Assembly (NCBI GenBank): GCA_030621085.1
Contig: JAUXIJ010000003.1
Location: 17,588-81,587, forward strand
Length of the DNA: 64,000 bases
Direction: 5' to 3'
Source: Candidatus Cloacimonadota bacterium
GTDB taxonomy: Bacteria > Cloacimonadota > Cloacimonadia > Cloacimonadales > TCS61
Below the pieces are notes generated by a model. The model ran no database searches and was not told the DNA's origin. It saw nothing but the letters and a program-made list of their open reading frames with translations. This document shows, piece after piece, positions 1-64,000 of this stretch (its first letter is position 1; each line of letters begins with the position of its first letter). The position numbers and the translations under genes are program-made.

Positions 1-499
1 CGTAATCAAATTGCTCGGTTTCTTTATTAACTCCGTAAGGAACGATATTAAATAGAGAACCGGAAAAACTGAGAGGATGTCCATGAGTAAGATGTCCGCC
101 GTGAGAAAGTTCCAGGCTGAGAATAGTATCACCGGGATTGATAATGGCAAAATAGGCAGCCATATTTGCCTGTGAACCGGAATGCGGTTGGACATTAGCG
201 TGTTCTGCTCCGAAGATCTCTTTTGCTCTTTCAATAGCCAGTTTTTCTGCCTCATCTATGAACTCACAACCTCCGTAATATCGACCATAAAGTTTGTAAT
301 TAATTTTGTCTGTTTTTTTACTCCAGCGATATGGATAACCTTCGGCATATTTATTGGTAAGAACAGAACCGGCTGCTTCCAGAACAGCTCTGGAAACAAA
401 ATTTTCCGAAGCGATCATCTCCAGGTTTTCAGATTGACGTTTCAATTCGCTGTGCATTGCTGCATATAATTCGGGATCTTGTTTTTTTAGAAATTTCAT
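1..499 (-). CDS. glyA: Serine hydroxymethyltransferase, N-terminal ~166 codons (C-terminus lies beyond the window start)
   Basis: Absent from the ORF track because it is open at the window edge. Reverse translation from ATG (cat at 497-499) reads [34 protein letters not shown]...YAEGYP...[13 protein letters not shown], which are conserved SHMT motifs. Confidence 0.9.
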
Positions 500-501
500 T
501 T

Positions 502-951
502 TTATTTCCCCCCTTTTTCAAATTTCGATATTTTGTCTATTCGTCTCTTATGCCTTCCTCCATCAAATTCGGTGAAAACCCATGTTTTTATGATATCTCC
601 TGCTTGCTTCTTGGAAATAAATCGTCCCTGAAGAACGAGGATGCTTGCATCGTTATGCTGACGGGATAAACGTGCAAGTTCCACTGAATTGCATAAAGCT
701 GCTCGGATTCCTTTCACTTTGTTAGCAACAATACTCATCCCAAGTCCGCTGCCACATATCAGAATTCCTCTTTCGCATTCACCTCTGGCAACTGCTTCTG
801 CAGCTTTGAACCCGGTATCAGGGTAATCCATGGATTCATTTGAGTGAGTACCGAAGTCTATAAGTTCATGTTCTGTCAGGAAGTCTTTAATGGCTTCTTT
901 TAATTCAAAGCCAGCATGATCGGAAGCAAGAGCTATTTTCATATTATTCAT
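502..951 (-). CDS. rpiB: Ribose-5-phosphate isomerase B (RpiB/LacA/LacB family)
   Basis: 149 aa. Contains [16 protein letters not shown] and [23 protein letters not shown] motifs. ATGA start/stop overlap with the upstream thiolase (948-951). Confidence 0.9.
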
Positions 952-2195
952 TCCTTCCTGAACACCATAGCTACGACAGTTTTATCATTTCCGCCCATAC
1001 TGGACATCATTCCAAAAGGTTTATCAGGGCTAATTTTCACCTGGCAGTCACCTGTTTTTCCTAATAATTGTTTTAAAACATCTACAGCCTGTCGTACACC
1101 ACTAGCTCCCGTAGGATGTCCATAGCCTACCAGACCTCCGGTTGTGTTAGTTGGGATAATTCCATCGGATTTTGTATTTCCATCTGTAATGAAATCTGCA
1201 CCTTCTCCATAACCAGCTACTCCAGCAGCTTCAACTGCCAGTAATCCTGCAATAGTAAAGCAATCATGCACATCCAACACACTCAGATCTGAGGGTTTGA
1301 TATCTGCCCGATCATAAGCTCGTTTAGCAGCGACTGCACAGGTAGAAAGTTTTGTAAGGTCTGGTGGGGGAGTGGTAAGATTATCCTGAACCTGGGCATA
1401 AGCAACAACTTCGATAGCGTTTTTCTGTTCCACGCCGATCTTTTTAAGTCCCTCTTCGGATGCAAATATCAAAGCCGAGCCACCATCAGAGACTTTTGAG
1501 CAGTCAAATACATTGATATGCTCGCAGAAAGCTTTTGGATTTGGTGGAGTCATACCGGTTGCTAAAAGGTCAGAATTTTTGTTGTGATTTTCCTGTGCAT
1601 CCGGATTTTTCCGGGCATTTTCAATAGCATTTACATACCAGTGAGCCATACCTGCTCGCACTTTTTCTTTACCAAATTTCTCATAACAAGCACCAGCACG
1701 CTGAGAAAATTGATCCGGGAAAAAATAGGCATGTCCATCTTTTCGTTCTCCAGAGAACCAGCCAGCACCTGCCAGATAGTCTGCTCCGTAAATTGCTTTT
1801 ACTGAATTCTGTACTTCAACTCCGATGCACATAACCACATCAGCTATATCAGCTAATATTGTTTTTATTGCTGTAGCAAGAGCCAATCCTCCTGAATCGC
1901 AAGCTCCTTCCACCCGTATGCAGGGTTTGTACTGAAATGTGGGATGGACCATGGGGAAAAATCCACCCAGGTTTCCCTGATTGCAGAATCGTGCTGCCAT
2001 AAAATTTCCGATTACACCTTCATCAATATTTTCCGGATTGCGAATCTGGTTAATTGAACCCAAACCTGCTTCTTTTATGTAGTGTTCGATTCCAGGGCGA
2101 GGTTTTTTGGGATGGAATTCTTTTCTACCTGTTCCCAGTGAAACAGTATTAAAACCTGCAGTTGCATATATTTTTTTTCTAAAATAACTCATCAT
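948..2195 (-). CDS. Thiolase-like acetyl-CoA C-acyltransferase (archaeal/SCP-x-like type)
   Basis: 415 aa. Nucleophile region VEGACDSGGLALA and C-terminal GGLVGYGHPTGASGVRQ are typical of the thiolase fold. The second ATG (2192) has better spacing to AAGGAG. Confidence 0.75.
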   Translation of the reverse strand: MMSYFRKKIYATAGFNTVSLGTGRKEFHPKKPRPGIEHYIKEAGLGSINQIRNPENIDEGVIGNFMAARFCNQGNLGGFFPMVHPTFQYKPCIRVEGACDSGGLALATAIKTILADIADVVMCIGVEVQNSVKAIYGADYLAGAGWFSGERKDGHAYFFPDQFSQRAGACYEKFGKEKVRAGMAHWYVNAIENARKNPDAQENHNKNSDLLATGMTPPNPKAFCEHINVFDCSKVSDGGSALIFASEEGLKKIGVEQKNAIEVVAYAQVQDNLTTPPPDLTKLSTCAVAAKRAYDRADIKPSDLSVLDVHDCFTIAGLLAVEAAGVAGYGEGADFITDGNTKSDGIIPTNTTGGLVGYGHPTGASGVRQAVDVLKQLLGKTGDCQVKISPDKPFGMMSSMGGNDKTVVAMVFRKE

Positions 2196-2203
2196 TACTC
2201 CTT

Positions 2204-3553
2204 TTATATAAAATTATTTATTGGACCATAAAGCCAGAAGAATCCGTTCATTAATACTTCGTTCACTTCTTTTTCGGAATTCGCAACTCCATTTTTAATC
2301 AAGTTTTCACCAATTTCTTTGGTGGTTTTCAGGAAATCGAGAGCCAAAGTTGAACCGTAAGTATTCATTCCTTTCAGGTTATTGAAATGAGTTTCGAGTT
2401 TTTCCATTTTTTTAGCATCCATCAGAAGTGCTCTCCATGGTGCAAATTTCTCATTAGTTGGATTAAGCTTTTTATCAATTTCTGCTCTCCAATCTTCATC
2501 GAACATTCGATATTTTCCTTCCTCGATATTGTAAACTCCGGCAGGACGATTTTTATCATATTTGATAAAACCATTTTTTTGAGAACCGTTAGGATTCTGT
2601 CCGCCTGAGATTTTCTTATCCATAAATTTATTCAGTAGATCACTATTCAGGTGTTCGAGTTTAAGGTGTGTTCTCATCACTCTTAACAGCGATTGGAAAA
2701 CATCGAGTCCAACATAATCGATAAGTTGGAAGATTCCCATAGGACGAACCAGAAAATCCTGCGATACTTTATTCATGATATAAAGAGCACCATGATAACC
2801 GTATTCATCTTTGAGTTCTTCCACTTTGTTCATAGCATAAAGACCGTCCCTGCTGAAATGCCCGTTCCCGATAAACCCGGAAATATCTGCTGCCGGAACT
2901 AATTTCTTACGCAATCTCTTACCAAATTCCAGACCGATTTCTTTCAATTCATCAGTCGTGTTATCAGCATAAATGATTTCCACCAATTTCTGAATTACAG
3001 GAGGATTATAAAAATGATAACCAACGATCCTTCCACCCAATCCTGCTTGTTCATCGAGATAGGAAATCGGTATACTGGAAGTATTTGTCAGGAACAAAGC
3101 GTCAGGTAAACAGATTTCTTTAAGTTGTTTCAGAACCTTAATCTTGATTTCCTCATTTTCAAATATTGCTTCAAAAACCAGATGTGAATCCTTAGCAATA
3201 TTGTAATCAGTTGTGAAATTTAAGAGTGCATAAGTATCATCAACAAATGCATTTATAATTTCTCCATTCTCGATCAGATCTTTCCTGTCCGAATAAATCT
3301 GTCTTAAAATAACAGTTGATTTTTCTGCAGCTTTAATAAGCTGTACTTTCATGTAACTGCGAAGTCCATCTAAGGCTTTTTCCGTAATATCCACAAGATT
3401 CAAACGGTAAATCTTATCGTTGTTTTCCGGTTTGAACTTTAGTTTGGACATTTCCTGGGCAACGAGAACAGCAATTCCGCTTCCCATTTTTCCCGCTGCT
3501 CCGATTACAGTTACGTTTTGTAACCTTTCGTCTAAGTTCATTAAATCCTCCAT
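2204..3553 (-). CDS. 3-hydroxyacyl-CoA dehydrogenase, NAD-binding, long form
   Basis: 449 aa. Rossmann motif VTVIGAAGKMGSGIA and HFYNPPV motif. The real start is probably Met5 (3541), preceded by GGAGG. Confidence 0.8.
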   Translation of the reverse strand: MEDLMNLDERLQNVTVIGAAGKMGSGIAVLVAQEMSKLKFKPENNDKIYRLNLVDITEKALDGLRSYMKVQLIKAAEKSTVILRQIYSDRKDLIENGEIINAFVDDTYALLNFTTDYNIAKDSHLVFEAIFENEEIKIKVLKQLKEICLPDALFLTNTSSIPISYLDEQAGLGGRIVGYHFYNPPVIQKLVEIIYADNTTDELKEIGLEFGKRLRKKLVPAADISGFIGNGHFSRDGLYAMNKVEELKDEYGYHGALYIMNKVSQDFLVRPMGIFQLIDYVGLDVFQSLLRVMRTHLKLEHLNSDLLNKFMDKKISGGQNPNGSQKNGFIKYDKNRPAGVYNIEEGKYRMFDEDWRAEIDKKLNPTNEKFAPWRALLMDAKKMEKLETHFNNLKGMNTYGSTLALDFLKTTKEIGENLIKNGVANSEKEVNEVLMNGFFWLYGPINNFI

Positions 3554-3608
3554 TTTATTATTTTATATTACTTTATTTTTCTGTTTTTCTCAATTCTCTC
3601 AGCTTAAC

Positions 3609-4385
3609 TCAATGATTCCACTCCGGTTTTCTTTTTTCCATAAATGCTTTCATTCCTTCTTCTGCTTCATCGGTTGAGAACAGCATACTGAAGGCTTCCA
3701 TTTCATAGGAATTAGCTGTTGTAAGATTTGTATCTATTCCGCGATTTATTACGGTTTTTGCAACACGAACTGCTGTGGGTCCAACTGCAATGATTTTATT
3801 AGCTACATTTTCTGCTTCTTCCATAAGAGATTCCTGGGTTGTTACTTTATTCACCAGACCGATCCTAAGTGCTTCAGAAGCATCGATAACGTCTCCTGTG
3901 AAAATAAGTTCCTTGGCTTTTCCTGTTCCCACAAGTCTTGGAAGTCTTTGAGAACCTGCGTGACCGGGAATGATTCCGAGCTTAACTTCCGGTTGACCGA
4001 ATTTTGCTTTTTCAGAAGCGATCCTGATATCACAAGCCATAGCAACTTCACATCCTGAACCAAGAGCAAAACCATTAACAGCAGCTATAACTGGTTTTTC
4101 CATATTTTCCATAAAAGTCAGAACCCGCTGACCGATTTGGCTGTATTCACGAGCTTCGAGAGAATTCATCTTTGCAAGTCTGGAAATATCCGAGCCGGCA
4201 ACAAATGATTTTCCTTCTCCTGTTAGAATAACAACCAAAATCTCTTTGTTGCTATTGAAATCCTGCAACGCTTTTTCTACTTCCAGAACTGTCTCAATAT
4301 TCACTGCATTGAGAACTTCAGGTCGATTGAATTTAATATAACCGATTTTTTCTTTCTGTTTAACAATTAGATATTTATAATCCAT
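3609..4385 (-). CDS. Enoyl-CoA hydratase (crotonase family)
   Basis: 258 aa. Contains GEGKSFVAGSDI, AAVNGFALGSGCEVAMACDIRIA and FMEKRKPEW, the crotonase fold signature. Confidence 0.85.
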   Translation of the reverse strand: MDYKYLIVKQKEKIGYIKFNRPEVLNAVNIETVLEVEKALQDFNSNKEILVVILTGEGKSFVAGSDISRLAKMNSLEAREYSQIGQRVLTFMENMEKPVIAAVNGFALGSGCEVAMACDIRIASEKAKFGQPEVKLGIIPGHAGSQRLPRLVGTGKAKELIFTGDVIDASEALRIGLVNKVTTQESLMEEAENVANKIIAVGPTAVRVAKTVINRGIDTNLTTANSYEMEAFSMLFSTDEAEEGMKAFMEKRKPEWNH

Positions 4386-4443
4386 ATTTCCTCCCTGTCC
4401 TCCGTAGTCCCGCTGTTTAGGATGAAGGTGGACGTTTATATTT

Positions 4444-4929
4444 CTATTCCAATTCTACGATCACCTGCAAAGCGTCAACCTGTTCACCTTCTTTTCCATT
4501 TATCTTTTTTACAATTCCATCCCGGGGAGAAGGTAGCTCATTCTGCATTTTCATTGCTTCAACTATTGCAAGTGTAATTCCGGATTTTACTTCATCACCC
4601 ACTGAAACCGGGACTTTAACTAATAATCCTGGCATTGGAGAAAAAACACTATTTCCTTTTTGCTGTTCGCCTGTCTTTGTTTTTGAAGTTTTGTCTTTTT
4701 CAAGGATATAATTTTCCCCATCGATTGAAAGATGAGTTTTATCTTTATCAGAGTAACAATAGATATTATAGATTTTATCTTCAGCTTTGAATGAGATCAG
4801 ATTAGATTCAACTTCGACATCCGAAATATTATATTCCTGTTTATCATTTATAATAACTTTGAAAAGATCATCTGTTTTCTCCAGATTGATCTTATGAACC
4901 TGTTCCAAAAAGTTAAATTTATATTCCAT
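4444..4929 (-). CDS. Biotin carboxyl carrier protein (biotinyl domain) with N-terminal beta-rich BT-like region
   Basis: 161 aa. Has the C-terminal biotinylation motif EAMKMQNEL. Confidence 0.8.
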   Translation of the reverse strand: MEYKFNFLEQVHKINLEKTDDLFKVIINDKQEYNISDVEVESNLISFKAEDKIYNIYCYSDKDKTHLSIDGENYILEKDKTSKTKTGEQQKGNSVFSPMPGLLVKVPVSVGDEVKSGITLAIVEAMKMQNELPSPRDGIVKKINGKEGEQVDALQVIVELE

Positions 4930-5006
4930 ATTTTAAACTCCAAAAATCACAGATTTCAAAATTTTAAAAAAGTTTTGGTATTTTAGTTTTTTAGACATTT
5001 TGGATT

Positions 5007-6506
5007 TTATTGTCCACATATCTCCCATTTTCCAATTTCCTGCCATGGAGTGGATTTTATTGTAGAAACTTTTTGAAAGTTAATTGCTGATTTTGCAAAA
5101 CCTACCTGTTTACTTAAAGCACCGGCTATCAGGGCAATATCTAATTTCTCCTGTTTTGGAAGAAGTTTTTCTTCGTGTTCATCAATAAAGTGAGTGTCAT
5201 AATTTCCTCTGCAAAAGCTTGGAGATTTTATGATTCGTTTCAGATATCCGATATTGGTTTTAATTCCTAAAATGATATAATTTTTCAAAGTTTCCGTAGT
5301 TCTTTTAATACACAAATCACGATTTTCTGCCCAGATTATTAGCTTGGAAAGAATTGGATCATAATGAGGAGGAACATTCCAATCCTGATAAATACCTGAA
5401 TCCACCCTAATTCCGGGTCCTTGAGGTTCGGATAAATATAGAATTTTCCCCGGAGAGGGAACGAAATTATTATCAGGATCTTCAGCATAAATTCGGGTTT
5501 CAATGGCATGACCGTTTTGTTTTATATGCTCTTGCCTTAATGATAACTTCTCACCAGCAGCGATCAATATCTGTTGTCTTACAAGGTCAATCCCAGTAAT
5601 CATTTCCGTGATAGGATGTTCAACCTGAATTCTGGCATTTACTTCCAGGAAATAGAACTTTTTATTTTTATCCAGGAGGAATTCAACAGTTCCGGCAGTT
5701 GTATAATTAGAGGCTTCAATAACTTTTTTTGATGCTTCTCCCATTTCAATTCTTAATTTATCGTTCAAAACTGGAGATGGAGTTTCTTCAATGATCTTCT
5801 GATGCCGTCTTTGGATGGAACATTCACGCTCAAAAAGATGAATACAATTTCCATGATTATCCCGCAAAACTTGGAACTCGATGTGATGTGGTTGTTCGAT
5901 GTATTTTTCTAAATAAATGGAATCATCACCAAATGAACTTAATGCTTCTCTTTGACTGATAGCGATACTTTTTCCCAAATCTTTTTCATTATGCACAACT
6001 CGCATTCCCTTTCCACCACCACCCATCGAAGCTTTGATCATCACAGGATAACCAACTTCTTTAGCAGCTTGTTTAAATTTATTCAAATCCGTGCAAGTCA
6101 TCTCCATTCCGGGAATGATTGGAACACTGACTTTTTTGACAGTGTTTCGAGAAGCGACTTTATCTGCGACAAGATTCAAAGTATTTGAATTAGGCCCAAC
6201 AAAGGTTATTCCATTATCTTCGCAAGCTTTGGCAAAAAGTTCATTTTCAGCCAGGAACCCATATCCGGGATGTATCGCATCACATTTGGTTTGTTTTGCA
6301 GCTTTAATGATAGCATCAATATTCAAATAACTGGAAAGTGGGGGTGAATCTCCAATCCATTCGATTTCATCCATAAAACGAAGATGAAGTGATTTCTTAT
6401 CGATCGTGGAATAGATCCCAATAGTGCAAATTCCAAGTTCTTTGCAAGCCCGAGCAACTCTTATGGCTATTTCACCTCTATTTGCAATTAATATTTTCTT
6501 AAACAT
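5007..6506 (-). CDS. Biotin carboxylase subunit of an acyl-CoA carboxylase (likely methylcrotonyl-CoA carboxylase alpha, BC part)
   Basis: 499 aa. Contains KILIANRGEIAIRV, GGGGKGMR and EVNARIQVEHPITE, the ATP-grasp biotin carboxylase motifs. Confidence 0.9.
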   Translation of the reverse strand: MFKKILIANRGEIAIRVARACKELGICTIGIYSTIDKKSLHLRFMDEIEWIGDSPPLSSYLNIDAIIKAAKQTKCDAIHPGYGFLAENELFAKACEDNGITFVGPNSNTLNLVADKVASRNTVKKVSVPIIPGMEMTCTDLNKFKQAAKEVGYPVMIKASMGGGGKGMRVVHNEKDLGKSIAISQREALSSFGDDSIYLEKYIEQPHHIEFQVLRDNHGNCIHLFERECSIQRRHQKIIEETPSPVLNDKLRIEMGEASKKVIEASNYTTAGTVEFLLDKNKKFYFLEVNARIQVEHPITEMITGIDLVRQQILIAAGEKLSLRQEHIKQNGHAIETRIYAEDPDNNFVPSPGKILYLSEPQGPGIRVDSGIYQDWNVPPHYDPILSKLIIWAENRDLCIKRTTETLKNYIILGIKTNIGYLKRIIKSPSFCRGNYDTHFIDEHEEKLLPKQEKLDIALIAGALSKQVGFAKSAINFQKVSTIKSTPWQEIGKWEICGQ

Positions 6507-7295
6507 TTATTTTGTCCAATCCGGCTTTCTTTTTTCGAAAAAGGCGTTCATTCCTTCCTGACCCTCGCCGGAAATTCTCATTTTAGAGATTACATCAGCA
6601 GTGTATTTTCCTGCTTCCTTTAGAGACATTTCTGGAACTTTGCTTAATAAATCTTTGCACATTCCTATTGCTTCCGGTCCGCTTGTAATAAGTTGTTTTG
6701 TAATACTTTTTGCAAAATCACTCATCTCTTCTAAGGGAACAACAAAATTGATGAGTCCTGCTCTACAGGCTTTTTCTGCAGTTAAACGCTCTCCAGTGAG
6801 AAAGAATTCTCTGCATCTTCCTTCACCACATTTTTTTACAACATAAGGGGAAATGCAAGCAGGAACAAGTCCTAACTTAACTTCACTGAAACTGAATTTT
6901 GCATGAGTTGCTGCTATCGCAATATCACAAACTGCAACTAATCCTGTTCCTCCTCCGATTGCTGCTCCGTTAACAAGGCAAATTGTAGGTTTTTTAATTG
7001 AATACATTTTATTGAACATTCTAGAAAGAGCGAGTGAATCTTCCAGATTTTCTTCATAAGAAAAATCTTTCATTTTCTTCATCCATTTCAAGTCAGCACC
7101 GGAACAGAATGATTTTCCTTTTCCAGTCAGAATTATAACCCGAATAGCATCTTGATCTTTCAAATCTTCAAAAACTTCGGTTAGTTCAGAGATCATTGTA
7201 TCATTAAATGCATTATGAATCTCAGGACGATTCAATGTAATATATGCAATTTTATCTTTTTTTTCGAGTAAAATTGTTTCAAATCTATTTTTCAT
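6507..7295 (-). CDS. Enoyl-CoA hydratase, methylglutaconyl-CoA hydratase-like by context
   Basis: 262 aa crotonase fold (GKGKSFCSGADLKWM, LVNGAAIGGGTGLVAVCDIAIA). It sits between the carboxyltransferase and biotin carboxylase genes with zero spacer to the latter. The specific substrate is inferred from context. Confidence 0.7.
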   Translation of the reverse strand: MKNRFETILLEKKDKIAYITLNRPEIHNAFNDTMISELTEVFEDLKDQDAIRVIILTGKGKSFCSGADLKWMKKMKDFSYEENLEDSLALSRMFNKMYSIKKPTICLVNGAAIGGGTGLVAVCDIAIAATHAKFSFSEVKLGLVPACISPYVVKKCGEGRCREFFLTGERLTAEKACRAGLINFVVPLEEMSDFAKSITKQLITSGPEAIGMCKDLLSKVPEMSLKEAGKYTADVISKMRISGEGQEGMNAFFEKRKPDWTK

Positions 7296-7342
7296 TTTTT
7301 ATCCTATTTAGAAATTTAGAATTTTAGTATTTTCGGATTTTT

Positions 7343-8947
7343 TTACATCCTAAACACTCCAAATTTATGATCGGGAATGGATGCATTGAGCGACATCGAA
7401 ATAGCCAATCCAAGAATATTTCTAGTATCCAGGGGATCTATTATTCCATCATCCCATAATCTTGCAGTTGAAAAATATACACTGGATTCATTTTCATATT
7501 TTTCGAGGATTGGTTTCCTGATCTCTTCGATTTCTGCTTTGGAAAGTTTCTTACCTTGCCTGGTTAGCGCTCTGACCTTAACATCCGTCAAAACTCCAGC
7601 AGCCTGCTCACCTCCCATTACACAAATTTTTGAAGTAGGCCACATCCAGAGAAGTCTGGGACTATAAGCGCGACCGCACATACCGTAGTTTCCTGCTCCG
7701 TATGAACCACCGATGATAATTGTAAATTTCGGAACTTGAGCGTTTGCAACAGCGTGTACAAGTTTTGCTCCATCTTTGGCAATTCCTTGATGTTCGTACC
7801 TTTTTCCAACTATGAAACCTGTAATATTCTGCAGGAACAGAAGTGGGATTTTCCTAACTGAACATAAAGAGACAAAATGAGCACCTTTTTGAGAGGATTC
7901 TGAAAATAAAACTCCATTATTTGCCAGGATTCCAACAGGATAACCCATAATTCTGGCAAATCCACAAACCAGAGTTTGACCATAAAGTTCTTTAAATTCA
8001 TGGAATTCGCTACCATCAACTATCCGGGCAATAACTTCTCTCATATCAAAAGATTTTTTCAGATCTTTTGGAATTATTCCATATAGTTCTTTCGGATCAT
8101 AAGCAGGTTCTTCAGGTTGAAATCTTTCTAAAGGATGTTTTCGAGGTGATGTAATATTTTCGATAATATTTCGTGTGATCTCGATTGCTTGTTCGTCGTT
8201 TTCTGCATAATGGTCTGCAACTCCGGAAATCCGGCAATGAACATCCGCTCCACCAAGTTCCTCTTCTGTTACAACTTCTCCGGTTGCTGCTTTTACCAGA
8301 GGTGGACCACCAATATAAATGGTTGCACCTTTAACCATAACTACTTCATCGCTCATTGCAGGTTGGTATGCTCCACCAGCAGTGCAGAATCCGACTACAA
8401 CAGAAATTTGAGGAATATTTTCTGCAGACATTCGAGCTTGATTATAAAAAATCCTGCCAAAATGCTCTTTATCAGGAAATGTTCCAACCTGGAGAGGTAA
8501 GAAAATTCCACCCGAATCAACAAGATAAATACAGGGAAGTCTATTTTCTAAGGCAATTTCCTGTGCCCGAAGATGTTTTTTAATAGTTTCGGGAATATAG
8601 GTTCCTCCCTTAACTGTTGCATCGTGGGCAATGATCATAACTTCATGGTTTTTCACCACTCCAATTCCTGTAATTATTGCTGCTGATGGATGTTTATTTT
8701 CATACATATCCCAGGCAGCTAAGGGACTTAATTCCAGAAATGGTGTATCAGGGTCTAAAAGTAATCTCAACCGATCCCGAACAAAAAGCTTTCCGCGTTT
8801 TTTATGCTTTTCGTGCATATAATCAGGACCACCTTTTCTAACCAAAGAAAGGCGATCCTTCAACTTCTTCACAGCTTCTTCCATAGATTTTGTGTTCTCT
8901 TTGAAAGACTGGCTGTTCGTGTTTATTTTGGATTCGATTTTATACAT
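7343..8947 (-). CDS. Acyl-CoA carboxylase carboxyltransferase (beta) subunit, methylcrotonyl-CoA carboxylase-type
   Basis: 534 aa. The length and motifs [37 protein letters not shown] and [16 protein letters not shown] are typical of MCC/PCC beta subunits. Confidence 0.85.
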
Positions 8948-8998
8948 AATTAACCTACTTGTATTTTCTCAATCAGGATTAATTGAGAAACAAAAAGA

Positions 8999-9388
8999 TT
9001 ATGCTAAAACAGCTTTATATCCGTAAAGTATAATTCCTGTTTTTCCCTCTTTCTGAATTTTTCTGAAAATAAGTTTAACAGAATTTCCAATTTCTAACTT
9101 TTCAGGATCACAATCCACAACTTGAGTTGTTATCCTCACTCCATTTTCAAGTTCCACAATTGCAATTGCATAAGGAACTTCTGCTTCAAATTGTGCGGGA
9201 GCAACTCGAATGATCGTGAACGTAATGATCTTTCCTTTTTCAGGTAAGATTACCTGTTCAAAATTTTGCGAACCGCATTTGTTACAGATCAATCTGGGAG
9301 GGAAAAATATTTTTCCACAGCCTTTACATTTTCCTGCTTCTAATCTGTACCTTTGCGGCATTTCTCTTCTATATCTTGGTGATGGCAT
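8999..9388 (-). CDS. DUF35 Zn-ribbon/OB-fold protein (scaffold of thiolase/HMG-CoA synthase complexes)
   Basis: 129 aa. CKGCGKIFFPPRLICNKCGS Zn-ribbon followed by an OB-fold-like C-terminus. Lies in the same operon as the thiolase and HMG-CoA synthase. Confidence 0.8.
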   Translation of the reverse strand: MPSPRYRREMPQRYRLEAGKCKGCGKIFFPPRLICNKCGSQNFEQVILPEKGKIITFTIIRVAPAQFEAEVPYAIAIVELENGVRITTQVVDCDPEKLEIGNSVKLIFRKIQKEGKTGIILYGYKAVLA

Positions 9389-9470
9389 TAAACCTCCTAA
9401 AATAAATTTCTAAAATTCAAAATTACTAAATTAAAAACCAACAAATCAAAAAATCCAAAAGATATCAACT

Positions 9471-9845
9471 TTATTTCAGACATTTGTAGATTATGGTTGA
9501 TAAAATTTTTATCAATTCAAGCGATTCATCCAAAAGAGTTTGAACAATTCCTTTTTTTAGTAATTTCCTATCGACAATTAGTCTTAACCAATATCTTGAT
9601 TCTTTGCATTCCTTGAATGAAATATCTACTCTATAAACGAAATCATTTATAGTTAGTGAACCATCAGCTTCTTCGAGATTTGCCCCTACTGAAGAACCAG
9701 CTTTTAATAATTGCCTTTTGATAATTCTGGCTTCATCAGTATTTGGTAGCTTTGAACATAATTCGAAAATGCCTAAAGCGAATTTATATGTTCTTTCCCT
9801 AAGTTCAATGCTGATACTGAATTTCTTTTGTAAATTCTTACTCAT
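9471..9845 (-). CDS. Four-helix-bundle protein (23S rRNA intervening-sequence protein / Avd-like family)
   Basis: 124 aa. Contains QLLKAGSSVGANLEEA and FKECKESRYWLRL, characteristic of the TIGR02436-type family. Confidence 0.8.
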   Translation of the reverse strand: MSKNLQKKFSISIELRERTYKFALGIFELCSKLPNTDEARIIKRQLLKAGSSVGANLEEADGSLTINDFVYRVDISFKECKESRYWLRLIVDRKLLKKGIVQTLLDESLELIKILSTIIYKCLK

Positions 9846-9877
9846 TTTCTTTTTACATTCTTTAGTTTTTTAGCATT

Positions 9878-11038
9878 TTAGTTATTTAAATTCTTCAGGA
9901 TGTGAACTACTGAAGAAGCTCCCGATCCCCCCATATTTTGAGCTAAACCGATCTTTGCATTCTTGATCTGTCTTTCTCCGGATTTTCCTGTTAACTGTTC
10001 ATAAATCTCCACAACTTGAGCAGCTCCTGTAGCTCCTACAGGATGACCTTTGGATTTCAATCCACCTGAAGTATTGATCGGTATTTTACCGGTTAATGCT
10101 GTATGGCCTTGTTCAGTGAATAGTCCACCTTTTCCTCTTTCAGCAAAACCGAGTTCTTCCAAAATACAGATTTCAGCGATAGTAAAACAATCGTGAACTT
10201 CTGCCAGATCGATATCAGATGGTTTTAATCCTGCCATTTTAAAGGCGAGTTCAGCAGATACTTTAACGGCATTTAATGCAGTTATATCGTCTCTTTGATC
10301 TAAAGCTAAAGAATCTGTTGCAACTCTGGAACCTACAATTTTAATCATAGGTTTTTGAAGTCTTTTAGCGACTTCTTCCGAAGCTAATATTATACAAGCA
10401 CCGCCATCAGAAACAGGAGAGCTATCCAGAACTGTTAAGGGATCAGCAACCAAAACAGCGTTTTTTACCTGATCAAGAGTGACTTTTCGTGGAAATTGAG
10501 CATTTGGATTCATCGAGCCGTTAAAATGATTTTTCACAGCAACCTGAGCAAGTTGATCTCTTGTTGTTCCATAACGGTGCATGTGTGCTCTGGCAATCAT
10601 TGCATAAAGTCCGGGAAAGGTAACTCCATGATAACATTCATATTCCTGATCTGCAGCTGTTGAAAGAGCAAAAGTTACATCAGCACCATCATTCATCTTT
10701 TCAACTCCACCAGCAAGCACGATATCAGAATTTCCGGATGCAATATCGAGAAATCCCATCCTGACTGCTAATCCTCCGGAACAGCAAGCTGATTCAACTC
10801 GAACTGCCGGAATTGGTGCCATTCCCAGATAATCTGCCATTAAAGCTCCGACGTGTTCCTGCCCAACAAAAAGTCCGGATGTCATCGTGCCAACATACAT
10901 AGAATCAAGATGATCGACTCCTGCATCTTTTATCGCTTTTAATCCAGCTTCAACAAATAAATCCCGGAATGAAGATTCCCATATCTCGCCAAATTTTGTC
11001 ATTCCGCAACCAATTATATAAACATCTCTCATTTTCAA
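9878..11038 (-). CDS. Acetyl-CoA acetyltransferase (archaeal-type thiolase)
   Basis: 386 aa. Contains [32 protein letters not shown] and CFTIAEI. Confidence 0.85.
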
Positions 11039-11043
11039 TCCTC

Positions 11044-12090
11044 CTACTCGTTCATAATGATCTTTTCACGGAATTTAGCATACTGACCGTAATCTAAATA
11101 AATCGGGTTATCTGCGAGCATTTCTCGGACCTTTTCTGCTTTATCCTGAACATCAATAATTTTATTAGTAGCTTTAAAAATGAAAGCATCACTTCCAGCA
11201 CCGGAACCAAAGGAAACCATAAAGATCAGATCATCGGGTTTTGCAACATCCAAAGTTGCAGAAAGACCTGTTGGAGAAGAACCTGAATATGTGTTTCCCA
11301 TTAAATTCACAACCCATCCGGGTTTCATCTGTTCATCCGTGAAACCGAGTTTTTTCCCGACAGTTAATGGGAATTTTCCGTTCGGCATATGGAAAATTGC
11401 ATATTTGAAATCAGATGGTTTATATCCGCTCTTTTTCAAAATTGCTTTTGCAGCTCCCTGAACATGTTTGAAATATGCAGGTTCACCTGTGAATCTACCT
11501 CCATGATGAGGATAGAATGCTCCTTCTCTTCTCCAGAAATCTGGAGTATCTGTGGTGTAAGAATGAGTGAATAACAATTCTGCGAGAATATTTTCCTCTC
11601 CAAAAATAAATGCTGAACCTCCGGCAGAAGCAGAAAATTCCAGTGCATCAGCAGGAGCACCTTGAGATGTATCCGCTCCGATCGCCATTGCATATTTTAC
11701 TTCTCCGGCTTTAACTAAAGCTTGAGCAACAAACATCCCTTCCGAACCTGCTTTACAGGCAAATTCAAAATCTGCAGTATGAAAATCTGGAACAATGCCA
11801 AGAGCTTCTCCTACAACAGTTCCTGAGGGTTTCACTGCATAAGGATGAGATTCCGAACCAATGTAAAGTGCACCGATCTCCTGCGGATCGATATTGCAGC
11901 GTTTCAACGCTTTCTTTGCTGCTGCTACTGAAATTGTAATTGTATCTTCGTCTAAACCGGGAACAGATTTTTCCTGCAGCATTAACCCGCGCTTGATAGC
12001 TACTGCATCTTTTCCCCATTGATGAGCTATCTGTTCAGCTTTTATCCGGAATTTTGGAATGTACGAACCATATCCGATAATTCCAACCAT
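11044..12090 (-). CDS. Hydroxymethylglutaryl-CoA synthase (archaeal-type, ~350 aa)
   Basis: 348 aa. N-terminus [33 protein letters not shown] nucleophile region, and a 5-nt spacer to the thiolase. Confidence 0.85.
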
Positions 12091-12150
12091 TAAACCTCCT
12101 TTTTATATAAAATCAAAAATTTCAAAATACTAACTAACTGAAATCAATTT

Positions 12151-12723
12151 TTAAAGCCAATGAATTTTTCCTTCTCTTCGAGGAGGAGCAGGTGATTCTC
12201 TATCATAATAACCAAGAGCAATCCCGCATAGGAATTCTTTGTTTTCAATGTTCAATAGTTTTTTAACCTGTTCTGCTTTTTGCTCTACTCTTCCCAGAAC
12301 ACAGGTTCCTAAACCTTCTTTATGCGCTAATAGAAGTAGATTTTGTATTGCCAGGAATACACTTCCCATTGAGGTTATCGGTTCTTCTCCGGGAATTATA
12401 TCAGAGAAGGCTAAGATTACAACAGGTGCATTTCCAATATTGCCAAAGAATTTTCCTGTTAATTCAATTATTTTTGGTTTGAGTTTTCCTTCCAGAGTCG
12501 GTTTGACATATTCCCAGAATTCGTTATAAACTTCTGTAAATTCTTTTAGTTTATCCCCTTTTAAAACATAAAAATGCCAGTTCTGGAAATTCTTCCCTGA
12601 CGGTGCCCAGATTGCTGTTTGAAGAATTTTGTGTAACAACTCATCGGGAACTTCTTTATCGTTGAATGAACGAATACTTCGTCTGGTTTTGATTATTTCG
12701 TAAATATCGTTTGAAAATGACAT
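12151..12723 (-). CDS. Nitroreductase family protein
   Basis: 190 aa. Contains IIKTRRSIRSF and WAPSGKNFQNWHF, typical of the nitroreductase fold. Confidence 0.8.
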   Translation of the reverse strand: MSFSNDIYEIIKTRRSIRSFNDKEVPDELLHKILQTAIWAPSGKNFQNWHFYVLKGDKLKEFTEVYNEFWEYVKPTLEGKLKPKIIELTGKFFGNIGNAPVVILAFSDIIPGEEPITSMGSVFLAIQNLLLLAHKEGLGTCVLGRVEQKAEQVKKLLNIENKEFLCGIALGYYDRESPAPPRREGKIHWL

Positions 12724-12748
12724 ATATTACTCCTCTATAAAGCCAAAT

Positions 12749-12904
12749 TTATATATTATATTTTCCAGACAACATTTTTTTCTTTGAAGATGAAGGAAAT
12801 CCCTTTACGATTTCCTGCAATCGAACAAGGATTTTTACCTTTTCTTCAAATGGTAATTTTGCCAAATGCTGATGATATTCTTCTATTTTTTTAATTGAAA
12901 CCAT
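12749..12904 (-). CDS. Hypothetical 51-aa protein immediately downstream of hsdM
   Basis: Below the ORF-track cutoff. My reverse translation from ATG at 12902-12904 reads MVSIKKIEEYHQHLAKLPFEEKVKILVRLQEIVKGFPSSSKKKMLSGKYNI. It begins 5 nt after the hsdM stop. I recognise no family. Confidence 0.25.
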   Translation of the reverse strand: MVSIKKIEEYHQHLAKLPFEEKVKILVRLQEIVKGFPSSSKKKMLSGKYNI

Positions 12905-12909
12905 TTTTT

Positions 12910-14409
12910 CTATAAATCCTTACTCTTCAACTTTTCCATCACATGAATAATTTCCTTTCCATGAGTATCAATAATTGAAATCAGTTCTTCAGGAGACCTT
13001 GTATCTTCTTCAATTTTTCTATTTGGATTAACTGCTTTTATATCGTAATTCTTTTCTTGGATTTCTTCTAATGAAACTTTCCATGAATTTTCGCTCTCTT
13101 TCTTTTGTGGAAGTAAGCTAAAGAATTCATCAAAATGCTGCATATTGAGAAGTTGTTTTTTAGTTACCTTTATATCGGATAAATCATAATACCAGATTTC
13201 TTTAGTTGGTTCACCTTTTTTGAAAAAGAGAAGATTGGTTTTACTGGCTGCACCAGCATTAATAAATACTTTGGGTGGAAGACTTACAATACAAAACAGA
13301 TTGCATTCATTAAGCAGTTTGCGTTTTGTTTGAACAAATGATTTTTCATTGGTGCGGAAAAGAACCCCTTCGTCCATTACAATTCCGCACCTGCCGCCCG
13401 GTTTTAAGCTATCTATCACATGCTGGAGAAATAATACCTGCGTAGCTCTTGTTTTGTAGGCAAAGCTTGTTTGTGCTTCTTTTCCCTCTTTTCCTCCAAA
13501 AGGTGGATTGGTTAGAACAACATCAAAAAGTGCAGGAGCACTTTGGAAGAGACCCCCATAGACTTCATTGCCTGTAAGAGTATTTCCATGCCAGATATGC
13601 GGTTCATCGATTTCATGAAGAACAAGATTTGCAAGTGCAATTGGGTAAATAAGATTCTCTTTTTCTCTGCCATAAAAAGTTGTGGTTTTTAGAGTTTCAA
13701 TATCATTTGCTGTTTTTACTTTTTCTTTTGTATGTAAATAAGCTTGAGCTAAAAAACCACCGGTTCCACAGCAAGGGTCATAAACTGTATCTCCAATCTG
13801 GGGATCGATTACTTTTACTAATACACGAATAACTTCTCTGGGAGTGAAGAACTGACCACCATCATTATTCTTCTCTCCCATCTTAAGAAGCAATCCTTCA
13901 TAAACTTGAGAAAGTGTGAACATGTGGGTTTCTTCAACTTGAGGTAAAGTAAGTTCATGAATTTTATCAAGAATATCTAAAAGGTTTCGTTCTGTATCGA
14001 TCCCGGTTTTCTCAATATAGGAAAATACTTCACTGATAACTTTCTGACGAGAAGTTGCACCCAGTTTTTCTTTTAACTTTCTGAGAAAAGGTAAAAGCTC
14101 TACATTCACGAAACTCATAAATCCACCGAGTGTTCCTATTTGTAATTGCTTTCGTTTCTCTCCATCCGGTGCTGCCCAATCCTGCCAGCGATATGGATAT
14201 TCAAGGGAAGGACTGAAACTGACGCCAACCGCTCTTGCTTGCTCTTCCTCTATTTGTTCCTTTTCATCGAGTATTCTCAAGAAAAGCATCCAGGTAAGCT
14301 CAGGAACATACTGCAAAGCACCAGCTCTGCCGGAACGACGCATAATATCGCAGATGCTTTTGATATAAGAATTCAGGGATTTTGGTGTGGTAATTTGCTT
14401 TTTTCTCAT
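12910..14409 (-). CDS. hsdM: Type I restriction-modification system, DNA methyltransferase subunit
   Basis: 499 aa. Contains GQFFTPREV, DPCCGTGGFL and LTNPPFGGKEG (N6-adenine MTase motifs I and IV). 4-nt overlap with hsdS. Confidence 0.9.
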   Translation of the reverse strand: MRKKQITTPKSLNSYIKSICDIMRRSGRAGALQYVPELTWMLFLRILDEKEQIEEEQARAVGVSFSPSLEYPYRWQDWAAPDGEKRKQLQIGTLGGFMSFVNVELLPFLRKLKEKLGATSRQKVISEVFSYIEKTGIDTERNLLDILDKIHELTLPQVEETHMFTLSQVYEGLLLKMGEKNNDGGQFFTPREVIRVLVKVIDPQIGDTVYDPCCGTGGFLAQAYLHTKEKVKTANDIETLKTTTFYGREKENLIYPIALANLVLHEIDEPHIWHGNTLTGNEVYGGLFQSAPALFDVVLTNPPFGGKEGKEAQTSFAYKTRATQVLFLQHVIDSLKPGGRCGIVMDEGVLFRTNEKSFVQTKRKLLNECNLFCIVSLPPKVFINAGAASKTNLLFFKKGEPTKEIWYYDLSDIKVTKKQLLNMQHFDEFFSLLPQKKESENSWKVSLEEIQEKNYDIKAVNPNRKIEEDTRSPEELISIIDTHGKEIIHVMEKLKSKDL

Positions 14410-15605
14410 AACTCACCTCTAAACGCCTTCCTCAAAATTGTCTGTGGTAAGGCATTAATAGCTTCTAATTGCTTTTCAATAGATGTACGAAGTTTCTCTA
14501 CTTCTGACATTTTTTCTTTGAGTACATCAACTATATATTGCTGGACTGTTAAAAGTGGTATGGGAATATCTAATTTTTTTAATAATTTATAGTGTCTGCT
14601 ATAACCGAGATTTCTAATTTTAAAACTTGATAAAGCATAGTAAAAATATTTTGTTAAAATTATATTTTTATTAGGGATTAATACTTTAGTTCCATCAGCA
14701 CCAATAGCAAAAGGAAAATTAATATATTTAAATATTCTTGTATGATCACCAAAGATTATAACAGGTAATTCTTCTTTATAGATGTTTATTTGATCATCAG
14801 TATAACCACATATTAAATCTTTTCCCTGGTCAATAATAGGATATTTTCCACTTTCTTTATATTCTTTTTGTAGAATTCCTTTTAATTGTAATCCTTTTCC
14901 TTTTATAATACATTCATTAAAATTTTTCCTCTCCCACTTCTTTGCTTCTTCGCTTTCAAAAACTTCTCTCAGGTAAGCAGAGGGAAGAGCTTTAACTGCT
15001 TCCAGTTGCTTTTCGCAGGAAGTTCGGGCATTATCAATTTCTTGTTGTAGTTCCTGGATTTTTGATGCTATGCGTTTTTGTTCTGAGATTGGAGGGAGAG
15101 GGATTTCAAGATTAAGTAATTTTTCACGTTGTACAGCGGCTTGTCCAATCCATCTGTTGCAAATCATTTCAAAAACACGTCTATACCACAATAATTGAAG
15201 CCATAAAGTAAAATAAATCGGATTAAGAACTCCTGTTATTGTCCTTAACCGAGATAGGTGGTTACTATAAAGAAAAAAACCATTTTCCTCAGTAAATAAA
15301 GCTGTTTTGCCGACTAATTCTACACTGTTGGTATTGTTAAATATAACATCCCCAGATTGCAGTCTATATTTGTTAACTTGGTTCTGTGTGGCTGGAACTC
15401 TGAGAATGGTTGAGAGGTCTATCTTACATCTACTAGAGATATTATTCATTCTTAATTGTATATAACCACAAGTCTCATCACGTTTCCCACATGCAAAACC
15501 AGGTTGAATTTCTTGGATGACTTCTCTCAATCTCTCCCATTTCCAGCTTGGTGGGAGTTCGGGTTGTGGATTTTGGTTTGAGGAATTATTTATTTTGGTT
15601 TTCAT
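14406..15605 (-). CDS. hsdS: Type I restriction-modification system, specificity subunit
   Basis: 399 aa with two target-recognition halves. Each is followed by a conserved helical spacer (IPLPPISEQKRIASKIQEL... and IPIPLLTVQQYIVDVLKEK...LRKAFRGEL). Confidence 0.85.
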   Translation of the reverse strand: MKTKINNSSNQNPQPELPPSWKWERLREVIQEIQPGFACGKRDETCGYIQLRMNNISSRCKIDLSTILRVPATQNQVNKYRLQSGDVIFNNTNSVELVGKTALFTEENGFFLYSNHLSRLRTITGVLNPIYFTLWLQLLWYRRVFEMICNRWIGQAAVQREKLLNLEIPLPPISEQKRIASKIQELQQEIDNARTSCEKQLEAVKALPSAYLREVFESEEAKKWERKNFNECIIKGKGLQLKGILQKEYKESGKYPIIDQGKDLICGYTDDQINIYKEELPVIIFGDHTRIFKYINFPFAIGADGTKVLIPNKNIILTKYFYYALSSFKIRNLGYSRHYKLLKKLDIPIPLLTVQQYIVDVLKEKMSEVEKLRTSIEKQLEAINALPQTILRKAFRGEL

Positions 15606-15668
15606 TTTTAATTATACCTTTGGTGCCTTTGTCCTCTTTGGTGTGTTTATACAGTGTTAAAGTCGTTT

Positions 15669-15767
15669 TCATTTAAAATCCTTCTGTAGAAAAAACCAAA
15701 TATTCGCCAAAATTGCCAAACAAATGCCAATAGTTATGTCCGATAAATGTCTGTTATTGCAATTCAT
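15669..15767 (-). CDS. Candidate 32-aa hydrophobic peptide (speculative)
   Basis: Distal part of track ORF 15669-15872. Internal ATG at 15765-15767 is preceded by AAAGGAAGAGAGT. Sequence is MNCNNRHLSDITIGICLAILANIWFFLQKDFK, with one predicted TM helix. Lies in the hsdS/AlbA_2 spacer. Confidence 0.2.
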   Translation of the reverse strand: MNCNNRHLSDITIGICLAILANIWFFLQKDFK

Positions 15768-15831
15768 ACTCTCTTCCTTTTTTCTCCGGTTGTGCAATTG
15801 TTGTGCAATAGATATGCAATTAAGGCAATTA

Positions 15832-17190
15832 TTATGCAATAACATAATAAGCCCCTGCTCCCTTTTTTCCACTTTCTTTCAATACTTCTTTCTCAACTAA
15901 AATCCTTAAGTCATTGGTGGCTGTATTTCTTGAACAAATATTTATCTCCTGGTACTCCTTATTCGTTATCTTGACTTTCTTTTTAACATACATCACTGCT
16001 TTTATCTGTCTTTCATTCAATCCCTTCTTTGTTAAATATTCTTCTGTATAAATATCTTTGTGAAAATAAACAGAAAAACCACCCATTTCTTCTTTGTATC
16101 CCGGTTCGGGTAATGCTGCTTCCTTCATCCAGTTAACCATTCTCACTGTTCCGCTGCCATATTGTTCAATAAAACCTGCAAGATAGAAAACTTTTGCAAT
16201 TAAAGGATTTCGCAGATATGACTGGTGTGGTTTTTTCAGTTGCCCGATTGTTATGCCTTCTGGAAGTCCACCCGGATTGGAAAACCAGATATGGTCATCA
16301 TATACTTTGATAACAATGAAATTTGCTATATTAAAGTAATCTCTATGAGTAAGTGCATTCAGCAGAGCTTCACGAATAGCAGTAATAGGATAATCCCAGA
16401 TGTCTTGTCGTTCTATTCCTTTTATATCGTAACGAACACTTATGAATTGTTTTATGATTTTTATAGTTTCTTCAAATTGCTGAAAAAGATTTCCTTTAAC
16501 CCATTTATCGTCAATTATAGTGGTTTCTGTTTTGAACCTACCAATCCGAATGCAAAGATTGATAAAGTGTTTTTGAGGATTATTTCCAAATAGGAGAACA
16601 GCACCGTTTGTCAGTTTTCCATCAACAAGAAGATCCAGTTTTTCCAGTATGATTTGTTGTGGTTCATTAAGGGATACATTAGTAAGTCTATTGTTATTCA
16701 CAGCAAGATGAATAAAATTTTTAACGGAATCAGAATCAATCTCCTCCAAAGAAATATCAGTTATTATAGAATCCCACGGTTTTCCTTTTAAAAGCAAAAC
16801 TTTGAGTTTTTGCTGGTTCATCTCTCTGGTTGTGTTTCCGATTCGTTCATAATAACGACCTTCATAAGAGACAAGATAGCCTGAATGAACAACCCTGACT
16901 GTAATAACTCGTTTTCCTTCAATATCTATTGTCTCAATCTCAGGATAGAGAGAAAGTTTATTTACAATGCGGTTAGTTAAATCCTCCAGAAATCTGGTTG
17001 ATAATTCAATTCCTACAGGATTGCTATTTTTATCAACTCCAAGAAGGATTATCCCACCTTTTGTATTTGCAAAAGCTGAGATAGTTTTATAAAATGCTTT
17101 ATTGGGGATTTCTTTAAATTCTGCAGTGTTTGTTTCTCCTATTGCCAGTAGCTTTTTTAATTCTTTTTCATCCATATTATAAAAATTCAT
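15832..17190 (-). CDS. AlbA_2 (divergent AAA / Schlafen-like) + HATPase_c_4 + C-terminal HTH protein
   Basis: 452 aa. N-terminal GETNTAEFKE...ISAFANTKGGIILLGVD is the AlbA_2 signature. REALLNALTHRDY...EQYGSGTVRM is the RecG-C/HATPase_c_4-like signature. ATGA overlap with the radC-like gene. Confidence 0.8.
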   Translation of the reverse strand: MNFYNMDEKELKKLLAIGETNTAEFKEIPNKAFYKTISAFANTKGGIILLGVDKNSNPVGIELSTRFLEDLTNRIVNKLSLYPEIETIDIEGKRVITVRVVHSGYLVSYEGRYYERIGNTTREMNQQKLKVLLLKGKPWDSIITDISLEEIDSDSVKNFIHLAVNNNRLTNVSLNEPQQIILEKLDLLVDGKLTNGAVLLFGNNPQKHFINLCIRIGRFKTETTIIDDKWVKGNLFQQFEETIKIIKQFISVRYDIKGIERQDIWDYPITAIREALLNALTHRDYFNIANFIVIKVYDDHIWFSNPGGLPEGITIGQLKKPHQSYLRNPLIAKVFYLAGFIEQYGSGTVRMVNWMKEAALPEPGYKEEMGGFSVYFHKDIYTEEYLTKKGLNERQIKAVMYVKKKVKITNKEYQEINICSRNTATNDLRILVEKEVLKESGKKGAGAYYVIA

Positions 17191-18113
17191 CTCATCAATC
17201 CTTTGTTTGCAAAACTATAATAGTCATCTACATTTTTCCCAATAATTATATGATCAAGCACTTTTATTCCTACAAAATTGCAGGCATCAACAATTTTGTT
17301 AGTAAGTTTAATATCATCCGCAGAAGGTTCTGTATCACCAGATGGATGATTATGAACCAGAATAATGGAAGAAGCAGATTTCAATGTGGCTTCTTTTATG
17401 ATTTCTTTGGGGTCAACAATACTTGCATTAATGCTGCCTTTGCTTATTTCTATATTATGAATCGGTTTGTTTTTAATATCCAGAAGAATAACATTAAAGA
17501 ACTCTTTTTTCGCATCTCTGAGATATGCTCCATAATATTCAGCAACATAAAGGATGATATCACCAGGGCTTTTAATCTTTTTTTGTTTTTTGGCACTTTC
17601 TTTGTATAGTCTTTTTCCAAGTTCAAGAGCTGCTTTTATTTGTGCTGCTTTTGCAGGACCAATTCCATCAATCTCGCAGATTTCAGAAATTGTTGCAGAA
17701 TCTATTGCTCTTAAAGTTCCAAATTTATTTAATAATCTTTTTGATAATTCTTCTGCACTGATTCCTTCTTTGCCGGTTCGCAGGATAATTGCCAGAAGTT
17801 TTGATAAAGATAATGATTCAGGACCGGAACTAATCAGCATTTCTCTTGGTCTTTCTTCTTTAATCCATTTCTTTATAGGAAGATTTTGCCGAAGTTCAGA
17901 AGAACGCTTCTTAACCTCATTTCTGATTTTTTTACATTCATCTACTGTTTTTATATTTAACTTTTTGATTATTTCTTTAGCTTTATTTTCAGTTATACAA
18001 TTCTTTTTTGGCAGCTTTAGAAATACCTTACCTTTTTTACTTATCATTGGGTAGATTGAATTTCCAACGAGGAAATCAATTATTTCTTTTTTTAAAGCAG
18101 ATTCGTTTCTCAT
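17187..18113 (-). CDS. radC: RadC-like JAB/MPN domain protein with ~80-aa N-terminal extension
   Basis: 308 aa. HhH region GIGPAKAAQIKAALELGKR and JAMM motif HNHPSGDTEPSADD. ATGA overlaps with both hsdR and the AlbA_2 gene. Confidence 0.85.
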   Translation of the reverse strand: MRNESALKKEIIDFLVGNSIYPMISKKGKVFLKLPKKNCITENKAKEIIKKLNIKTVDECKKIRNEVKKRSSELRQNLPIKKWIKEERPREMLISSGPESLSLSKLLAIILRTGKEGISAEELSKRLLNKFGTLRAIDSATISEICEIDGIGPAKAAQIKAALELGKRLYKESAKKQKKIKSPGDIILYVAEYYGAYLRDAKKEFFNVILLDIKNKPIHNIEISKGSINASIVDPKEIIKEATLKSASSIILVHNHPSGDTEPSADDIKLTNKIVDACNFVGIKVLDHIIIGKNVDDYYSFANKGLMR

Positions 18114-20437
18114 AATGCGAATATTCTTTCTTTTGTCTGGATGATAATATCTTTAGGTTCACCGAGTATTTTCAGAGATTGAAGCCCGCCTGCATTAACC
18201 ACATCTCTTACATTAAAAATATGTGGGTTCTCTAATTCTTCAATCCCACCTATTTCAAATTGCTTTGCCAGAGCAAACAATGTTTTCACAGTCTTTTCAG
18301 GTAGTTTTTTAAACCACTCATCATGTTTGTAGTGTAATGATTCTACTCTTTCCTTACGGCTTTTTGGAGCTATCCCAAATGCAATTTCTGCAAATACGTC
18401 ATAGATATCAAAGTCTTTTAATTTCATAAGTTCTTGAAGTAAGCGCACTCCATGTCCAGCATTGGGAAGGGAATCAATAATCTCCGAACGTTTTTGAGGG
18501 TCAATCCAGTATTTATGAAATTCTTCAAATGTTTTAACTTCTTTAACTAAATGTTCAGCAAGAATTTGTTTATACTCCTCCACACTGACCATTGCTAATT
18601 TTCCTTCTTTTTCGATAACAATAAAAGTTCCAGCAGGATTTATATGAACATCGAATCCTTCAACACGGATAATTTTTTCAGGTGGTTTGGGTGGAGTTGG
18701 TGGACTAGGTATCGTCGGTTTTATATTTATGTCTTTTCCTAATAAGCGGGTAGCATTTGTGTAATCATATACACGAAACATTAGTTTATTTGTAGGGAGA
18801 TGAATTCTTGAACCTCTACCCATCATTTGTTGAAAAGCAATCGGGGAACGAACATATTTAAAGAAAACTACATTCCTGATAATTGGAACATCAACACCGG
18901 TTGTAATCAAATCTACAGTAGTTGCAATAAAATGAGTTCGTTCAGAGCCACGTAGATCTGCAATAAATTCGCTACCACCAACAGAAGCAGTACATTTAAA
19001 AGCATAATTTTCCAATCTGTTCTGTCCTTTTCTTGAACACCAATCAGCATAAAGATTATTCATTTCAGTTGCCACTCTATCTGCATGTATATCACGAACA
19101 CAAAATATAACAGTTTTTTGGTGAGGACCACCTGTTTGAAGAAACATTTCAAAAAGGTCTTTACACATTATTTTTACCCGGTCCGGTAACATAATTACAT
19201 TTTCAAATGATGGCGCTTCATAATGCTCTCTTGTTTCAGTTGTCATAAGAGGTTGCCCTGTTATAGCATCCTCTAATTCTTTTTGCTCTATATCTTCTCG
19301 GGAAATACCTTTTTCATCCAAATCTACATCTCGTCGAATAATTTCACATGCTGGTAGATATCCATCTTCAATTCCTTGAGACATAGTATATTCATAAACA
19401 GGCTCGCCAAAATATATTATGTTATTTGCAGTAATTTTTTTGTCTTCTTTTCGCTCTGTTTCATCTCCACCTTCCCAATAGCGAGGAGTTGCTGTAAGAC
19501 CAATTTGAATAGCGTTTGGGTTTCTTTTCAGTATAATACTCCATTTACCCCAGGCACTTCTGTGACATTCATCTATGATAATATGGCTGAAATAGTTTTC
19601 AGGGTAATTCTCAAGAAAGAATTGGGCATCTTCATCTTCACCTGAAACATTTAAGGTTTGATAGGTTGCAATCAATATTCTGGCATTTTTTTGAGGATTT
19701 GAAGTTGTTACTGAAGCTGTGTTAGTTCCAAAAATATTTTGAAAAGCTCCTAACCCTTGTGTACGAAGTTCATCTCTATCACAGAGAAAAAGAGCACGAC
19801 GAAGCTGTCCGGCATCTGTAATCTTTTTCAAAAGATGAACTGCAATAAATGTTTTTCCCGAACCTGTAGCAAGGAAAAGGAGCATTCTTTTCCTACCTTG
19901 TGCTATTTTTTCAAGAGCTGCTCTAATTGCTGCATCCTGGTAATACCGACGACTGGCTTCACCTCTGCTATATTGAATAAGTAAAGGTTTGGTTTGTTCA
20001 CTTTCTAAAGACAATCCAATACCTTTCTCATAACGTTGACGAAGTTCGTTAGGATTAGGGAATTCTATTAAAGGTAGTGGTTTGGAAGTTTTTCCAGTAA
20101 AATTATCATATTCTACAAAAAGATGACCATTAGAAGAATATATAAACGGAACATGATTTAGTCGTCCGTATTTCTTTGCTTGTTCAAGACCTTTATCAGG
20201 AGGGTCATCACTTCGTTTAGCTTCTATTAATGCAACAGCAACAGGTTGTGAACTAATATTTACTCTTATTCGTAAAAGATAATCAGTTCTTCCTTTTCTT
20301 CTTCTTTGTGGTTTTCCATCTACGACATAAATGCCTTTTTCTGTTTCTTCTCGTTTAATAAGGTCTTCAGTCCATCCACAACGATGAAGAGCAGGGTCTA
20401 TTAGTTTTGCTCTTGTATCTGCTTCGCTAAGTGGCAT
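18110..20437 (-). CDS. hsdR: Type I restriction enzyme, R (endonuclease/translocase) subunit, EcoEI/EcoAI-like architecture
   Basis: 775 aa. N-terminus MPLSEADTRAKLIDPAL...TDYLL...LIEAKR is a PD-(D/E)xK-type HsdR_N. Helicase motifs TGSGKT, DECHR and TATP are present. The C-terminal region DIYDVFAEIAFG resembles the EcoEI_R_C domain. Confidence 0.9.
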   Translation of the reverse strand: MPLSEADTRAKLIDPALHRCGWTEDLIKREETEKGIYVVDGKPQRRRKGRTDYLLRIRVNISSQPVAVALIEAKRSDDPPDKGLEQAKKYGRLNHVPFIYSSNGHLFVEYDNFTGKTSKPLPLIEFPNPNELRQRYEKGIGLSLESEQTKPLLIQYSRGEASRRYYQDAAIRAALEKIAQGRKRMLLFLATGSGKTFIAVHLLKKITDAGQLRRALFLCDRDELRTQGLGAFQNIFGTNTASVTTSNPQKNARILIATYQTLNVSGEDEDAQFFLENYPENYFSHIIIDECHRSAWGKWSIILKRNPNAIQIGLTATPRYWEGGDETERKEDKKITANNIIYFGEPVYEYTMSQGIEDGYLPACEIIRRDVDLDEKGISREDIEQKELEDAITGQPLMTTETREHYEAPSFENVIMLPDRVKIMCKDLFEMFLQTGGPHQKTVIFCVRDIHADRVATEMNNLYADWCSRKGQNRLENYAFKCTASVGGSEFIADLRGSERTHFIATTVDLITTGVDVPIIRNVVFFKYVRSPIAFQQMMGRGSRIHLPTNKLMFRVYDYTNATRLLGKDINIKPTIPSPPTPPKPPEKIIRVEGFDVHINPAGTFIVIEKEGKLAMVSVEEYKQILAEHLVKEVKTFEEFHKYWIDPQKRSEIIDSLPNAGHGVRLLQELMKLKDFDIYDVFAEIAFGIAPKSRKERVESLHYKHDEWFKKLPEKTVKTLFALAKQFEIGGIEELENPHIFNVRDVVNAGGLQSLKILGEPKDIIIQTKERIFAL

Positions 20438-20489
20438 TTTATATTTTTTTATAATTTTGATTAAGTTTCATATTGATTTCTGTATTGAT

Positions 20490-21338
20490 TCACACCTTAC
20501 TCTTAAAAGAATAATTCTTCCCATCGAATTTGATATTTCCAGCTCGATTTATAGGATCATGTTCCAGGCAAACCAGCCAGTTTTCTTCTATTGCACGCTG
20601 ATAAAGTTCCTTACGTTTTTCCATAATTTCCACAGGATAGAGATCAAAACCCATTGTATATGGAATTCTTATGTGTGTGACCGCTGATACAATTCCTCCA
20701 AAATATACTGCAGTTTCTCCTTCTGATTTTATGAAAATTATCTGATGATGCTTGGTATGTCCACCTGTAATTTCGACACTGATCCCGGGAACAACTTCTA
20801 TATTGCCTTCGATGAGTTTAACCAGTCCTGTTTCCATAACAGGTATATAATTTTCCAGAAAGTACGTTCCTTTTGTTCTTTCATTGGGATGAATGGCTTC
20901 TTCCCATTCATCTTTCTGGAAGTAGTGAACTGCGTTTTTCAAAGTGGGAACTATATTGCCGGATTCATTCAATTTCGTGCAAGCACCCACGTGATCAAAG
21001 TGGAGGTGAGTAGCCACAACAACATCAATATCATCACAGGTTAATCCAATCTCAGCTAAAGACTGTTCTAATGAAGGTTCATAACTTATTCCGAAAATCT
21101 TTTTCTGTTTCTCAGTGAATTTATTTCCCTGTCCCGGATCGATGAGAATATTGTGCTCTGGAGTTTTTACAAGTAAAGGGTTAATGTTCAATTTTACTCG
21201 ATTCAATTCATCAGGCTGAATTAATTTTTGCCAGATAACTTTGGGAACAACTCCGAAATATCCGCCTCCATCCAGCCAGAAAGAACCATCATGAAGAAAA
21301 AAAAGTTCGTAATTACCTAATTGATATTTTTTTACCAT
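20490..21338 (-). CDS. MBL-fold metallo-hydrolase
   Basis: 282 aa. Contains the HLHFDHVGA metallo-beta-lactamase motif. Confidence 0.8.
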   Translation of the reverse strand: MVKKYQLGNYELFFLHDGSFWLDGGGYFGVVPKVIWQKLIQPDELNRVKLNINPLLVKTPEHNILIDPGQGNKFTEKQKKIFGISYEPSLEQSLAEIGLTCDDIDVVVATHLHFDHVGACTKLNESGNIVPTLKNAVHYFQKDEWEEAIHPNERTKGTYFLENYIPVMETGLVKLIEGNIEVVPGISVEITGGHTKHHQIIFIKSEGETAVYFGGIVSAVTHIRIPYTMGFDLYPVEIMEKRKELYQRAIEENWLVCLEHDPINRAGNIKFDGKNYSFKSKV

Positions 21339-21359
21339 TTTCTTTACCTTTATATTTTT

Positions 21360-21752
21360 TTAATGAATTATAGAATTAATATAATCAACTATTTCATTAG
21401 TAGGTGCTCCCGGTGTGAAGATTCTTTTAACTCCCATTTGTATAAGTTTTTTTATATCTTCTTCTGGTATAATCCCACCACCTATCACAATTATATGTTC
21501 AGCATTTTTTTGTTTTAATAGTTTAAGTATTTTTGGAAAAATCGTCATGTGAGCTCCGGAAAGAATGGAAAGTCCGACGATATCTACATCTTCCTGAATT
21601 GCTGCTTCCACAATACTTTCCGAAAGTTGATGAAGTCCGGTATAAATTACTTCAAAGCCAGCATCACGTAAAGCAGCAGCTATAACCTTTGCTCCTCTGT
21701 CATGTCCGTCAAGACCGGGTTTACCGATTAAAATTCTAATTTTTTTTTCCAT
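21360..21752 (-). CDS. B12-binding small subunit of an acyl-CoA mutase
   Basis: 130 aa. Contains [16 protein letters not shown], the DxHxxG cobalamin-binding motif. Confidence 0.9.
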
Positions 21753-21763
21753 TGTTCCTCCAT

Positions 21764-23395
21764 CTAGAAGATGATGGGTTCCTTATAAATTCCGAACACT
21801 TCTTTTAAAGTTCCGCACATTTCGCCAAGTGTAGCATATTCTCGAACACAATCCAATATTCTGGGCATTAAATTTTCTCCGTTCTCAGCAGCTTCTCGAA
21901 GTTTGATCAAAGTTTTTTTTACTTTGGAATTATTTCTTTCTTCCTTCACTTTTTTAAGTGATTTTTTCTGATCGAGTTCTACTTCTTCCGGGATTTTCAA
22001 AAGATCGATTTCAACATTTTCTTTTTCTTCAAAAATATTAACACCTACGTGATATTTTTCTTTCTTTTCCAATGCTTTCTGATATTCATAGGCACTTCTG
22101 GAGATTTCTCTCTGGAAGAATCCTTTTTCTATTGCAGGAACAACACCACCTAAAGTTTCAATCTTATCGAAATATTCAAAGGTTAGTTTTTCCAATTTAT
22201 CAGTTAAAGCTTCCACATAATATGAACCTCCGAGAGGATCTATCGTATTTGCAGCACCGGTTTCATAAGCAATCAGTTGCTGGGTTCGAAGAGCTATTTT
22301 CACAGCTTTTTCCGTGGGAAGTGCATAAGTTTCATCCATAGAATTTGTGTGAAGTGATTGTGTTCCACCTAAAACGGCAGCTAAACCCTGAAATGCAGTT
22401 CTGATGATATTATTTTCCGGTTGTTGAGCTGTAAGACTGCAACCGGCAGTTTGAGTATGGAATCTGACGAGATATGATTTCGGATTTTGAGCATGATATT
22501 TATCTTTCATTAGTTTTGCCCAAATCCTACGAGCAGCTCGATATTTAGCAATTTCTACAAAGAAATCTAAATGAGAATTAAAAAAGAATGATAAACGAGG
22601 AGCGAAAGTATCGACTGGAAGACCTGCTTTGATCCCGTAATCGACATAAGTGTAACCATTTGCGAGTGTGAATGCAAGTTCTTGAAGTGCAGTAGAACCA
22701 GCTTCGCGGATATGATAACCGGAAATTGAAATCGTATTCCATTTAGGAACATTTTCAGTGCAATATTCAAGAATATCTGTTATAATTCTCATTGAAGGTT
22801 CGGGAGGATAGATCCAGGTTTTTTGAGCTTGATATTCTTTGAGCATATCATTCTGGATTGTACCGGTTAGAACTTCTTTCGGAACGCCTTGCTTTTCTCC
22901 AACCACTATATACATTGCCAGCAGCATTGCGGCAGGTGGATTGATGGTCATGGAAGTTGAGATTTTTTCCAGGGGAATACCATCAAAAAGTATTTCCATA
23001 TCACGCAGGGTATCGATCGCAACACCACATTTCCCGACTTCACCTTGAGCAAATGGATCATCGGAATCTTTTCCGTATAAAGTAGGAAAATCAAAAGCAA
23101 CTGATAATCCGGTTTGTCCATGCTTTAATAAATATTTGTATCGATTATTAGTATCTTTTGGAGTTCCGAAACCGGAAAATTGACGCATTGTCCACAATCT
23201 TCCACGATACATTGTTGATTGAACTCCACGAGTATATGGATATTCTCCCGGATAATTCAAGTCTTTATCATAATCAAGATCTTTATTATCATCGGGAGTG
23301 TATAAAGGATTTATTTTAATTTTTGAAAGATTGGAGAAGTTAATATCTCTTTCTTTTAATTTTGAAAATTTTTCTTTCCAATTGTCTTTGCTCAC
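21764..23395 (-). CDS. Acyl-CoA mutase large (catalytic) subunit; active-site residues look isobutyryl-CoA-mutase-like rather than methylmalonyl-CoA-mutase-like
   Basis: 543 aa. GTG start after GGAGG. Strong similarity by eye to MutB (YTRG, LSVAFD, GTIQND, ISISGYH, SLHTNS). It has TMRQFSGF and EYQAQKTW where MCM has RQYAGF and FMVRNTY. Confidence 0.9.
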
Positions 23396-23409
23396 CTGGC
23401 CTCCTTCAT

Positions 23410-24339
23410 CTAAAAAATCTTTTTTGCAATTTCATCTATAATATAATGAGGAGTTATTTTACGTTCGTATGCTTTGTCTATCATTTTCTTTAGTTGTTTT
23501 TGATCTATTACATATTCATGCAGATGAGTTTTTATTTTTTCTTCGATCAATTCATTTACTCTTATTACTAATTTATTTTTTCTTTCAGTCTCAAGTTTAC
23601 CACTTTTTTCTAAATATTCTTTGTGAGATTTAATAGTGGATACAAGTTCGTCGATTCCAATGTTTTCAATTGCAGTGGTCTTTAAAATTGGATAATGCCA
23701 ATCAGAATTATGTACTCTCAATTCAAAGGCAAATTTCATCTCCATAATTAATCTGTCGGCTCCAGTTCGATCACCTTTATTAACAACCAGTATGTCTGCA
23801 ACCTCCAGAATACCAGCTTTCATTGCCTGGATCGCATCGCCGGATTCAGGAACCAATGTAACAACAGTTGTATCACAAACCTGGGCAATATCCAATTCCA
23901 CCTGTCCCACGCCAACAGTTTCGATCAATACATAATCAAATCCAGCAGCATCCAGAACCAGTGCAACATCTTTTGTTTTGGAAGCCAATCCACCCAGACT
24001 TCCCCTTGTAGCCATACTCCTGATAAAAACATTTTCATTCAAAGCCAGATCATTCATACGGATTCTATCACCGAGTAAAGCACCACCGGAAAAAGGAGAT
24101 GTGGGATCTACTGCAATGATTCCTACTTTTTTATTATTTTCTAATAATTTTGGAACCATAGCATTTACAAGAGAAGATTTCCCTGCACCGGGAGGTCCTG
24201 TAATTCCAATGTAATACGCGTTTCCTGTGTGAGGAAAAATATCTTCTAAAAGTTTGGGATCAGTACCATTTTCGATTTTTGTAATTACACGAGCTATTGC
24301 TGGTTTTTCACCTTTTAGAAATCTTTGTAATAATTCCAT
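23410..24339 (-). CDS. meaB: MeaB/ArgK-type G3E GTPase (mutase chaperone)
   Basis: 309 aa. P-loop [16 protein letters not shown] and VVNKGD motifs. Confidence 0.9.
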
Positions 24340-24361
24340 TAAATATTAACTTCCTTTAAGA

Positions 24362-25549
24362 TTATAAGCATTCAAAAATTATTTCGGAAATATCCATAAC
24401 TATGATATCAACATCCATCGATTTCAAAGTTTCTTCAAACATCTGCAGGCAGTATGGACAGGCAACTGCAATGATGTCAGCGCCAGTATCCATCAATTGT
24501 TTCAGACGGACATTGACAATGCGTTCATCTTTTTCCCATTCCAGCCACAAGCCACCACTTCCTGCTCCACAACACAGACTTAAATTTCGATTGAAATTTT
24601 CTACTTCCAGAAATTCCAGTCCAGGGATATTTTTCAATATATTTCGTGGTTCCTCATAAATATTATTTTTACGGCCAAGAGTACACGGGTCATGGTAAAC
24701 TACTTTTTTATCAAAGCTTTTATTGAGTTTTAATTTTCCTGTATCGATAAGGTGTGAAAAATATTGTGTAGTGTGTAGAACTTCAAAATCAGCTCCAAAA
24801 TCAGGATATTCATTTTTGAAGGTAGTAAAACAATGAGGAGAGGTTACGAGTACTTTTTTTACACCTGAATCTTTAAATTCTTTAATATTGGCTTTGGTAA
24901 CTTCTTCGAAAATATTTTCAGCACCGATTCTTCTTATTACTTCTCCACAGCAGGTTTCTTTTACTCCGAGAATTCCAAATGACACTTCACATTTCTGTAA
25001 AATTCCAACTGTGGCTTGAGCTACTTTTTGATTTCTGGTTTCGTATGCAGGCAGGCAGCAAGGAAAATATAAATATTCTATTCCTTGTTGAAAATCAGGA
25101 ACATTTAATCCTTTTGCCCAATCTGCTCTATTTTCTCTATGTTCACCAAAAGGATTTCCCACGTTATGTGTTTTTTGGACTATAGATTTTAAAGTTTCCG
25201 GATAGGAATCAAAATCAACCAGGAGACGACGAGCAGCACGAAGTATATTTGGTGTGCTGATACCGTGAGGACATTGTTCAAGACAGGCTTCGCAACCAAC
25301 GCAACGATAGATCAACTCAATTTCTTTATCTAATTCTTTCTTATCTTCGCTACTTGCAACTGCTCCCAGAGCTGTTTCAAGAGAAAACTTGAACACAGGA
25401 TAATCATATATTTCAACCTGGAACCAGGGACAGGCGCTTGTACATTTTCCACATTGATAACATTTATAGATATCTTCCGCTCCCATTTCAATAAGAATAT
25501 CTCTTATCTCAGGATTTATCTCGGTTGTAAGATTTTTTTTATCTTTCAA
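24362..25549 (-). CDS. HdrD/GlcF-like Fe-S oxidoreductase (2x[4Fe-4S] ferredoxin part + two CCG domains), apparently soluble
   Basis: 395 aa. TTG start after GAGGA. Contains CYQCGKCTSACP, CVGCEACLEQCP and CCG-type cysteine motifs (FPCCLP, CCGAGSG). I see no N-terminal hydrophobic segment. Confidence 0.8.
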   Translation of the reverse strand: MKDKKNLTTEINPEIRDILIEMGAEDIYKCYQCGKCTSACPWFQVEIYDYPVFKFSLETALGAVASSEDKKELDKEIELIYRCVGCEACLEQCPHGISTPNILRAARRLLVDFDSYPETLKSIVQKTHNVGNPFGEHRENRADWAKGLNVPDFQQGIEYLYFPCCLPAYETRNQKVAQATVGILQKCEVSFGILGVKETCCGEVIRRIGAENIFEEVTKANIKEFKDSGVKKVLVTSPHCFTTFKNEYPDFGADFEVLHTTQYFSHLIDTGKLKLNKSFDKKVVYHDPCTLGRKNNIYEEPRNILKNIPGLEFLEVENFNRNLSLCCGAGSGGLWLEWEKDERIVNVRLKQLMDTGADIIAVACPYCLQMFEETLKSMDVDIIVMDISEIIFECL

Positions 25550-25643
25550 GTTTATCCTCTATTTATTGCGTTCCCAAAAAGGGCTTCCAAGCGATGCTGC
25601 ATGGCGTTGTGGGAACAAGAATCGAGAGTTGTGCATTTATTAT

Positions 25644-27626
25644 TTAACATTCTCGTTCCAATGCCTTTGCGTTGGATCGTAAGAGTACACTTATCATATT
25701 ATCTATCTGTATATCAGTCAGATTTTTTTGCTGTGAAGCTCCAGAAGGACAGGCACTGATGCAGGCTCCGCAACCTTCACAAAGAATCTCATTCACAGAA
25801 ACTATTTTTTTTCTCTCATCCATTTCCCTGGCATCATAAGGGCAGGTTGTAATACAAATACCGCAACCTGAACATAAATCTTCGTCCACGCTTGCGATAA
25901 TAGGTGAATGAGAAATTTCGTCACTGGAAAAAAGAGTTAAAACTTTAGCTGCGGCGCCCGATGCTTGCGAGACCGTATCAGGAATATCTTTGGGTCCCTG
26001 TGCCGTGCCTGCCAGATAAAATCCAGGTACAAGAGATTCTACAGGACGTAATTTCGGGTGAGCTTCGGTGAAGAAACCAAAATCGTTTGTATGTATTCTT
26101 AACGCTTTTGCCAGATCCAATGCTCCTGATGAGGGAACCATTGACATTGATAGAACTACCATATCACATTTTACACGAAGCTGTTTCCCCGTGAGAGTAT
26201 TGATGCACCAGACAACCAGATCATTTCCCTGTTTAATTATTCTCGCAGGTTTTCCCCTGATGTACAAAATATTTCCTTCTTCTTTTGCTCTGGTGAGAAA
26301 TTCTTCATAATCTTTTCCACTGGTTCTGATATCAATAGAGAAAACAATAGCTTCACCATCCGGGACATGTTCTTTGTAAAGTAGAGCGTGTTTAACCATA
26401 TACATGCAGCATATTTTGGAACAATAGGGAAGGTGATGTTCAGGATCGCGGGAGCCAACGCAGGAAATAAAAGCTATTCTTTTTGGGATTTTATTATCGG
26501 ATGGTCTGTGAATTTCTCCCTGAGTTGGTCCGGAAGCAGAGAGTAATCTCTCAAATTGTAATCCATTTATCACATCAGGATATTCTCCTGCTCCATACTC
26601 GAGCATGTTTTTCATTGGATACAGTTCATATCCTGTGGCAACAACAACAGCACCCACTTCTTCTTCAATTATCTCATCTTTTTGTTTGAAATCAATAGCA
26701 TTCAAAGTGCATACAACCTGGCATACACCACACTTTCCATCTTTCAAAAAGTAGGTGCAATTTTCTTTATCGATAACGGGTTTATTGGGAACAGCTTGTG
26801 GGAATGGTGTATAGATAGCTTTTCTTTTTCCCATACCTTCATCAAATTCTGAATCAACACTCACAGGGCATTTTTCGCTGCAAACACCACAACCCGTACA
26901 TTTGCTGTTATCTACGTAAGATGCTTTCCTTCTGATCTTGATTTTGAAATTTCCTACACTTCCTGAAATTTCTTCTAATTCTGAATAAACATATAAATTG
27001 ATATTCTCATGTTGGAAAACTTCAACCATTTTGGGAGTTAATATACATTGAGAACAATCCAGGGTAGGAAAAGTTTCAGAAAGTTGAGCCATATGCCCAC
27101 CGATCGAGGGGCTTTTTTCAATTAAGATCACTTTGTGACCTGAGTTGGCAATATCCAGTGATGCCTGAATACCGGCAATACCTCCACCGATTACCAGAGC
27201 CTTTGGATTTACTTTGACTTTTACAGGAGAAAGAGATTCATTCAGTTTTGCTTTTTCAATTATCGATTCAATTATACTAATTGCCTTAGGAGTTGCTTCT
27301 TTGATATCTGAATGAACCCAACTGCATTGTTCTCTTATATTTGCAATCTCAGTAAGATAGGGATTTAGACCCGCTTTCTCCGCAGTATTTCTGAAAGTTA
27401 GTTCATGCAAAGATGGGGAACAGGCAGCTATAACTATGCCATCCAGTTTTTTATCTTTTATGTTTTTTTTAATTAAATCCTGCCCCGGATCAGAACACAT
27501 ATATTGATAATCAGTACAAAAAACAACTCCGGGATATTTTTTTATTTCTTCAACAACTTTATTGATATTAACAGTTGCACTAATATTTCTACCGCAATGA
27601 CAAACAAATACTCCAATTTTCTTCAA
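25644..27626 (-). CDS. HdrA-like FAD/Fe-S oxidoreductase
   Basis: 660 aa. N-terminus KIGVFVCHCGRNI, FAD motif VIGGGIAGIQASLDIA, and several CxxCxxCxxxCP ferredoxin motifs (CTGCGVCSEKCP, CSGCGICITTCP, CEGCGACISACP). Apparent TTG start. Confidence 0.85.
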   Translation of the reverse strand: MKKIGVFVCHCGRNISATVNINKVVEEIKKYPGVVFCTDYQYMCSDPGQDLIKKNIKDKKLDGIVIAACSPSLHELTFRNTAEKAGLNPYLTEIANIREQCSWVHSDIKEATPKAISIIESIIEKAKLNESLSPVKVKVNPKALVIGGGIAGIQASLDIANSGHKVILIEKSPSIGGHMAQLSETFPTLDCSQCILTPKMVEVFQHENINLYVYSELEEISGSVGNFKIKIRRKASYVDNSKCTGCGVCSEKCPVSVDSEFDEGMGKRKAIYTPFPQAVPNKPVIDKENCTYFLKDGKCGVCQVVCTLNAIDFKQKDEIIEEEVGAVVVATGYELYPMKNMLEYGAGEYPDVINGLQFERLLSASGPTQGEIHRPSDNKIPKRIAFISCVGSRDPEHHLPYCSKICCMYMVKHALLYKEHVPDGEAIVFSIDIRTSGKDYEEFLTRAKEEGNILYIRGKPARIIKQGNDLVVWCINTLTGKQLRVKCDMVVLSMSMVPSSGALDLAKALRIHTNDFGFFTEAHPKLRPVESLVPGFYLAGTAQGPKDIPDTVSQASGAAAKVLTLFSSDEISHSPIIASVDEDLCSGCGICITTCPYDAREMDERKKIVSVNEILCEGCGACISACPSGASQQKNLTDIQIDNMISVLLRSNAKALEREC

Positions 27627-27629
27627 GTT

Positions 27630-28598
27630 TTATTTCAACTCCATCACCTTTTCTTTCAGCACAGGTACAACTTTGAACAAATCGTCAGCTATTCCATAAT
27701 CCGCTTCATTAAATATTGGGGCATTTGGGTCTTTATTAATTGCAATTATGGTTTCAGCTCCCTTCATACCGGAAACATGCTGAAAAGCACCTGAAATACC
27801 TACAGCAATATATAATTTGGGTTTGATGGTTTTACCGGATGAACCTACCTGTCTGTCTTTGGGAAGCCAGTCAGCATCTACGATGGGTCTGGAACAAGCT
27901 ACAACACCACCGATTGCATCAGCGAATTCTTCTACCATTGCCAGATTTTCCTGCTCTTTAATTCCTCTTCCAATTCCAATAACAACATCCGATTTTGTGA
28001 TATCAACATCACCGGCAGGAGTTTCTATATATTCCACAAATTTGCGGTAATCAGGTTCAGTAACAGAAGTATCGATATTTGCGATCTCAGTTTTCAGATC
28101 ACTTTCCTCTGCCAGGAAACAACCCGCTCTCACTGTAAATAAGTACGAAGGATTATCTCGAACTGCAATTTTTGCATTAAGCTTTCCATCATACACCTGG
28201 CGTGTAACTGTTATTTTATTATCAACAACATCGATATCAAGGCAATCGGTAGTGAAAGGAATTTCTAATTGAGTGGCAAGGGCAGGACAAAGATCCATCC
28301 CGAAAGCTGTATGACCCATTAAAGTGATGAAAGGATTTGCTTTCTTTATTATATCGGAAAGAGCTAATTGGTAAGATTCGGAGTTGTAATCTTTAAAAAC
28401 TTCGCTATCAATAACGAGTATACGATGTGCCTGTGATTTGATTTTTCCCACGAGATTTTCTGTATTATGTCCAAGAATTAATGCAGTAAGATTAGAATTC
28501 GTTTTTTCTGCCAGCTTTCTACCGCAACTTAGCAGTTCAAAGCTAATATCCCTGATTTCACCTTGACGATGTTCTATAAGTGTATATATTTCTGACAT
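27630..28598 (-). CDS. etfA: Electron transfer flavoprotein, alpha subunit
   Basis: Track ORF 27630-28643. The likely start is Met16 (MSEIYTLIEH, cat at 28596-28598), preceded by GGGAGG and clear of the etfB stop. C-terminal motif PKLYIAVGISGAFQHVSGM. Confidence 0.9.
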   Translation of the reverse strand: MSEIYTLIEHRQGEIRDISFELLSCGRKLAEKTNSNLTALILGHNTENLVGKIKSQAHRILVIDSEVFKDYNSESYQLALSDIIKKANPFITLMGHTAFGMDLCPALATQLEIPFTTDCLDIDVVDNKITVTRQVYDGKLNAKIAVRDNPSYLFTVRAGCFLAEESDLKTEIANIDTSVTEPDYRKFVEYIETPAGDVDITKSDVVIGIGRGIKEQENLAMVEEFADAIGGVVACSRPIVDADWLPKDRQVGSSGKTIKPKLYIAVGISGAFQHVSGMKGAETIIAINKDPNAPIFNEADYGIADDLFKVVPVLKEKVMELK

Positions 28599-28608
28599 TT
28601 GAACCTCC

Positions 28609-29382
28609 CTAAATAAGACCTTTTTCTTTGAAGATATTAGCAAGTTTACCGGCAGATTCCCCGGGGCTTCCGGTGAGAAACTCTACTTCCTTTGTTTTAG
28701 GTGGAATAAATAATTCTTCGATTTGAGTGTTAAGTAGTATATTTTCATCTTTGATCTCTTCTTTTCCCAATACTTTGATTTCTTTTTTTGCTGCTCTTCT
28801 AATTGCAATCAGAGATGCATAGCGGGGTTCATTTATGCCAGTTTGAATGGTGCATAAAGCAGGCAGAGAAATATCGAGATGTTCCATTAAACCACCTTCA
28901 AGTTCTCTATGAACATGTGCTCTTTTTTCTGAAGTATCAATAAATATGACAAGAGAAGCATGAGGAATATCTAAGAGTTCAGCCAGTGTAACACCAACCT
29001 GAGAATAAGCATCATCAGTAGCTATACAACCTGTAAAGATCAGATCAAAATTTAAATCGCTAATGGAAGCTTTTATGATCTGTGCAGTTTTATATCCGTC
29101 AAGCTCGTCAAAATCTTCTGCTTTAATCCTGATCGCATTATCTGCACCTTTTGCCAGAGCTATACGCAGAGTATCCTCTGTATCTTGATGACCCAGAGAA
29201 ATTACAGTTATTTCACCACCAAATTTTTCTTTCAAAAGAACTGCTTCCTCCAGTGCATAGGAATCCGATTCATTCATATCAAAGCTTAAGCGATCCTTTT
29301 CAATTTCCTTTCCGGTGTAATCTATGGTAACATCTGCTTCAGCGGTCTGGGGAACTCTTTTTATACAAACAATTATATCCAA
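28609..29382 (-). CDS. etfB: Electron transfer flavoprotein, beta subunit
   Basis: 257 aa. MDIIVCIKRVPQT N-terminus. TTG start after GGGAGG. Confidence 0.9.
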   Translation of the reverse strand: MDIIVCIKRVPQTAEADVTIDYTGKEIEKDRLSFDMNESDSYALEEAVLLKEKFGGEITVISLGHQDTEDTLRIALAKGADNAIRIKAEDFDELDGYKTAQIIKASISDLNFDLIFTGCIATDDAYSQVGVTLAELLDIPHASLVIFIDTSEKRAHVHRELEGGLMEHLDISLPALCTIQTGINEPRYASLIAIRRAAKKEIKVLGKEEIKDENILLNTQIEELFIPPKTKEVEFLTGSPGESAGKLANIFKEKGLI

Positions 29383-29490
29383 AATTACCTCCCTAATTTA
29401 AAAAGTCCAAAAAATACTAAATTCCCAAATGACTAAAATAACTAAATTCCAAAAATTTTTAAAACTTTCGGAAAAGTTTGTTAAAGATTT

Positions 29491-30633
29491 TTATCTTAGA
29501 AGCTCACTTGCAATAACCACTTTTTGAATTTCTGATGTTCCTTCGTATAATTCCAGGATCTTTGCATCGCGGTATAATCTTTCTACAGTATAATCTTTGG
29601 AATATCCATAACCCCCGAAAATTTGGACAGCTTTGCGAGTGACATCTACAGCAATATTAGCTGCATAGTATTTTGCCATAGCAGCTTCTTTGGAAAATCT
29701 TTTTATTCCTGCATCTTTGCACCAGGCTGAATAATATACAAGCATCCTGGCAGCGTGGATCTGGGTAGCCATTTCAGCAAGCATATTCTGGATCATTTCA
29801 AATTTACAAATAGGTTTGCCAAAAGCCACTCGTTCTTTGGAGTATTTTACTGCTTCATCTAAAGCAGCTTGAGAAATTCCAACTGCTTGAGCTCCAATAT
29901 CTATTCTTGAGACATCGAGTGTATTCATACAAATATAAAATCCCTGACCTTCTTCTCCTAAAAGATTTTCTTTAGGAATTTTGCAGTCTTCAAATATCAA
30001 TTCGCAGTTTCCGGTTGCTCTAATTCCCATCAGGTTTTCGTGATTACCAAGAGAAAAACCAGGAGTATCCCGATCAACAATAAATGCACTAATTCCCTTA
30101 TGCTTTAACTCTTTATTTGTATAAGCAAAAACAATAAAAATTCCAGCTTCCGTACCATTGGTTATAAATCTTTTTGCTCCGTTCAAAATGTAATGATCTC
30201 CATCCAGAACAGCAGTTGATTCCAAAGAAGCTACATCTGAACCTGCGTTTGGTTCTGTGATACCAATTGCTCCGATCTTCTCTCCTGAACTGAGAAGTGG
30301 GAGATATTTCTGTTTTTGCTTTTCTGTTCCAAACTGCAAGATTGGGTATCCACACAGGGAATTATTAACCGCAACGATTACACCTGTAGAAGCACAAGCT
30401 CTGGAGATTTCTTCAATAGCTATTGCCAGAGAAACAAAATCAAATTCTGAACCACCATATTTCTCGGGAATAAAAATACCGAGTAAACCGAGCTCTGCAA
30501 GTTTCTTTATGCTTTCTTTTGGGAATTCACCTGAAATATCGATCTCAGGCGCTAATGGTGCCAATTCGTTTTCGGCAAATTTCCTGACCTCAGATTGAAG
30601 CATCTTCTGGTCATTAGTTAATTCAAAATTCAT
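29491..30633 (-). CDS. Acyl-CoA dehydrogenase (short/branched-chain type)
   Basis: 380 aa. Contains GITEPNAGSD and the catalytic-Glu region ELYEGTSEIQKVVIA. Confidence 0.9.
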   Translation of the reverse strand: MNFELTNDQKMLQSEVRKFAENELAPLAPEIDISGEFPKESIKKLAELGLLGIFIPEKYGGSEFDFVSLAIAIEEISRACASTGVIVAVNNSLCGYPILQFGTEKQKQKYLPLLSSGEKIGAIGITEPNAGSDVASLESTAVLDGDHYILNGAKRFITNGTEAGIFIVFAYTNKELKHKGISAFIVDRDTPGFSLGNHENLMGIRATGNCELIFEDCKIPKENLLGEEGQGFYICMNTLDVSRIDIGAQAVGISQAALDEAVKYSKERVAFGKPICKFEMIQNMLAEMATQIHAARMLVYYSAWCKDAGIKRFSKEAAMAKYYAANIAVDVTRKAVQIFGGYGYSKDYTVERLYRDAKILELYEGTSEIQKVVIASELLR

Positions 30634-30653
30634 AATTTTTTTCCTTTATATTT

Positions 30654-31790
30654 TTATTTTCCTAATATCTGTCTCGCTATTACAATCTTTTGAACTTCTG
30701 AAGTCCCTTCTCCTATTTCCATAAGTTTTTCATCACGAATGAACCGTTCTACAGGATAATCCTTAGTGAGTCCTAACATCCCGTGAAGCTCTATTGCTGT
30801 GTTGGTTGCTTTCATACCGATCAATGAAGCATAATATTTTCCCATAGCAGCTACTTTGGTTAAAGGTCTTCCTGCATCTTTCAGTTCAGCAGCCTGATAA
30901 ATAAGTAACCGAGCAGCTTCGATTTCAGTTCCTATTTCAGCAATTGTAGATTGTATTGACTGATGTTTGTAAAGTGGTTTCCCTGAAATCGTATTAGATT
31001 TCACAAACTTTACAGCATATTCAAGAGCACCCTGAGCGATTCCCAGAGCAAGAGCGCCGATAGAAATTCTGCCACCATCGAGTGTTTGCATGAAAATTTT
31101 GAAACCATCACCTTCTTCGCCTAAAAGATTCTCTTTGGGGATTTTACAATCTTCAAAGATCAATTCTGAAGTGATCGAACCCCGCAAACCCATTTTATCT
31201 TCTTCTTTTCCCGGTATGAAACCCGGAGTTCCTTTTTCAACTACAAATGCAGAAATTCCATGATAACCTAATGATGGGTCTTTTGTGGCAGTAATTACAA
31301 TTACATCGGCAACATGACCGGAAGTGATAAAGCACTTATTTCCATTTATAATGTAATTATCTCCAACAAGTTTTGCAGTGGTTTCGGTGGCTGAAGCATC
31401 ACTTCCTGCATTGGGTTCGGTTAATCCAAAAGAACCTATCTTATCACCTTTTGCAAGAGGAATAAGCCACTTTTGTTTCTGTGATTCATTGCCTGCCTGA
31501 TATATCGGAGCAACCGCAAGTGAAGAATGAGCAGCAAAAAAAATTCCTGTAGAACCACAAGCTCTACTTACCTCTTCTACTGCAATTGCATAAGATAAAG
31601 TATCAAGACCAGCGCCACCGTATTTTTTGGGAACAAATAAACCATATAGGCCCATTTCTCCCATTTTTTTTACTAAGTCATGCGGAAATTCACTGTTCAG
31701 ATCGAGGTCTTTTGCTCGTGGAGCCACAACATTATCAGAGAACTCTTTGAGTTTTTCTCGAAAGGCTAAATGTTTCTCACTTAATATCAT
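30654..31790 (-). CDS. Acyl-CoA dehydrogenase (short/branched-chain type)
   Basis: 378 aa. Contains GLTEPNAGSD and EIGEGTSEVQKIVIA. Confidence 0.9.
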   Translation of the reverse strand: MILSEKHLAFREKLKEFSDNVVAPRAKDLDLNSEFPHDLVKKMGEMGLYGLFVPKKYGGAGLDTLSYAIAVEEVSRACGSTGIFFAAHSSLAVAPIYQAGNESQKQKWLIPLAKGDKIGSFGLTEPNAGSDASATETTAKLVGDNYIINGNKCFITSGHVADVIVITATKDPSLGYHGISAFVVEKGTPGFIPGKEEDKMGLRGSITSELIFEDCKIPKENLLGEEGDGFKIFMQTLDGGRISIGALALGIAQGALEYAVKFVKSNTISGKPLYKHQSIQSTIAEIGTEIEAARLLIYQAAELKDAGRPLTKVAAMGKYYASLIGMKATNTAIELHGMLGLTKDYPVERFIRDEKLMEIGEGTSEVQKIVIARQILGK

Positions 31791-32899
31791 TTTAATAACT
31801 CTTTTGCTATTTGAGATTTTGAGATCCTTGGTGATGTTTCCAATAACTGAAGAACTTTTGCATCCCTGAAATAACGTTCCAGAGGATAATCTCTCATATA
31901 ACCATATCCACCATGAACCTGTATGGAATTAAGACCTGCAAATACACCTAAATCTCCACAATAGATCCGGGTAATTTTGGAAGCTATTCCAAAGTCTTCC
32001 CCTTTATCTGCTTTAGAAGCTGCATCATAAACCAGCAATCTTGCGGTATCTATTTTCATTTTTATTTCTGACATCATCTCCTGGACCATAGGAAATTCAC
32101 AAATTCTATGACCAAATTGCATACGCTCTTTAGAATATTTTACAGCGGTTTCCAGTGCCGCTTGAGCAATTCCCAGAGAGATAGCAGAGAAACCTATATT
32201 TGCATAATCACGAATTTCGGATTGAATTTTTCCACCTTTATCTTCTGCAATAAAACAGGCTTCTTTGGTTAATTTTAGATCTTTGAATTCTGCTCCTGCA
32301 AAACCTGCTGCTCTCATTCCCAGAAGATTTTTCGAAGTTAGATGTATTCCTTTAATACCTTTCTTTATTATATAAAATTTATTAACATCTGAAGTTGAAA
32401 CTGGCATTATAAAAAAGTTTGCCGAATCACCATTTAATACAAACTCACGATGACCCGAAAAATTAAAATTGTCACCTTCAGCTTTCAAGTCGTTTTTTTC
32501 TTCCGGTAGATCTATCTCAGGTTCGCAGACATATCCTCCGATCTTACCATTTGAAAGCTTATTCAAATATTTTTCTTTAAAAGATTCGTTACCATATTTC
32601 ATTAAGGGATAGGCAACCATACAATTATTTACAACCAGAATAGTACCGATCGAAGCACAAACTTTAGATATTTCTTCAACGGCAATACAAAGGCTGGTTA
32701 CATCTAATTCAACTCCACCGTATTTTTCGGGAATTATCAAACTCGATAATCCCAATTCGGATAGTTTACTGATTATATCTTTTGGGAAGACACCATTTTC
32801 TTCAATATCTTCAGCAATTGGTTCAAGTTCAGATGTGGTAAATTTTCTGAATTCATCACGAATCATTTTTTGTTCATTATTAAGATTTATTAAACTCAC
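31787..32899 (-). CDS. Divergent acyl-CoA dehydrogenase paralog
   Basis: 370 aa. GTG start. ACAD fold throughout, but the C-terminal motif is QLLETSPRISKSQIA instead of YEGT(S/N)EIQ. 4-nt overlap with the next ACAD. Confidence 0.75.
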   Translation of the reverse strand: MSLINLNNEQKMIRDEFRKFTTSELEPIAEDIEENGVFPKDIISKLSELGLSSLIIPEKYGGVELDVTSLCIAVEEISKVCASIGTILVVNNCMVAYPLMKYGNESFKEKYLNKLSNGKIGGYVCEPEIDLPEEKNDLKAEGDNFNFSGHREFVLNGDSANFFIMPVSTSDVNKFYIIKKGIKGIHLTSKNLLGMRAAGFAGAEFKDLKLTKEACFIAEDKGGKIQSEIRDYANIGFSAISLGIAQAALETAVKYSKERMQFGHRICEFPMVQEMMSEIKMKIDTARLLVYDAASKADKGEDFGIASKITRIYCGDLGVFAGLNSIQVHGGYGYMRDYPLERYFRDAKVLQLLETSPRISKSQIAKELLK

Positions 32900-32954
32900 T
32901 TAACCTCCCTGGGTAAATTTTTATAATGTTAAAACCGGTTATTTTAAATATCAC

Positions 32955-32989
32955 AAAAACCCCCTTTTATTCCCCCTTCTGAAGGGGGA
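32955..32989 (-). terminator. Possible intrinsic terminator downstream of the 96-aa gene
   Basis: The minus-strand RNA would read UCCCCCUUCAGAAGGGGGAAUAAAAGGGGGUUUUU. This gives a perfect C/G-rich palindrome (32971-32989) plus a second G5 run followed by U5. Confidence 0.4.
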
Positions 32990-33003
32990 TTCAATAAAAA
33001 TAT

Positions 33004-33294
33004 TTAACCGATCAGGAATTTCTTTGATTTTTTAGGTATGCTGGAATCCGTTAAAAGTTTTCGGAGAGAATCCATATATTCAAAATATTTTTCCTCTTCT
33101 AACTCTTCTGATTTTTCCTGTGATCTTTTTATAGCCTTAAAATTTTTAACAAAATTAGTTAAAATTTGATTAACTAATTCTGAAAATAGAATACCTTTTG
33201 TCTTTGCAATATTTTTTATTTCTTTGCTCACTTTAATATCTAAATCGATTGTTGTTTTTTCCAGTTGTCTCTTTATTTTATCCTTTTTCAGCAT
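33004..33294 (-). CDS. Hypothetical protein, possible ribbon-helix-helix DNA-binding fold
   Basis: 96 aa with its own AGGAGG RBS. The N-terminus TTIDLDIKVSKEIKNIAKTKGILFSELVNQIL has a strand-helix-helix pattern like CopG/Arc. This is a weak call. Confidence 0.4.
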   Translation of the reverse strand: MLKKDKIKRQLEKTTIDLDIKVSKEIKNIAKTKGILFSELVNQILTNFVKNFKAIKRSQEKSEELEEEKYFEYMDSLRKLLTDSSIPKKSKKFLIG

Positions 33295-33419
33295 AAGTCC
33301 TCCTGAAAAATATTTTTATGAAAATTAATTATAATTATCTTAACGCAAAAGTGGAACGATAATGTCAAGAAATTTTGTAATACCATAACTAATAAACAAC
33401 ATTGATAAATCTATTGTAA

Positions 33420-34325
33420 TTAGCTTCCAACTAATGCTGCTACTGTAATAGAGTAAAATTTTGATTCATCGCTATCACTTCGTGAAGTTAAAACCACCGG
33501 TACTTTTGCTCCGGTTATAATTCCTGCCATTTTTGCGTTTGCCAGATATACACCTGCTTTATAAAAGGAATTGCACGCCTCGATGTTTCCAAAAACAATA
33601 GCATCAGTATCACCTCCGATAGGACTATCGAAACCTTTGGTCTTACATGATTTCTTGGAAATTGCCAGATCCAAAGCTATCGGTCCATCGATAATTGCAT
33701 CTTTGATCTGGTTGCGTTTTGACATTGCAGTAACAATAGCTGCATCATACGAATTCTGATAATTCATAGCTACTTTTTCCGAGCAATTAAGCATGGCTAC
33801 TTTTGGTTTCTCGATCTCGAATTTGTGACAGACATTTATAAGATAATTTGCCATAGCGATTTTTTGCTTAAGATCGGGTTGTAAAATTACTGCAATATCC
33901 GATACAAATAGCAATTTATGGTAAGTGGGATATTCCAGTATAGTTACATGAGAAAGGATCGCTTTGGGAGGTAAAATACCTGTTTCTTTATTAAGTATGG
34001 CTTTTAAATAATCTGCTGTACTTACCAGGCCCTTAACCAGAACATCCGCTTTATCTTCTCTGATAAGTTTCACTGCAATATGTGCAGATTGCCTAGGCTC
34101 CTTTTCATCAATGATCTCGAGACCAGATATGTTAAAATCGATATCTTTGGCGATTTGTTGTATTTTTTCTTTATCACCAATGAGTACAGCCTTGATCAGA
34201 TTTTTATCGATGGCTTTCTTTACTGCACTCAATATGTTCTGTTCTTCTGCTGCTACCACAGCGATTGTTTTCTTCTCTGATTTTTTTAATTTCTCTAAAA
34301 CTTGTTCTAATTTTGTTATAGGCAT
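33420..34325 (-). CDS. ptb: Phosphate butyryltransferase / phosphate acyltransferase (PTA_PTB family)
   Basis: 301 aa. Contains LVKGLVSTADYLKAILNKE, DGPIALD and VVLTSRSDS. Confidence 0.85.
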   Translation of the reverse strand: MPITKLEQVLEKLKKSEKKTIAVVAAEEQNILSAVKKAIDKNLIKAVLIGDKEKIQQIAKDIDFNISGLEIIDEKEPRQSAHIAVKLIREDKADVLVKGLVSTADYLKAILNKETGILPPKAILSHVTILEYPTYHKLLFVSDIAVILQPDLKQKIAMANYLINVCHKFEIEKPKVAMLNCSEKVAMNYQNSYDAAIVTAMSKRNQIKDAIIDGPIALDLAISKKSCKTKGFDSPIGGDTDAIVFGNIEACNSFYKAGVYLANAKMAGIITGAKVPVVLTSRSDSDESKFYSITVAALVGS

Positions 34326-34693
34326 TACATTACTCCTGATTTTGGTTTATATCGGTCGGGACTATCAAATACATCTATAACCATAACTTTTGTAGGAAAA
34401 TTTGCTGAATGTAATACTCCGGCAGGAATAAAATAACTATCACCTTTGCGATATATTTTCGTTTGATCGCCTATCGTTAATTCCATCTCACCATCAACCA
34501 CAATACCCCATTGTGAGCAGTGAGAATGGTCGGGCATGTTACCAACAGGTTCAATCTCAAAAAATACAACTTGTTTATTTGTACTTTGAAGCAGCCAGCC
34601 ACGAATTCCATCGATGGGAATTTCAATTTCTGGAAGGTTATGGATCATTTCCGGGTAGGGAATACCCATGAATTCTTTTCTTTGATCATTCAT
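34325..34693 (-). CDS. Cupin domain protein
   Basis: 122 aa. HSHCSQWGIVVDGEMEL...GDSYFIPAGVLH is a cupin two-motif pattern. Confidence 0.75.
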   Translation of the reverse strand: MNDQRKEFMGIPYPEMIHNLPEIEIPIDGIRGWLLQSTNKQVVFFEIEPVGNMPDHSHCSQWGIVVDGEMELTIGDQTKIYRKGDSYFIPAGVLHSANFPTKVMVIDVFDSPDRYKPKSGVM

Positions 34694-34728
34694 TAATAAC
34701 TCCGTATTTTTAAATATTACAATTAATA

Positions 34729-35658
34729 TTACTTATTTCGGTCAGTCGCAATAAGACATCCAACAGCAATGGAATAAAGCTTGGTTTTTTCACTATCTCC
34801 ACGAGATGATAACATAACCGGTGCAATAGTTCCCGCTATATAACTGGCAGCTTCGGCATGAACAAGTTTAGTAAGTGTTTTATAGAAAATATTTGAAGCT
34901 TCCAATTGAGGAAAGACAAGGCAGTCGGCATCACCGGCAACATTACTTTTTATGCCTTTGACCTGTACGCTATCAGGGTCGATGGCAACATCAATAGCAA
35001 GTGGTCCATCGATATCAGCATCTTTTATTTGTCCTCTATCTCCCATTTTGGCAATTATTGCAGCATCTGCGCTTGAATCGATTAGGGGATTTGATTTCTC
35101 TGTGAAAGATAAAATAGCAACTTTAGGTCTCTTTATTCCCAGATTATGAGCAGTATAAACAAGGTAATTGGTTATGGCAATTTTTTGTTGAATTGTTGGA
35201 AGAGGAATAAAAGCTGCATCACTGATTATAAGCAGTTTATGGTAGGTTGGAATTTCAAAAATGGCTACATGAGCAAGCACAGCATTTGGTTTCATTAATC
35301 CTTTTTTCTTATCGATAATGCATTTTATGTAATTATCGGAAGATATCAGACCTTTCATTAAAATATCAGCTTTCTTCTTCCTGATCAATTCAACTGCTTT
35401 TTTGCCGGATTTCAATTCGTCAGGTTCGTGTATTATTTTAAATTTTTTACAATCAATTTTATTTTTTTTGCAGGCTTGTTTGATAATTTTTTCATCACCA
35501 ACAAGAGTTGCTTCTGTTAAACCTATTTCATAAGCTTCCTGAACAGACATTATAGAATTATCATCATGTGCATAAGCTACCACAACTCTTTTTTTAGGCT
35601 TATTTTTTGATCTTTTTTTTGCAATTTCTATTAGCTGGTTAAGATGTTTTATTGCCAT
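34729..35658 (-). CDS. Phosphate butyryltransferase paralog (PTA_PTB family)
   Basis: 309 aa. Collinear by eye with 33420-34325 (LMKGLISSDNYIKCIIDKK, DGPLAIDVA, VMLSSRGDS). Confidence 0.85.
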   Translation of the reverse strand: MAIKHLNQLIEIAKKRSKNKPKKRVVVAYAHDDNSIMSVQEAYEIGLTEATLVGDEKIIKQACKKNKIDCKKFKIIHEPDELKSGKKAVELIRKKKADILMKGLISSDNYIKCIIDKKKGLMKPNAVLAHVAIFEIPTYHKLLIISDAAFIPLPTIQQKIAITNYLVYTAHNLGIKRPKVAILSFTEKSNPLIDSSADAAIIAKMGDRGQIKDADIDGPLAIDVAIDPDSVQVKGIKSNVAGDADCLVFPQLEASNIFYKTLTKLVHAEAASYIAGTIAPVMLSSRGDSEKTKLYSIAVGCLIATDRNK

Positions 35659-35783
35659 TTTCTCTCCGCTCTTTTCTCTTATTTTTCTTTAGCAAAATTT
35701 CTTTATTGAACTCTAATGTCAAGCAAATAAGGAAAATTGCTTTCTTATGCGTAAAATAGCGTAAAATCGACTATCTTTTTGTC

Positions 35784-35872
35784 AGACTTGCTCCGCAGTG
35801 AAGCGTGGAGCGAAGATGACAAGCTCTTCGCAATTCTCGATTCATCCGTCAAAAGCCGGACGAATCAAGTCT
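35784..35872. repeat. 89-nt GC-enriched structured element: three consecutive hairpins bounded by a 7-bp inverted repeat
   Basis: The outer IR is agacttg (35784-35790) / caagtct (35866-35872). The hairpins lie at 35790-35811, 35811-35830 and 35839-35866. Each has an 8-nt loop ending in aagc (agtgaagc, tgacaagc, tcaaaagc). The element overlaps the last 8 nt of the MTase CDS. Confidence 0.6.
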
Positions 35873-38800
35873 TGCTTATCTCCTCCTTGTCCGGGCGTAG
35901 ATTTGCGAAGCCTGACACACTCATCCGCTCATAATCCGCTTTGCTCAAACCAAAAGATGCCAGAACTTTATCTGCATTCTCATCAACGATCTTCACTTCC
36001 TCATAGGTTAGCTCGTATAATTTATAAACCATCAAATCTATTTTGGCTTCGAGATGTTGTGTGTCTTTACCTGATTTTTTGTCGATGAGGATTTGATCGA
36101 CTAATTTGATGAATGGTTTCTGCATATCTTCAGATTCTTTTTTTATTGGTATTTTACCGATATAATACTTATCAAAATGCATAGTTCGTATAGCTGAACA
36201 GTAAATAAACCGATATACAAACCAGCAGATTAATTTTGAGTTTAAGAGTGACAGAATATATTCTTCTGAAAAATTATTATTCATAATTATTGTGTTCTGA
36301 ACTGTATCAACAGAAAAGATATTGCCCTCATGATCTAAAACACTCATGATAATAATATGTGGAAAAGGATTTTGTACATGAGCAATTAGGTCTTGTGAAA
36401 TTATCTTTTTTTGCAACATAAAAGAAAATTTTGAATAACTTTTTTTAATTATTTCAGATGAGATATAACCTTTATTACCAGAAACAATATATTTTGCAAT
36501 ATTCTTACCACCTATAACTGAATAATCACCTGAAGATTTGAGATATTTTTGTATTCCAATTCCTCTTTTTGTATTCGAAATTTCTCTCATATAAACAACA
36601 TCATTTTTGAAATGATTGTTAAATATCTCTAATTCGATTAGTTTGATATCACAAATCCAAGCTTGAAGATTTAATGCTTGATCATTATTAATGTTTATAG
36701 AATTTACAAAAGAGTTATTAATAAATTTTGTTGCTTCATATTGATAATTTGAAAATTTATTATTAAAGATAAAAACAACTTGTTCCAATAGAACATTATC
36801 AAAAGCTTTTTCAACATCAACTAAAGAAACAGTCTTGTCAATCAAAGCTCTGACAAGTGTAAACCAACGTTGAGAATATAACAGAGATTTTGGTACAATG
36901 TATGATAAAATACCATTACTATTAATATATTTATTTTTACCAAAGTCTATAAAAAGAGCTGCACTATTTGAATTATTAGTATCAATAATATGTTTTCGAA
37001 TATTCTGTAATAAATTATTTCTTATTTTAGCACCATACGGTGGATTAGCGATCACAATATCGAAACCGTCTTCAATTCCAAACATCCATTTCGAGTTGAA
37101 CCAATCGGAAGATTTATCGGCAAATGGATTCCAATTAGTAAGTGCAACGGCTCTTTTATTGGTAGAACGGTTTTTACTTAAAAATTGGGCAATTTCAGTT
37201 TGTGTTTGTTTAAATTCTTTTTCGATTTCTGCTTTTTCCTTTCCACTGGCATAAAAGAATTGTTCCCGCAAGATTTCCAGCTTCTTCATCATGGGTTCGA
37301 GGATAGAATCAAAGTCAAAAAAACCTATTTGTTCATCTTTTTCCGCTTCCGGTAAACCGATGAGAGTATTGGCAGCTACAAATTTAAAGGAAAGGTTAGG
37401 CAGTTCGTTAATACCACGATTCGGTTTCTCATCATTCACGGTTTCATCTACCATCAAGGTCAGGAAAAAGCGGAGTTTTGAAAGTTCAACAGCAATTGTT
37501 TGAATATCAACTCCGTAAATGGAATGAAGAATGGCGGACATTTTATATTTATAATCCCAATTCTCATCCATCAGTTTATCTTCAAAAGTTTTACGCACTA
37601 ATTGATCGGGGATCATTTCTAATTGTTTCATCACCCATTCGATAGATTCGGGATCAACTTTCTGACGGATGAGTAACATTTTTTGTAATATTCCCATTGG
37701 AAAAGCGCCGGACCCGCAGGCAGGATCGAGGATCTTTATTTTATCAAGAGCATCGATAACTTTCAGGCTTTCTTCTTTTGTAAGTTCATTTTCTTCTATT
37801 GTATAATCAAGCAAGTTGCGGATTTTTTGTTCGAGAACGGATTGAGATTCTTCGTGAGATTTACTCTGTAAGGCTTCCTCAGAAAGACAAGATTCTAAAT
37901 TTGTTAACAAGTATTGGATCAAAGATTCATCGACCATATATTCTACGATCGGTCGAGGTGTGTAATAACTTCCGGTGGCTTTTCTGGCAGTTGCCATAGT
38001 TTCGGGATTAATTTCTGCCAAAAGATTTTCAAAGATTCTACCCAGCATTTCGGGATCAACGGAAAGATCGATATCGATGGAAGTGTTTTCATCAATTGTG
38101 AAATTGTATAATTCCAGAACGGAGAAGAGTTTTACAAACCAATCGTCGGGGATTTTCAAGTCATAAGCAGGTTTATACACTTTTTCCATGGGAGAATATT
38201 TATAATAATCCTGATGCAAATTTGGATCGAATAAACCACCGTTGAGGAAAGGAATGTTTTTGAAAAACTCATTTTTTGAAATTGATTCTTTTCTTTCCTC
38301 AATCTTAGTATTCATAACTTCAAAGAAAAGTGGTTCCAAAACAGTATGATAATAATTATCTTTAATTGCTTTTACAGATAGAACTTCTTCGGGAATCAGC
38401 GAAATCCCATTTTCAGATTTTTTCTTCTTTAAAAACCAACAGAAAACAATCCTACCTATTAATCTAACAGCAAATTCCTGCATTAAGGTATGATCGGTTG
38501 TATCGGGTAATTTAAGAAGCGGTTCAAATTCTTTAGTTTGTCTTCCGATCTTTCTCACACCGCCAACAAGTTCTGTAAAGAGTTTAGCAATATTATTATA
38601 AAATTCTTTATTTACGATTTCTACAGAGAATCTTGATTTCAGGTCTTCTTCGTCTTTTACTCTTCCTTTTTTTACTAAAAATTCTTCGATCGTATGTTTT
38701 TTTACATCCGGTCCCATAAAATAGGAATAGCGTTTAGGATTGGTAAATTCTTTTGTTACTTTCTTTCCTTCTAATTTAAGTTCGCGAGTAATCAGCGATA

Positions 38801-39113
38801 ATCTATAATTTTCAGAATTTTGAGAAATAAAGAGAATCAGAGCGTTCTTAACTTTTTGGTGTTCAATGAATTTGAAAGCATCTCGTGAAAGTCCGATTCT
38901 GGGATCATTCTCTGAATCGTGATGCATTTCATAAACTTTTAATTTTAAAGTTTCGGAATTTCCGAGATACAAAACATCTTTACCGATGTATTTTGGTTTG
39001 AATTCCGTTTCTGTTTTTTCTGTTATATTTGAGTAATCTTGTGGGAGAAATTGTTGTCTGAAAAAGGTGATCCAGTTTTCCCGATTGTATGGTGCATTGA
39101 AGTTAATAGTCAT
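35865..39113 (-). CDS. Large N6-adenine DNA methyltransferase with C-terminal specificity region (type IIG / PglX / Eco57I-like layout); no nuclease motif recognised
   Basis: 1082 aa. Contains FLNGGLF, PEMLGRIFENLL, TGSYYTPRPIV, DPACGSGAF (37701-37727) and IANPPYG (NPPY at 37035-37046). The C-terminal MVYKLYELTYEEVKIVD is a TaqI_C-like end. Confidence 0.85.
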   Translation of the reverse strand: MTINFNAPYNRENWITFFRQQFLPQDYSNITEKTETEFKPKYIGKDVLYLGNSETLKLKVYEMHHDSENDPRIGLSRDAFKFIEHQKVKNALILFISQNSENYRLSLITRELKLEGKKVTKEFTNPKRYSYFMGPDVKKHTIEEFLVKKGRVKDEEDLKSRFSVEIVNKEFYNNIAKLFTELVGGVRKIGRQTKEFEPLLKLPDTTDHTLMQEFAVRLIGRIVFCWFLKKKKSENGISLIPEEVLSVKAIKDNYYHTVLEPLFFEVMNTKIEERKESISKNEFFKNIPFLNGGLFDPNLHQDYYKYSPMEKVYKPAYDLKIPDDWFVKLFSVLELYNFTIDENTSIDIDLSVDPEMLGRIFENLLAEINPETMATARKATGSYYTPRPIVEYMVDESLIQYLLTNLESCLSEEALQSKSHEESQSVLEQKIRNLLDYTIEENELTKEESLKVIDALDKIKILDPACGSGAFPMGILQKMLLIRQKVDPESIEWVMKQLEMIPDQLVRKTFEDKLMDENWDYKYKMSAILHSIYGVDIQTIAVELSKLRFFLTLMVDETVNDEKPNRGINELPNLSFKFVAANTLIGLPEAEKDEQIGFFDFDSILEPMMKKLEILREQFFYASGKEKAEIEKEFKQTQTEIAQFLSKNRSTNKRAVALTNWNPFADKSSDWFNSKWMFGIEDGFDIVIANPPYGAKIRNNLLQNIRKHIIDTNNSNSAALFIDFGKNKYINSNGILSYIVPKSLLYSQRWFTLVRALIDKTVSLVDVEKAFDNVLLEQVVFIFNNKFSNYQYEATKFINNSFVNSININNDQALNLQAWICDIKLIELEIFNNHFKNDVVYMREISNTKRGIGIQKYLKSSGDYSVIGGKNIAKYIVSGNKGYISSEIIKKSYSKFSFMLQKKIISQDLIAHVQNPFPHIIIMSVLDHEGNIFSVDTVQNTIIMNNNFSEEYILSLLNSKLICWFVYRFIYCSAIRTMHFDKYYIGKIPIKKESEDMQKPFIKLVDQILIDKKSGKDTQHLEAKIDLMVYKLYELTYEEVKIVDENADKVLASFGLSKADYERMSVSGFANLRPDKEEISKT

Positions 39114-39171
39114 GAAATTCCTCTTTTTATAAATCCGATAAGTCTTAATTTTCCAACTTGCGGGGTCGTTT

Positions 39172-40743
39172 TCATTTTTTCATTTTTTCTAATAATATTT
39201 TTCCGAGTTTTGTAATTCGGTATTTTTGATTCGGATCTGTGGGGTTATCAGGATTTGTCATCATGATTAAATTTCCATTTAAAGCTGGTTGTAGATAATT
39301 AATTCTGAAATTCTTTCTATCCTTTAATCCAATTACCTTCATTAATTCAACTCCTGTCAACTCGTCATCATCAACTTGTTTTAGTAGCTTCTGAACTTGA
39401 GGGGTAACTTGAGGGGTAACTTGGGGGGTAACTTGGTGCCGACTTGGTGCCAACTTGGTGCCAACTTGGTCACTAACTTGGTCACTACTTGGTTCCATTT
39501 CAGAATCTGGATGTGGTTTTAGAGTAGTAAGAAAGTATGTTCTATCATTATCAGTTTCGAAAATAGGATCTGGAGATCCATTATTCTTTAGAAAATTTCG
39601 GATCTTGGGAATACCGGTTCCCCTGCCTTCAGTAAGATGAAGTTCCTTGAGGAAATCTCCAATACGGCTGTTGCGGTAATCGCGAGCAACTATTCGATTC
39701 CTTTTCAGCATTTCATTATCAACAGGTGGCATTGGACCGGGAAAAGAGAGAACTTCAATGCAATCCGGTCTGATATTGACCTCTATTGGATTTTCTCTCT
39801 CGTAGCTTTTATGGTAAACAGCATTTGATATGGCTTCTTCTATAGCTTCATAAGGATAATTATAAAACCTATTCGCTTCTGCAACTCCTTCAATTTTTCT
39901 AACTTCTTCTTTAATGAAGTTATTCTTGATATACTCCAATACATTTCTAAGTTGAATTTGAATTGGACCTGTGAAAATCTTTTCATAAAATTTATCTCCT
40001 ATCGAATCTACATATACAACCAATTCAATCTTTGCACCACGAGAGAATTTATGGGGTTCATCTGAAAATAGAAGTAATCCAACATTTAAAGGATGAATAT
40101 CTTCTTTGGGACCTCGTGCAATATTCATTTTGATGCAAAGATCAGCAAAAGGCATCTTGGGGATATCTTCATAAAGAAAGCTTTTAACTTCTTTTAGAAA
40201 TGTGGCAATATTTGTAAGATTTATATCATCCAGGGTTGCTTGTTGATTGATCCTATTATCAAAAGTAACTTTGGCAGTAAGTTCAATCAGTTTTTGAACT
40301 TCTTGATCATTTGCCCTAACTGTGGAAGACATACGTCTGATGTAATAGGGTTTGCTTGTCTTGTCTGAAATTCTTTTTGGAGCTTTATACGGTCGAGTAT
40401 CTCCGGGTGGAGCCCAAACAACAATAATACGTTTTCCATTAATGACCTCTGGGGAAACAGTAGGAAAATAATTTGGAGAAATGTAATAACAAATATTTAA
40501 GAGTTCTTTTTGAATTTTATCAATTTGATTTGTTTGGACACCGGATGGAGGAAGTTTAGCGACACCGTTTTCCTCAGAAACACCAATAATTATATATCCA
40601 CCACCGATGTTGTTAAAATCATTAGCAAAAGCACATATTGTATGCAAAATAGAGTCGGGATTCCAGCCTTCCTTAAACTCGATGCGCTCGCTCTCAATGA
40701 TATTGCCTTTAATTAATTCATCTACATTAATCGGTAAAGCCAT
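39172..40743 (-). CDS. AlbA_2 (divergent AAA / Schlafen-like) + HATPase_c_4 + repeat linker + C-terminal wHTH protein
   Basis: 523 aa. Contains ESERIEFKEGW...ICAFANDFNNIGGGYIIIGV (AlbA_2) and EEAISNAVYHKSY...TEGRGTGIPKI (HATPase_c_4-like). Then a SDQVSDQV...TPQVTPQVTPQV linker and a C-terminal wHTH-like tail (LTGVELMKVIGLKDRKNFRINYLQPAL). Confidence 0.8.
   Translation of the reverse strand: MALPINVDELIKGNIIESERIEFKEGWNPDSILHTICAFANDFNNIGGGYIIIGVSEENGVAKLPPSGVQTNQIDKIQKELLNICYYISPNYFPTVSPEVINGKRIIVVWAPPGDTRPYKAPKRISDKTSKPYYIRRMSSTVRANDQEVQKLIELTAKVTFDNRINQQATLDDINLTNIATFLKEVKSFLYEDIPKMPFADLCIKMNIARGPKEDIHPLNVGLLLFSDEPHKFSRGAKIELVVYVDSIGDKFYEKIFTGPIQIQLRNVLEYIKNNFIKEEVRKIEGVAEANRFYNYPYEAIEEAISNAVYHKSYERENPIEVNIRPDCIEVLSFPGPMPPVDNEMLKRNRIVARDYRNSRIGDFLKELHLTEGRGTGIPKIRNFLKNNGSPDPIFETDNDRTYFLTTLKPHPDSEMEPSSDQVSDQVGTKLAPSRHQVTPQVTPQVTPQVQKLLKQVDDDELTGVELMKVIGLKDRKNFRINYLQPALNGNLIMMTNPDNPTDPNQKYRITKLGKILLEKMKK
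39391..39492. repeat. Tandem array of nine CCAAGTT-core units with 12,12,12,11,11,11,12,12-nt spacing inside the AlbA_2 gene
   Basis: Read directly on the plus strand: aacttg cores at 39394, 39406, 39418, 39430, 39441 (gacttg), 39452, 39463, 39475 and 39487 (tacttg). They encode SDQV x2, GTKL/APSR/HQV (three 11-nt units read in three frames) and TPQV x3. Confidence 0.9.
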
Positions 40744-40754
40744 TTCAAATTCCT

Positions 40755-43700
40755 TTAAATTAATTCTTCCGCAAGAATCAAGGTTTCAGTTCCTTCGTCA
40801 ATTTTATTTGCTGTTTTAATGATCTTTGCCAGGTAAGAATGAGTCACTAATTTCATTAAATCTTCAACGTCTTCATTCAAACTTTCTTCATCTATTTGTC
40901 TGATCATTGTAAAAACACCGTCGGGTAAGCTATTCAATTCCTTTGCAACAAAATACAGGTCGGAAAGATAATCTTTCTTCTCGGGAATCAATTCTATCAA
41001 TTTCTCGATTTTATTGATCGCTTCACCTTTTTTACCCGATGTTGAAACCTGCGTTTTAGAAATGAATATGTTGTCTTTTGTTTGTTGGTAAATTTTCTCA
41101 AATTCCTTTGAAACTTCTTTGGGATTTTCGGAAATTTCAGCTTCAAAAAGTTCAAATCCTTCTTCCACAGATAGAGCAGAGGATTCAGTTTCGCTTGTTC
41201 CCAATCTGAAAGTATAATCTTCTGCTTTCTTCCCAAAAATAATAACTCCGGATTTTGATTTCTTTTCCGTACGTTGAATTCTGGAACGGCGTGGGATGAA
41301 AAGAGCTTTTTCAATTAAGTCTGGTTGAGTTTTTTTCAGATAATACAGATCATCTTGATATTTTGTGTCCCACGATTCCTGTTCCTGAAGTTTTATTGCT
41401 TCGTTATATTTTTTGTAGAAGTAAGAACGCAGTTCTTCATCTTTGGTTAAAACTTTTGTATCTTCACCCAAGAGAGCGTCTATCATTGCTTTCTTAAGAG
41501 TGGAAATTTGTTTTTTCCTAATTTCCTTTTCACCGATATCAGTTGGAAAATAATTGTAAATGTAGAGTTTATCGAAAAGCATTTTGCCAATCCTGTTAAT
41601 TCTTCCGACTCTTTGAATTACCCTTGTGGGATTATACGGAATATCATAATTGAAAACAGTTCCTGCTCTGTTTAGATTTACACCTTCGGAAAGTGCATCT
41701 GTTGCGATTATAATGTCATAATCGTCTTTTTGAATTTTGTTGGAAGCATCGAAATTTTCTCTTATGTTTTTTTTATTTTTAGCGGATGATACGCTTGAGG
41801 AAAAATAAAACGCTCTGATATTTTTATCTTTTTTAATTTCTTCAAATACATATTTCGCAGTATCGGTATATTCGCTGAAAACAATAATCTTTCTTTTGGG
41901 AGCAGTTTTTAATTGTTTTTTAATTTCAATTTTGAAATTTTCCAGTTTTCGGTCAGATTGAATCCCATCTTCAAACCAATCTTTTCTAATGCTTTTTAGC
42001 AGATTCAAATCCTGATTCAAGTCTTTGATAAAATCTTCTTTCAAGTCATCTTTGGGAATAAAGAACAGACCTTTCTCATATTGTTTTTCCAGTTCTTTTT
42101 CAAAATTATATTTTTCCAGATCATTCTTAATATCTTCACCTAAATCTTTAAATGAATCGATGTCCGGTAAATTACCTTTCTTAAAAACAGGAACTTTGGC
42201 AGCTTTTTCATAATATTTTTTTATAGATTCCATTGATTTTATCATCGAATTCAGAGTGCAACGAAAAGCATTTACGGAACTTTCAAAACGAGAAACCAGC
42301 AGTCTTCTCATAAAATCTGCAAGATTGGATTGAGCAACGCGTATTGCATCAGCATCGATGAGTTGGTGTTCGGCTTTCAAGCTTTTCTTAAATTTCGCTA
42401 AATCTTTCAAGTAATTTACAGGTTTGTATCTAGCTCCTATGAATTCGATTTTATCCTTTTGCTTTTCTTTCTTTTTTTTGGATTCTTCAGGATAAATTGT
42501 ATTTAGTGTTTTTAGATATAATTCTGATAGATCACCCAGATAATATTCTTTTTCGATGGGAACTTCAGCAAACACATATCTGAAACCTTGTTTCTTCAAA
42601 TCGTTTTTATATTCTTTAATTTTATCCAGGTCAATTCGTGAGCGCCTGATAAGAACAGGTTCTAGAATATGTCTAATATCTTTTGCCAGAACTTGAATTC
42701 TTTTTTTCAGCTTTGCTTCATCAACATCCTTCTTTTTTCTCTCTTGGTTTATCGCTCTATATTCTTTGATCATTTTCTGAAATTGAAAGGAAAGATTATC
42801 AACCGTACGGATCGTTGATTTGGAAGGGATTTGAAAAAGTTTTATCATCGCAAAAATATCTTGCGGACGGTTGTTGAAGGGAGTTGCAGTAAGAAGCATT
42901 ACTTTATTTCCCTGGCAAAGTTTGTGCAAATTTATGTAGTCATCCGTGTTTTCATTTCTAAATTTGTGAGCTTCATCAACTATTATCAGAACTTCTTCAT
43001 CGTTCCAGACATTCTGCAAATGATCAAGAGCTTTATGAATCGAACCTGTTCCGAAAACGACAGCATTAAAATTAAAAATGGTTCGGTATTCTTTGTCCCA
43101 TTGATGATGCAAAGTTGGTGGAGCAATGATAATAACCTTCTTTCGCATATTATATGCTACTGTTGAAGCAATGATACTTTTACCAAGACCTACGACATCA
43201 GAAATTAAAACTCCGTTATGCTGTTCGATAATTTGGATAGATTTCTTTATTGCATCAATTTGATATTTGAGATTAAAAAATTGCCCATCTGTAATTTCAT
43301 CTGGAAGAGCAATTTCACCAGACTCTTTTATTGAAAAATATTCTATTAAAACCCTGATATAAAAATAATATGGTTTATAAAGTTTATCAATCCACACTTT
43401 TTCTACAACTTCTTCAATGAATTCGTCCAGATTTCCTTCGTTTACAATATCGATAGCTGTCTCCCACAATTCATCAAAAATTCTTTTTCCTTCCGGATAT
43501 TCATCTCGTAAAATTACATTGATTTCGTGCTGTCCCTTCAAACCTGCTCTTGTTAAATTACTTGAACCGGTTATCATTGTTCCTGGATTTAAGCCATTTT
43601 GGCTGAACTCTTCTTTATGTTCGAACAGATATAGTTTTGCGTGATTGGGGTGTTCTGTTTTTCTTATTTCAAGAGATCCATCTTTTATCTTATTAATGAA

Positions 43701-44033
43701 AATTCTAAATGCTTCCTGCTTTTCTTCGGAATCAAAGTAATCGGTATCATTAAAAATCTCAACAAAAGACCTATAGTAGCTTTTTTTAATTTCTAATCTG
43801 GATTGATTAATTTCCTGAATTATAGTGAATTCTTTAATTTTATTGTAAATATTTTTTTCGATATTCATTCCAACTAATATCTTCAATTGTTTATCATCAA
43901 TGTTTTTATAAATTTGCTCGAAACCTGAGAAATAGAAATACCCTACAAGAAAAAACAATTTATTAGAGCTAGGTAGAATATTATCGATTATTTCAGATAA
44001 AAACTCTTTCTGGTTTGTAACTAGTTTTGCCAT
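40755..44033 (-). CDS. PLD-family (single HKD) nuclease domain fused to SNF2-family helicase/translocase
   Basis: 1092 aa. HKD motif HAKLYLFE plus ITGSSNLTRAGL (H131 codon 43641-43643). SNF2 motifs VVGLGKSIIA, IIVDEAHKFRN, LLTATPFNN, ATDALSEGVNL and VIQRVGRINRIG. About 250 aa of the C-terminus is unassigned. Confidence 0.85.
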   Translation of the reverse strand: MAKLVTNQKEFLSEIIDNILPSSNKLFFLVGYFYFSGFEQIYKNIDDKQLKILVGMNIEKNIYNKIKEFTIIQEINQSRLEIKKSYYRSFVEIFNDTDYFDSEEKQEAFRIFINKIKDGSLEIRKTEHPNHAKLYLFEHKEEFSQNGLNPGTMITGSSNLTRAGLKGQHEINVILRDEYPEGKRIFDELWETAIDIVNEGNLDEFIEEVVEKVWIDKLYKPYYFYIRVLIEYFSIKESGEIALPDEITDGQFFNLKYQIDAIKKSIQIIEQHNGVLISDVVGLGKSIIASTVAYNMRKKVIIIAPPTLHHQWDKEYRTIFNFNAVVFGTGSIHKALDHLQNVWNDEEVLIIVDEAHKFRNENTDDYINLHKLCQGNKVMLLTATPFNNRPQDIFAMIKLFQIPSKSTIRTVDNLSFQFQKMIKEYRAINQERKKKDVDEAKLKKRIQVLAKDIRHILEPVLIRRSRIDLDKIKEYKNDLKKQGFRYVFAEVPIEKEYYLGDLSELYLKTLNTIYPEESKKKKEKQKDKIEFIGARYKPVNYLKDLAKFKKSLKAEHQLIDADAIRVAQSNLADFMRRLLVSRFESSVNAFRCTLNSMIKSMESIKKYYEKAAKVPVFKKGNLPDIDSFKDLGEDIKNDLEKYNFEKELEKQYEKGLFFIPKDDLKEDFIKDLNQDLNLLKSIRKDWFEDGIQSDRKLENFKIEIKKQLKTAPKRKIIVFSEYTDTAKYVFEEIKKDKNIRAFYFSSSVSSAKNKKNIRENFDASNKIQKDDYDIIIATDALSEGVNLNRAGTVFNYDIPYNPTRVIQRVGRINRIGKMLFDKLYIYNYFPTDIGEKEIRKKQISTLKKAMIDALLGEDTKVLTKDEELRSYFYKKYNEAIKLQEQESWDTKYQDDLYYLKKTQPDLIEKALFIPRRSRIQRTEKKSKSGVIIFGKKAEDYTFRLGTSETESSALSVEEGFELFEAEISENPKEVSKEFEKIYQQTKDNIFISKTQVSTSGKKGEAINKIEKLIELIPEKKDYLSDLYFVAKELNSLPDGVFTMIRQIDEESLNEDVEDLMKLVTHSYLAKIIKTANKIDEGTETLILAEELI

Positions 44034-44068
44034 CTTTTAGCATCCTTTTTTATATTTAAAATTCATAG

Positions 44069-45262
44069 CTAATTCTTCTTTTTATATTCTTCCAATCCCT
44101 TCCTCAGGATATTCATAGCTTTTTTTAGGTTATTTTCATTGAGTACATAAGCAATTCTAATCTCATTTATGCCAATTCCTGAGCTTGCATAAAATCCCTG
44201 AGCAGGAGCGAACATAACTGTTTCATTATCTATGGAGAAATCTTCTAACAACCATCTGGCAAAATCTTCGGCGTCCCCTATCGGCAGTTTGGCGATTATA
44301 TAGAATGCACCTTTAGGTTTTATGCACACTATTCCATCAATTTTCCGGAGTTCATCATAAACTATATTTCTGCGTTTGTTGTACTCTTCCAAAATTGTTT
44401 TAAAATATTCTTCTTCAATATCTATGCAGGCGTTTGCTGCAAGTTGGTCTATCGTGGGTGGGCAGAGTCTTGCCTGGGCAAATTTTATTACCGAGGATAT
44501 GAGCTCCTTATTTCTTGAAACCAGGCATCCGATCCTGGCACCGCAGGCACTATATCTTTTGGAAATACTATCCACCATAATAGCTTTATCTTCTATGCCT
44601 TTTATATCCAGAATACTTGTATGAGAAAGGCCATCGTATACGAACTCACGATAAACTTCATCTGATATCACAAAAAGGTTATGTACTTTTGCGATTTCTG
44701 CCACATTTTCCAGATCCTCTTTTAAATATACAGCTCCCGTGGGATTCCCGGGATTACACAGCATAATTGCCTTTGTTCGGGGAGTTATAAGTGATTCGAT
44801 TTTTTCATTGGAAGAAAGCCTGAAGCCTTGTTCTGCGAAAGTTGTTAAGGGAATTATTTTCACACCTGTCATAGTGGAAAAGCCATTGTAGTTTGTATAG
44901 AATGGTTCGGGAATAATGATCTCATCACCATGATTACAGGCAGCCAGCATGGCAAAAATAATCGCTTCCGAGCCGGCTGTGGTTACTATTATGTCATCAA
45001 TATCTATGTTTATACCGTGTCTGTCATAATATTTTACCAGGCTCTCACGATAGATCTCCAGACCCTGAGAAGGACCATATGCCAGGACTTTTTCATGATA
45101 ATTAGCATAAACATCCAGCATCTCTTTGGGTGTTTCAATATCAGGTTGACCGATATTCAAATGGTAAATTTTTATCCCTCTTTTTTTAGCTGCATTGGCA
45201 AAAGGCATAAGCTTCCTGATAGGTGATGCTTGCACATTAATTGCTCTATTTGAAAGTTTCAT
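44069..45262 (-). CDS. Class I/II pyridoxal-phosphate aminotransferase (aspartate aminotransferase-like)
   Basis: 397 aa. Contains LCNPGNPTG and DSISKRYSACGARIG (the PLP lysine region). Confidence 0.85.
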   Translation of the reverse strand: MKLSNRAINVQASPIRKLMPFANAAKKRGIKIYHLNIGQPDIETPKEMLDVYANYHEKVLAYGPSQGLEIYRESLVKYYDRHGINIDIDDIIVTTAGSEAIIFAMLAACNHGDEIIIPEPFYTNYNGFSTMTGVKIIPLTTFAEQGFRLSSNEKIESLITPRTKAIMLCNPGNPTGAVYLKEDLENVAEIAKVHNLFVISDEVYREFVYDGLSHTSILDIKGIEDKAIMVDSISKRYSACGARIGCLVSRNKELISSVIKFAQARLCPPTIDQLAANACIDIEEEYFKTILEEYNKRRNIVYDELRKIDGIVCIKPKGAFYIIAKLPIGDAEDFARWLLEDFSIDNETVMFAPAQGFYASSGIGINEIRIAYVLNENNLKKAMNILRKGLEEYKKKN

Positions 45263-45300
45263 TTTATCCTCACTTTCATGAAATTTTTTAATATTTTTCT

Positions 45301-45388
45301 GTCATTCTCGTGAAAGCATGTCCTCGAGAAATCGGGGACGGGAATCTGTTAATAATAATTTTAGATTCCCAATTGAATTGGGAATGAC
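45301..45388. repeat. REP/MITE-like nested palindromic intergenic element
   Basis: The unit gtcattctcg...cgggaatct (45301-45347) faces an inverted shorter unit agattcccaattgaattgggaatgac (45363-45388). The termini gtcattc/gaatgac and the internal gggaatct/agattccc are reverse complements. Confidence 0.6.
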
Positions 45389-45412
45389 AAAGAATTAGAA
45401 ATGATAATGTTT

Positions 45413-46015
45413 TCATAGTTTGTTTTGCTCTGCTAAATTCTCCATTGCTTTCTGTACTTCCTGCACTTTAGTTTTGATCTCATCTTTGGAATTAACAAAG
45501 ATAGGTTCACCATACGTTACATATACTCGGCTGAACAATTTTGGCAGACGGAACCTGTCCCAAGAATTAAAGACCTTTTCCCATCTAATATCCACAGCAA
45601 TCGGAATGATAGGTTTCCCTGTGAAATAAGATAAGAAAACAACTCCATTTTTAACCTTTTCGCCTGGACCTTTTGGGCCATCAGGCGTGATGGCAATACA
45701 ATGGTCTTGTGATAGTTTAACCAGTTTTTTCATTGCCGAACTTCCACCACGACGAGATGAGCCGCGGGATGTAAGATAGCCCAATACATGTGCAGGATTT
45801 GCTATAAGGTCACCATCCTTTGAATTGGAGATCAAGATCACTGCTTTTTCAAATTTATGCAGGAATAAAAGTGAGATCATATTCCTGTGCCAGAAAGCGT
45901 AAATAACATTACCTTCCGGTGGGGGAGTGCGCAATTTATAACGTAATGTGCTTCCCAAAATTAAAACAAATAATGCAACTGAATATTTTTCCAGGAAAAA
46001 GAGGATTTTACGCAT
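45413..46015 (-). CDS. DUF374-type lysophospholipid acyltransferase family protein
   Basis: Track ORF extends to 46078, but Met22 (MRKILFFLEKY, cat at 46013-46015) gives an 8-nt overlap with the lpxB stop. Contains SKDGDLIA, RGSSRRGG and ITPDGPKGP motifs. Confidence 0.75.
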   Translation of the reverse strand: MRKILFFLEKYSVALFVLILGSTLRYKLRTPPPEGNVIYAFWHRNMISLLFLHKFEKAVILISNSKDGDLIANPAHVLGYLTSRGSSRRGGSSAMKKLVKLSQDHCIAITPDGPKGPGEKVKNGVVFLSYFTGKPIIPIAVDIRWEKVFNSWDRFRLPKLFSRVYVTYGEPIFVNSKDEIKTKVQEVQKAMENLAEQNKL

Positions 46016-47144
46016 ATAACATTCTCTCGATGATGTTTGCTGTTTCAACCGATGTGGATCGACTGCCCAGCACTTCATGTAGGTTTTTCAATTCTGAGGA
46101 AATTCGATCGTATTCTTCAGGAGAATCCAGGATAGACTTTGCCATATTATAAATACGTTCCCCACTGGCTTCATCCTGGATCAACTCGGGGATAATGTCT
46201 TTATCCAGCACAATATTGGGTAAACCGATACGACCGATCTTGATGAACCGCTTTCCCAGTTCATACGATGATTTGCTGGTTTTGTATACGATTATAAATG
46301 GTGTGCCTGTATAAGCCGTTTCAATGGTTGCTGTGCCGGAAGTGACTACAAGTAGATCACAGTGTTTCATCATTTCATAGTTCTTGTGTTCAATGATTCT
46401 TATGTTTTTCACACCGCTTATCTTAATTATTTTTTTCAAAAGTCTATCGGATACAGTGGGAGCTTTTGAGATAAGGAATTCATATTTAGAATGATCGAAT
46501 TTTTTTATTGCTTCCAAATATTCAGGGAGCATTTTTTTTATCTCGATATTTCTGCTTCCGGGCAGGAAACCTATCCATTTCTTATCTTGTGCTAACGAGT
46601 TATGTTTTGCCATTTCATCCCGCGAGAGTTTAACTTCTATCTCTTCTGAAATGGGATGACCTACATAGGTTGCTTTGATGAGATGTTTTTGAAAATATTT
46701 TCCTTCGAATGGTAAAATATAGGCAATGTGATCTGTATATTTTTTTAGTTTGAATATCCTGTTATATTTCCAAGCCCAGAACTGCGGACAGATGAAATAC
46801 AGAACAGGAATGTTCATTTTAGAAGCTATTTTTGCTATTCGCATGTTAAGCCCGGGATAATCTACCAAAATTACCAGATCGGGTGGGGTAGATAAGAATA
46901 TTTCGTTTATTTTTTTTTCTACTTTCAGGAAAAATGAGATGTGTTTCACTACTTCAATGAAACCCATCACAGAAAAGCGCTGGAAAGAGAAGACAGGTTG
47001 AAATCCGTATGCTTCCATCTTGCTTCCACCTATACCAGAGTTATCAATTTGGAGTTCCCGTTTTTTCAGCTCCTTTAGAACGATGGAAGCATGCAGGTCA
47101 CCGGAATTTTCACCAGCTATCCAGAAGATTCTTTTATTACTCAT
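46008..47144 (-). CDS. lpxB: Lipid-A-disaccharide synthase
   Basis: 378 aa. IFWIAGENSGDLHAS N-terminus, DYPGLNMR and SGTATIETAYTGTPFIIVYK. Confidence 0.9.
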   Translation of the reverse strand: MSNKRIFWIAGENSGDLHASIVLKELKKRELQIDNSGIGGSKMEAYGFQPVFSFQRFSVMGFIEVVKHISFFLKVEKKINEIFLSTPPDLVILVDYPGLNMRIAKIASKMNIPVLYFICPQFWAWKYNRIFKLKKYTDHIAYILPFEGKYFQKHLIKATYVGHPISEEIEVKLSRDEMAKHNSLAQDKKWIGFLPGSRNIEIKKMLPEYLEAIKKFDHSKYEFLISKAPTVSDRLLKKIIKISGVKNIRIIEHKNYEMMKHCDLLVVTSGTATIETAYTGTPFIIVYKTSKSSYELGKRFIKIGRIGLPNIVLDKDIIPELIQDEASGERIYNMAKSILDSPEEYDRISSELKNLHEVLGSRSTSVETANIIERMLYA

Positions 47145-47145
47145 T

Positions 47146-47859
47146 TTAATTATCCAGATCCTCGAACATCCATTCTATTTTGGAGAGCTTGTTACTATCC
47201 AGCGTAAAATTAATGTAATTGGCAAAATTATCCAGGATGATCAGTGCATTCACATTGGCATCTTTACCTTTCATAAAAGATAATCGCTTATAAAACGCCT
47301 GATTTACAGTGTGGATCTCTTTGTAATCGTTCAATAGAGTTTGCAATTCCCAATCTGGTTCCAGTCCTTTTCTTTTACGGAAATACTGTTTCACCAGGTA
47401 CATTGAAACAGCTCTGTAGATCGTCTCTTCGATATTAGCAAAGGGAAGATGAAAACGAACCATTGGCTTTAGTTTATTTAAAATAGGGCAACCCGATGTT
47501 ACCATTATTATTCCCAGCAAGGAACTGACGCCTTTTTGCAGACTGGTTCTTTTGCTGTATTCGCGTTCCTCTGTTTCCAACTGGATATCTACTTCTTCAA
47601 ATGAAGAGGAATCTTTAAAGAATTCTGTAATCTGCACAATATTGGCAGCTACAGGGCAATATTTATGTTCTTCCTTTTTTAAGGTGCAGTTTAAACACTG
47701 ATTAAATTCCAGGTTTGTCCAGGTTGGCAACTTTCCGTAGGGTTCATGGATCAATTCCAGGGTACGTGAATGCAATTTGATGCGAAATTCTTTTTTAGAA
47801 CCATTATCCTGGATGAAATGATAAATGAATTCTAAAAACTCTTTTCTTCCATTCTCCAT
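47146..47859 (-). CDS. Hypothetical protein (no family recognised), tightly coupled to lpxB
   Basis: 237 aa. The stop is 1 nt from the lpxB start. Has a cysteine cluster QCLNCTLKKEEHKYCP and a later SGCP. Composition is coding-like. Confidence 0.6.
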   Translation of the reverse strand: MENGRKEFLEFIYHFIQDNGSKKEFRIKLHSRTLELIHEPYGKLPTWTNLEFNQCLNCTLKKEEHKYCPVAANIVQITEFFKDSSSFEEVDIQLETEEREYSKRTSLQKGVSSLLGIIMVTSGCPILNKLKPMVRFHLPFANIEETIYRAVSMYLVKQYFRKRKGLEPDWELQTLLNDYKEIHTVNQAFYKRLSFMKGKDANVNALIILDNFANYINFTLDSNKLSKIEWMFEDLDN

Positions 47860-47868
47860 AACTCACTC

Positions 47869-49047
47869 CTATAAAAAAAGTATAGATGCTAAGAAAGTAA
47901 GACCCAACCCTATAACGCAGGGGAAAAATGATTTACTAACAAAATCCCTGTAACTCGTTTTGAAATATTCCACAGAAACAGATACACAGGGATGAACCGG
48001 TGATATCATATAACCAATATATACGGCAACGTACATTATAGCAAAACTTAAAGCTGTCAATTCCGAACTTCCAAACTTAACCAGAAAAATGGGAACTAAA
48101 ATAAAAATTGGAAGTTGAACTCGCCCCGTAACAAAACCTAAAAAGCCGCCCACAAACACTATCAGGAATGATCTGGAAATATTTATTTTTGAAATCTCTT
48201 CCGATACATTAGAAGCCTTGAATACATGCAGAAATAAGAATACTCCAATTATAATGAGAAAATATTTCCATGGCTTCATTTTGGTTAAAATACCTTTTAT
48301 GTTTTTTGTTTGCAGTTTGCCAACAAAATATGTAAGGATCAAACTGGTGGATATACCAATTAGCAGAGATATTTCATCCATAATACCCGAATTAGAAAGA
48401 ATTATGTGAATGAAAGGGGCAATGACGATAATAAGTAGGGGCGGGGTCATTTTTCTAAGATCGATCTTCTTTTCTGACGGCATATTTCCATGAATGTTAA
48501 ATAAGAAAAAGAAATATCCTAATAAAAACAGAACAGCAAAGGCTGGAAGAATAAACAATATAATGGTATAAATATCCAAATTCGCCATTTTGGAGCAGGG
48601 AAGAAGAGCTCCCAGCGGATAGATCAATATCAGGATGTGACGAAACCATACATTAATTGCAGTATATGTAGAAGGGGTAATATCATCACCGGCTTTGCTT
48701 AACATAGGTGCAGAAAGCAACGCTCCGCCGGGAATGGGAAGCAGTCCCATTAAGGCTGGTGAAAACCCCAGGAAAACCCGCCTTTTCATCTGCAGGTTGT
48801 CCACCAGGTCTGCCAGAAGACCAGATACCTGCAATCCTCCACCGATCATAGGGATCAATCCAACTGCCAATGCTAGAAGTAAAATAGCCGGGTCTGTAAT
48901 AGTGGAAATGATCAGTGATAAAAACTCTGTTAGATCCAGGTTGAATATGCCTAGTACAAACGCACTCACGATCAGTGCCAGCCACAGGCTTTTCCTGGCA
49001 ATAAAAAGCAGTAAAACAAGCGCCAATAGAAAACTGAACCAAACCAT
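47869..49047 (-). CDS. Polytopic integral membrane protein (possibly DUF401 family)
   Basis: 392 aa, hydrophobic throughout with many predicted TM segments. The family assignment comes from memory of DUF401-like sequences and is tentative. Confidence 0.6.
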   Translation of the reverse strand: MVWFSFLLALVLLLFIARKSLWLALIVSAFVLGIFNLDLTEFLSLIISTITDPAILLLALAVGLIPMIGGGLQVSGLLADLVDNLQMKRRVFLGFSPALMGLLPIPGGALLSAPMLSKAGDDITPSTYTAINVWFRHILILIYPLGALLPCSKMANLDIYTIILFILPAFAVLFLLGYFFFLFNIHGNMPSEKKIDLRKMTPPLLIIVIAPFIHIILSNSGIMDEISLLIGISTSLILTYFVGKLQTKNIKGILTKMKPWKYFLIIIGVFLFLHVFKASNVSEEISKINISRSFLIVFVGGFLGFVTGRVQLPIFILVPIFLVKFGSSELTALSFAIMYVAVYIGYMISPVHPCVSVSVEYFKTSYRDFVSKSFFPCVIGLGLTFLASILFL

Positions 49048-49461
49048 CTAATCTATCCTCAAGATCGCAGTTCTATTACGTGGACCATCAAATTCGCAGA
49101 AATATATTCCCTGCCAGGTTCCCAGAAGTAAACTGCCATCTGTAATGAAAATATCTTGTGAACAACCAATTATCGAACTTTTTACATGTGCATCTGAATT
49201 GCCTTCCAGGTGATGGTATTCGGGCAGTTTGGGCACAAGTTTATTCAGGGTAAATGTAATATCACTTTGCACAGTGGGATCGGCGTTTTCGTTGATGGTA
49301 ACTGCTGCTGTGGTATGTGGTATGAAAATAGTGATTTTACCATCGTTAACACCGGATTTCCGCACGAATGCTAATATCTCACCGGTTATGTCTATCAGTT
49401 CTTCCCGCCTGGAAGTACGAACAGTGATCTTCTTTGTTTTCATCTTACTTCTCCCATTCAT
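49048..49461 (-). CDS. yjbQ: YjbQ/UPF0047 family protein (secondary thiamine-phosphate synthase-like)
   Basis: 137 aa. Contains IFIPHTTAAVTINENADP, GNSDAHVKSS and GTWQGIYFCEFDGPR. The real start may be Met7 (49443). Confidence 0.85.
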   Translation of the reverse strand: MNGRSKMKTKKITVRTSRREELIDITGEILAFVRKSGVNDGKITIFIPHTTAAVTINENADPTVQSDITFTLNKLVPKLPEYHHLEGNSDAHVKSSIIGCSQDIFITDGSLLLGTWQGIYFCEFDGPRNRTAILRID

Positions 49462-49575
49462 TCGAATTTCGAAATTCAGGAATGATATAATTATGTCAAA
49501 TTTTTATCTTTTTTATTTTTCTTGACGGAATAATTCTTTTTTAACCTCTTATACAGGATTCTATCAGGAGGGAAA

Positions 49576-49971
49576 ATGAAGAAACTACACTTATCGGATA
49601 AAGATAAAATAATTGCCGGTGTTTGTGGCGGTCTGGCGGAAAGTACTGGCATAAAAGCAAACATATTGCGGTTGATATTTGTGATATCCTTATTTTTTAG
49701 TTTTTCCGGTGGTTGGCTCTATTTGCTTTTGTTTATAGTTCTTCCCGGGAAGATCGATGAATCGGAAATTATCGATATCGAAATAGAAGAAGACAAAATA
49801 AAACGTTGTTGGAAGAAAAGGATGATAGCAGGCGTCTGCTGCGGAATTGCCAATTACCTGGGCTGGGACGTTAGCCTGGTGCGGATCGCTTTTGTGGCGA
49901 TGTCATTTGTAGCAGGAGTGGGAATAGTTTTATATATGCTTTTCTGGTTTCTATTTCCCAATGAAGAATAG
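49576..49971 (+). CDS. PspC-domain membrane protein (two PspC-like repeats)
   Basis: 131 aa. IIAGVCGGLAESTGIKANILRLIFVI and MIAGVCCGIANYLGWDVSLVRIAFV are each followed by a TM helix. Confidence 0.8.
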   Translation: MKKLHLSDKDKIIAGVCGGLAESTGIKANILRLIFVISLFFSFSGGWLYLLLFIVLPGKIDESEIIDIEIEEDKIKRCWKKRMIAGVCCGIANYLGWDVSLVRIAFVAMSFVAGVGIVLYMLFWFLFPNEE

Positions 49972-49983
49972 AAGGAGAATAAA

Positions 49984-50163
49984 ATGCCGATAGTTACATT
50001 AGAAAATGCTGGAGATCTTTCCAAAGAACAAAAATTACAGCTTATCAGGAAATTGACAGATGTAGTTGTGGAAGTGACTCATAAACCCGAAAGTGCTGTT
50101 TATGTGCGCATCGATGAAGTTCCACGTGAGAACTTTGGAGTGGGCGGGAAGAGTTTAGGCTAA
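49984..50163 (+). CDS. 4-oxalocrotonate tautomerase family protein
   Basis: 59 aa, just below the track cutoff. My translation is MPIVTLENAGDLSKEQKLQLIRKLTDVVVEVTHKPESAVYVRIDEVPRENFGVGGKSLG. Pro1 after Met and the beta-alpha-beta pattern are typical of the family. Confidence 0.7.
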   Translation: MPIVTLENAGDLSKEQKLQLIRKLTDVVVEVTHKPESAVYVRIDEVPRENFGVGGKSLG

Positions 50164-50177
50164 AATAATTACGATTA

Positions 50178-50295
50178 CCTTGCGGATGGTTGAAAAATCT
50201 GCTTACGGCAGATAAACCAGCCAAAGGCAGATAAATCTCCGCAATGGTAATTTGCTCATAATCAACCATTGCGAAGGTCAAGACCATTCGCAAGG
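50178..50295 (+). promoter_or_regulatory. Structured leader / operator-like region upstream of the first 987-aa gene
   Basis: Nested inverted repeats. ccttgcggatggt (50178-50190) pairs with accattcgcaagg (50283-50295). cgcaatggt (50240-50248) pairs with accattgcg (50265-50273). An alternative pairing is atggttga (50186-50193) with tcaaccat (50262-50269). There is a direct repeat ggcagataaa at 50207 and 50226. The SD GGAGG lies at 50304. Confidence 0.35.
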
Positions 50296-50312
50296 TTTCA
50301 GATGGAGGAAAA

Positions 50313-53276
50313 ATGAAACTCTGGAAAATGTTATTTATACTTATGTTGTTCACACCGCTTTTTTCACAATTCAACCAGCCAGTACAGGTGAATGAAGATA
50401 TGAATGAAGTTTTCTACCGCGGCAGCCGCGCCTGTAAAGTGATTGGAGATGAGGTTTTTATGGCGTTTGTGGAAATCTATCCGGGAAATGTTTATTTTGC
50501 TCATTCACAAAATGGAGAGGATTTTACCTACACGCTGGTTGATGAAGATATTCCTCATTATTTTGATCTGAGAAATAATACTCAACCTTGCCTGGAAGTG
50601 CTACCCACAGGTGAAATAGTGATCTTCTACCTGAAAGAAAGTAATATGACCACATTTTATAAAGCTGTTTCCAATGATGGGGGACAGACGTTTGTCTGTG
50701 ACAGTCTGTTAAGTGATATATCGGGCTTCTCTTCTACAACGGTGGATGACAAAATATATCTCTGCTATCAGCAGGGGTCTTCTACAACTCTATCTTATTT
50801 TCAACATTTCACAGATATTGAAAAATCTGAGAATGCAGATGGTGGAACTAATGCTGGTATGGTAAGTTTCTGGGGACCGGACGTACTATATGGTCCGGTT
50901 CATTCCAATGACGATATCTGGGTTTTTAATGCTGGTGGCGGTATCAATGGCGGTTGGCCCACTTTCTACGGTTTTGTTTCAACTGCAGGAATATTCAGGA
51001 ATAGGAGTAATGGTGGGGCTCCACTTTCACAGGCATTGAAGGAACAAATATTTCAGGGTGGCTGGGCAGAAGAAGTACCTCCTTATAGTTTTGATCCTTC
51101 GGCGGACCTGATAATGCAAAATGGAATACCTCTTGGTGATCCTTCCACTGATATTGTTTATGTTAAATTATGCGGAAACAGTTTTGTTTCCATGTATGGT
51201 AATATTGTAGAAACAGGGGTTGAAGAGTTCGATGTTTATAGCTGGTTTCCTCATGATGCGGCTACTGCCAATGCAGTAATAAGTAACGGTGGTAACTGGT
51301 TTGAAGATGCTGATCATATCTGGACGAATTCCATTACAATGTATGACACTATCTGGACTGTTGGTCTATCCATAGCTATCAATAATCTATCCGTTTGGGT
51401 GAATTGTGAACTATGGATAGAGGGACAAGTAAATGGTGCAATTACTTTTGGTTGTGCTGATACAGTTTACATTGTTGGTGATATAACCTACACAAATACT
51501 TCTCCCGGTCAACCACCTGATGATCCTGATAATCCGAATTTAACCGATTACTTTGGACTTGTTTCCGAAAAAAGGATCTATATCAAATACAAGCATCGCG
51601 ATCCATTTAATAACATGGAACTACGTGATGATAACTGTAACGATGTGATGCTTTACGGGGCTTATGCTGCCATTGGCATAGGAGATACACTAATTTATGG
51701 CGATCTTGCCTGCCATTATGATGGCATATTCTCTTTTGAATACCAGCATCCGCACGGCTCTACGCCTGATTTCACAGCGATGAGTCCCTACACATTTCAA
51801 GATACAACTTATACTTTTATAGATTTTCATAAATACATCTTTCCCATTACTCCGAATATACCACCCAATATACAAGGTTTTGCACTACATGGAAATTTAC
51901 CGGTAGCGCCTAACGGAACCTGCGGTTTTCCTTATGAAGATCCTGGTTATTTAAACAGTTATCCGAATAATAATCCTTACAATTATAATGATCCATATGG
52001 AACCGATTATCCTTGGTACAATCCTGTGTGGCCGGAATCTTCCGTTGATATTGTGTTTGAACGGGGGACAATCACAACATTTGGTTCGATAGCGCAGAGA
52101 CGCCGTGGTTATGTACACCGCTCGGGAACTGATCTGTACAACCATCCCGATAATGAATGGGATCTGGAGAACTTCCATTATGATGGAACCCACCCTTCAA
52201 CCGGTTATTATAAAGATTATTATTATGATTCTCGTTTCCTGGAAACTACACCACCTTATTATCCGGCTTCCAATCCAAATAGTGAAGAGCCGAAAATTGT
52301 GATAACAGTATCGGAAGATGCTGGCGTAACCTTCATTCAACAACAGGAATGGCTATTAGAAAATTTAATGACACAGCGTCTGCCGATTGCATCCCAGGAT
52401 GATATTGTAGCTGTTGCTTATCAGCAATTGTTGAACTTCATTAACTTGCATTATTCTATAGATAATGGTAATACATTTACTGTGTATGTAATATACGATC
52501 TACTGGCTCAATCATTGCAAGATATTCAAATATATAATGATGAGATATACATTTTCGCAAAAGGCAGCACGAATGAATGTGTTTACAAATTTGATCCGTA
52601 TAGTTCTGATTTGATCACTTTATTTGAATTTGACTCTATTAATCACCTTTCCGATTTTGCTATTGGAAATGAAGGTGGCAAAGTATATGTAGCTATCGAA
52701 GAACCATATACATATCCATGTTCTTTCAAGTTTCAATATACATCAGATGATCCGTATGTAATGAGTGAAGAATATATCTGGCAAACTCCGTTTAATGTTA
52801 TGAATCCCTTGAAGTCTGTATTGGCAATAAACTTCGATGAGCAGGATTCTGTGTTCGTCAGTTTCCTGAATGTTGTTAGTTCGTATGACGATTGTGGTGA
52901 TCTATATCTTGCCAAAGGCAGTCTTCCGGAATTAGTGGAAACCGAAGAAAATGAAATAGTGAAACCCAGCTACAGCTTGAATATCTATCCCAATCCGTTT
53001 AATCCTTCAACTACAATTTCGTTTAGTCTCATCGCAGAAAGCGCAGAGAACGCCGAGATTGAAATCTATAATATTAAAGGTCAAAAAGTGAGGACTTTGT
53101 TCCCGTGCTTGTGTCATCCTGAGCTTGTCGAAGGACAAGGGACAAATAATCAATATTCCATAGTCTGGAATGGAACAGATGATTCAGGAAAAATGGTTGG
53201 TTCCGGCATCTACTTCTGCCGTTTGAAAGTGAATGAAAAAAGCAAAGCTGTGAAAAAGATGGTGTTGGTAAAATAA
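50313..53276 (+). CDS. Secreted 987-aa protein with BNR/Asp-box motifs and T9SS C-terminal sorting domain (paralog A)
   Basis: Signal peptide MKLWKMLFILMLFTPLFSQ. Asp-boxes VSNDGGQTF and SIDNGNTF. C-terminus YPNPFNPSTTISFSL...IYNIKGQKV...WNGTDDSGKMVGSGIYFCRLKV is a T9SS type A/FlgD-Ig-like sorting domain. Confidence 0.8.
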   Translation: MKLWKMLFILMLFTPLFSQFNQPVQVNEDMNEVFYRGSRACKVIGDEVFMAFVEIYPGNVYFAHSQNGEDFTYTLVDEDIPHYFDLRNNTQPCLEVLPTGEIVIFYLKESNMTTFYKAVSNDGGQTFVCDSLLSDISGFSSTTVDDKIYLCYQQGSSTTLSYFQHFTDIEKSENADGGTNAGMVSFWGPDVLYGPVHSNDDIWVFNAGGGINGGWPTFYGFVSTAGIFRNRSNGGAPLSQALKEQIFQGGWAEEVPPYSFDPSADLIMQNGIPLGDPSTDIVYVKLCGNSFVSMYGNIVETGVEEFDVYSWFPHDAATANAVISNGGNWFEDADHIWTNSITMYDTIWTVGLSIAINNLSVWVNCELWIEGQVNGAITFGCADTVYIVGDITYTNTSPGQPPDDPDNPNLTDYFGLVSEKRIYIKYKHRDPFNNMELRDDNCNDVMLYGAYAAIGIGDTLIYGDLACHYDGIFSFEYQHPHGSTPDFTAMSPYTFQDTTYTFIDFHKYIFPITPNIPPNIQGFALHGNLPVAPNGTCGFPYEDPGYLNSYPNNNPYNYNDPYGTDYPWYNPVWPESSVDIVFERGTITTFGSIAQRRRGYVHRSGTDLYNHPDNEWDLENFHYDGTHPSTGYYKDYYYDSRFLETTPPYYPASNPNSEEPKIVITVSEDAGVTFIQQQEWLLENLMTQRLPIASQDDIVAVAYQQLLNFINLHYSIDNGNTFTVYVIYDLLAQSLQDIQIYNDEIYIFAKGSTNECVYKFDPYSSDLITLFEFDSINHLSDFAIGNEGGKVYVAIEEPYTYPCSFKFQYTSDDPYVMSEEYIWQTPFNVMNPLKSVLAINFDEQDSVFVSFLNVVSSYDDCGDLYLAKGSLPELVETEENEIVKPSYSLNIYPNPFNPSTTISFSLIAESAENAEIEIYNIKGQKVRTLFPCLCHPELVEGQGTNNQYSIVWNGTDDSGKMVGSGIYFCRLKVNEKSKAVKKMVLVK

Positions 53277-53345
53277 ATTCAGGTTGAACTCGACTCGTAT
53301 TCCTGTTAGTTATTGTGAGTCGGGTCTTACTGATCAGGAGGAAAA

Positions 53346-56309
53346 ATGAAACTCTGGAAAATGCTGTTTATACTTATATTATTCACACCGCTTTTTTCAC
53401 AATTCAACCAGCCGGTACAGGTGAATGAAGATATGAGTAGCGTTTATTACCGCGGCAGCCGTGCCTGCAAAGTAATTGGAGATGAGGTTTTCATGACGTT
53501 TGTGGAAACCTATTTTGAGAATATTTATTTTGCTCATTCACCAGATGGAGAGGATTTTACCTACACGCTGGTTGATGTAGGCATTCCTCATTATTTTGAT
53601 CTGAGAAATAATACCCAACCCTGCCTGGAAGTTCTACCCACCGGCGAAATAGTGATCTTCTACGTGAAGGAAGATTATACATTTTATGAAGCAATTTCCG
53701 ATAATGGGGGACAGACGTTTGTTTGTGACAGTCTATTAAACGATATATCGGGTTTCTCTTCTACAACGGTTGATGACAAAATATATCTCTGCTATCAGCA
53801 GGGATCATCTGTAGCTCTAGCTAATTTTCAGTATTTTACAGATATTGAAAAATCTGAGAATGCAGATGGTGGCTCTGCTGCTGGTATGTTAAAATTCTGT
53901 GGATGGGATATACTATATGGACCGGTTCATTCCAATGACGATATCTGGATACAAAATGCTGGTGGTGGTATTAATCAAGGATGGCCTACGTTCTACGGTT
54001 TTGTTTCAACTGCAGGAATATTTAGGAATTATAATCAAGGTGGAGCTCCGCTTTCTCTGGCATTGAAGGAGCAAATATTTCTAGGTGGCTGGGCTGAAGA
54101 AGTACCTCCTTATAGTTTTGATCCTTCAGCAGAACTGATAATTCAAAATGGAATTCCGCTTGGAACTCCGGAAACAGATATTGTTTATATTAAGTTAGAT
54201 GGAAACAGTTTTGTTTCCATGTATGGTGATATTGTGGAAACAGGTGTGGATACTTTTGCCGTGTATAGTTGGTTTCCACATGACCCAGCTACAGCCAATG
54301 CAATAATAAATTACGGTGGAAACTGGTTCGAAGATGCCGATAATATCTGGACGAATCAAATTACAATGTATGATACGATCTGGACTGTCGGTCAATCCAT
54401 AGCTATAAATAGTCAATCTTTTTGGGTAGGAGATGCTCAACTCTGGATAGAAGGAGAAATTGATGGTGCAACTACTTTCGGTTGTTCCGATACGATTTAT
54501 ATTGTGGGAGATATTACTTATTCAAATACTAATCCCGGTGATCCACCGGATGATCCTGATAATCCGAATTTAACCGATTATTTCGGACTTGTTTCTGAAA
54601 AAAGGATCTATATCAAATACAAGCACCGCGATCCGTTTAATAACATGGAACTACGTGACGATAACTGCACTGATGTGATGCTTTACGGGGCTTATGCTGC
54701 CATTGGCATAGGAGATACACTGATTTATGGTAATCTAGCTTGCCATTATGACGGCATATTCTCTTTTGAATACCAGCATCCGCATGGCTCCACGCCCGAT
54801 TTCTACGCTCCAAGTCCGTATTACCCTTATAACGATACATTATATACATATATAGATTTTCATAAATTTATCTTTCCTGAAAATCCTAATATACCACCCA
54901 ATATACAAGGTTTTGCACTACATGGAAATTTACCGGTAGCGCCTAACGGAACCTGCGGTTTTCCGTATGAAGCTCCCGGATATTTAAACAGTTATCCGAA
55001 TAATAATTCTGCGGATTATATTTATCCATATGGCACAGATTATCCTAGGTATAATCCTGTGTGGCCGGAATCTTCTGATGATTTTGTGTATGAAAGAGGA
55101 ACTATTATAATATTTGGTTCGATAGCGCAGAGAAGGCGTGGTTATGTGCACCGTTCGGGAAGTGATCCGTACAATCATCCCGTTTATGGTGAACCTAATG
55201 AATGGGATCTGGAGAACTTCCATTACGATGGGACCCACCCTTCAATCGGTTATTATAAAGATTATCATTATGATTCTCGTTTCCTGGAAACAACCCCACC
55301 TTATTATCCGGTTTCCAATCCAAATGGTGAAGAACCAAAAATCGTGATAACCCTATCGGAAGATGCTGGTGCAACCTTTATACAACAACAGGAGTGGCTA
55401 TTAGAATATTTAATGACACAGCATCTGCCAATTGCATCGCAGGATGATATTGTAGCTGTTGCTTATCAGCAACATCTGACCTCTATACATTTGAATTACT
55501 CTTTAGATAATGGTAATACATTTACTGCTTATGTGATAGACGATCTTCCCAATCAATCATTGCACGATCTTCAAATATATGATGATGAGATATACATCTT
55601 CGCAAAAGGCAGCACGAATGAATATGTTTACAAATTTGATCCGTATATTTCTGATTTGATCACTTTATTTGAATTTAACTTTAATTATTACCTTTCCGAT
55701 TTTACCATTAGCAATGAAGGTGGTAAAGTATATGTAGCTATCGAAGAACCATTCACATATCCATATTCATTCAAGTTTCAATATACATCAGATGATCCGT
55801 ATGTACTCAGCGAAGAATATATCTGGCAAACTCCGTTTAATATAAATAATCCTACACGATCTATTGTGGCAATAAACTTCAATGAGCAGGATTCTGTGTT
55901 CGTAAGCTTCCTGAATGCAACTAACTGGAATCACAATTATGGCAATTTATATTTTGGCAAAGGCAGTCTTCCGGAATTAGTGGAAATCGAAGAGAATGAA
56001 ATAGTAAAACCTATCTACAGCTTGAATATCTATCCCAATCCGTTTAATCCTTCAACTACAATTTCGTTTAGTCTCACCGTAGAGGACGTCAAGAACGCAG
56101 AGACTTGTCCGTCGTGGATTGAAATCTATAATATTAAAGGACAGAAAGTGAAACGATTGAGAATTGGAAATTCTGAATTGAAAATTGGGCAAGTAGTCTG
56201 GAATGGAACAGATGATTCAGGAAAAATGGTTAGTTCCGGTATCTATTTCTGCCGTTTGAAAGTGAACAGTAAAAGCAAAGCTGTGAAAAAGATGGTGTTG
56301 GTAAAATAA
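53346..56309 (+). CDS. Secreted 987-aa protein with BNR/Asp-box motifs and T9SS C-terminal sorting domain (paralog B)
   Basis: Collinear with 50313-53276. The signal peptide is near-identical, and the text shows long identical stretches (e.g. NLTDYFGLVSEKRIYIKYKHRDPFNNMELRDDNC). Confidence 0.8.
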   Translation: MKLWKMLFILILFTPLFSQFNQPVQVNEDMSSVYYRGSRACKVIGDEVFMTFVETYFENIYFAHSPDGEDFTYTLVDVGIPHYFDLRNNTQPCLEVLPTGEIVIFYVKEDYTFYEAISDNGGQTFVCDSLLNDISGFSSTTVDDKIYLCYQQGSSVALANFQYFTDIEKSENADGGSAAGMLKFCGWDILYGPVHSNDDIWIQNAGGGINQGWPTFYGFVSTAGIFRNYNQGGAPLSLALKEQIFLGGWAEEVPPYSFDPSAELIIQNGIPLGTPETDIVYIKLDGNSFVSMYGDIVETGVDTFAVYSWFPHDPATANAIINYGGNWFEDADNIWTNQITMYDTIWTVGQSIAINSQSFWVGDAQLWIEGEIDGATTFGCSDTIYIVGDITYSNTNPGDPPDDPDNPNLTDYFGLVSEKRIYIKYKHRDPFNNMELRDDNCTDVMLYGAYAAIGIGDTLIYGNLACHYDGIFSFEYQHPHGSTPDFYAPSPYYPYNDTLYTYIDFHKFIFPENPNIPPNIQGFALHGNLPVAPNGTCGFPYEAPGYLNSYPNNNSADYIYPYGTDYPRYNPVWPESSDDFVYERGTIIIFGSIAQRRRGYVHRSGSDPYNHPVYGEPNEWDLENFHYDGTHPSIGYYKDYHYDSRFLETTPPYYPVSNPNGEEPKIVITLSEDAGATFIQQQEWLLEYLMTQHLPIASQDDIVAVAYQQHLTSIHLNYSLDNGNTFTAYVIDDLPNQSLHDLQIYDDEIYIFAKGSTNEYVYKFDPYISDLITLFEFNFNYYLSDFTISNEGGKVYVAIEEPFTYPYSFKFQYTSDDPYVLSEEYIWQTPFNINNPTRSIVAINFNEQDSVFVSFLNATNWNHNYGNLYFGKGSLPELVEIEENEIVKPIYSLNIYPNPFNPSTTISFSLTVEDVKNAETCPSWIEIYNIKGQKVKRLRIGNSELKIGQVVWNGTDDSGKMVSSGIYFCRLKVNSKSKAVKKMVLVK

Positions 56310-56318
56310 ATTTTTGGA

Positions 56319-59300
56319 ATGTCTATTAAGCTAAAGTGTCTTTTTCTGTTCGGTATATTGTTCTCGCAATTGCATTCCTACAATTTCTTCTCTCCTGTCA
56401 TCAAGCAGGAACGGTTGAACGTTGCAGAAGAACTTAATTTTAAACTGCAACATAATAGAATAATCATAAATTCAGAAAAAGTCTTTCAAGATTCGTTTCT
56501 GCTTGAACCCAAAATAGATTACAAATTTGATTACACTTCGGGTTCGATAGAATTTACAAATTTAATTGGGAGTGTAACCGTAGAATATTATATCTATCCA
56601 TCCAATCTGCTGGAAAAGTTTTATTATTACCAGGTTCAGGATTATACGGACAGCACAGAAGTTAAACTGCCACCACGACGAAGATTCCGCTTATATGATG
56701 ATACCAGCCTGAATATTTCAGGCAGCAAAACAATTTCCATTTCTTTTGCCAATAATGAGGATTTCAGTTTGGATCAATCATTGTTTCTGCAGATCAATGG
56801 TAAGCTGGGGGAAAACCTGAATATCGAAGCGCAGCTTTCCGATAGCCAATCTCCTATTACACCGGAAGGTGATTCGAGGGAATTAAGCAGCCTTGATAAA
56901 GTTTTTCTGCGTTTGTATGGAGCCAACTATGAACTTGCTTTTGGCGACCTGGAGATGGAATTCAATGAAACACAATTTATGAATTATTCCCCCAAATTTG
57001 AAGGTTTGAAAGCCGGGTGGTTCGGCAGGAACAGTTTCCAGGGTGCACTGGCTATTTCCAAAGGGAAAAAAGCAACTGTAACTTTTAATGGAATCGAAGC
57101 TAAACAGGGACCGTATTATCTGAGCACTGAAAATGTAGAGGGCTTGCAAGTGATTCCGGGCACAGAAGAAGTTTTTTTGAATGGTGCAAAACTTGGACGT
57201 GGTTTAGATTATACGATAGATTATTCCGAGGGAAGCGTTACATTTACGAATGAGCACTTCATTTCAACCAGCAGTTATATCCAGGTTACATTCCAATACG
57301 CCGATGAGAATTACCGGCAGAATATGTACCTGGCAACTTCCCGCATGAAAGTCTCCGATAGAATAAACATATCAAGTAACATAGTTATGCAAAATGACGA
57401 TAAAAACAATCCCCTGCAGGATACTTTTTCTGAACCTGATATCGAAGCATTGCAGCAAGCGGGAGATAATATTGCCTTTAGCAATGGTATTGTAGAAGTT
57501 GAAGATGGATTGTATGAATATAATGAAGAAGGAGATTATTACTATTATGTGGGCAACGATACTACTATAGTGGGGCATTACAATATTTCCTTTACTGATG
57601 TAGGTTTTGGCAATGGAGATTACGAATATAATGAAGAAGGTAATTATTATGAATATGTTGGAGAAGGACTGGGAAGTTATTTACCGCTGAAGAAATTACC
57701 TTCACCGGGAAGTAAATCGAATTATAACTTAATAATTGATTACGAAGGAGATTACTACAAATTCAGTGCGGAAGGGGTTTTCAGCAAGGAAGATAAGAAT
57801 AGTTTCTCTAGACTGGATGATGCCGACAATAATGGTTATGCAGCACATGTAAGTGCAAATTTCTTCCCGGATTTCGATAAACTCAAACCTGAATTCAACT
57901 TCCAGTTTCGCCGAATTGGTGATAACCTATCATTATTTTCCGATTTGCAAAATCCCCTCGATGTATACGAATTTAGTCAGTTTCCCGATACCCTTGCCAG
58001 TACAATGTATTCCTGTAATGTGAGCATGGATATCTTCGATTTTTATCAACCTTCCATCACTTATAAAAACCTGGTAGCAGAAGATTATGCAGAACAGGAA
58101 AATTGGTCGATCTCTTCCAATATAAAGCAGAAGAAGTTTATACCCGAATTATACCATCAATACCTGAACTGGAAACAGGATTATTGTGAAGAAGAAAGAA
58201 CGTATCAGACAAAACAGCATGACTTGAAGGTTAGTTATAAATACTCACATCTAAAAATAGGTACCGAACATTATAATAAACGAAATACTTTTGAGACTTC
58301 TTATGATACATTAAATGCCCGGCAGATTAACAACCTACAACACTGGCATTACTATCTGGAAACAGTAAATACAAGCAACTATGCAGCAAATTTCTCATAT
58401 CTGAAGGAGAATGAAAAGTTTGAACAATATAGTACAGAAAGTGATTCCTTGTCGGAGGATATTTCTCAGACGTATAGTTTGAACACAATGCTTAATATTG
58501 ACCGTCACAGGATGCAAGTGAGAATTTCCCACAGGAAAAAAGAGGACAGAAAACTTAACACAAGCAATGATTTCAACATGGCAGACATGTCTCTGGCAAA
58601 TTCTTTCCTGAAAGATGCTGTCGGAATAAATTCCAGTTACTCACTGAAAAATGTGGAGTTTTATCCCAAGATCAAAGAATTCCAGTACATTGGTGATGAT
58701 ATGGGCTCCTACGATATAGATACAGTTTATGTGGGCTTCAACCAGGGAGATTACGATTGGAAAGTGATCGAGATCGATTATGACAATCCCGATATGTCGG
58801 TGGAAGTTAATGCCACCTTAAATTTAAACCTGAATCCTAAACTACTCACAAACTCGTTCCTGAAAAAATTCCAGAGCGAAACTTACATCTTGATTTCCGA
58901 AAATTCCACAGAAGATGAGAAAAGAAAGATCTATTTGCTGTCTCCTGATGTTTTAATGAATAATGAAACAACTATTTACGGCAGGCAGATTATCCAGCAA
59001 ACTTTCTGGTATGAAATGATAAAAAGAAAATTAACTTCAAAATTTAAATATAAGCAAGAGAAAACTCTGGATAACCGTTATGTAGATGTTTGTGAAAGAA
59101 AAGATATAACGGATTGGGAAGGAACTTTACGACTCACTTCATTAAAAAATACTAACCTTGAAGTGATCTATGAAAACCGCTGGGAAGAAGATTCCCGTTA
59201 TGAATCAAATACAATTTTAAACTTCTATGCTCTTGATATACGGAACAGGTTGAACGATGATCTTACAATTAATTCTTCATTGCAATATTCGCAGGAAGAC

Positions 59301-59609
59301 GGAAATAAGAGTAATAATAGCAATAAATATCAGATAAAAGCGTATAAGTTAGAGGAGTCTGTAACTTATTTCTTTAAAAGAAAATACAGGCTTTATGCCA
59401 AAGCCAGTTACAAGAGAAATACACGCTCAGGCTCGGTTTTCTTAAGTTTTTTAGCTGACAAAAAAGACGGTGATATCTTTAAGTGGAACATGAATCTGGA
59501 TTACAGGATGAGTAATTATACTTCAGCCCGACTGGAATATTCGGGAGACAGCTACCCGGATAGAGAACAAATTCACCAGTTGAGTATTGAAGTGAAGGCA
59601 GAATTTTAA
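56319..59609 (+). CDS. Large predicted outer-membrane protein (beta-barrel candidate), co-operonic with the T9SS cargo pair
   Basis: 1096 aa. Signal peptide MSIKLKCLFLFGILFSQLHS. Y/N/S/T-rich alternating pattern with a terminal ...IEVKAEF (C-terminal Phe, as in OMP beta-signals). Internal duplication YEYNEEG(D/N)YY.YVG at about 57512-57660. Starts 10 nt after paralog B. Confidence 0.6.
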   Translation: MSIKLKCLFLFGILFSQLHSYNFFSPVIKQERLNVAEELNFKLQHNRIIINSEKVFQDSFLLEPKIDYKFDYTSGSIEFTNLIGSVTVEYYIYPSNLLEKFYYYQVQDYTDSTEVKLPPRRRFRLYDDTSLNISGSKTISISFANNEDFSLDQSLFLQINGKLGENLNIEAQLSDSQSPITPEGDSRELSSLDKVFLRLYGANYELAFGDLEMEFNETQFMNYSPKFEGLKAGWFGRNSFQGALAISKGKKATVTFNGIEAKQGPYYLSTENVEGLQVIPGTEEVFLNGAKLGRGLDYTIDYSEGSVTFTNEHFISTSSYIQVTFQYADENYRQNMYLATSRMKVSDRINISSNIVMQNDDKNNPLQDTFSEPDIEALQQAGDNIAFSNGIVEVEDGLYEYNEEGDYYYYVGNDTTIVGHYNISFTDVGFGNGDYEYNEEGNYYEYVGEGLGSYLPLKKLPSPGSKSNYNLIIDYEGDYYKFSAEGVFSKEDKNSFSRLDDADNNGYAAHVSANFFPDFDKLKPEFNFQFRRIGDNLSLFSDLQNPLDVYEFSQFPDTLASTMYSCNVSMDIFDFYQPSITYKNLVAEDYAEQENWSISSNIKQKKFIPELYHQYLNWKQDYCEEERTYQTKQHDLKVSYKYSHLKIGTEHYNKRNTFETSYDTLNARQINNLQHWHYYLETVNTSNYAANFSYLKENEKFEQYSTESDSLSEDISQTYSLNTMLNIDRHRMQVRISHRKKEDRKLNTSNDFNMADMSLANSFLKDAVGINSSYSLKNVEFYPKIKEFQYIGDDMGSYDIDTVYVGFNQGDYDWKVIEIDYDNPDMSVEVNATLNLNLNPKLLTNSFLKKFQSETYILISENSTEDEKRKIYLLSPDVLMNNETTIYGRQIIQQTFWYEMIKRKLTSKFKYKQEKTLDNRYVDVCERKDITDWEGTLRLTSLKNTNLEVIYENRWEEDSRYESNTILNFYALDIRNRLNDDLTINSSLQYSQEDGNKSNNSNKYQIKAYKLEESVTYFFKRKYRLYAKASYKRNTRSGSVFLSFLADKKDGDIFKWNMNLDYRMSNYTSARLEYSGDSYPDREQIHQLSIEVKAEF

Positions 59610-59639
59610 AAATGAAAGTATAATAAAAAAGGTGGGGAA

Positions 59640-60233
59640 ATGATAGAGAATATTAAAAGATCATTTCAGAATGCAGCAGAAACGTTTGCTCAATTTGCAG
59701 CGGATCAAAACATAATAAATGCAACTGAGAAAGTAGGGATCATCGTCGCAGAGTGTTTCCGGAAAGGAAATAAGTTATTGATATTTGGTTATGGCGGCAG
59801 CTCTACTGATGCCATGCATTTTGCGGAAGAACTTACAGGCAAATTCCGAAAAGACCGCCAACCATTGCCGGCTATTTCGCTCACCGATCCTTCGCACATA
59901 ACTTGCGTGGCGAATGATTATGGGTTCGAAGAAGTTTTTGCACGTGGGGTAGAAGCACTTGGAAAAACGGGTGATATTGCAATCGGCATCTCCACCAGTG
60001 GCAATTCAGAAAACGTGATCCGTGCCTTGGATAAGGCAAAAGAACTTGGAATGATTACAGTTGCTTTAATTGGGATGGATGGTGGAAAGCTGAAAAATAT
60101 TTGCGATTATGAAATCCTTGTGCCGGGAAAAACCACAGACCGCATACAAGAACTTCACATCACCGTGCTGCATGTTATTATCGAAACAATAGAACGAATT
60201 CTGTTCCCGCAGAATTATCGGGATAGCAAATGA
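59640..60233 (+). CDS. gmhA: Phosphoheptose isomerase (SIS domain)
   Basis: 197 aa. Contains GYGGSSTDAMHFAEELTGKF, ISTSGNSENV and DRIQELH. Confidence 0.85.
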   Translation: MIENIKRSFQNAAETFAQFAADQNIINATEKVGIIVAECFRKGNKLLIFGYGGSSTDAMHFAEELTGKFRKDRQPLPAISLTDPSHITCVANDYGFEEVFARGVEALGKTGDIAIGISTSGNSENVIRALDKAKELGMITVALIGMDGGKLKNICDYEILVPGKTTDRIQELHITVLHVIIETIERILFPQNYRDSK

Positions 60234-60667
60234 AGTTGGTGATCCAACGGGTAAGTTCCGCAACCATAGAGGTTGAAGGTAAAACAGTTTCCAGTATAGA
60301 AAAAGGATTGCTGGTATTGTTGGGAATTACCTGCGAAGACAACGGTTCACAAATCGATTGGCTGGCTAATAAACTGGTGGATCTGCGCATCTTTGAAGAC
60401 GGAAACGGGAAAATGAATCTTTCCCTGAAAGATATAAATGGAGAAATATTGTTAGTCTCTCAATTTACACTTTATGCCAGTTGTAACAAAGGCAGAAGAC
60501 CGGATTTCAATGCTGCAGCCCGTCCTGAATTAGCAGAAGAACTATATCTGAAATTTGCGAAAAAATTAGAAGAACTTGGTGTAAAACCTGAACTTGGTAT
60601 TTTTGGTATACACATGAATATTAATCTTGTTAATGACGGACCTGTTACAATTGTTCTGGAGAAATAA
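60230..60667 (+). CDS. dtd: D-aminoacyl-tRNA deacylase
   Basis: 145 aa. Contains MKLVIQRV, SQFTLYA and NDGPVTIVLE. 4-nt overlap with gmhA. Confidence 0.9.
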   Translation: MKLVIQRVSSATIEVEGKTVSSIEKGLLVLLGITCEDNGSQIDWLANKLVDLRIFEDGNGKMNLSLKDINGEILLVSQFTLYASCNKGRRPDFNAAARPELAEELYLKFAKKLEELGVKPELGIFGIHMNINLVNDGPVTIVLEK

Positions 60668-60670
60668 GCG

Positions 60671-61258
60671 ATGATAAAAAACGTCATTTTCGATCTGGGA
60701 AAAGTTCTTATTGAGTTTGATTTTGATGGTTTTTATACTGCTCTGGGTTATGATCCTGCCGAAAGAACTCTGGATGAAGCAAATGGACCTATTCTTCTAT
60801 TTGAAGCTGGAAAGATCTCTAAAGCTGTTTTTTTTGAAGAAATAAAAGAAATATATGGCTTCGATCTGTCTTTGAAAGAATTTGAAATTCTCTGGTGCAG
60901 TGTTTTTTCCAATGCAAAGGAGATGATTGAACTGGCCAGAAAGATCAGTGAAAAATATGATGTATTCATTCTATCTAATACTGATGAGATCCATTTCCCA
61001 TATATCTGGAAAAATTTTCCTGAACTGCATTTCTTCGAAAAAAAATTGATGTTATCATATGAATTAAATTCTGTGAAACCGGAAAAGGAAATATACCAAA
61101 ATGCAATTGAAAAATTTGGCTTGAATCCTATTGAATGCGTATTTATAGATGATCGACCGGTTAATGTAAATGTAGCTGAAAAGTTCGGAATGAAGGGAAT
61201 TGTTCATCAAAGTTTTATTTGTACAGAAAAAAAACTTGCTAAAATCTTGACTATGTAA
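60671..61258 (+). CDS. HAD-superfamily hydrolase
   Basis: 195 aa. Contains IKNVIFDLGKVL (DxG variant of motif I), LSNT and FIDDRPVN. Confidence 0.8.
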   Translation: MIKNVIFDLGKVLIEFDFDGFYTALGYDPAERTLDEANGPILLFEAGKISKAVFFEEIKEIYGFDLSLKEFEILWCSVFSNAKEMIELARKISEKYDVFILSNTDEIHFPYIWKNFPELHFFEKKLMLSYELNSVKPEKEIYQNAIEKFGLNPIECVFIDDRPVNVNVAEKFGMKGIVHQSFICTEKKLAKILTM

Positions 61259-61404
61259 AGATAAATTCCAGTTTTGTTTTTATGTTTAAGATGATTGATA
61301 TAAAAAAAAGTATCTATGTAAAACGCAAGATTATGTGGTAGTAAGAATAATGGAAGAAAATAAAAGACCATTAATATTAAATAACACAATTATCAGAGGA
61401 ATAC

Positions 61405-61536
61405 ATGGCTAACGAAAGAAAAAATACTTTCCGTACAAAAGACAGAAGAAAAAACAGTTCGATTTTAGATTCTGTTATCTGGCGCCTTACCAGTAAAGAA
61501 AGAAGATCTAGTAAAGATCGTCGAAAAAATAAATAA
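61405..61536 (+). CDS. Arginine-rich 43-aa micro-protein (candidate)
   Basis: My translation is MANERKNTFRTKDRRKNSSILDSVIWRLTSKERRSSKDRRKNK. Preceded by AGAGGA. It is a paralog of the next micro-ORF. The track shows only an antisense 121-aa ORF here. Confidence 0.4.
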   Translation: MANERKNTFRTKDRRKNSSILDSVIWRLTSKERRSSKDRRKNK

Positions 61537-61548
61537 AAGGGGGAGGAA

Positions 61549-61677
61549 ATGATTAAACGAAGTAATATCAATAGGAGATTGACTGAGAGAAGAAAGCAGG
61601 AGATTCCTGTTGAATTCGAAAGAAGAATTTTATCTGAAAGACGTTCAGGAGAAGATCGAAGAAAACACTTTGCATAA
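61549..61677 (+). CDS. Arginine-rich 42-aa micro-protein (candidate)
   Basis: My translation is MIKRSNINRRLTERRKQEIPVEFERRILSERRSGEDRRKHFA. A strong SD AAGGGGGAGG lies 4 nt upstream of the ATG. Confidence 0.45.
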   Translation: MIKRSNINRRLTERRKQEIPVEFERRILSERRSGEDRRKHFA

Positions 61678-61793
61678 ATCAAAATTTCAAAAAAATAAAT
61701 TAATGTTAATTTCGCTGAGAAGGGATTCGTATTGATGTTCAATTACGAATTAAAAAAGATATGTAAACTAATGTAAAAAGAAGGAGAAATGAA

Positions 61794-64000
61794 ATGAGAA
61801 AAATGAAATTAATTTTTACATTCATTGTTTTAGTAACAAGTCTGAGTTTCTTATTTGCAGATTGGGACTATGTAGCTGGAGGGTATATTTCCAAAATCGA
61901 CTTCGTTGGAAATGATGGATGGGCTGTTTTAAGTGAAGGTCTTGTAATTCATACACCAGATGGCGGAATAACATGGGAATACCAGGAAACTGCCACAACA
62001 GAAAGACTTTACGATGTTAGTTTTGTTACTAATTTAGAAGGATGGGTAGCAGGAAATGATGGGCTGATATTCCATACTACGGATGGCGGAAATACATGGA
62101 TACAACAAAATAGCTCAACAACAACAAATCTTCAATCCATTATTTTCGTAGATGCTCTTAATGGTTGGGCAGCCGGAAGTTATGGCGAACTCATTCATAC
62201 TTCTGATGGTGGTGTTACATGGAATTCACAAACCAGCGGTATAAGCAGTAAAATCTATTCGATCTTTTTTATTGATGCCCTCAATGGCTGGGCAGTTGCT
62301 GCTAGTGATTACATTATTCACACAACTGATGGCGGTGTAACCTGGACTACTCAGACCAATCCTACCACAGATTCAATGAAAGATGTTATTTTTTATGATG
62401 CTAATGAAGGCTGGGCAGCCGGTCAACATTCAATAATTCATACTGTTGACGGTGGAGCAACCTGGGTAGAACAAACAAATCCTGGTGATGAAAATCTCTA
62501 TGGAATTGGAATGGGTGATAACAATCACCTCTGGGTTGTAGGTATTGATGGTGAAATATTAGCTACAACCAATGCCGGTGCAACCTGGACTGAACAGAGT
62601 TTCTCTATGGATTGGTTCCTTGGAGCTTACTTTGAAAATAGTCTTACAGGCTGGATCGTAGGTTCTGGCGGTGCAATCTACAAAACAACAGATGGAGGTA
62701 CGACTTGGATTATTCAACAAGCAGGAACATCTTCCGGATTAAGACGAACTGTTTTTGTTGATGAAAATAATGTGTGGGGTTGTGGAACTAAAGGATTTAT
62801 TATCCATTCTGGAGATGGTGGATTAACCTGGGAAAGTAAAGACTCCGGCTTTGATGACTGGATCTGGGATATAACTTTTGCTTCGGATAACCTTCACGGC
62901 TGGGCTGCAGGTGATGATCAAACTGGTGAGACTCCCATTCTTGCTACTGTAGATGGCGGAGAAACATGGATACAACAACCTACCGGTATATATGTTGATG
63001 TCGTAGGGATCGAAGCAGTTAGCACTACAGAGGTTTTTGCTGCTGCTAAAGATGGCATTATTCTTCATACAACTGATGGAGGAACCACCTGGAATCAACA
63101 AACCAGTGGTGTATCTTCAGATTTCAAAAGCATTGAAATGCAATCTGAAGATATTGGCTGGATCGTTGGTTCAGATGGTATTATTCTTTACACAGATAAT
63201 GGTGGTACAACCTGGGTGCAACAAACAAGTGGAACTACAGAAAATATTTATGATATTGAATTTGTTGACCCTCTAACTGGATGGGCAGTTGGTTATAATG
63301 GAGTAATTCTTCATACAACAGATGGTGGAACTACCTGGAGTTTTCAATCAACTGGAACTACTGATGATTTCACCAGGCTTTCAGTAATTAATGCAGATGA
63401 AGTTTGGACGATTGCTGATGAAGGATTTCATACTACAGATGGTGGTCTCACCTGGACTGCAGTACCAATTCCTTGTTCTATAGGATTATGGGGTGTAGAT
63501 TTTGCCAATAGTAATCTTGGTGTTGCTATGGGTAATGGCGGAATTGTTACAAGATTCACCTCAGAGGAATTATACTCTCCACAAAATCTGTTTGTAGACG
63601 ATACTGGTTATGCAACCTGGGAAGCTCCAGGTGGCGGAGCTGTTGTAGACTTCACCATCGATCTTACAGATGATTATGGTGATGGTTGGAACGGTGGTAC
63701 ACTTGACCTTGCCGTTAACGGTACGGTAGTTCTGGATGATATTACTGTAGTTTCAGGATATGGACCGGAAACATTTGTTTTCAGCGTTGCCAATGGTGAT
63801 TTTGTAGAAATCTATTTCACCGCTGGTGGCTGGGCATATGAATGTGCTTATTATGTTTACGATAATCTTGGTAATCTTGTAGTTTCCTCCGGTGATGGCG
63901 GTGTTGAACCGGATGCTTATGTCTCATTCACAGTTGTTGTTACTGATGATCATCTGGTAAGATCAACAAAAGTTAACTCGAGTTTGAAATTTAGCGGACA
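61794..64000 (+). CDS. Secreted multi-blade BNR/Ycf48-like beta-propeller protein with a following YGDGWNGG-motif domain (3' end beyond window)
   Basis: Open at the window end, so absent from the track. MRKMKLIFTFIVLVTSLSFLFA signal peptide after AAGGAG. I count 13 repeats of T.DGG.TW at about 40-aa spacing. These are followed by DLTDDYGDGWNGGTLDLAVNG. Confidence 0.85.
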   Translation, partial: MRKMKLIFTFIVLVTSLSFLFADWDYVAGGYISKIDFVGNDGWAVLSEGLVIHTPDGGITWEYQETATTERLYDVSFVTNLEGWVAGNDGLIFHTTDGGNTWIQQNSSTTTNLQSIIFVDALNGWAAGSYGELIHTSDGGVTWNSQTSGISSKIYSIFFIDALNGWAVAASDYIIHTTDGGVTWTTQTNPTTDSMKDVIFYDANEGWAAGQHSIIHTVDGGATWVEQTNPGDENLYGIGMGDNNHLWVVGIDGEILATTNAGATWTEQSFSMDWFLGAYFENSLTGWIVGSGGAIYKTTDGGTTWIIQQAGTSSGLRRTVFVDENNVWGCGTKGFIIHSGDGGLTWESKDSGFDDWIWDITFASDNLHGWAAGDDQTGETPILATVDGGETWIQQPTGIYVDVVGIEAVSTTEVFAAAKDGIILHTTDGGTTWNQQTSGVSSDFKSIEMQSEDIGWIVGSDGIILYTDNGGTTWVQQTSGTTENIYDIEFVDPLTGWAVGYNGVILHTTDGGTTWSFQSTGTTDDFTRLSVINADEVWTIADEGFHTTDGGLTWTAVPIPCSIGLWGVDFANSNLGVAMGNGGIVTRFTSEELYSPQNLFVDDTGYATWEAPGGGAVVDFTIDLTDDYGDGWNGGTLDLAVNGTVVLDDITVVSGYGPETFVFSVANGDFVEIYFTAGGWAYECAYYVYDNLGNLVVSSGDGGVEPDAYVSFTVVVTDDHLVRSTKVNSSLKFSG

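Follow-up and report, generated by a model that had tools for sequence, protein, structure and literature searches.

The window, meaning the whole 64,000-nucleotide stretch of DNA analysed here, comes from an uncultured Cloacimonadota bacterium and carries a run of genes on the minus strand (Table 1). In order, these encode an archaeal-type HMG-CoA synthase (HMGCS), an archaeal-type thiolase, a small passenger ORF, a DUF35 protein, the beta subunit of 3-methylcrotonyl-CoA carboxylase (MCC), a LiuC/AtuE-like hydratase, biotin carboxylase (BC), BCCP, a crotonase, a 3-hydroxyacyl-CoA dehydrogenase and a second thiolase. The spacers of 0-82 nt, in which no terminator-like sites were found, agree with the co-directional, tight array that an earlier note had described, and all of its ORFs were found at the same coordinates and on the minus strand. 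Every gene listed in that note was recovered; however, the list lacked the 23S_rRNA_IVP ORF.

Table 1. Features of the locus, with positions relative to the window.
Feature	Position	Strand	Basis
Second SCP2-type thiolase-like protein, 415 aa	948..2195	-	Thiolase_C_1, Thiolase_N; NCBIfam matches all below cut-off
3-hydroxyacyl-CoA dehydrogenase, 449 aa	2204..3553	-	PF02737, PF00725; adjoins crotonase in L003 and L004 too
Short-chain enoyl-CoA hydratase (crotonase), beta-oxidation module	3609..4385	-	PRK05809 351.8 bits, below 394-bit cut-off
BCCP part of split MCC alpha	4444..4929	-	PF00364; EAMKM biotinylation motif in translation
BC part of split MCC alpha	5007..6506	-	PF00289, PF02786, PF02785; TIGR00514 626.5 bits
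Probable 3-methylglutaconyl-CoA hydratase (LiuC/AtuE-like crotonase)	6507..7295	-	Best NCBIfam: PRK07468, gamma-carboxygeranoyl-CoA hydratase, both below cut-off
MCC beta (carboxyltransferase) subunit	7343..8947	-	Closest solved chains mostly MCC beta
DUF35 scaffold protein, zinc ribbon CxxC...CxxC and OB fold	8999..9388	-	PF12172 (zf-ChsH2), PF01796 (OB_ChsH2_C)
23S_rRNA_IVP four-helix-bundle ORF, 124 aa, variable passenger between thiolase and DUF35	9471..9845	-	PF05635 66 bits
Archaeal-type (SCP2-like) acetoacetyl-CoA thiolase, 386 aa	9878..11038	-	PRK06064 547.6 bits (cut-off 420)
Archaeal-type HMGCS, 348 aa	11044..12090	-	NF003274 530.7 bits (cut-off 244), TIGR00748 512.7 bits
Nitroreductase-family protein, upstream neighbour of HMGCS	12151..12723	-	PF00881; same place in most Cloacimonadota loci
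Type I R-M island (hsdM, hsdS, AlbA_2, RadC, hsdR)	12740..20482	-	Pfam matches
B12-binding small subunit, ICM-like acyl-CoA mutase large subunit, MeaB GTPase	21360..24339	-	PF02310; TIGR00641, MeaB
HdrD-like FeS/CCG protein, HdrA-like flavoprotein, EtfA, EtfB	24362..29382	-	Same module precedes MCC beta in lyase-type G092 cluster
Three acyl-CoA dehydrogenases (ACADs)	29491..32899	-	Candidate isovaleryl-, butyryl- and 2-methylbutyryl-CoA dehydrogenases
Two phosphate acetyl/butyryl-transferase (Ptb-like) genes, cupin gene between	33420..35658	-	PF01515 twice, PF07883

Profile scores and domains bear out the earlier family assignments of HMGCS, thiolase and DUF35 (together, the trio). HMGCS matches chain 6esq_I at 430 bits, its E80, C112, H234 and N266 aligning with E82, C114, H238 and N270. 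The thiolase matches 6esq_A at 397 bits, with its CxS, HDxF and GHx motifs intact as SACCSGG, EVHDCF and KGHPVGATG. The E-C-H-N tetrad motifs of HMGCS are present in 26/26 bacterial rows, the catalytic motifs of both enzymes are kept in all 25-26 bacterial relatives, and the bacterial HMGCS sequences form a clade of their own. With tetrad and thiolase motifs intact, the trio looks catalytically canonical, and we infer that its members form one physical complex here. The passenger ORF is found in loci L011-L015, but no homologue occurs at the same position in L003-L010.

Sequence comparison places the carboxyltransferase with MCC and not with PCC, GCC or Gcd. It scores 728 bits against 3u9r and 704 bits against human 8j4z, both MCC beta subunits, as opposed to 471 bits against GCC, about 240-280 bits against most other PCC-labelled chains and 150 bits against GcdA. 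The top score of all, 751 bits, goes to 9tps, a solved chain deposited under the name of propionyl-CoA carboxylase beta subunit. The closest solved chains to the neighbouring hydratase are uncharacterised crotonases, and other loci likewise have it between MCC beta and BC; it is probably a methylglutaconyl-CoA hydratase. MCC alpha is encoded here by two genes, whereas in a sister genome (G092) it is a fused 683-aa protein, to which BC is 49.5% identical.

Upstream, the type I R-M island has been inserted into the catabolic supercluster, which it splits, and lies outside the pathway: its flanks (window 20480-20494 and 12739-12742) abut in L002, L005 and L009, and in L002 exactly so. In relatives, the trio locus is contiguous with the genes for the ICM-like mutase, EtfAB and Hdr-like proteins, three ACADs and two Ptb-like proteins. 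The closest solved structure to the mutase is HcmA (4r3u, 567 bits), and we propose that its genes serve a branch from isobutyryl-CoA to butyryl-CoA. The Etf/Hdr-like module is likewise a proposed electron outlet for acyl-CoA oxidation, and short branched acyl groups probably enter or leave by way of the Ptb-like enzymes. ACAD2 and ACAD1 share 45% and 44% identity, respectively, with the ACAD encoded beside MCC alpha in G092, values too close to tell their substrates apart. Elsewhere, genes 3′ of the trio include a Leu/Glu-type dehydrogenase (L022) and a BCAA-type binding protein (L017).

Distribution of the trio and of HMG-CoA lyase

The order trio-MCC beta is common to Cloacimonadota, WOR-3, a Phycisphaerales MAG and unclassified MAGs, the conserved stretch being trio-MCC beta-hydratase-BC-BCCP, and it recurs in nine genomes of a second, Acidobacteriota-type sample. 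In every case HMGCS is the first gene of the unit. Because the order is kept across phyla, the adjacency of trio and MCC beta is not a chance arrangement. Where trio genomes lack it, MCC beta is still encoded (71-77% identity). We found no publication that describes an operon joining the archaeal-type trio to MCC genes.

In ordinary bacteria, HMG-CoA lyase acts at the HMG-CoA step. The earlier note saw no such lyase in view, and this holds for the whole source genome (96.9% complete): the lyase profile NF004283 found nothing at E <= 1e-20, and the sole HMGL-like match is a 638-aa PycB/OadA homologue. LeuA was not found in the genome and neither was a match to PF01144, the family of family-I CoA-transferases and AibA/B-type decarboxylases. 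VorB and acetate kinases are encoded, as is IspH of the MEP pathway.

Across 121 sampled Cloacimonadota genomes, MCC beta orthologues occur in only six, all of which carry the trio or a lyase-like gene. Five have the trio beside MCC beta and no lyase. The sixth, G092, lacks the trio; its equivalent cluster, ordered EtfBA-HdrA-HdrD-MCC beta-hydratase-MCC alpha-ACAD-lyase-lyase, contains two lyase-like genes. Neither trio nor lyase was found in any of the 115 MCC-negative genomes. In the Acidobacteriota-type sample, with lyases counted at 340 bits or more, 40 genomes have a strong MCC beta; the trio occurs in 12 of these (adjacent to MCC beta in the nine above), a lyase in 20 and both in none, although the genomes in these samples are related, not independent, so that the counts overstate the statistics. 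Trio and lyase exclude one another as partners of this MCC. Four genomes with trio and MCC in this sample carry an HMGL-like paralogue of 268-280 bits elsewhere. The trio-MCC link is not universal: with the threshold at E <= 1e-180, MCC beta is missing from 12/24 trio genomes of the Acidobacteriota-type sample, and in four of those 12 there is only a carboxyltransferase of 45-47%.

Comparison with known systems

The structures 6ESQ/6ET9 are those of the thiolase/HMG-CoA synthase/DUF35 complex of Methanothermococcus thermolithotrophicus (Voegeli et al. 2018, as cited in PMC12960953). As in that archaeon, three genes of the same families form one unit, with the catalytic motifs and the DUF35 zinc ribbon present. 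However, the host here is a bacterium with the MEP pathway and no HMG-CoA reductase, its HMGCS belongs to a separate bacterial clade, and the passenger ORF splits the thiolase gene from that of DUF35. Moreover, the trio is wired to an MCC and a hydratase whose route likewise ends at HMG-CoA, and we propose that it runs in the opposite, cleaving direction.

Leucine and isovalerate are broken down by the Pseudomonas liu cluster, and isovalerate anaerobically by Desulfococcus multivorans (PMC5109826) and by the pathway that Stieb & Schink reported in 1986. Like these systems, the locus would lead to HMG-CoA by way of an ACAD, MCC alpha/beta and methylglutaconyl-CoA hydratase. Unlike them it has the trio in place of the lyase (LiuE/HmgL) and a split MCC alpha; the lyase-type version is retained in the sister genome G092.

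The three-part complexes PhlACB, MucABC and P. fluorescens ACAT/HMGS-DUF35 are bacterial, share the architecture of the trio and work outside the mevalonate pathway (PMC12960953). The tetrad and thiolase motif residues required for HMG-CoA formation are lost in such repurposed trios: none of the three retains the HMGS tetrad or makes HMG-CoA, and PhlC/MucB have lost HDxF (PMC12960953). In the present trio both tetrad and HDxF are intact, so membership of the Phl/Muc Friedel-Crafts acylases was rejected; HMGCS scores 188 bits against PhlA as opposed to 430 bits against archaeal HMGCS. The P. fluorescens thiolase does work in the cleavage direction (PMC12960953).

The earlier note had likened a possible biosynthetic role to the myxobacterial alternative isovaleryl-CoA pathway (MvaS, LiuC, AibA/B, AibC). 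The resemblance stands in so far as an HMG-CoA synthase and a methylglutaconyl-CoA (de)hydratase link acetyl-CoA with a C5 branched acyl-CoA. It fails on the decarboxylase, with no PF01144 protein encoded and a complete ATP-dependent MCC in a catabolic context instead, and that alternative is weakened. Furthermore, the synthase here is an archaeal-type HMGCS with thiolase and DUF35 rather than MvaS.

Proposed role of the trio and alternative explanations

To judge from its gene content, the locus probably forms the core of a supercluster for the catabolism of branched-chain acyl-CoA in an anaerobic bacterium, and on balance we favour the reading that the thiolase/HMGCS/DUF35 complex runs in reverse in leucine/isovalerate catabolism, splitting HMG-CoA to three acetyl-CoA. 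The first alternative of the earlier note, a lyase-independent link between HMG-CoA and acetyl-CoA in catabolism, is favoured by the mutual exclusivity of trio and lyase, the conserved BC and the flanking ACAD, Etf/Hdr-like and Ptb genes. Leucine would give isovaleryl-CoA through a transaminase and a VorB-type 2-oxoacid:ferredoxin oxidoreductase; alternatively, isovalerate would give it through Ptb/Buk. An ACAD would oxidise it to 3-methylcrotonyl-CoA, the electrons leaving through EtfAB and the HdrA/HdrD-like proteins; an Etf-linked outlet, for which genes are also present here, is assumed for syntrophic isovalerate degraders (PMC7382037). The split MCC would then carboxylate 3-methylcrotonyl-CoA at the expense of ATP, which the conserved ATP-grasp BC fits since decarboxylation would need no BC, and the LiuC-like hydratase would yield HMG-CoA. 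With neither a lyase nor a PF01144 CoA-transferase, there is no alternative outlet for HMG-CoA or acetoacetate among known families. The reversed trio would take the place of the lyase, converting HMG-CoA + 2 CoA to acetoacetyl-CoA + acetyl-CoA and then to three acetyl-CoA. A valine branch may run from isobutyryl-CoA to acetyl-CoA by way of the ICM-like mutase, crotonase, 3-hydroxyacyl-CoA dehydrogenase and the same thiolase.

The HMG-CoA synthase reaction is treated as practically irreversible, and we know of no experiment that shows physiological reverse working of any HMG-CoA synthase. The summed reaction from HMG-CoA to three acetyl-CoA is, by an estimate from textbook values, roughly thermoneutral. 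The uphill retro-synthase step could be pulled by exergonic thiolysis through the shared CoA site, mirroring the channelling logic of the archaeal complex. All three thioesters would be kept, so that the gain over lyase plus CoA-transferase would be one acetyl-CoA, worth about one ATP by way of Pta/Ack, and an acetoacetate-activating enzyme would be unnecessary. Direction cannot be read from sequence; we infer that of the flux, together with HMGCS reversibility and the ATP balance.

The locus may instead be biosynthetic or bidirectional, which we regard as unlikely. The trio would make HMG-CoA from acetyl-CoA, the hydratase would dehydrate it, MCC would be reversed as an ATP-forming decarboxylase, and ACAD/Etf would reduce 3-methylcrotonyl-CoA to isovaleryl-CoA for iso-branched lipids, for leucine (through VorB and a transaminase) or for isovalerate as an electron sink. 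In favour of this explanation, syntrophs are known to have reversible catabolic pathways, and Etf/ACAD systems can run reductively in some anaerobes. By sequence the trio is the canonical HMG-CoA-forming complex, a near-equilibrium synthase/thiolase pair would, unlike a lyase, make the route reversible, LeuA is absent while VorB is present, and Ptb genes lie within the supercluster. However, LeuA-type genes are missing from 113/121 sampled genomes of the phylum, trio or no trio, so the trio does not compensate for leucine auxotrophy. Moreover, the MCC/Etf/Hdr cluster of G092 ends in lyase-like genes, indicating catabolism; BC and BCCP are both conserved although decarboxylation requires no BC; the AibA/B-type decarboxylase family is absent; and a rough estimate makes the net formation of isovalerate endergonic at the acetate and H2 levels typical of digesters. 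The ACAD/ETF pairs tested ran only oxidatively (bioRxiv 10.1101/2024.07.05.601840), which also counts against it.

It seems rather unlikely that the trio and MCC meet at HMG-CoA and that HMG-CoA is removed otherwise, by an unrecognised non-homologous lyase or by conversion of HMG-CoA/3-methylglutaconyl-CoA to another product. The thiolase and DUF35 would then serve mainly the beta-oxidation of butyryl-CoA from the mutase branch, HMGCS having a side or regulatory role. The crotonase, 3-hydroxyacyl-CoA dehydrogenase, second thiolase and ICM-like mutase of the cluster do need an acetoacetyl-CoA thiolase, a strong MCC beta is missing from some trio genomes, and the P. fluorescens trio cleaves acetoacetyl-CoA while making no HMG-CoA (PMC12960953). 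Against this, every bacterial row keeps the complete HMGCS tetrad, which the P. fluorescens complex has lost, HMGCS always comes first in the unit, and the strict alternation of trio and lyase in MCC-positive genomes is difficult to account for unless HMGCS acts on HMG-CoA.

A further version, in which the whole route between acetyl-CoA and isovaleryl-CoA is reversible and near equilibrium, appears quite improbable; it would gain extra ATP one way and, with MCC as an ATP-forming decarboxylase, provide LeuA-less bacteria with de novo isovaleryl-CoA, iso-lipids and (through VorB) leucine the other way. Ordinary isoprenoid biosynthesis, with the trio feeding a mevalonate pathway beside carboxylase genes that are mere neighbours, is the sole role so far established for the canonical complex, namely in archaea, but is already contradicted here and very improbable: HMG-CoA reductase (PF00368) was not found in the source genome or nine other trio-bearing bacterial genomes and occurs in just 2/24 trio genomes of the Acidobacteriota-type sample, not adjacent to the trio, while IspH is present and the MCC adjacency is conserved across phyla. 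With no reductase, and with no lyase anywhere in the genome, the two objections that the earlier note had raised against its own reading, a mevalonate pathway and a canonical lyase, do not apply.

Returning to the trio run in reverse, this uncultured Cloacimonadota bacterium has carboxylase genes of leucine breakdown joined to the archaeal HMG-CoA-making complex, which replaces the usual HMG-CoA lyase. If the proposed direction is true, this would be an energy-saving end to leucine breakdown.

Organisation of the array and its surroundings

The trio of archaeal-type HMG-CoA synthase (HMGCS), thiolase and DUF35 genes lies in a tight, co-directional array on the minus strand (window 948-12723), with spacers of 0-82 nt. 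The coordinates and gene descriptions of the earlier note were right, each family being backed by Pfam and NCBIfam, and all the genes that it named are present; its list left out a small ORF between thiolase and DUF35. This four-helix 23S_rRNA_IVP ORF occupies the same position in the relatives' loci L011-L015 and is missing from L003-L010 (Cloacimonadota loci). Divergent copies (39-43% identity) lie near mutase genes (L005:7370-7804; L012:1193-1627 and 12296-12685), and judged by its distribution the ORF behaves like a mobile passenger. A promoter and terminator scan of the array gave counts at or below shuffled expectation. A-rich words, AAAATCCAAAA and CTAAAAAACTAAA in minus-strand sense (repeat families D1, D5 and D12), recur in the spacers 4930-5006, 7296-7342, 9389-9470, 9846-9877 and 12091-12150.

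Features of the array and its upstream region (window coordinates)
Feature	Position	Strand	Remarks
Second thiolase-like protein	948-2195	-	Pfam/NCBIfam family
3-Hydroxyacyl-CoA dehydrogenase	2204-3553	-	Pfam/NCBIfam family
Crotonase	3609-4385	-	Pfam/NCBIfam family
BCCP	4444-4929	-	EAMKM motif
Biotin carboxylase (BC)	5007-6506	-	Pfam/NCBIfam family
Crotonase-family protein (candidate hydratase)	6507-7295	-	Pfam/NCBIfam family
Carboxyltransferase (MCC beta)	7343-8947	-	Pfam/NCBIfam family
DUF35	8999-9388	-	Pfam/NCBIfam family
Four-helix IVP-family ORF, 124 aa	9471-9845	-	between thiolase and DUF35
Thiolase	9878-11038	-	Pfam/NCBIfam family
HMGCS	11044-12090	-	archaeal equivalog models passed: NF003274, 530.7 bits (cut-off 244); TIGR00748, 512.7 bits
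Nitroreductase	12151-12723	-	Pfam/NCBIfam family
Type I R-M island	12740-20482		insertion; hsdM, hsdS, AlbA_2/HATPase_c_4, RadC, hsdR
ICM-like mutase large subunit	21764-23395		
Two Ptb-like genes with cupin between	33420-35658		upstream of the three ACADs

The first features upstream of the array are the type I R-M island and a set of B12 mutase genes (small subunit, ICM-like large subunit, MeaB); beyond these come HdrD-like and HdrA-like proteins, EtfAB, three acyl-CoA dehydrogenases (ACADs) and two Ptb-like phosphate acyltransferase genes. The island separates a lactonase-like MBL gene from the nitroreductase gene. In alignments with relatives its flanks, around 20480-20494 and 12739-12742, abut in L002, L005 and L009 (exactly so in L002), and the whole stretch is therefore a single catabolic supercluster in this lineage. 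By gene assignment it contains what isobutyryl-CoA (mutase plus beta-oxidation) and isovaleryl-CoA (ACAD, MCC, hydratase) breakdown would need, the two modules that define anaerobic isobutyrate and isovalerate degradation (PMC7382037); it differs from the published isovalerate module in that the lyase is missing.

The closest solved relative of the mutase large subunit is the 2-hydroxyisobutyryl-CoA mutase HcmA (4r3u, 567 bits), with methylmalonyl-CoA mutases scoring lower (about 450-505 bits). The Ptb-like genes, together with two weak Buk-like kinases, may serve isovalerate or isobutyrate activation or release.

Catalytic integrity of the enzymes

Over its full length the HMGCS can be aligned with the solved chain 6esq_I of Methanothermococcus thermolithotrophicus (430 bits), and it keeps the E-C-H-N tetrad as E80, C112, H234 and N266. 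Likewise, the thiolase (397 bits to 6esq_A) keeps CxS, HDxF and GHx, and DUF35 has its CxxC...CxxC ribbon. The tetrad and the thiolase motifs are retained in all 25-26 bacterial relatives compared. The tetrad and thiolase residues are required for HMG-CoA formation and have been lost in the bacterial trios studied to date, namely PhlACB, MucABC and the P. fluorescens complex (PMC12960953), whereas they are intact in the window trio. Comparison of bacterial and archaeal rows revealed no clade-specific fixed substitution in HMGCS or DUF35 that would mark a 'reverse' HMGCS; the thiolase showed a single K/R difference, some of the archaeal thiolase rows probably being paralogues.

Bit scores place the carboxyltransferase in the MCC type (728 to P. 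aeruginosa and 704 to human MCC beta, compared with 471 to GCC, 240-280 to most PCC-labelled chains and 150 to GcdA), its single top chain being 9tps (751 bits), deposited as a PCC beta subunit. The hydratase assignment is less firm than that of the other array enzymes. Its best matches are LiuC/AtuE-like models, all below cut-off, with no close characterised structure; relatives keep it in the same place, with MCC beta on one side and BC on the other.

Genome content

The MAG is 3.19 Mb, 96.9% complete and 2.6% contaminated, and near-identical loci (HMGCS identity 93-98%) occur in Candidatus Cloacimonadota MAGs. The earlier note had no HMG-CoA lyase in view, and this holds for the whole 96.9%-complete MAG: NF004283 found no match, and a hidden lyase among HMGL-like genes was rejected, the sole match being a 638-aa PycB/OadA homologue. 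The mevalonate reading, which that note had raised against its own proposal, is contradicted, since HMG-CoA reductase (HMGR) was not found in this genome or in nine other trio genomes tested and IspH, of the MEP pathway, is present. No family-I CoA-transferase (PF01144, AibA/B type) was found in the genome, and both an acetoacetate route via CoA-transferase and an Aib-type decarboxylase were rejected on this ground. Also present are a VorB-type branched-chain 2-oxoacid:ferredoxin oxidoreductase, other OFORs and IOR, two acetate kinases and the two weaker Buk-like matches.

A LeuA-type gene was likewise not found in the genome. Among 121 sampled genomes of the phylum, 113 are without one; those that have LeuA-type genes (510-590 aa) all belong to a single genus, whose complete genomes are small (1.5-1.6 Mb). 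The trio as a necessary compensation for missing LeuA was rejected, because nearly all the sampled relatives lack both.

Trio and lyase within Cloacimonadota

The same 121 genomes were searched for complementarity of trio and lyase. Canonical HMGCS was found in five genomes from four genera and two families (G000, which holds the window, G083, G050, G066 and G094), and an MCC beta orthologue in these five plus G092. Neither HMGR nor lyase was found in the four other trio genomes, and G092 alone of the 121 has a lyase-like gene. G092 is without the trio, and its cluster reads EtfB-EtfA-HdrA-HdrD-MCC beta-hydratase-fused MCC alpha-ACAD-lyase-like-lyase-like, with HdrA 76% and HdrD 69% identical to those of the window. 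On gene content G092 is a natural control: the same predicted pathway and electron module terminates in a lyase there, whereas the other five genomes have the trio at its end. Similarity to its ACAD singles out none of the window's three as isovaleryl-CoA dehydrogenase. The G092 hydratase (L042:9205-9974) is split over two ORFs (144 and 100 aa), which points to a frameshift, gene breakage or an error of assembly.

The cluster is patchy, being absent even from the same-genus genome G062; between families (G066 and G094, loci L044 and L043, against G000) HMGCS is 87-93% and MCC beta 86-91% identical. Patchy occurrence at such identity suggests lateral spread within the phylum.

Synteny and replication in a second phylum

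More than 12 Cloacimonadota MAGs, two WOR-3, one unclassified and one Phycisphaerales MAG share the order HMGCS-thiolase-DUF35-MCC beta(-hydratase-BC-BCCP), down to identities of 69% (HMGCS) and 70% (MCC beta). Where the trio lacks an adjoining MCC (Aminicenantia MAG, L017), an MCC beta orthologue (71-77% identity) is encoded elsewhere in the genome. In such loci the gene after the trio encodes a BCAA-type binding protein or, in L022, a Leu/Glu-type dehydrogenase. Both HMGR and lyase are missing from all five extra trio genomes outside the phylum sample, genomes of unstated completeness. In a maximum-likelihood tree, whose sampling is biased by the search method, bacterial HMGCS form one clade (100/99), the nearest archaeal row being an Asgard sequence with weak support.

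Two loci, L003 (JABMPU010000183.1) and L010 (JAUWNO010000120.1), come from Armatimonadota-titled MAGs, are 95-98% identical to the Cloacimonadota loci and have the same gene order; their titles probably reflect mis-binning or mislabelling. At L012:3871-7555, L014:4319-6332 and L015:3521-7299, within a few kb on the upstream side of the trio, there is a second, distantly related carboxylase set (identity to the window's genes about 50% for BC and about 30% for BCCP), preceded in L012 and L015 by a carboxyltransferase at 34-35% identity.

The second sample comprised 101 genomes from the phylum of the Aminicenantia MAG, 40 of which carry a strong MCC beta (identity of at least 57%). The trio occurs in 12 of these, in nine cases within 3 kb of MCC beta. 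A lyase with a high score (at least 340 bits) occurs in 20, usually adjoining MCC; this count rests partly on the unpublished genome G149. No genome among the 40 has both. Two have only an HMGL-like paralogue of 238-269 bits, and six have neither trio nor lyase. Related genomes are not independent, so these counts are a pattern and not a statistic. Half of the trio genomes (12/24) have no strong MCC beta at this threshold, and two have a non-adjacent HMGR. Four trio-plus-MCC genomes also carry, elsewhere, an HMGL-like paralogue of 268-280 bits, a class that occurs in MCC-less genomes too.

A class of carboxyltransferase with 45-47% identity to MCC beta stands directly beside lyase-like genes of 181-215 bits, below cut-off, on G200:C30, G139:C44 and G173:C68. 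Separate from these lyase-like genes, an HMGL-like class of 250-280 bits was seen in genomes of this sample without MCC.

Proposed pathway

By gene assignment, HMG-CoA is the common end point of the trio and of the MCC/hydratase pair. With neither reductase nor lyase, the simplest closed pathway is one in which the trio takes up HMG-CoA, and we think it probable that the complex works in reverse in leucine/isovalerate catabolism. It would consume the HMG-CoA made by MCC and hydratase (HMG-CoA + 2 CoA -> 3 acetyl-CoA). On textbook values, thiolase condensation is estimated at about +25 kJ/mol and the step catalysed by the synthase at about -20 to -30 kJ/mol, so that the summed reaction would be roughly thermoneutral. 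Pull toward acetyl-CoA could come from Pta/Ack and from the shared CoA site channelling acetoacetyl-CoA. The yield would be one acetyl-CoA more than with lyase plus CoA-transferase, and acetoacetate would need no activation, in keeping with the finding of no PF01144 protein in the genome.

Several features suggest the catabolic direction: the sister cluster of G092 is of the lyase type, the ATP-dependent BC subunit is conserved, ACAD, Etf, Hdr-like and Ptb genes form the context, and the genome has the gene content of an amino-acid degrader. Moreover, LeuA is missing across the order whether or not the trio is present, and the trio is thus not needed for leucine supply. A biosynthetic or bidirectional route from acetyl-CoA appears unlikely, even though the enzymes are canonical synthases, VorB could carboxylate isovaleryl-CoA and the near-equilibrium design is what reversibility would require. 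Similarly unlikely is removal of HMG-CoA another way, for example by an unrecognised lyase, with the thiolase serving mainly beta-oxidation; this would leave the intact HMGCS and the alternation of trio and lyase unexplained.

Significance

As published, the anaerobic isovalerate pathway has a lyase as its final step (PMC5109826, PMC7382037), and published bacterial trios are acylases or HMGS-dead (PMC12960953). Our literature search found no description of Cloacimonadota with HMGCS or MCC, of a lyase-free leucine pathway or of a trio-MCC pathway. In its proposed function, the locus is a variant of a known pathway. If the complex cleaves HMG-CoA, this would be the first catabolic role for any HMG-CoA synthase, leucine and isovalerate degradation would have a new last step that conserves thioesters, and the archaeal channelling design would be usable in both directions. 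Roughly 1,000 bacterial HMGS/ACAT/DUF35 loci have been reported without a known role (PMC12960953), part of which would gain a function. Digester and sediment metabolic surveys define isovalerate oxidation as carboxylation, lyase and beta-oxidation (PMC7382037) and would miss every organism with the lyase-free variant, Cloacimonadota included. Close to the thermodynamic limit, where syntrophs live, an additional ATP per substrate would be a large gain.

Follow-up and report, generated by a model that had tools for sequence, protein, structure and literature searches.

The cassette studied here is best read as an ATP-dependent restriction system of a split, type ISP/III-like kind, in which a prokaryotic Schlafen gene is embedded. 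Its core would be a two-gene, restriction-modification-like machine, consisting of a PLD-SNF2 protein (g1) and an N6-adenine methyltransferase (g3), with the gene between them (g2) not a part of that machine; we put the probability of this reading at about 0.6. What carries it is the gene content of the locus, the intact catalytic motifs, the obligate linkage of g1 to g3, the variable cargo slot between these two, and the lack of other core genes.

The window, a 64,000-nt stretch of DNA, contains the cassette as three co-directional minus-strand ORFs, listed here in the order of transcription:

g1, 40755..44033, minus strand: PLD(HKD)-SNF2 fusion of 1092 aa, called from the ORF and Pfam; predicted translocating nuclease (restriction subunit)
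g2, 39172..40743, minus strand: prokaryotic Schlafen (AlbA_2) + HATPase_c_4 + wHTH protein of 523 aa, called from the ORF and Pfam
g3, 35865..39113, minus strand: MmeI-architecture gamma-class N6-adenine methyltransferase with a target recognition domain (TRD), 1082 aa; predicted modification/target-recognition subunit

The spacers are 11 nt (g1/g2) and 58 nt (g2/g3). In all of this, the ORF calls agree exactly with an earlier sequence-only reading of the locus. The motifs which that reading listed for g1 and g3 could all be read directly in the translations, and a Pfam profile search recovered the domains it had named in each of the three proteins. It had also placed the cassette between housekeeping genes, and Pfam finds two PTA_PTB paralogs, an aminotransferase, LpxB and others among the window's ORFs on either side. 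The absence from the window of DISARM and BREX core genes held up as well, in that a Pfam scan of the window's other large ORFs gave no match to DUF1998, PglZ, BrxC or DUF499. There is no obvious defence island around the cassette; a type I R-M operon lies about 15-20 kb off in the same window.

We surveyed 160 related loci, which span at least 14 phyla; the widespread conserved unit there is the g1-g3 pair, and its linkage is obligate. Of the genome loci that were anchored on g1 and offered at least 3.5 kb of downstream sequence, 50/50 had g3. In the other direction, 50 of 51 metagenome loci anchored on the g3 N-terminal domain, with at least 3.5 kb upstream, carried a strong g1 homolog; in the remaining locus the homolog was weak. 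The order was g1 then g3 in all 108 evaluable loci, and the gap between the two genes, which overlap or abut in 45 of these, had a median of 8 nt. Thus, the proposal that the methyltransferase and the PLD-SNF2 protein are functionally linked partners is backed by effectively 100% co-occurrence both ways and by overlapping or abutting genes. Pairwise identities of the two proteins also correlate (Pearson 0.69), yet a few loci show a mismatch; in L002, g1 is 92% identical and g3 only 36%. The combination of a near-identical g1 and a divergent g3 therefore suggests that any interface is generic or that coupling may occur through DNA. When 861 neighbouring ORFs from 80 genome loci were clustered all against all, the g1 cluster covered 80 loci, the g3 cluster 71, and the third-largest, AlbA_2, 8; no third conserved gene accompanies the pair in these 80 loci. 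Across the related loci, none of DrmA/DrmB, PglZ/BrxC, DUF499 and DUF3780 was conserved beside the pair, and the remaining neighbours sampled were housekeeping, integrase or toxin-antitoxin genes.

g3 has Pfam matches to Eco57I, N6_Mtase and TaqI_C and weak ones to MmeI_Mtase and MmeI_hel, the last two recurring in 34-35 of 36 family members. Its family profile matches CamA, BseCI, BrxX, TaqI and MmeI in the PDB. It can be divided as follows:

38664..39113, minus strand: residues 1-150, family-specific N-terminal alpha/beta domain; candidate coupling domain
38079..38663, minus strand: residues 151-345, helical spacer, MmeI-spacer homolog (RFSxEVVNKEFY … PFLNGGLF)
36684..38078, minus strand: residues 346-810, methyltransferase catalytic domain with GSYYTPR, DPACGSGAF (motif I) and NPPY (motif IV)
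35868..36683, minus strand: residues 811-1082, TaqI_C-like target recognition domain and C-terminal helix

The translation contains FLNGGLF (289-295), GSYYTP (381-386), DPACGSGAF (463-471) and NPPYG (690-694). Motif I precedes NPPY, the gamma order, and both are nearly invariant across the family. TaqI_C matches residues 866-990; this C-terminal TRD region is hypervariable between relatives, showing low conservation, and many homologs align over the N-terminal 63-75% of the protein only. The spacer matches residues 117-264 of MmeI (5HR4) at E = 1.1e-6, profile against PDB, and is hit by MmeI_hel and DUF7814 in Pfam. Thus, g3 unites a gamma-class N6-adenine methyltransferase, an MmeI-type helical spacer and a TRD on a single chain, as type IIG/IIL enzymes do, and shares the MmeI-family order of N-domain, helical spacer, methyltransferase and TRD.

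Given this likeness, one can envision that g3 is a self-sufficient type IIG/IIL enzyme, its N-domain an unusual active nuclease and g1 an accessory or independent traveller. We consider this unlikely, although of the alternatives it survives best. The N-domain is always N-terminal, in proteins of about 1000-1250 aa, and has a restriction-endonuclease-like a-bbb-a-b topology (AF2 pLDDT 86), with faint Foldseek hints of Hjc, DpnI and Cas4 folds; moreover, relatives were termed "Type II RM enzyme homologous to Cj0031" by Milman et al. However, alignments of 27-58 sequences contain no conserved D…(D/E)xK in this domain, as the sequence-only reading had held: the would-be K position is hypervariable and the would-be D unconserved. 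What is invariant is R104, S106, R128, S130, G134 and T141. A cluster of E62, H65, D70 and R72 is kept in most members, E62 being lost in distant ones, and because this cluster is mostly conserved the domain may retain residual catalytic activity. Residues 1-148 have no Pfam or PDB match, and in contrast to MmeI, whose nuclease the N-domain does not match, g3 always comes with a separate PLD-SNF2 partner; for a self-sufficient enzyme, strict two-way linkage to an intact PLD nuclease would be needless. A defence-system classifier would probably label g3 by itself as RM type IIG (PADLOC REase_MTase_IIG, 6.7e-59), so that the view of the trio as fitting no defined system holds only in part, but the model alignments begin at residues 89-163, with the match starting only past the N-terminal domain.

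g1 brings together the nuclease and the motor. Its Pfam domains are PLDc_2 (residues 101-190), SNF2-rel_dom, ResIII and Helicase_C, in three regions:

43434..44033, minus strand: residues 1-200, single-HKD PLD nuclease lobe with HxK at 131-133 and GSSN at 156-159
41514..43286, minus strand: residues ~250-840, SNF2/RapA-like SF2 ATPase core, from Pfam
40758..41513, minus strand: residues 841-1092, family-specific conserved C-terminal region; candidate docking surface for g3

The translation shows HAKLYLFE (H131, K133) and GSSNLT (156-161) in the PLD lobe, with a single PLDc_2 stretch and a single HxK motif, and GLGKS (282-286), DEAH (353-356), TATP and QRVGRINRIG in the ATPase. An alignment of 15 sequences from different phyla shows H131, K133, G156-N159, K285, D353-H356 and Q807-R811 to be invariant. 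With the HKD, GSSN, Walker A, DEAH and motif VI residues all intact and invariant, g1 is predicted to be catalytically competent. RapA, DDM1 and Chd1 are the closest solved structures to the ATPase core. The C-terminal region of about 250 aa is conserved up to the last residue (…LILAEELI) and is modelled as helical, with a small beta sheet and a helical bundle (AF2 pLDDT 76.7); searching this model against PDB folds gave nothing significant, RapA appearing only at E ~1.

A second alternative, which we rate as slightly less probable still, is BREX/DISARM-like exclusion, in which the replication of unmethylated DNA is blocked without conventional cleavage, the SNF2 part acting as a remodeller and the PLD part being non-nucleolytic or suicidal. 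The helicase core is indeed nearest DrmD and BrxHII among named families, and BREX-3, class 1 DISARM and ARMADA II all pair an SNF2 helicase of the RapA type with a large methyltransferase resembling PglX. In addition, the HKD-helicase-containing PbeABCD was reported to be active without detectable DNA degradation, according to a discussion passage in PMC10853773. Against this, the HKD and GSSN residues are invariant across phyla and therefore argue for phosphodiesterase chemistry, and none of the further BREX/DISARM core proteins turned up among the window ORFs scanned or as conserved neighbours in the related loci.

Returning to the split restriction system, we imagine that g3 would use its TaqI_C-type TRD to recognize a short DNA target and would methylate host sites. 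On an unmethylated site, g3 would instead recruit or license g1, perhaps with contact between the conserved, catalytically degenerate N-domain of g3 and the conserved C-terminal region of g1. g1 would then move on ATP as an SNF2 double-strand-DNA translocase, carrying its N-terminal single-HKD PLD nuclease. One HKD lobe supplies only half of an active site, the situation in Nuc and BfiI, and cleavage would thus need two g1 molecules, which may meet when converging complexes collide, as in type ISP/III. The defence role and physical coupling of the pair, as well as translocation and dimer-dependent cleavage, are inferred. g2, whose AlbA_2 domain is a predicted RNase, would act apart from g1 and g3, probably as an independent or back-up abortive-infection-type effector.

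That leaves the question of how this pair differs from known systems. Type ISP enzymes (LlaGI, LlaBIII) similarly combine a nuclease, an SF2 ATPase motor, a gamma-class N6-adenine methyltransferase and a single TRD, a likeness that is functional only. By analogy, g1-g3 would be expected to follow an asymmetric-site logic with methylation of one strand, and cleavage upon collision is a plausible model. However, a type ISP enzyme is one polypeptide, whereas here the nuclease-motor (g1) and the methyltransferase-TRD (g3) are two; the nuclease belongs to the single-HKD PLD type and not to Mrr/PD-(D/E)xK, the motor resembles SNF2/RapA instead of type I HsdR, and g3 has an extra family-specific N-terminal domain. 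The pair is thus not a member of type ISP, the two polypeptides, the PLD in place of Mrr and the SNF2-type ATPase all setting it apart. Nor does g3 appear to be a full type IIG/IIL enzyme, its N-terminal fold being REase-like in topology with an unconserved PD-(D/E)xK triad. In type III systems, Mod is a beta-class methyltransferase and Res an SF2 helicase with a C-terminal PD-(D/E)xK; g3 has the gamma motif order, and the nuclease of g1 is an N-terminal PLD. In the NTP-dependent restriction enzymes CglI/NgoAVII and SauUSI, a PLD-family nuclease likewise works together with an SF2-type ATPase; unlike g1-g3, these enzymes lack an SNF2 core with an MmeI-like methyltransferase partner. CglI further differs in its separate R and H subunits, C5-methyltransferase and B3-like DNA-binding domain, and SauUSI in being modification dependent (type IV), without a cognate methyltransferase.

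Among multigene systems, class 1 DISARM likewise unites SNF2 helicase, PLD nuclease and large adenine methyltransferase. There, the PLD protein is the separate DrmC, whereas in g1 it is fused to the helicase. DrmD is the best named defence relative of g1, but at 150.6 bits against an NCBIfam DISARM_DrmD cut-off of 610, with the alignment confined to residues 537-864; the DrmMI match of g3 is weak (45 bits), and neither DrmA nor DrmB (DUF1998) was seen in the window ORFs scanned or as a third cluster in the 80 loci. BREX of any type is similarly disfavoured, with no PglZ/BrxC in the window or the related loci, and with the NCBIfam PglX models, which have cut-offs of 400-900 bits, g3 reaches about 25. 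Type-2 BR/Hma systems fuse an N-terminal HKD nuclease to a Swi2/Snf2 helicase, with an N6-methyltransferase partner (PMC12839542; Payne 2021), and g1 has this very fusion, PLDc_2 (101-190) being followed by SNF2-rel_dom and Helicase_C. BR/Hma and g1-g3 loci both often host embedded genes, including Schlafen-HisKinase-wHTH. BR systems are, however, defined by a DUF499 AAA+ ATPase, HmaC in Hma (Rakesh & Krishnan 2026, PMC12839542), which was found neither in the window nor among the conserved neighbours in the 80 genome loci. A stand-alone DUF3780 gene is present in 98% of type-2 BR taxa (PMC12839542); the window showed none, and no small conserved gene goes with the pair in related loci. The PADLOC HmaA match on g1 is limited to the Helicase_C region, and the methyltransferase is COG1743-type in BR, as opposed to the Eco57I/MmeI-like g3. 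Since the defining genes were not found, the cassette lies outside the canonical DISARM, BREX and Hma definitions, and the earlier notion of a methylation-based self/non-self cassette that fits no canonical system is supported.

The slot between g1 and g3 is vacant in 89 of the 108 evaluable loci and occupied in about 18%. Occupants elsewhere include SatD+DUF3307, Bro-N, YhcG, RhuM-Fic, DUF559, IS200, PIN, AlbA_2 and toxin-antitoxin genes. AlbA_2 is the commonest single one, found in the slot in the window and in L002, L005, L028, L030, L059 and L134, with a remnant in L081; on a P. distasonis plasmid it lies immediately ahead of the pair, on its upstream side. In total, a g2-type gene occurs in about 13/160 loci (~8%), sometimes upstream of the pair. 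A sister genome (L001) carries SatD+DUF3307 instead of g2 at this chromosomal site, and a second AlbA_2 paralog of the window sits inside the type I hsdR-…-hsdS-hsdM operon. This cargo slot behaves like the slots of classical R-M operons.

g2 itself matches SLFN_AlbA_2 (1.6e-19), HATPase_c_4 (9.4e-11) and Fic-like_C, a wHTH (2.5e-23), and has an intact Schlafen ExxxxExK motif (E17-SERI-E22-F-K24). It has the pSlfn-HisKinase-HTH architecture, in which a Schlafen/AlbA_2 domain with Ex4(E/D)xK is joined to a HisKinase-like ATPase and an HTH, and which makes up 19.2% of pSlfns (Taboada et al. 2025). BREX and BR loci of at least 1017 taxa carry embedded Schlafen-HisKinase-wHTH genes (PMC12839542), and the genes lodged inside R-M, BREX, DISARM and Hma systems commonly serve defence (10.1101/2024.01.29.577857). 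Certain pSlfn proteins are proven anti-phage tRNases (10.1101/2025.07.24.666596), although the mechanistically validated ones are Ig-like and DUF262 fusions, a different architecture from g2 (Taboada et al. 2025).

The sequence-only reading saw all three genes as one system, with the methyltransferase marking self, the PLD-SNF2 protein restricting and g2 a dedicated sensor or regulator of both; tight co-directional spacing and the frequency of AlbA_2 favour this, but with the slot mostly empty or filled by unrelated R-M passengers, g2 replaced in L001, its gene type found in a type I R-M operon and widely in BREX/BR loci, and its architecture and motif being those of prokaryotic Schlafen defence effectors, it is the least credible of the alternatives. 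Of the three-gene co-occurrence it predicted in other genomes, the linkage of g1 and g3 stands, and g2 is present in a minority of loci. g2 is thus a swappable Schlafen-type passenger outside the core, and its probable role is that of a defence effector, either independent or in reserve. A facultative functional link to the pair is possible, because g2 lies near it more often than any other cargo does.

The GC content of the cassette is slightly low, and the g1-g3 family is nearly absent from viral contigs. Together with its patchy spread over at least 14 phyla, this fits a horizontally mobile host defence module.

The cassette consists of three minus-strand genes in the window, with spacers of 11 nt and 58 nt by ORF coordinates:

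40755-44033, minus strand: g1, ORF of 1092 aa, the PLD(HKD)-SNF2 fusion
39172-40743, minus strand: g2, ORF of 523 aa, the AlbA_2 (Schlafen) gene
35865-39113, minus strand: g3, ORF of 1082 aa, the large MmeI-like N6-adenine methyltransferase (MTase)

These coordinates and sizes match exactly those of the sequence-only reading, which had proposed a three-gene self/non-self cassette. All of the motifs that it quoted are found in the translations of g1, g2, and g3, and Pfam profiles bore out the PLD-SNF2, AlbA_2-HATPase, and adenine MTase anatomy. The flanks are housekeeping in character (Pfam: two PTA_PTB paralogs, an aminotransferase, LpxB, and others), and GC content is slightly lower inside the cassette, at 0.31-0.35 versus about 0.36-0.38 in the flanks. 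A promoter and terminator scan found sites no more numerous than in shuffled controls. The close relatives, which share 87-93% identity, are from MAGs of Cloacimonadota; an identical g3 with the same neighbors is also present on metagenome contigs. The two PTA_PTB (phosphate acetyl/butyryl-transferase) paralogs lie directly downstream (33420-35658, minus strand), separated by a 122-aa Cupin_2 ORF (34325-34693). Elsewhere in the window, 50313-59609 (plus strand) holds three successive large ORFs of 987, 987, and 1096 aa. T9SS sorting (Por_Secre_tail) and FlgD_ig domains are found at the C terminus of the first and the second, and the third had no Pfam match.

The boundary of the system had been drawn around all three genes, but the core conserved across loci is g1 and g3 only. 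Searching species-representative genomes with a g1 profile gave 80 loci from many phyla, among them Cloacimonadota, Bacteroidota, Planctomycetota, Ignavibacteria, Elusimicrobiota, Omnitrophota, and Bacillota, as well as Spirochaetota, Thermotogota, Caldisericota, Fibrobacterota, Acidobacteriota, CPR lineages, and Proteobacteria. Wherever the sequence extends, tblastn finds a g3 homolog, including its N-terminal domain, directly downstream of g1. When the 861 ORFs of these loci were clustered, the only widely conserved families were g1 (80 loci) and g3 (71 loci); the third-largest cluster, the AlbA_2 family, was found in 8. In the reciprocal test, the N-terminal 345 aa of g3 served as the anchor on metagenome contigs, yielding 80 more loci, and g1 adjoins g3 whenever the contig has room. 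Among loci whose flank extends for 3.5 kb or more, the partner is present in 50/50 g1-anchored and 50/51 g3-anchored loci, the lone exception having a weaker PLD-SNF2 relative. The order is g1 to g3 in 108/108 evaluable loci, with a median gap of 8 nt, and in 45 the genes overlap or abut. Pairwise identities of g1 and g3 are correlated (r = 0.69), with a few clear partner swaps. The remaining neighbors are housekeeping genes, integrases, and toxin-antitoxin genes. Of the expected three-gene synteny, the constant pairing of g1 and g3 therefore stands, but g2 is absent from most loci; the conserved unit is a two-gene, restriction-modification (R-M)-like module plus an interchangeable Schlafen-type passenger. 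At one related locus (L002, CBDUTJ010000008.1), g1 and g2 have about 88% DNA identity to those of the window, and g3 is a different allele with only 36% amino acid identity, N-terminal domain included; this is a whole-MTase replacement beside a conserved motor gene.

By Pfam, g1 contains a single PLDc_2 stretch (residues 101-190) followed by SNF2-rel_dom, ResIII, and Helicase_C; among solved structures, it is closest to RapA and the SNF2 remodelers of eukaryotes. The single HKD motif (H131, K133), GSSN (156-159), Walker A (K285), DEAH (353-356), and motif VI are invariant across phyla in the alignment. The C-terminal 250 aa are conserved up to the last residue; the AF2 model of this region is of moderate quality (pLDDT 76.7), and Foldseek returned nothing significant when it was compared with known folds.

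In g3, Pfam recognizes Eco57I, N6_Mtase, and TaqI_C, with weak MmeI_Mtase and MmeI_hel matches. A family profile matched the solved MTases CamA, BseCI, BrxX, and TaqI over the catalytic region and the target recognition domain (TRD); searched alone against the PDB, the g3 sequence gave a type I HsdM fragment as its sole match. Residues ~149-295 are homologous to the helical spacer of MmeI (5HR4 residues 117-264, E = 1.1e-6), and residues ~1-150, which we call the N-domain, had neither a Pfam nor a PDB sequence match. In the AF2 model (pLDDT 86), the N-domain has the topology a-bbb-a-b, an order typical of PD-(D/E)xK nucleases; Foldseek against the PDB found nothing at E <= 0.001, with only faint hints of Hjc, DpnI, and Cas4. 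In alignments of 27-58 homologs, R104, S106, R128, S130, G134, T141, F162, and E165 are invariant and E62 is mostly conserved; the position at which the K would be expected is hypervariable, and there is no conserved upstream D, in line with the earlier failure to find a PD-(D/E)xK motif in this N terminus. The N-domain is confined to the extreme N terminus of proteins of ~1000-1250 aa (494 clusters at 50% identity), and variation in g3 is concentrated in its C-terminal TRD region. TRD shufflons or programmed inversion are described for relatives (Milman et al. 2023); around g3 itself, we found no meaningful inverted repeats.

We read the N-domain as a probable degenerate nuclease fold kept as a structural or coupling module, and it may have residual nuclease activity. 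A rival reading is that g3 is a self-sufficient type IIG enzyme. It does match the PADLOC REase_MTase_IIG models (6.7e-59); those alignments start only at residues 89-163, leaving out much of the domain in which a nuclease would be sought.

The active site of the PLD superfamily needs two HKD lobes, and single-HKD nucleases, such as Nuc and BfiI, act as dimers. SNF2 ATPases translocate along duplex DNA, and gamma MTases with a single TRD, like those of MmeI and ISP enzymes, recognize asymmetric sites and methylate one strand. Taken together, these properties make a split type ISP/III-like enzyme the most economical model. We envision that g3 would read and methylate its target site and, where the site is unmethylated, would license g1; the licensed g1 would then translocate, and a cut would be made once two PLD lobes come together. 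BREX-like exclusion without cleavage would be an alternative; against it, the HKD residues of g1 are invariant in the cross-phylum alignment. Our most far-reaching reading, to which we give slightly less than even odds (about 0.45), is that g1-g3 represents a new and widespread ATP-dependent R-M class: an MmeI-type enzyme would have lost its nuclease and turned its REase-fold N-domain into a coupling module, and cleavage would have passed to a half-PLD SNF2 translocase of dsDNA, with a cut made only when two motors meet. On this reading, the pair would be the counterpart of type ISP enzymes with a PLD nuclease and with its functions split over two proteins, and it would be a stand-alone ancestor, or the minimal form, of the SNF2 plus PglX-like modules of BREX-3, class 1 DISARM, and ARMADA II.

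The family is uncatalogued, in that the named models of PADLOC and NCBIfam match it only partly or under their cut-offs. The best PADLOC matches of g1 are partial DrmD; a "C3a139 HKD+Snf2" model, which originates from a survey of genes adjoining type III CRISPR cassettes (Shah 2018), gives a full-length but weak match. All NCBIfam matches of the cassette lie far under their cut-offs (DISARM_DrmD against g1, 150.6 versus 610; PglX models against g3, about 25 versus 400-900). Nothing resembling DrmA/B, PglZ/BrxC, DUF499, or DUF3780 was found in the related loci or the window. DISARM and BREX were rejected for absence of their core genes and for scores far under the curated cut-offs, and type-2 BR because DUF499 and DUF3780 are both absent. 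Hma was rejected as well: its definition calls for an SNF2 helicase bearing a PD-(D/E)xK nuclease, together with a DUF499 ATPase and an MTase of another kind (PMC12839542), and HmaA (PADLOC) matches g1 over Helicase_C only. The pair may resemble type ISP/III R-M in its way of working and has parts in common with class 1 DISARM and type-2 BR/Hma, but it lacks the defining features of each of these and of BREX, and the earlier view that it fits no canonical defense-system definition holds.

HKD-SF2 fusions have been recognized as restriction components in comparative genomics, both in the type-2 BR helicases (PMC12839542) and in PbeA (PMC10853773). The g1-g3 pairing itself has been glimpsed twice, in passing: as the C3a139 model and as a [quoted passage not shown] (Milman 2023). 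None of the papers that we found defines this two-gene system or tests it. PLD-SNF2 genes that are more distantly related (27-32% identity), on Thermus oshimai pTHEOS02 (L162) and a Thermococcus profundus plasmid (L246), have another layout: an Eco57I/MmeI-type MTase lacking TaqI_C comes first, followed by a protein of 412-601 aa with no domain match and by PLD-SNF2. This layout may represent a variant with split specificity; the Thermococcus locus also has an AbiE toxin-antitoxin pair embedded in it.

That leaves g2, cast in the sequence-only reading as a sensor or regulator. It carries SLFN_AlbA_2, HATPase_c_4, and Fic-like_C (wHTH) by Pfam, with the Schlafen catalytic motif E17-x4-E22-x-K24 in its translation. 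Schlafen plus HisKinase-like plus HTH is the second commonest prokaryotic Schlafen architecture, and some prokaryotic Schlafens are proven anti-phage tRNases (10.1101/2025.07.24.666596); exactly the architecture of g2 is reported to be embedded in BREX and BR loci of at least 1017 taxa (PMC12839542). Most loci have nothing between g1 and g3, and about 18% have one to four genes there. Occupants include AlbA_2+HATPase_c_4(+HTH), SatD+DUF3307, Bro-N, YhcG/DUF1016, RhuM-Fic, DUF559, an IS200 transposase, and PIN/toxin-antitoxin genes. In a sister genome with the same chromosomal site (L001; upstream flank and g1 ~89%, g3 ~85% nucleotide identity), SatD+DUF3307 stands at the position of g2. An internal control is available in the window, where a canonical type I R-M operon (12910-20437, minus strand) contains an AlbA_2 paralog:

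18110-20437, minus strand: hsdR
17187-18113, minus strand: RadC-like JAB protein, cargo in the operon
15832-17190, minus strand: second AlbA_2+HATPase_c_4 gene, sharing 25% identity with g2 and, like it, carrying ExxxxExK
14406-15605, minus strand: hsdS
12910-14409, minus strand: hsdM

Independent defense genes inside modification-based systems are an established pattern (10.1101/2024.01.29.577857), and g2 is cargo of the g1-g3 slot, whose behavior is that of a site where independent defense cargo is exchanged. A three-component system, with g2 a functional part alongside g1 and g3, would draw on its place in the cassette; position between two defense genes does not by itself make a gene part of their mechanism.

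Short tandem DNA repeats with an 11-12 nt period (39394-39493) lie in the g2 linker between HATPase_c_4 and wHTH and encode SDQVSDQV and QVTPQVTPQVTPQV; g2 is 496 aa in a metagenome copy of the locus versus 523 aa in the window, which together suggests repeat-length variation in the linker. In another locus (L081, 3500-4006), a ~500-nt remnant between g1 and g3, with 48% identity to the g2 N terminus, looks like a decayed AlbA_2 cargo gene. A Parabacteroides distasonis plasmid (NZ_OY725763.1) has an XRE regulator and an AlbA_2+HATPase_c_4 gene upstream of g1-g3 and a TIR-domain protein and an AAA protein downstream, a defense-island context.

Family members occur in Cloacimonadota, Bacteroidota, Planctomycetota, CPR, and numerous further phyla. 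Sequence search gave more than 7,700 g1 homologs at E <= 1e-10, and a pattern-limited scan matched 440 or more genomes at the species level. Only 8 full-length relatives occur among 2.9 million IMG/VR contigs, so this is not a phage-borne system. The g1-g3 module would repay cloning and methylome studies. If it works in the way that we envision, it would amount to a compact R-M type of two genes whose nuclease is a PLD-SNF2 motor and would show a route by which type IIG/IIL enzymes shed their nuclease; it would also be a possible minimal model for the SNF2-plus-large-MTase module common to BREX-3, DISARM, and ARMADA.
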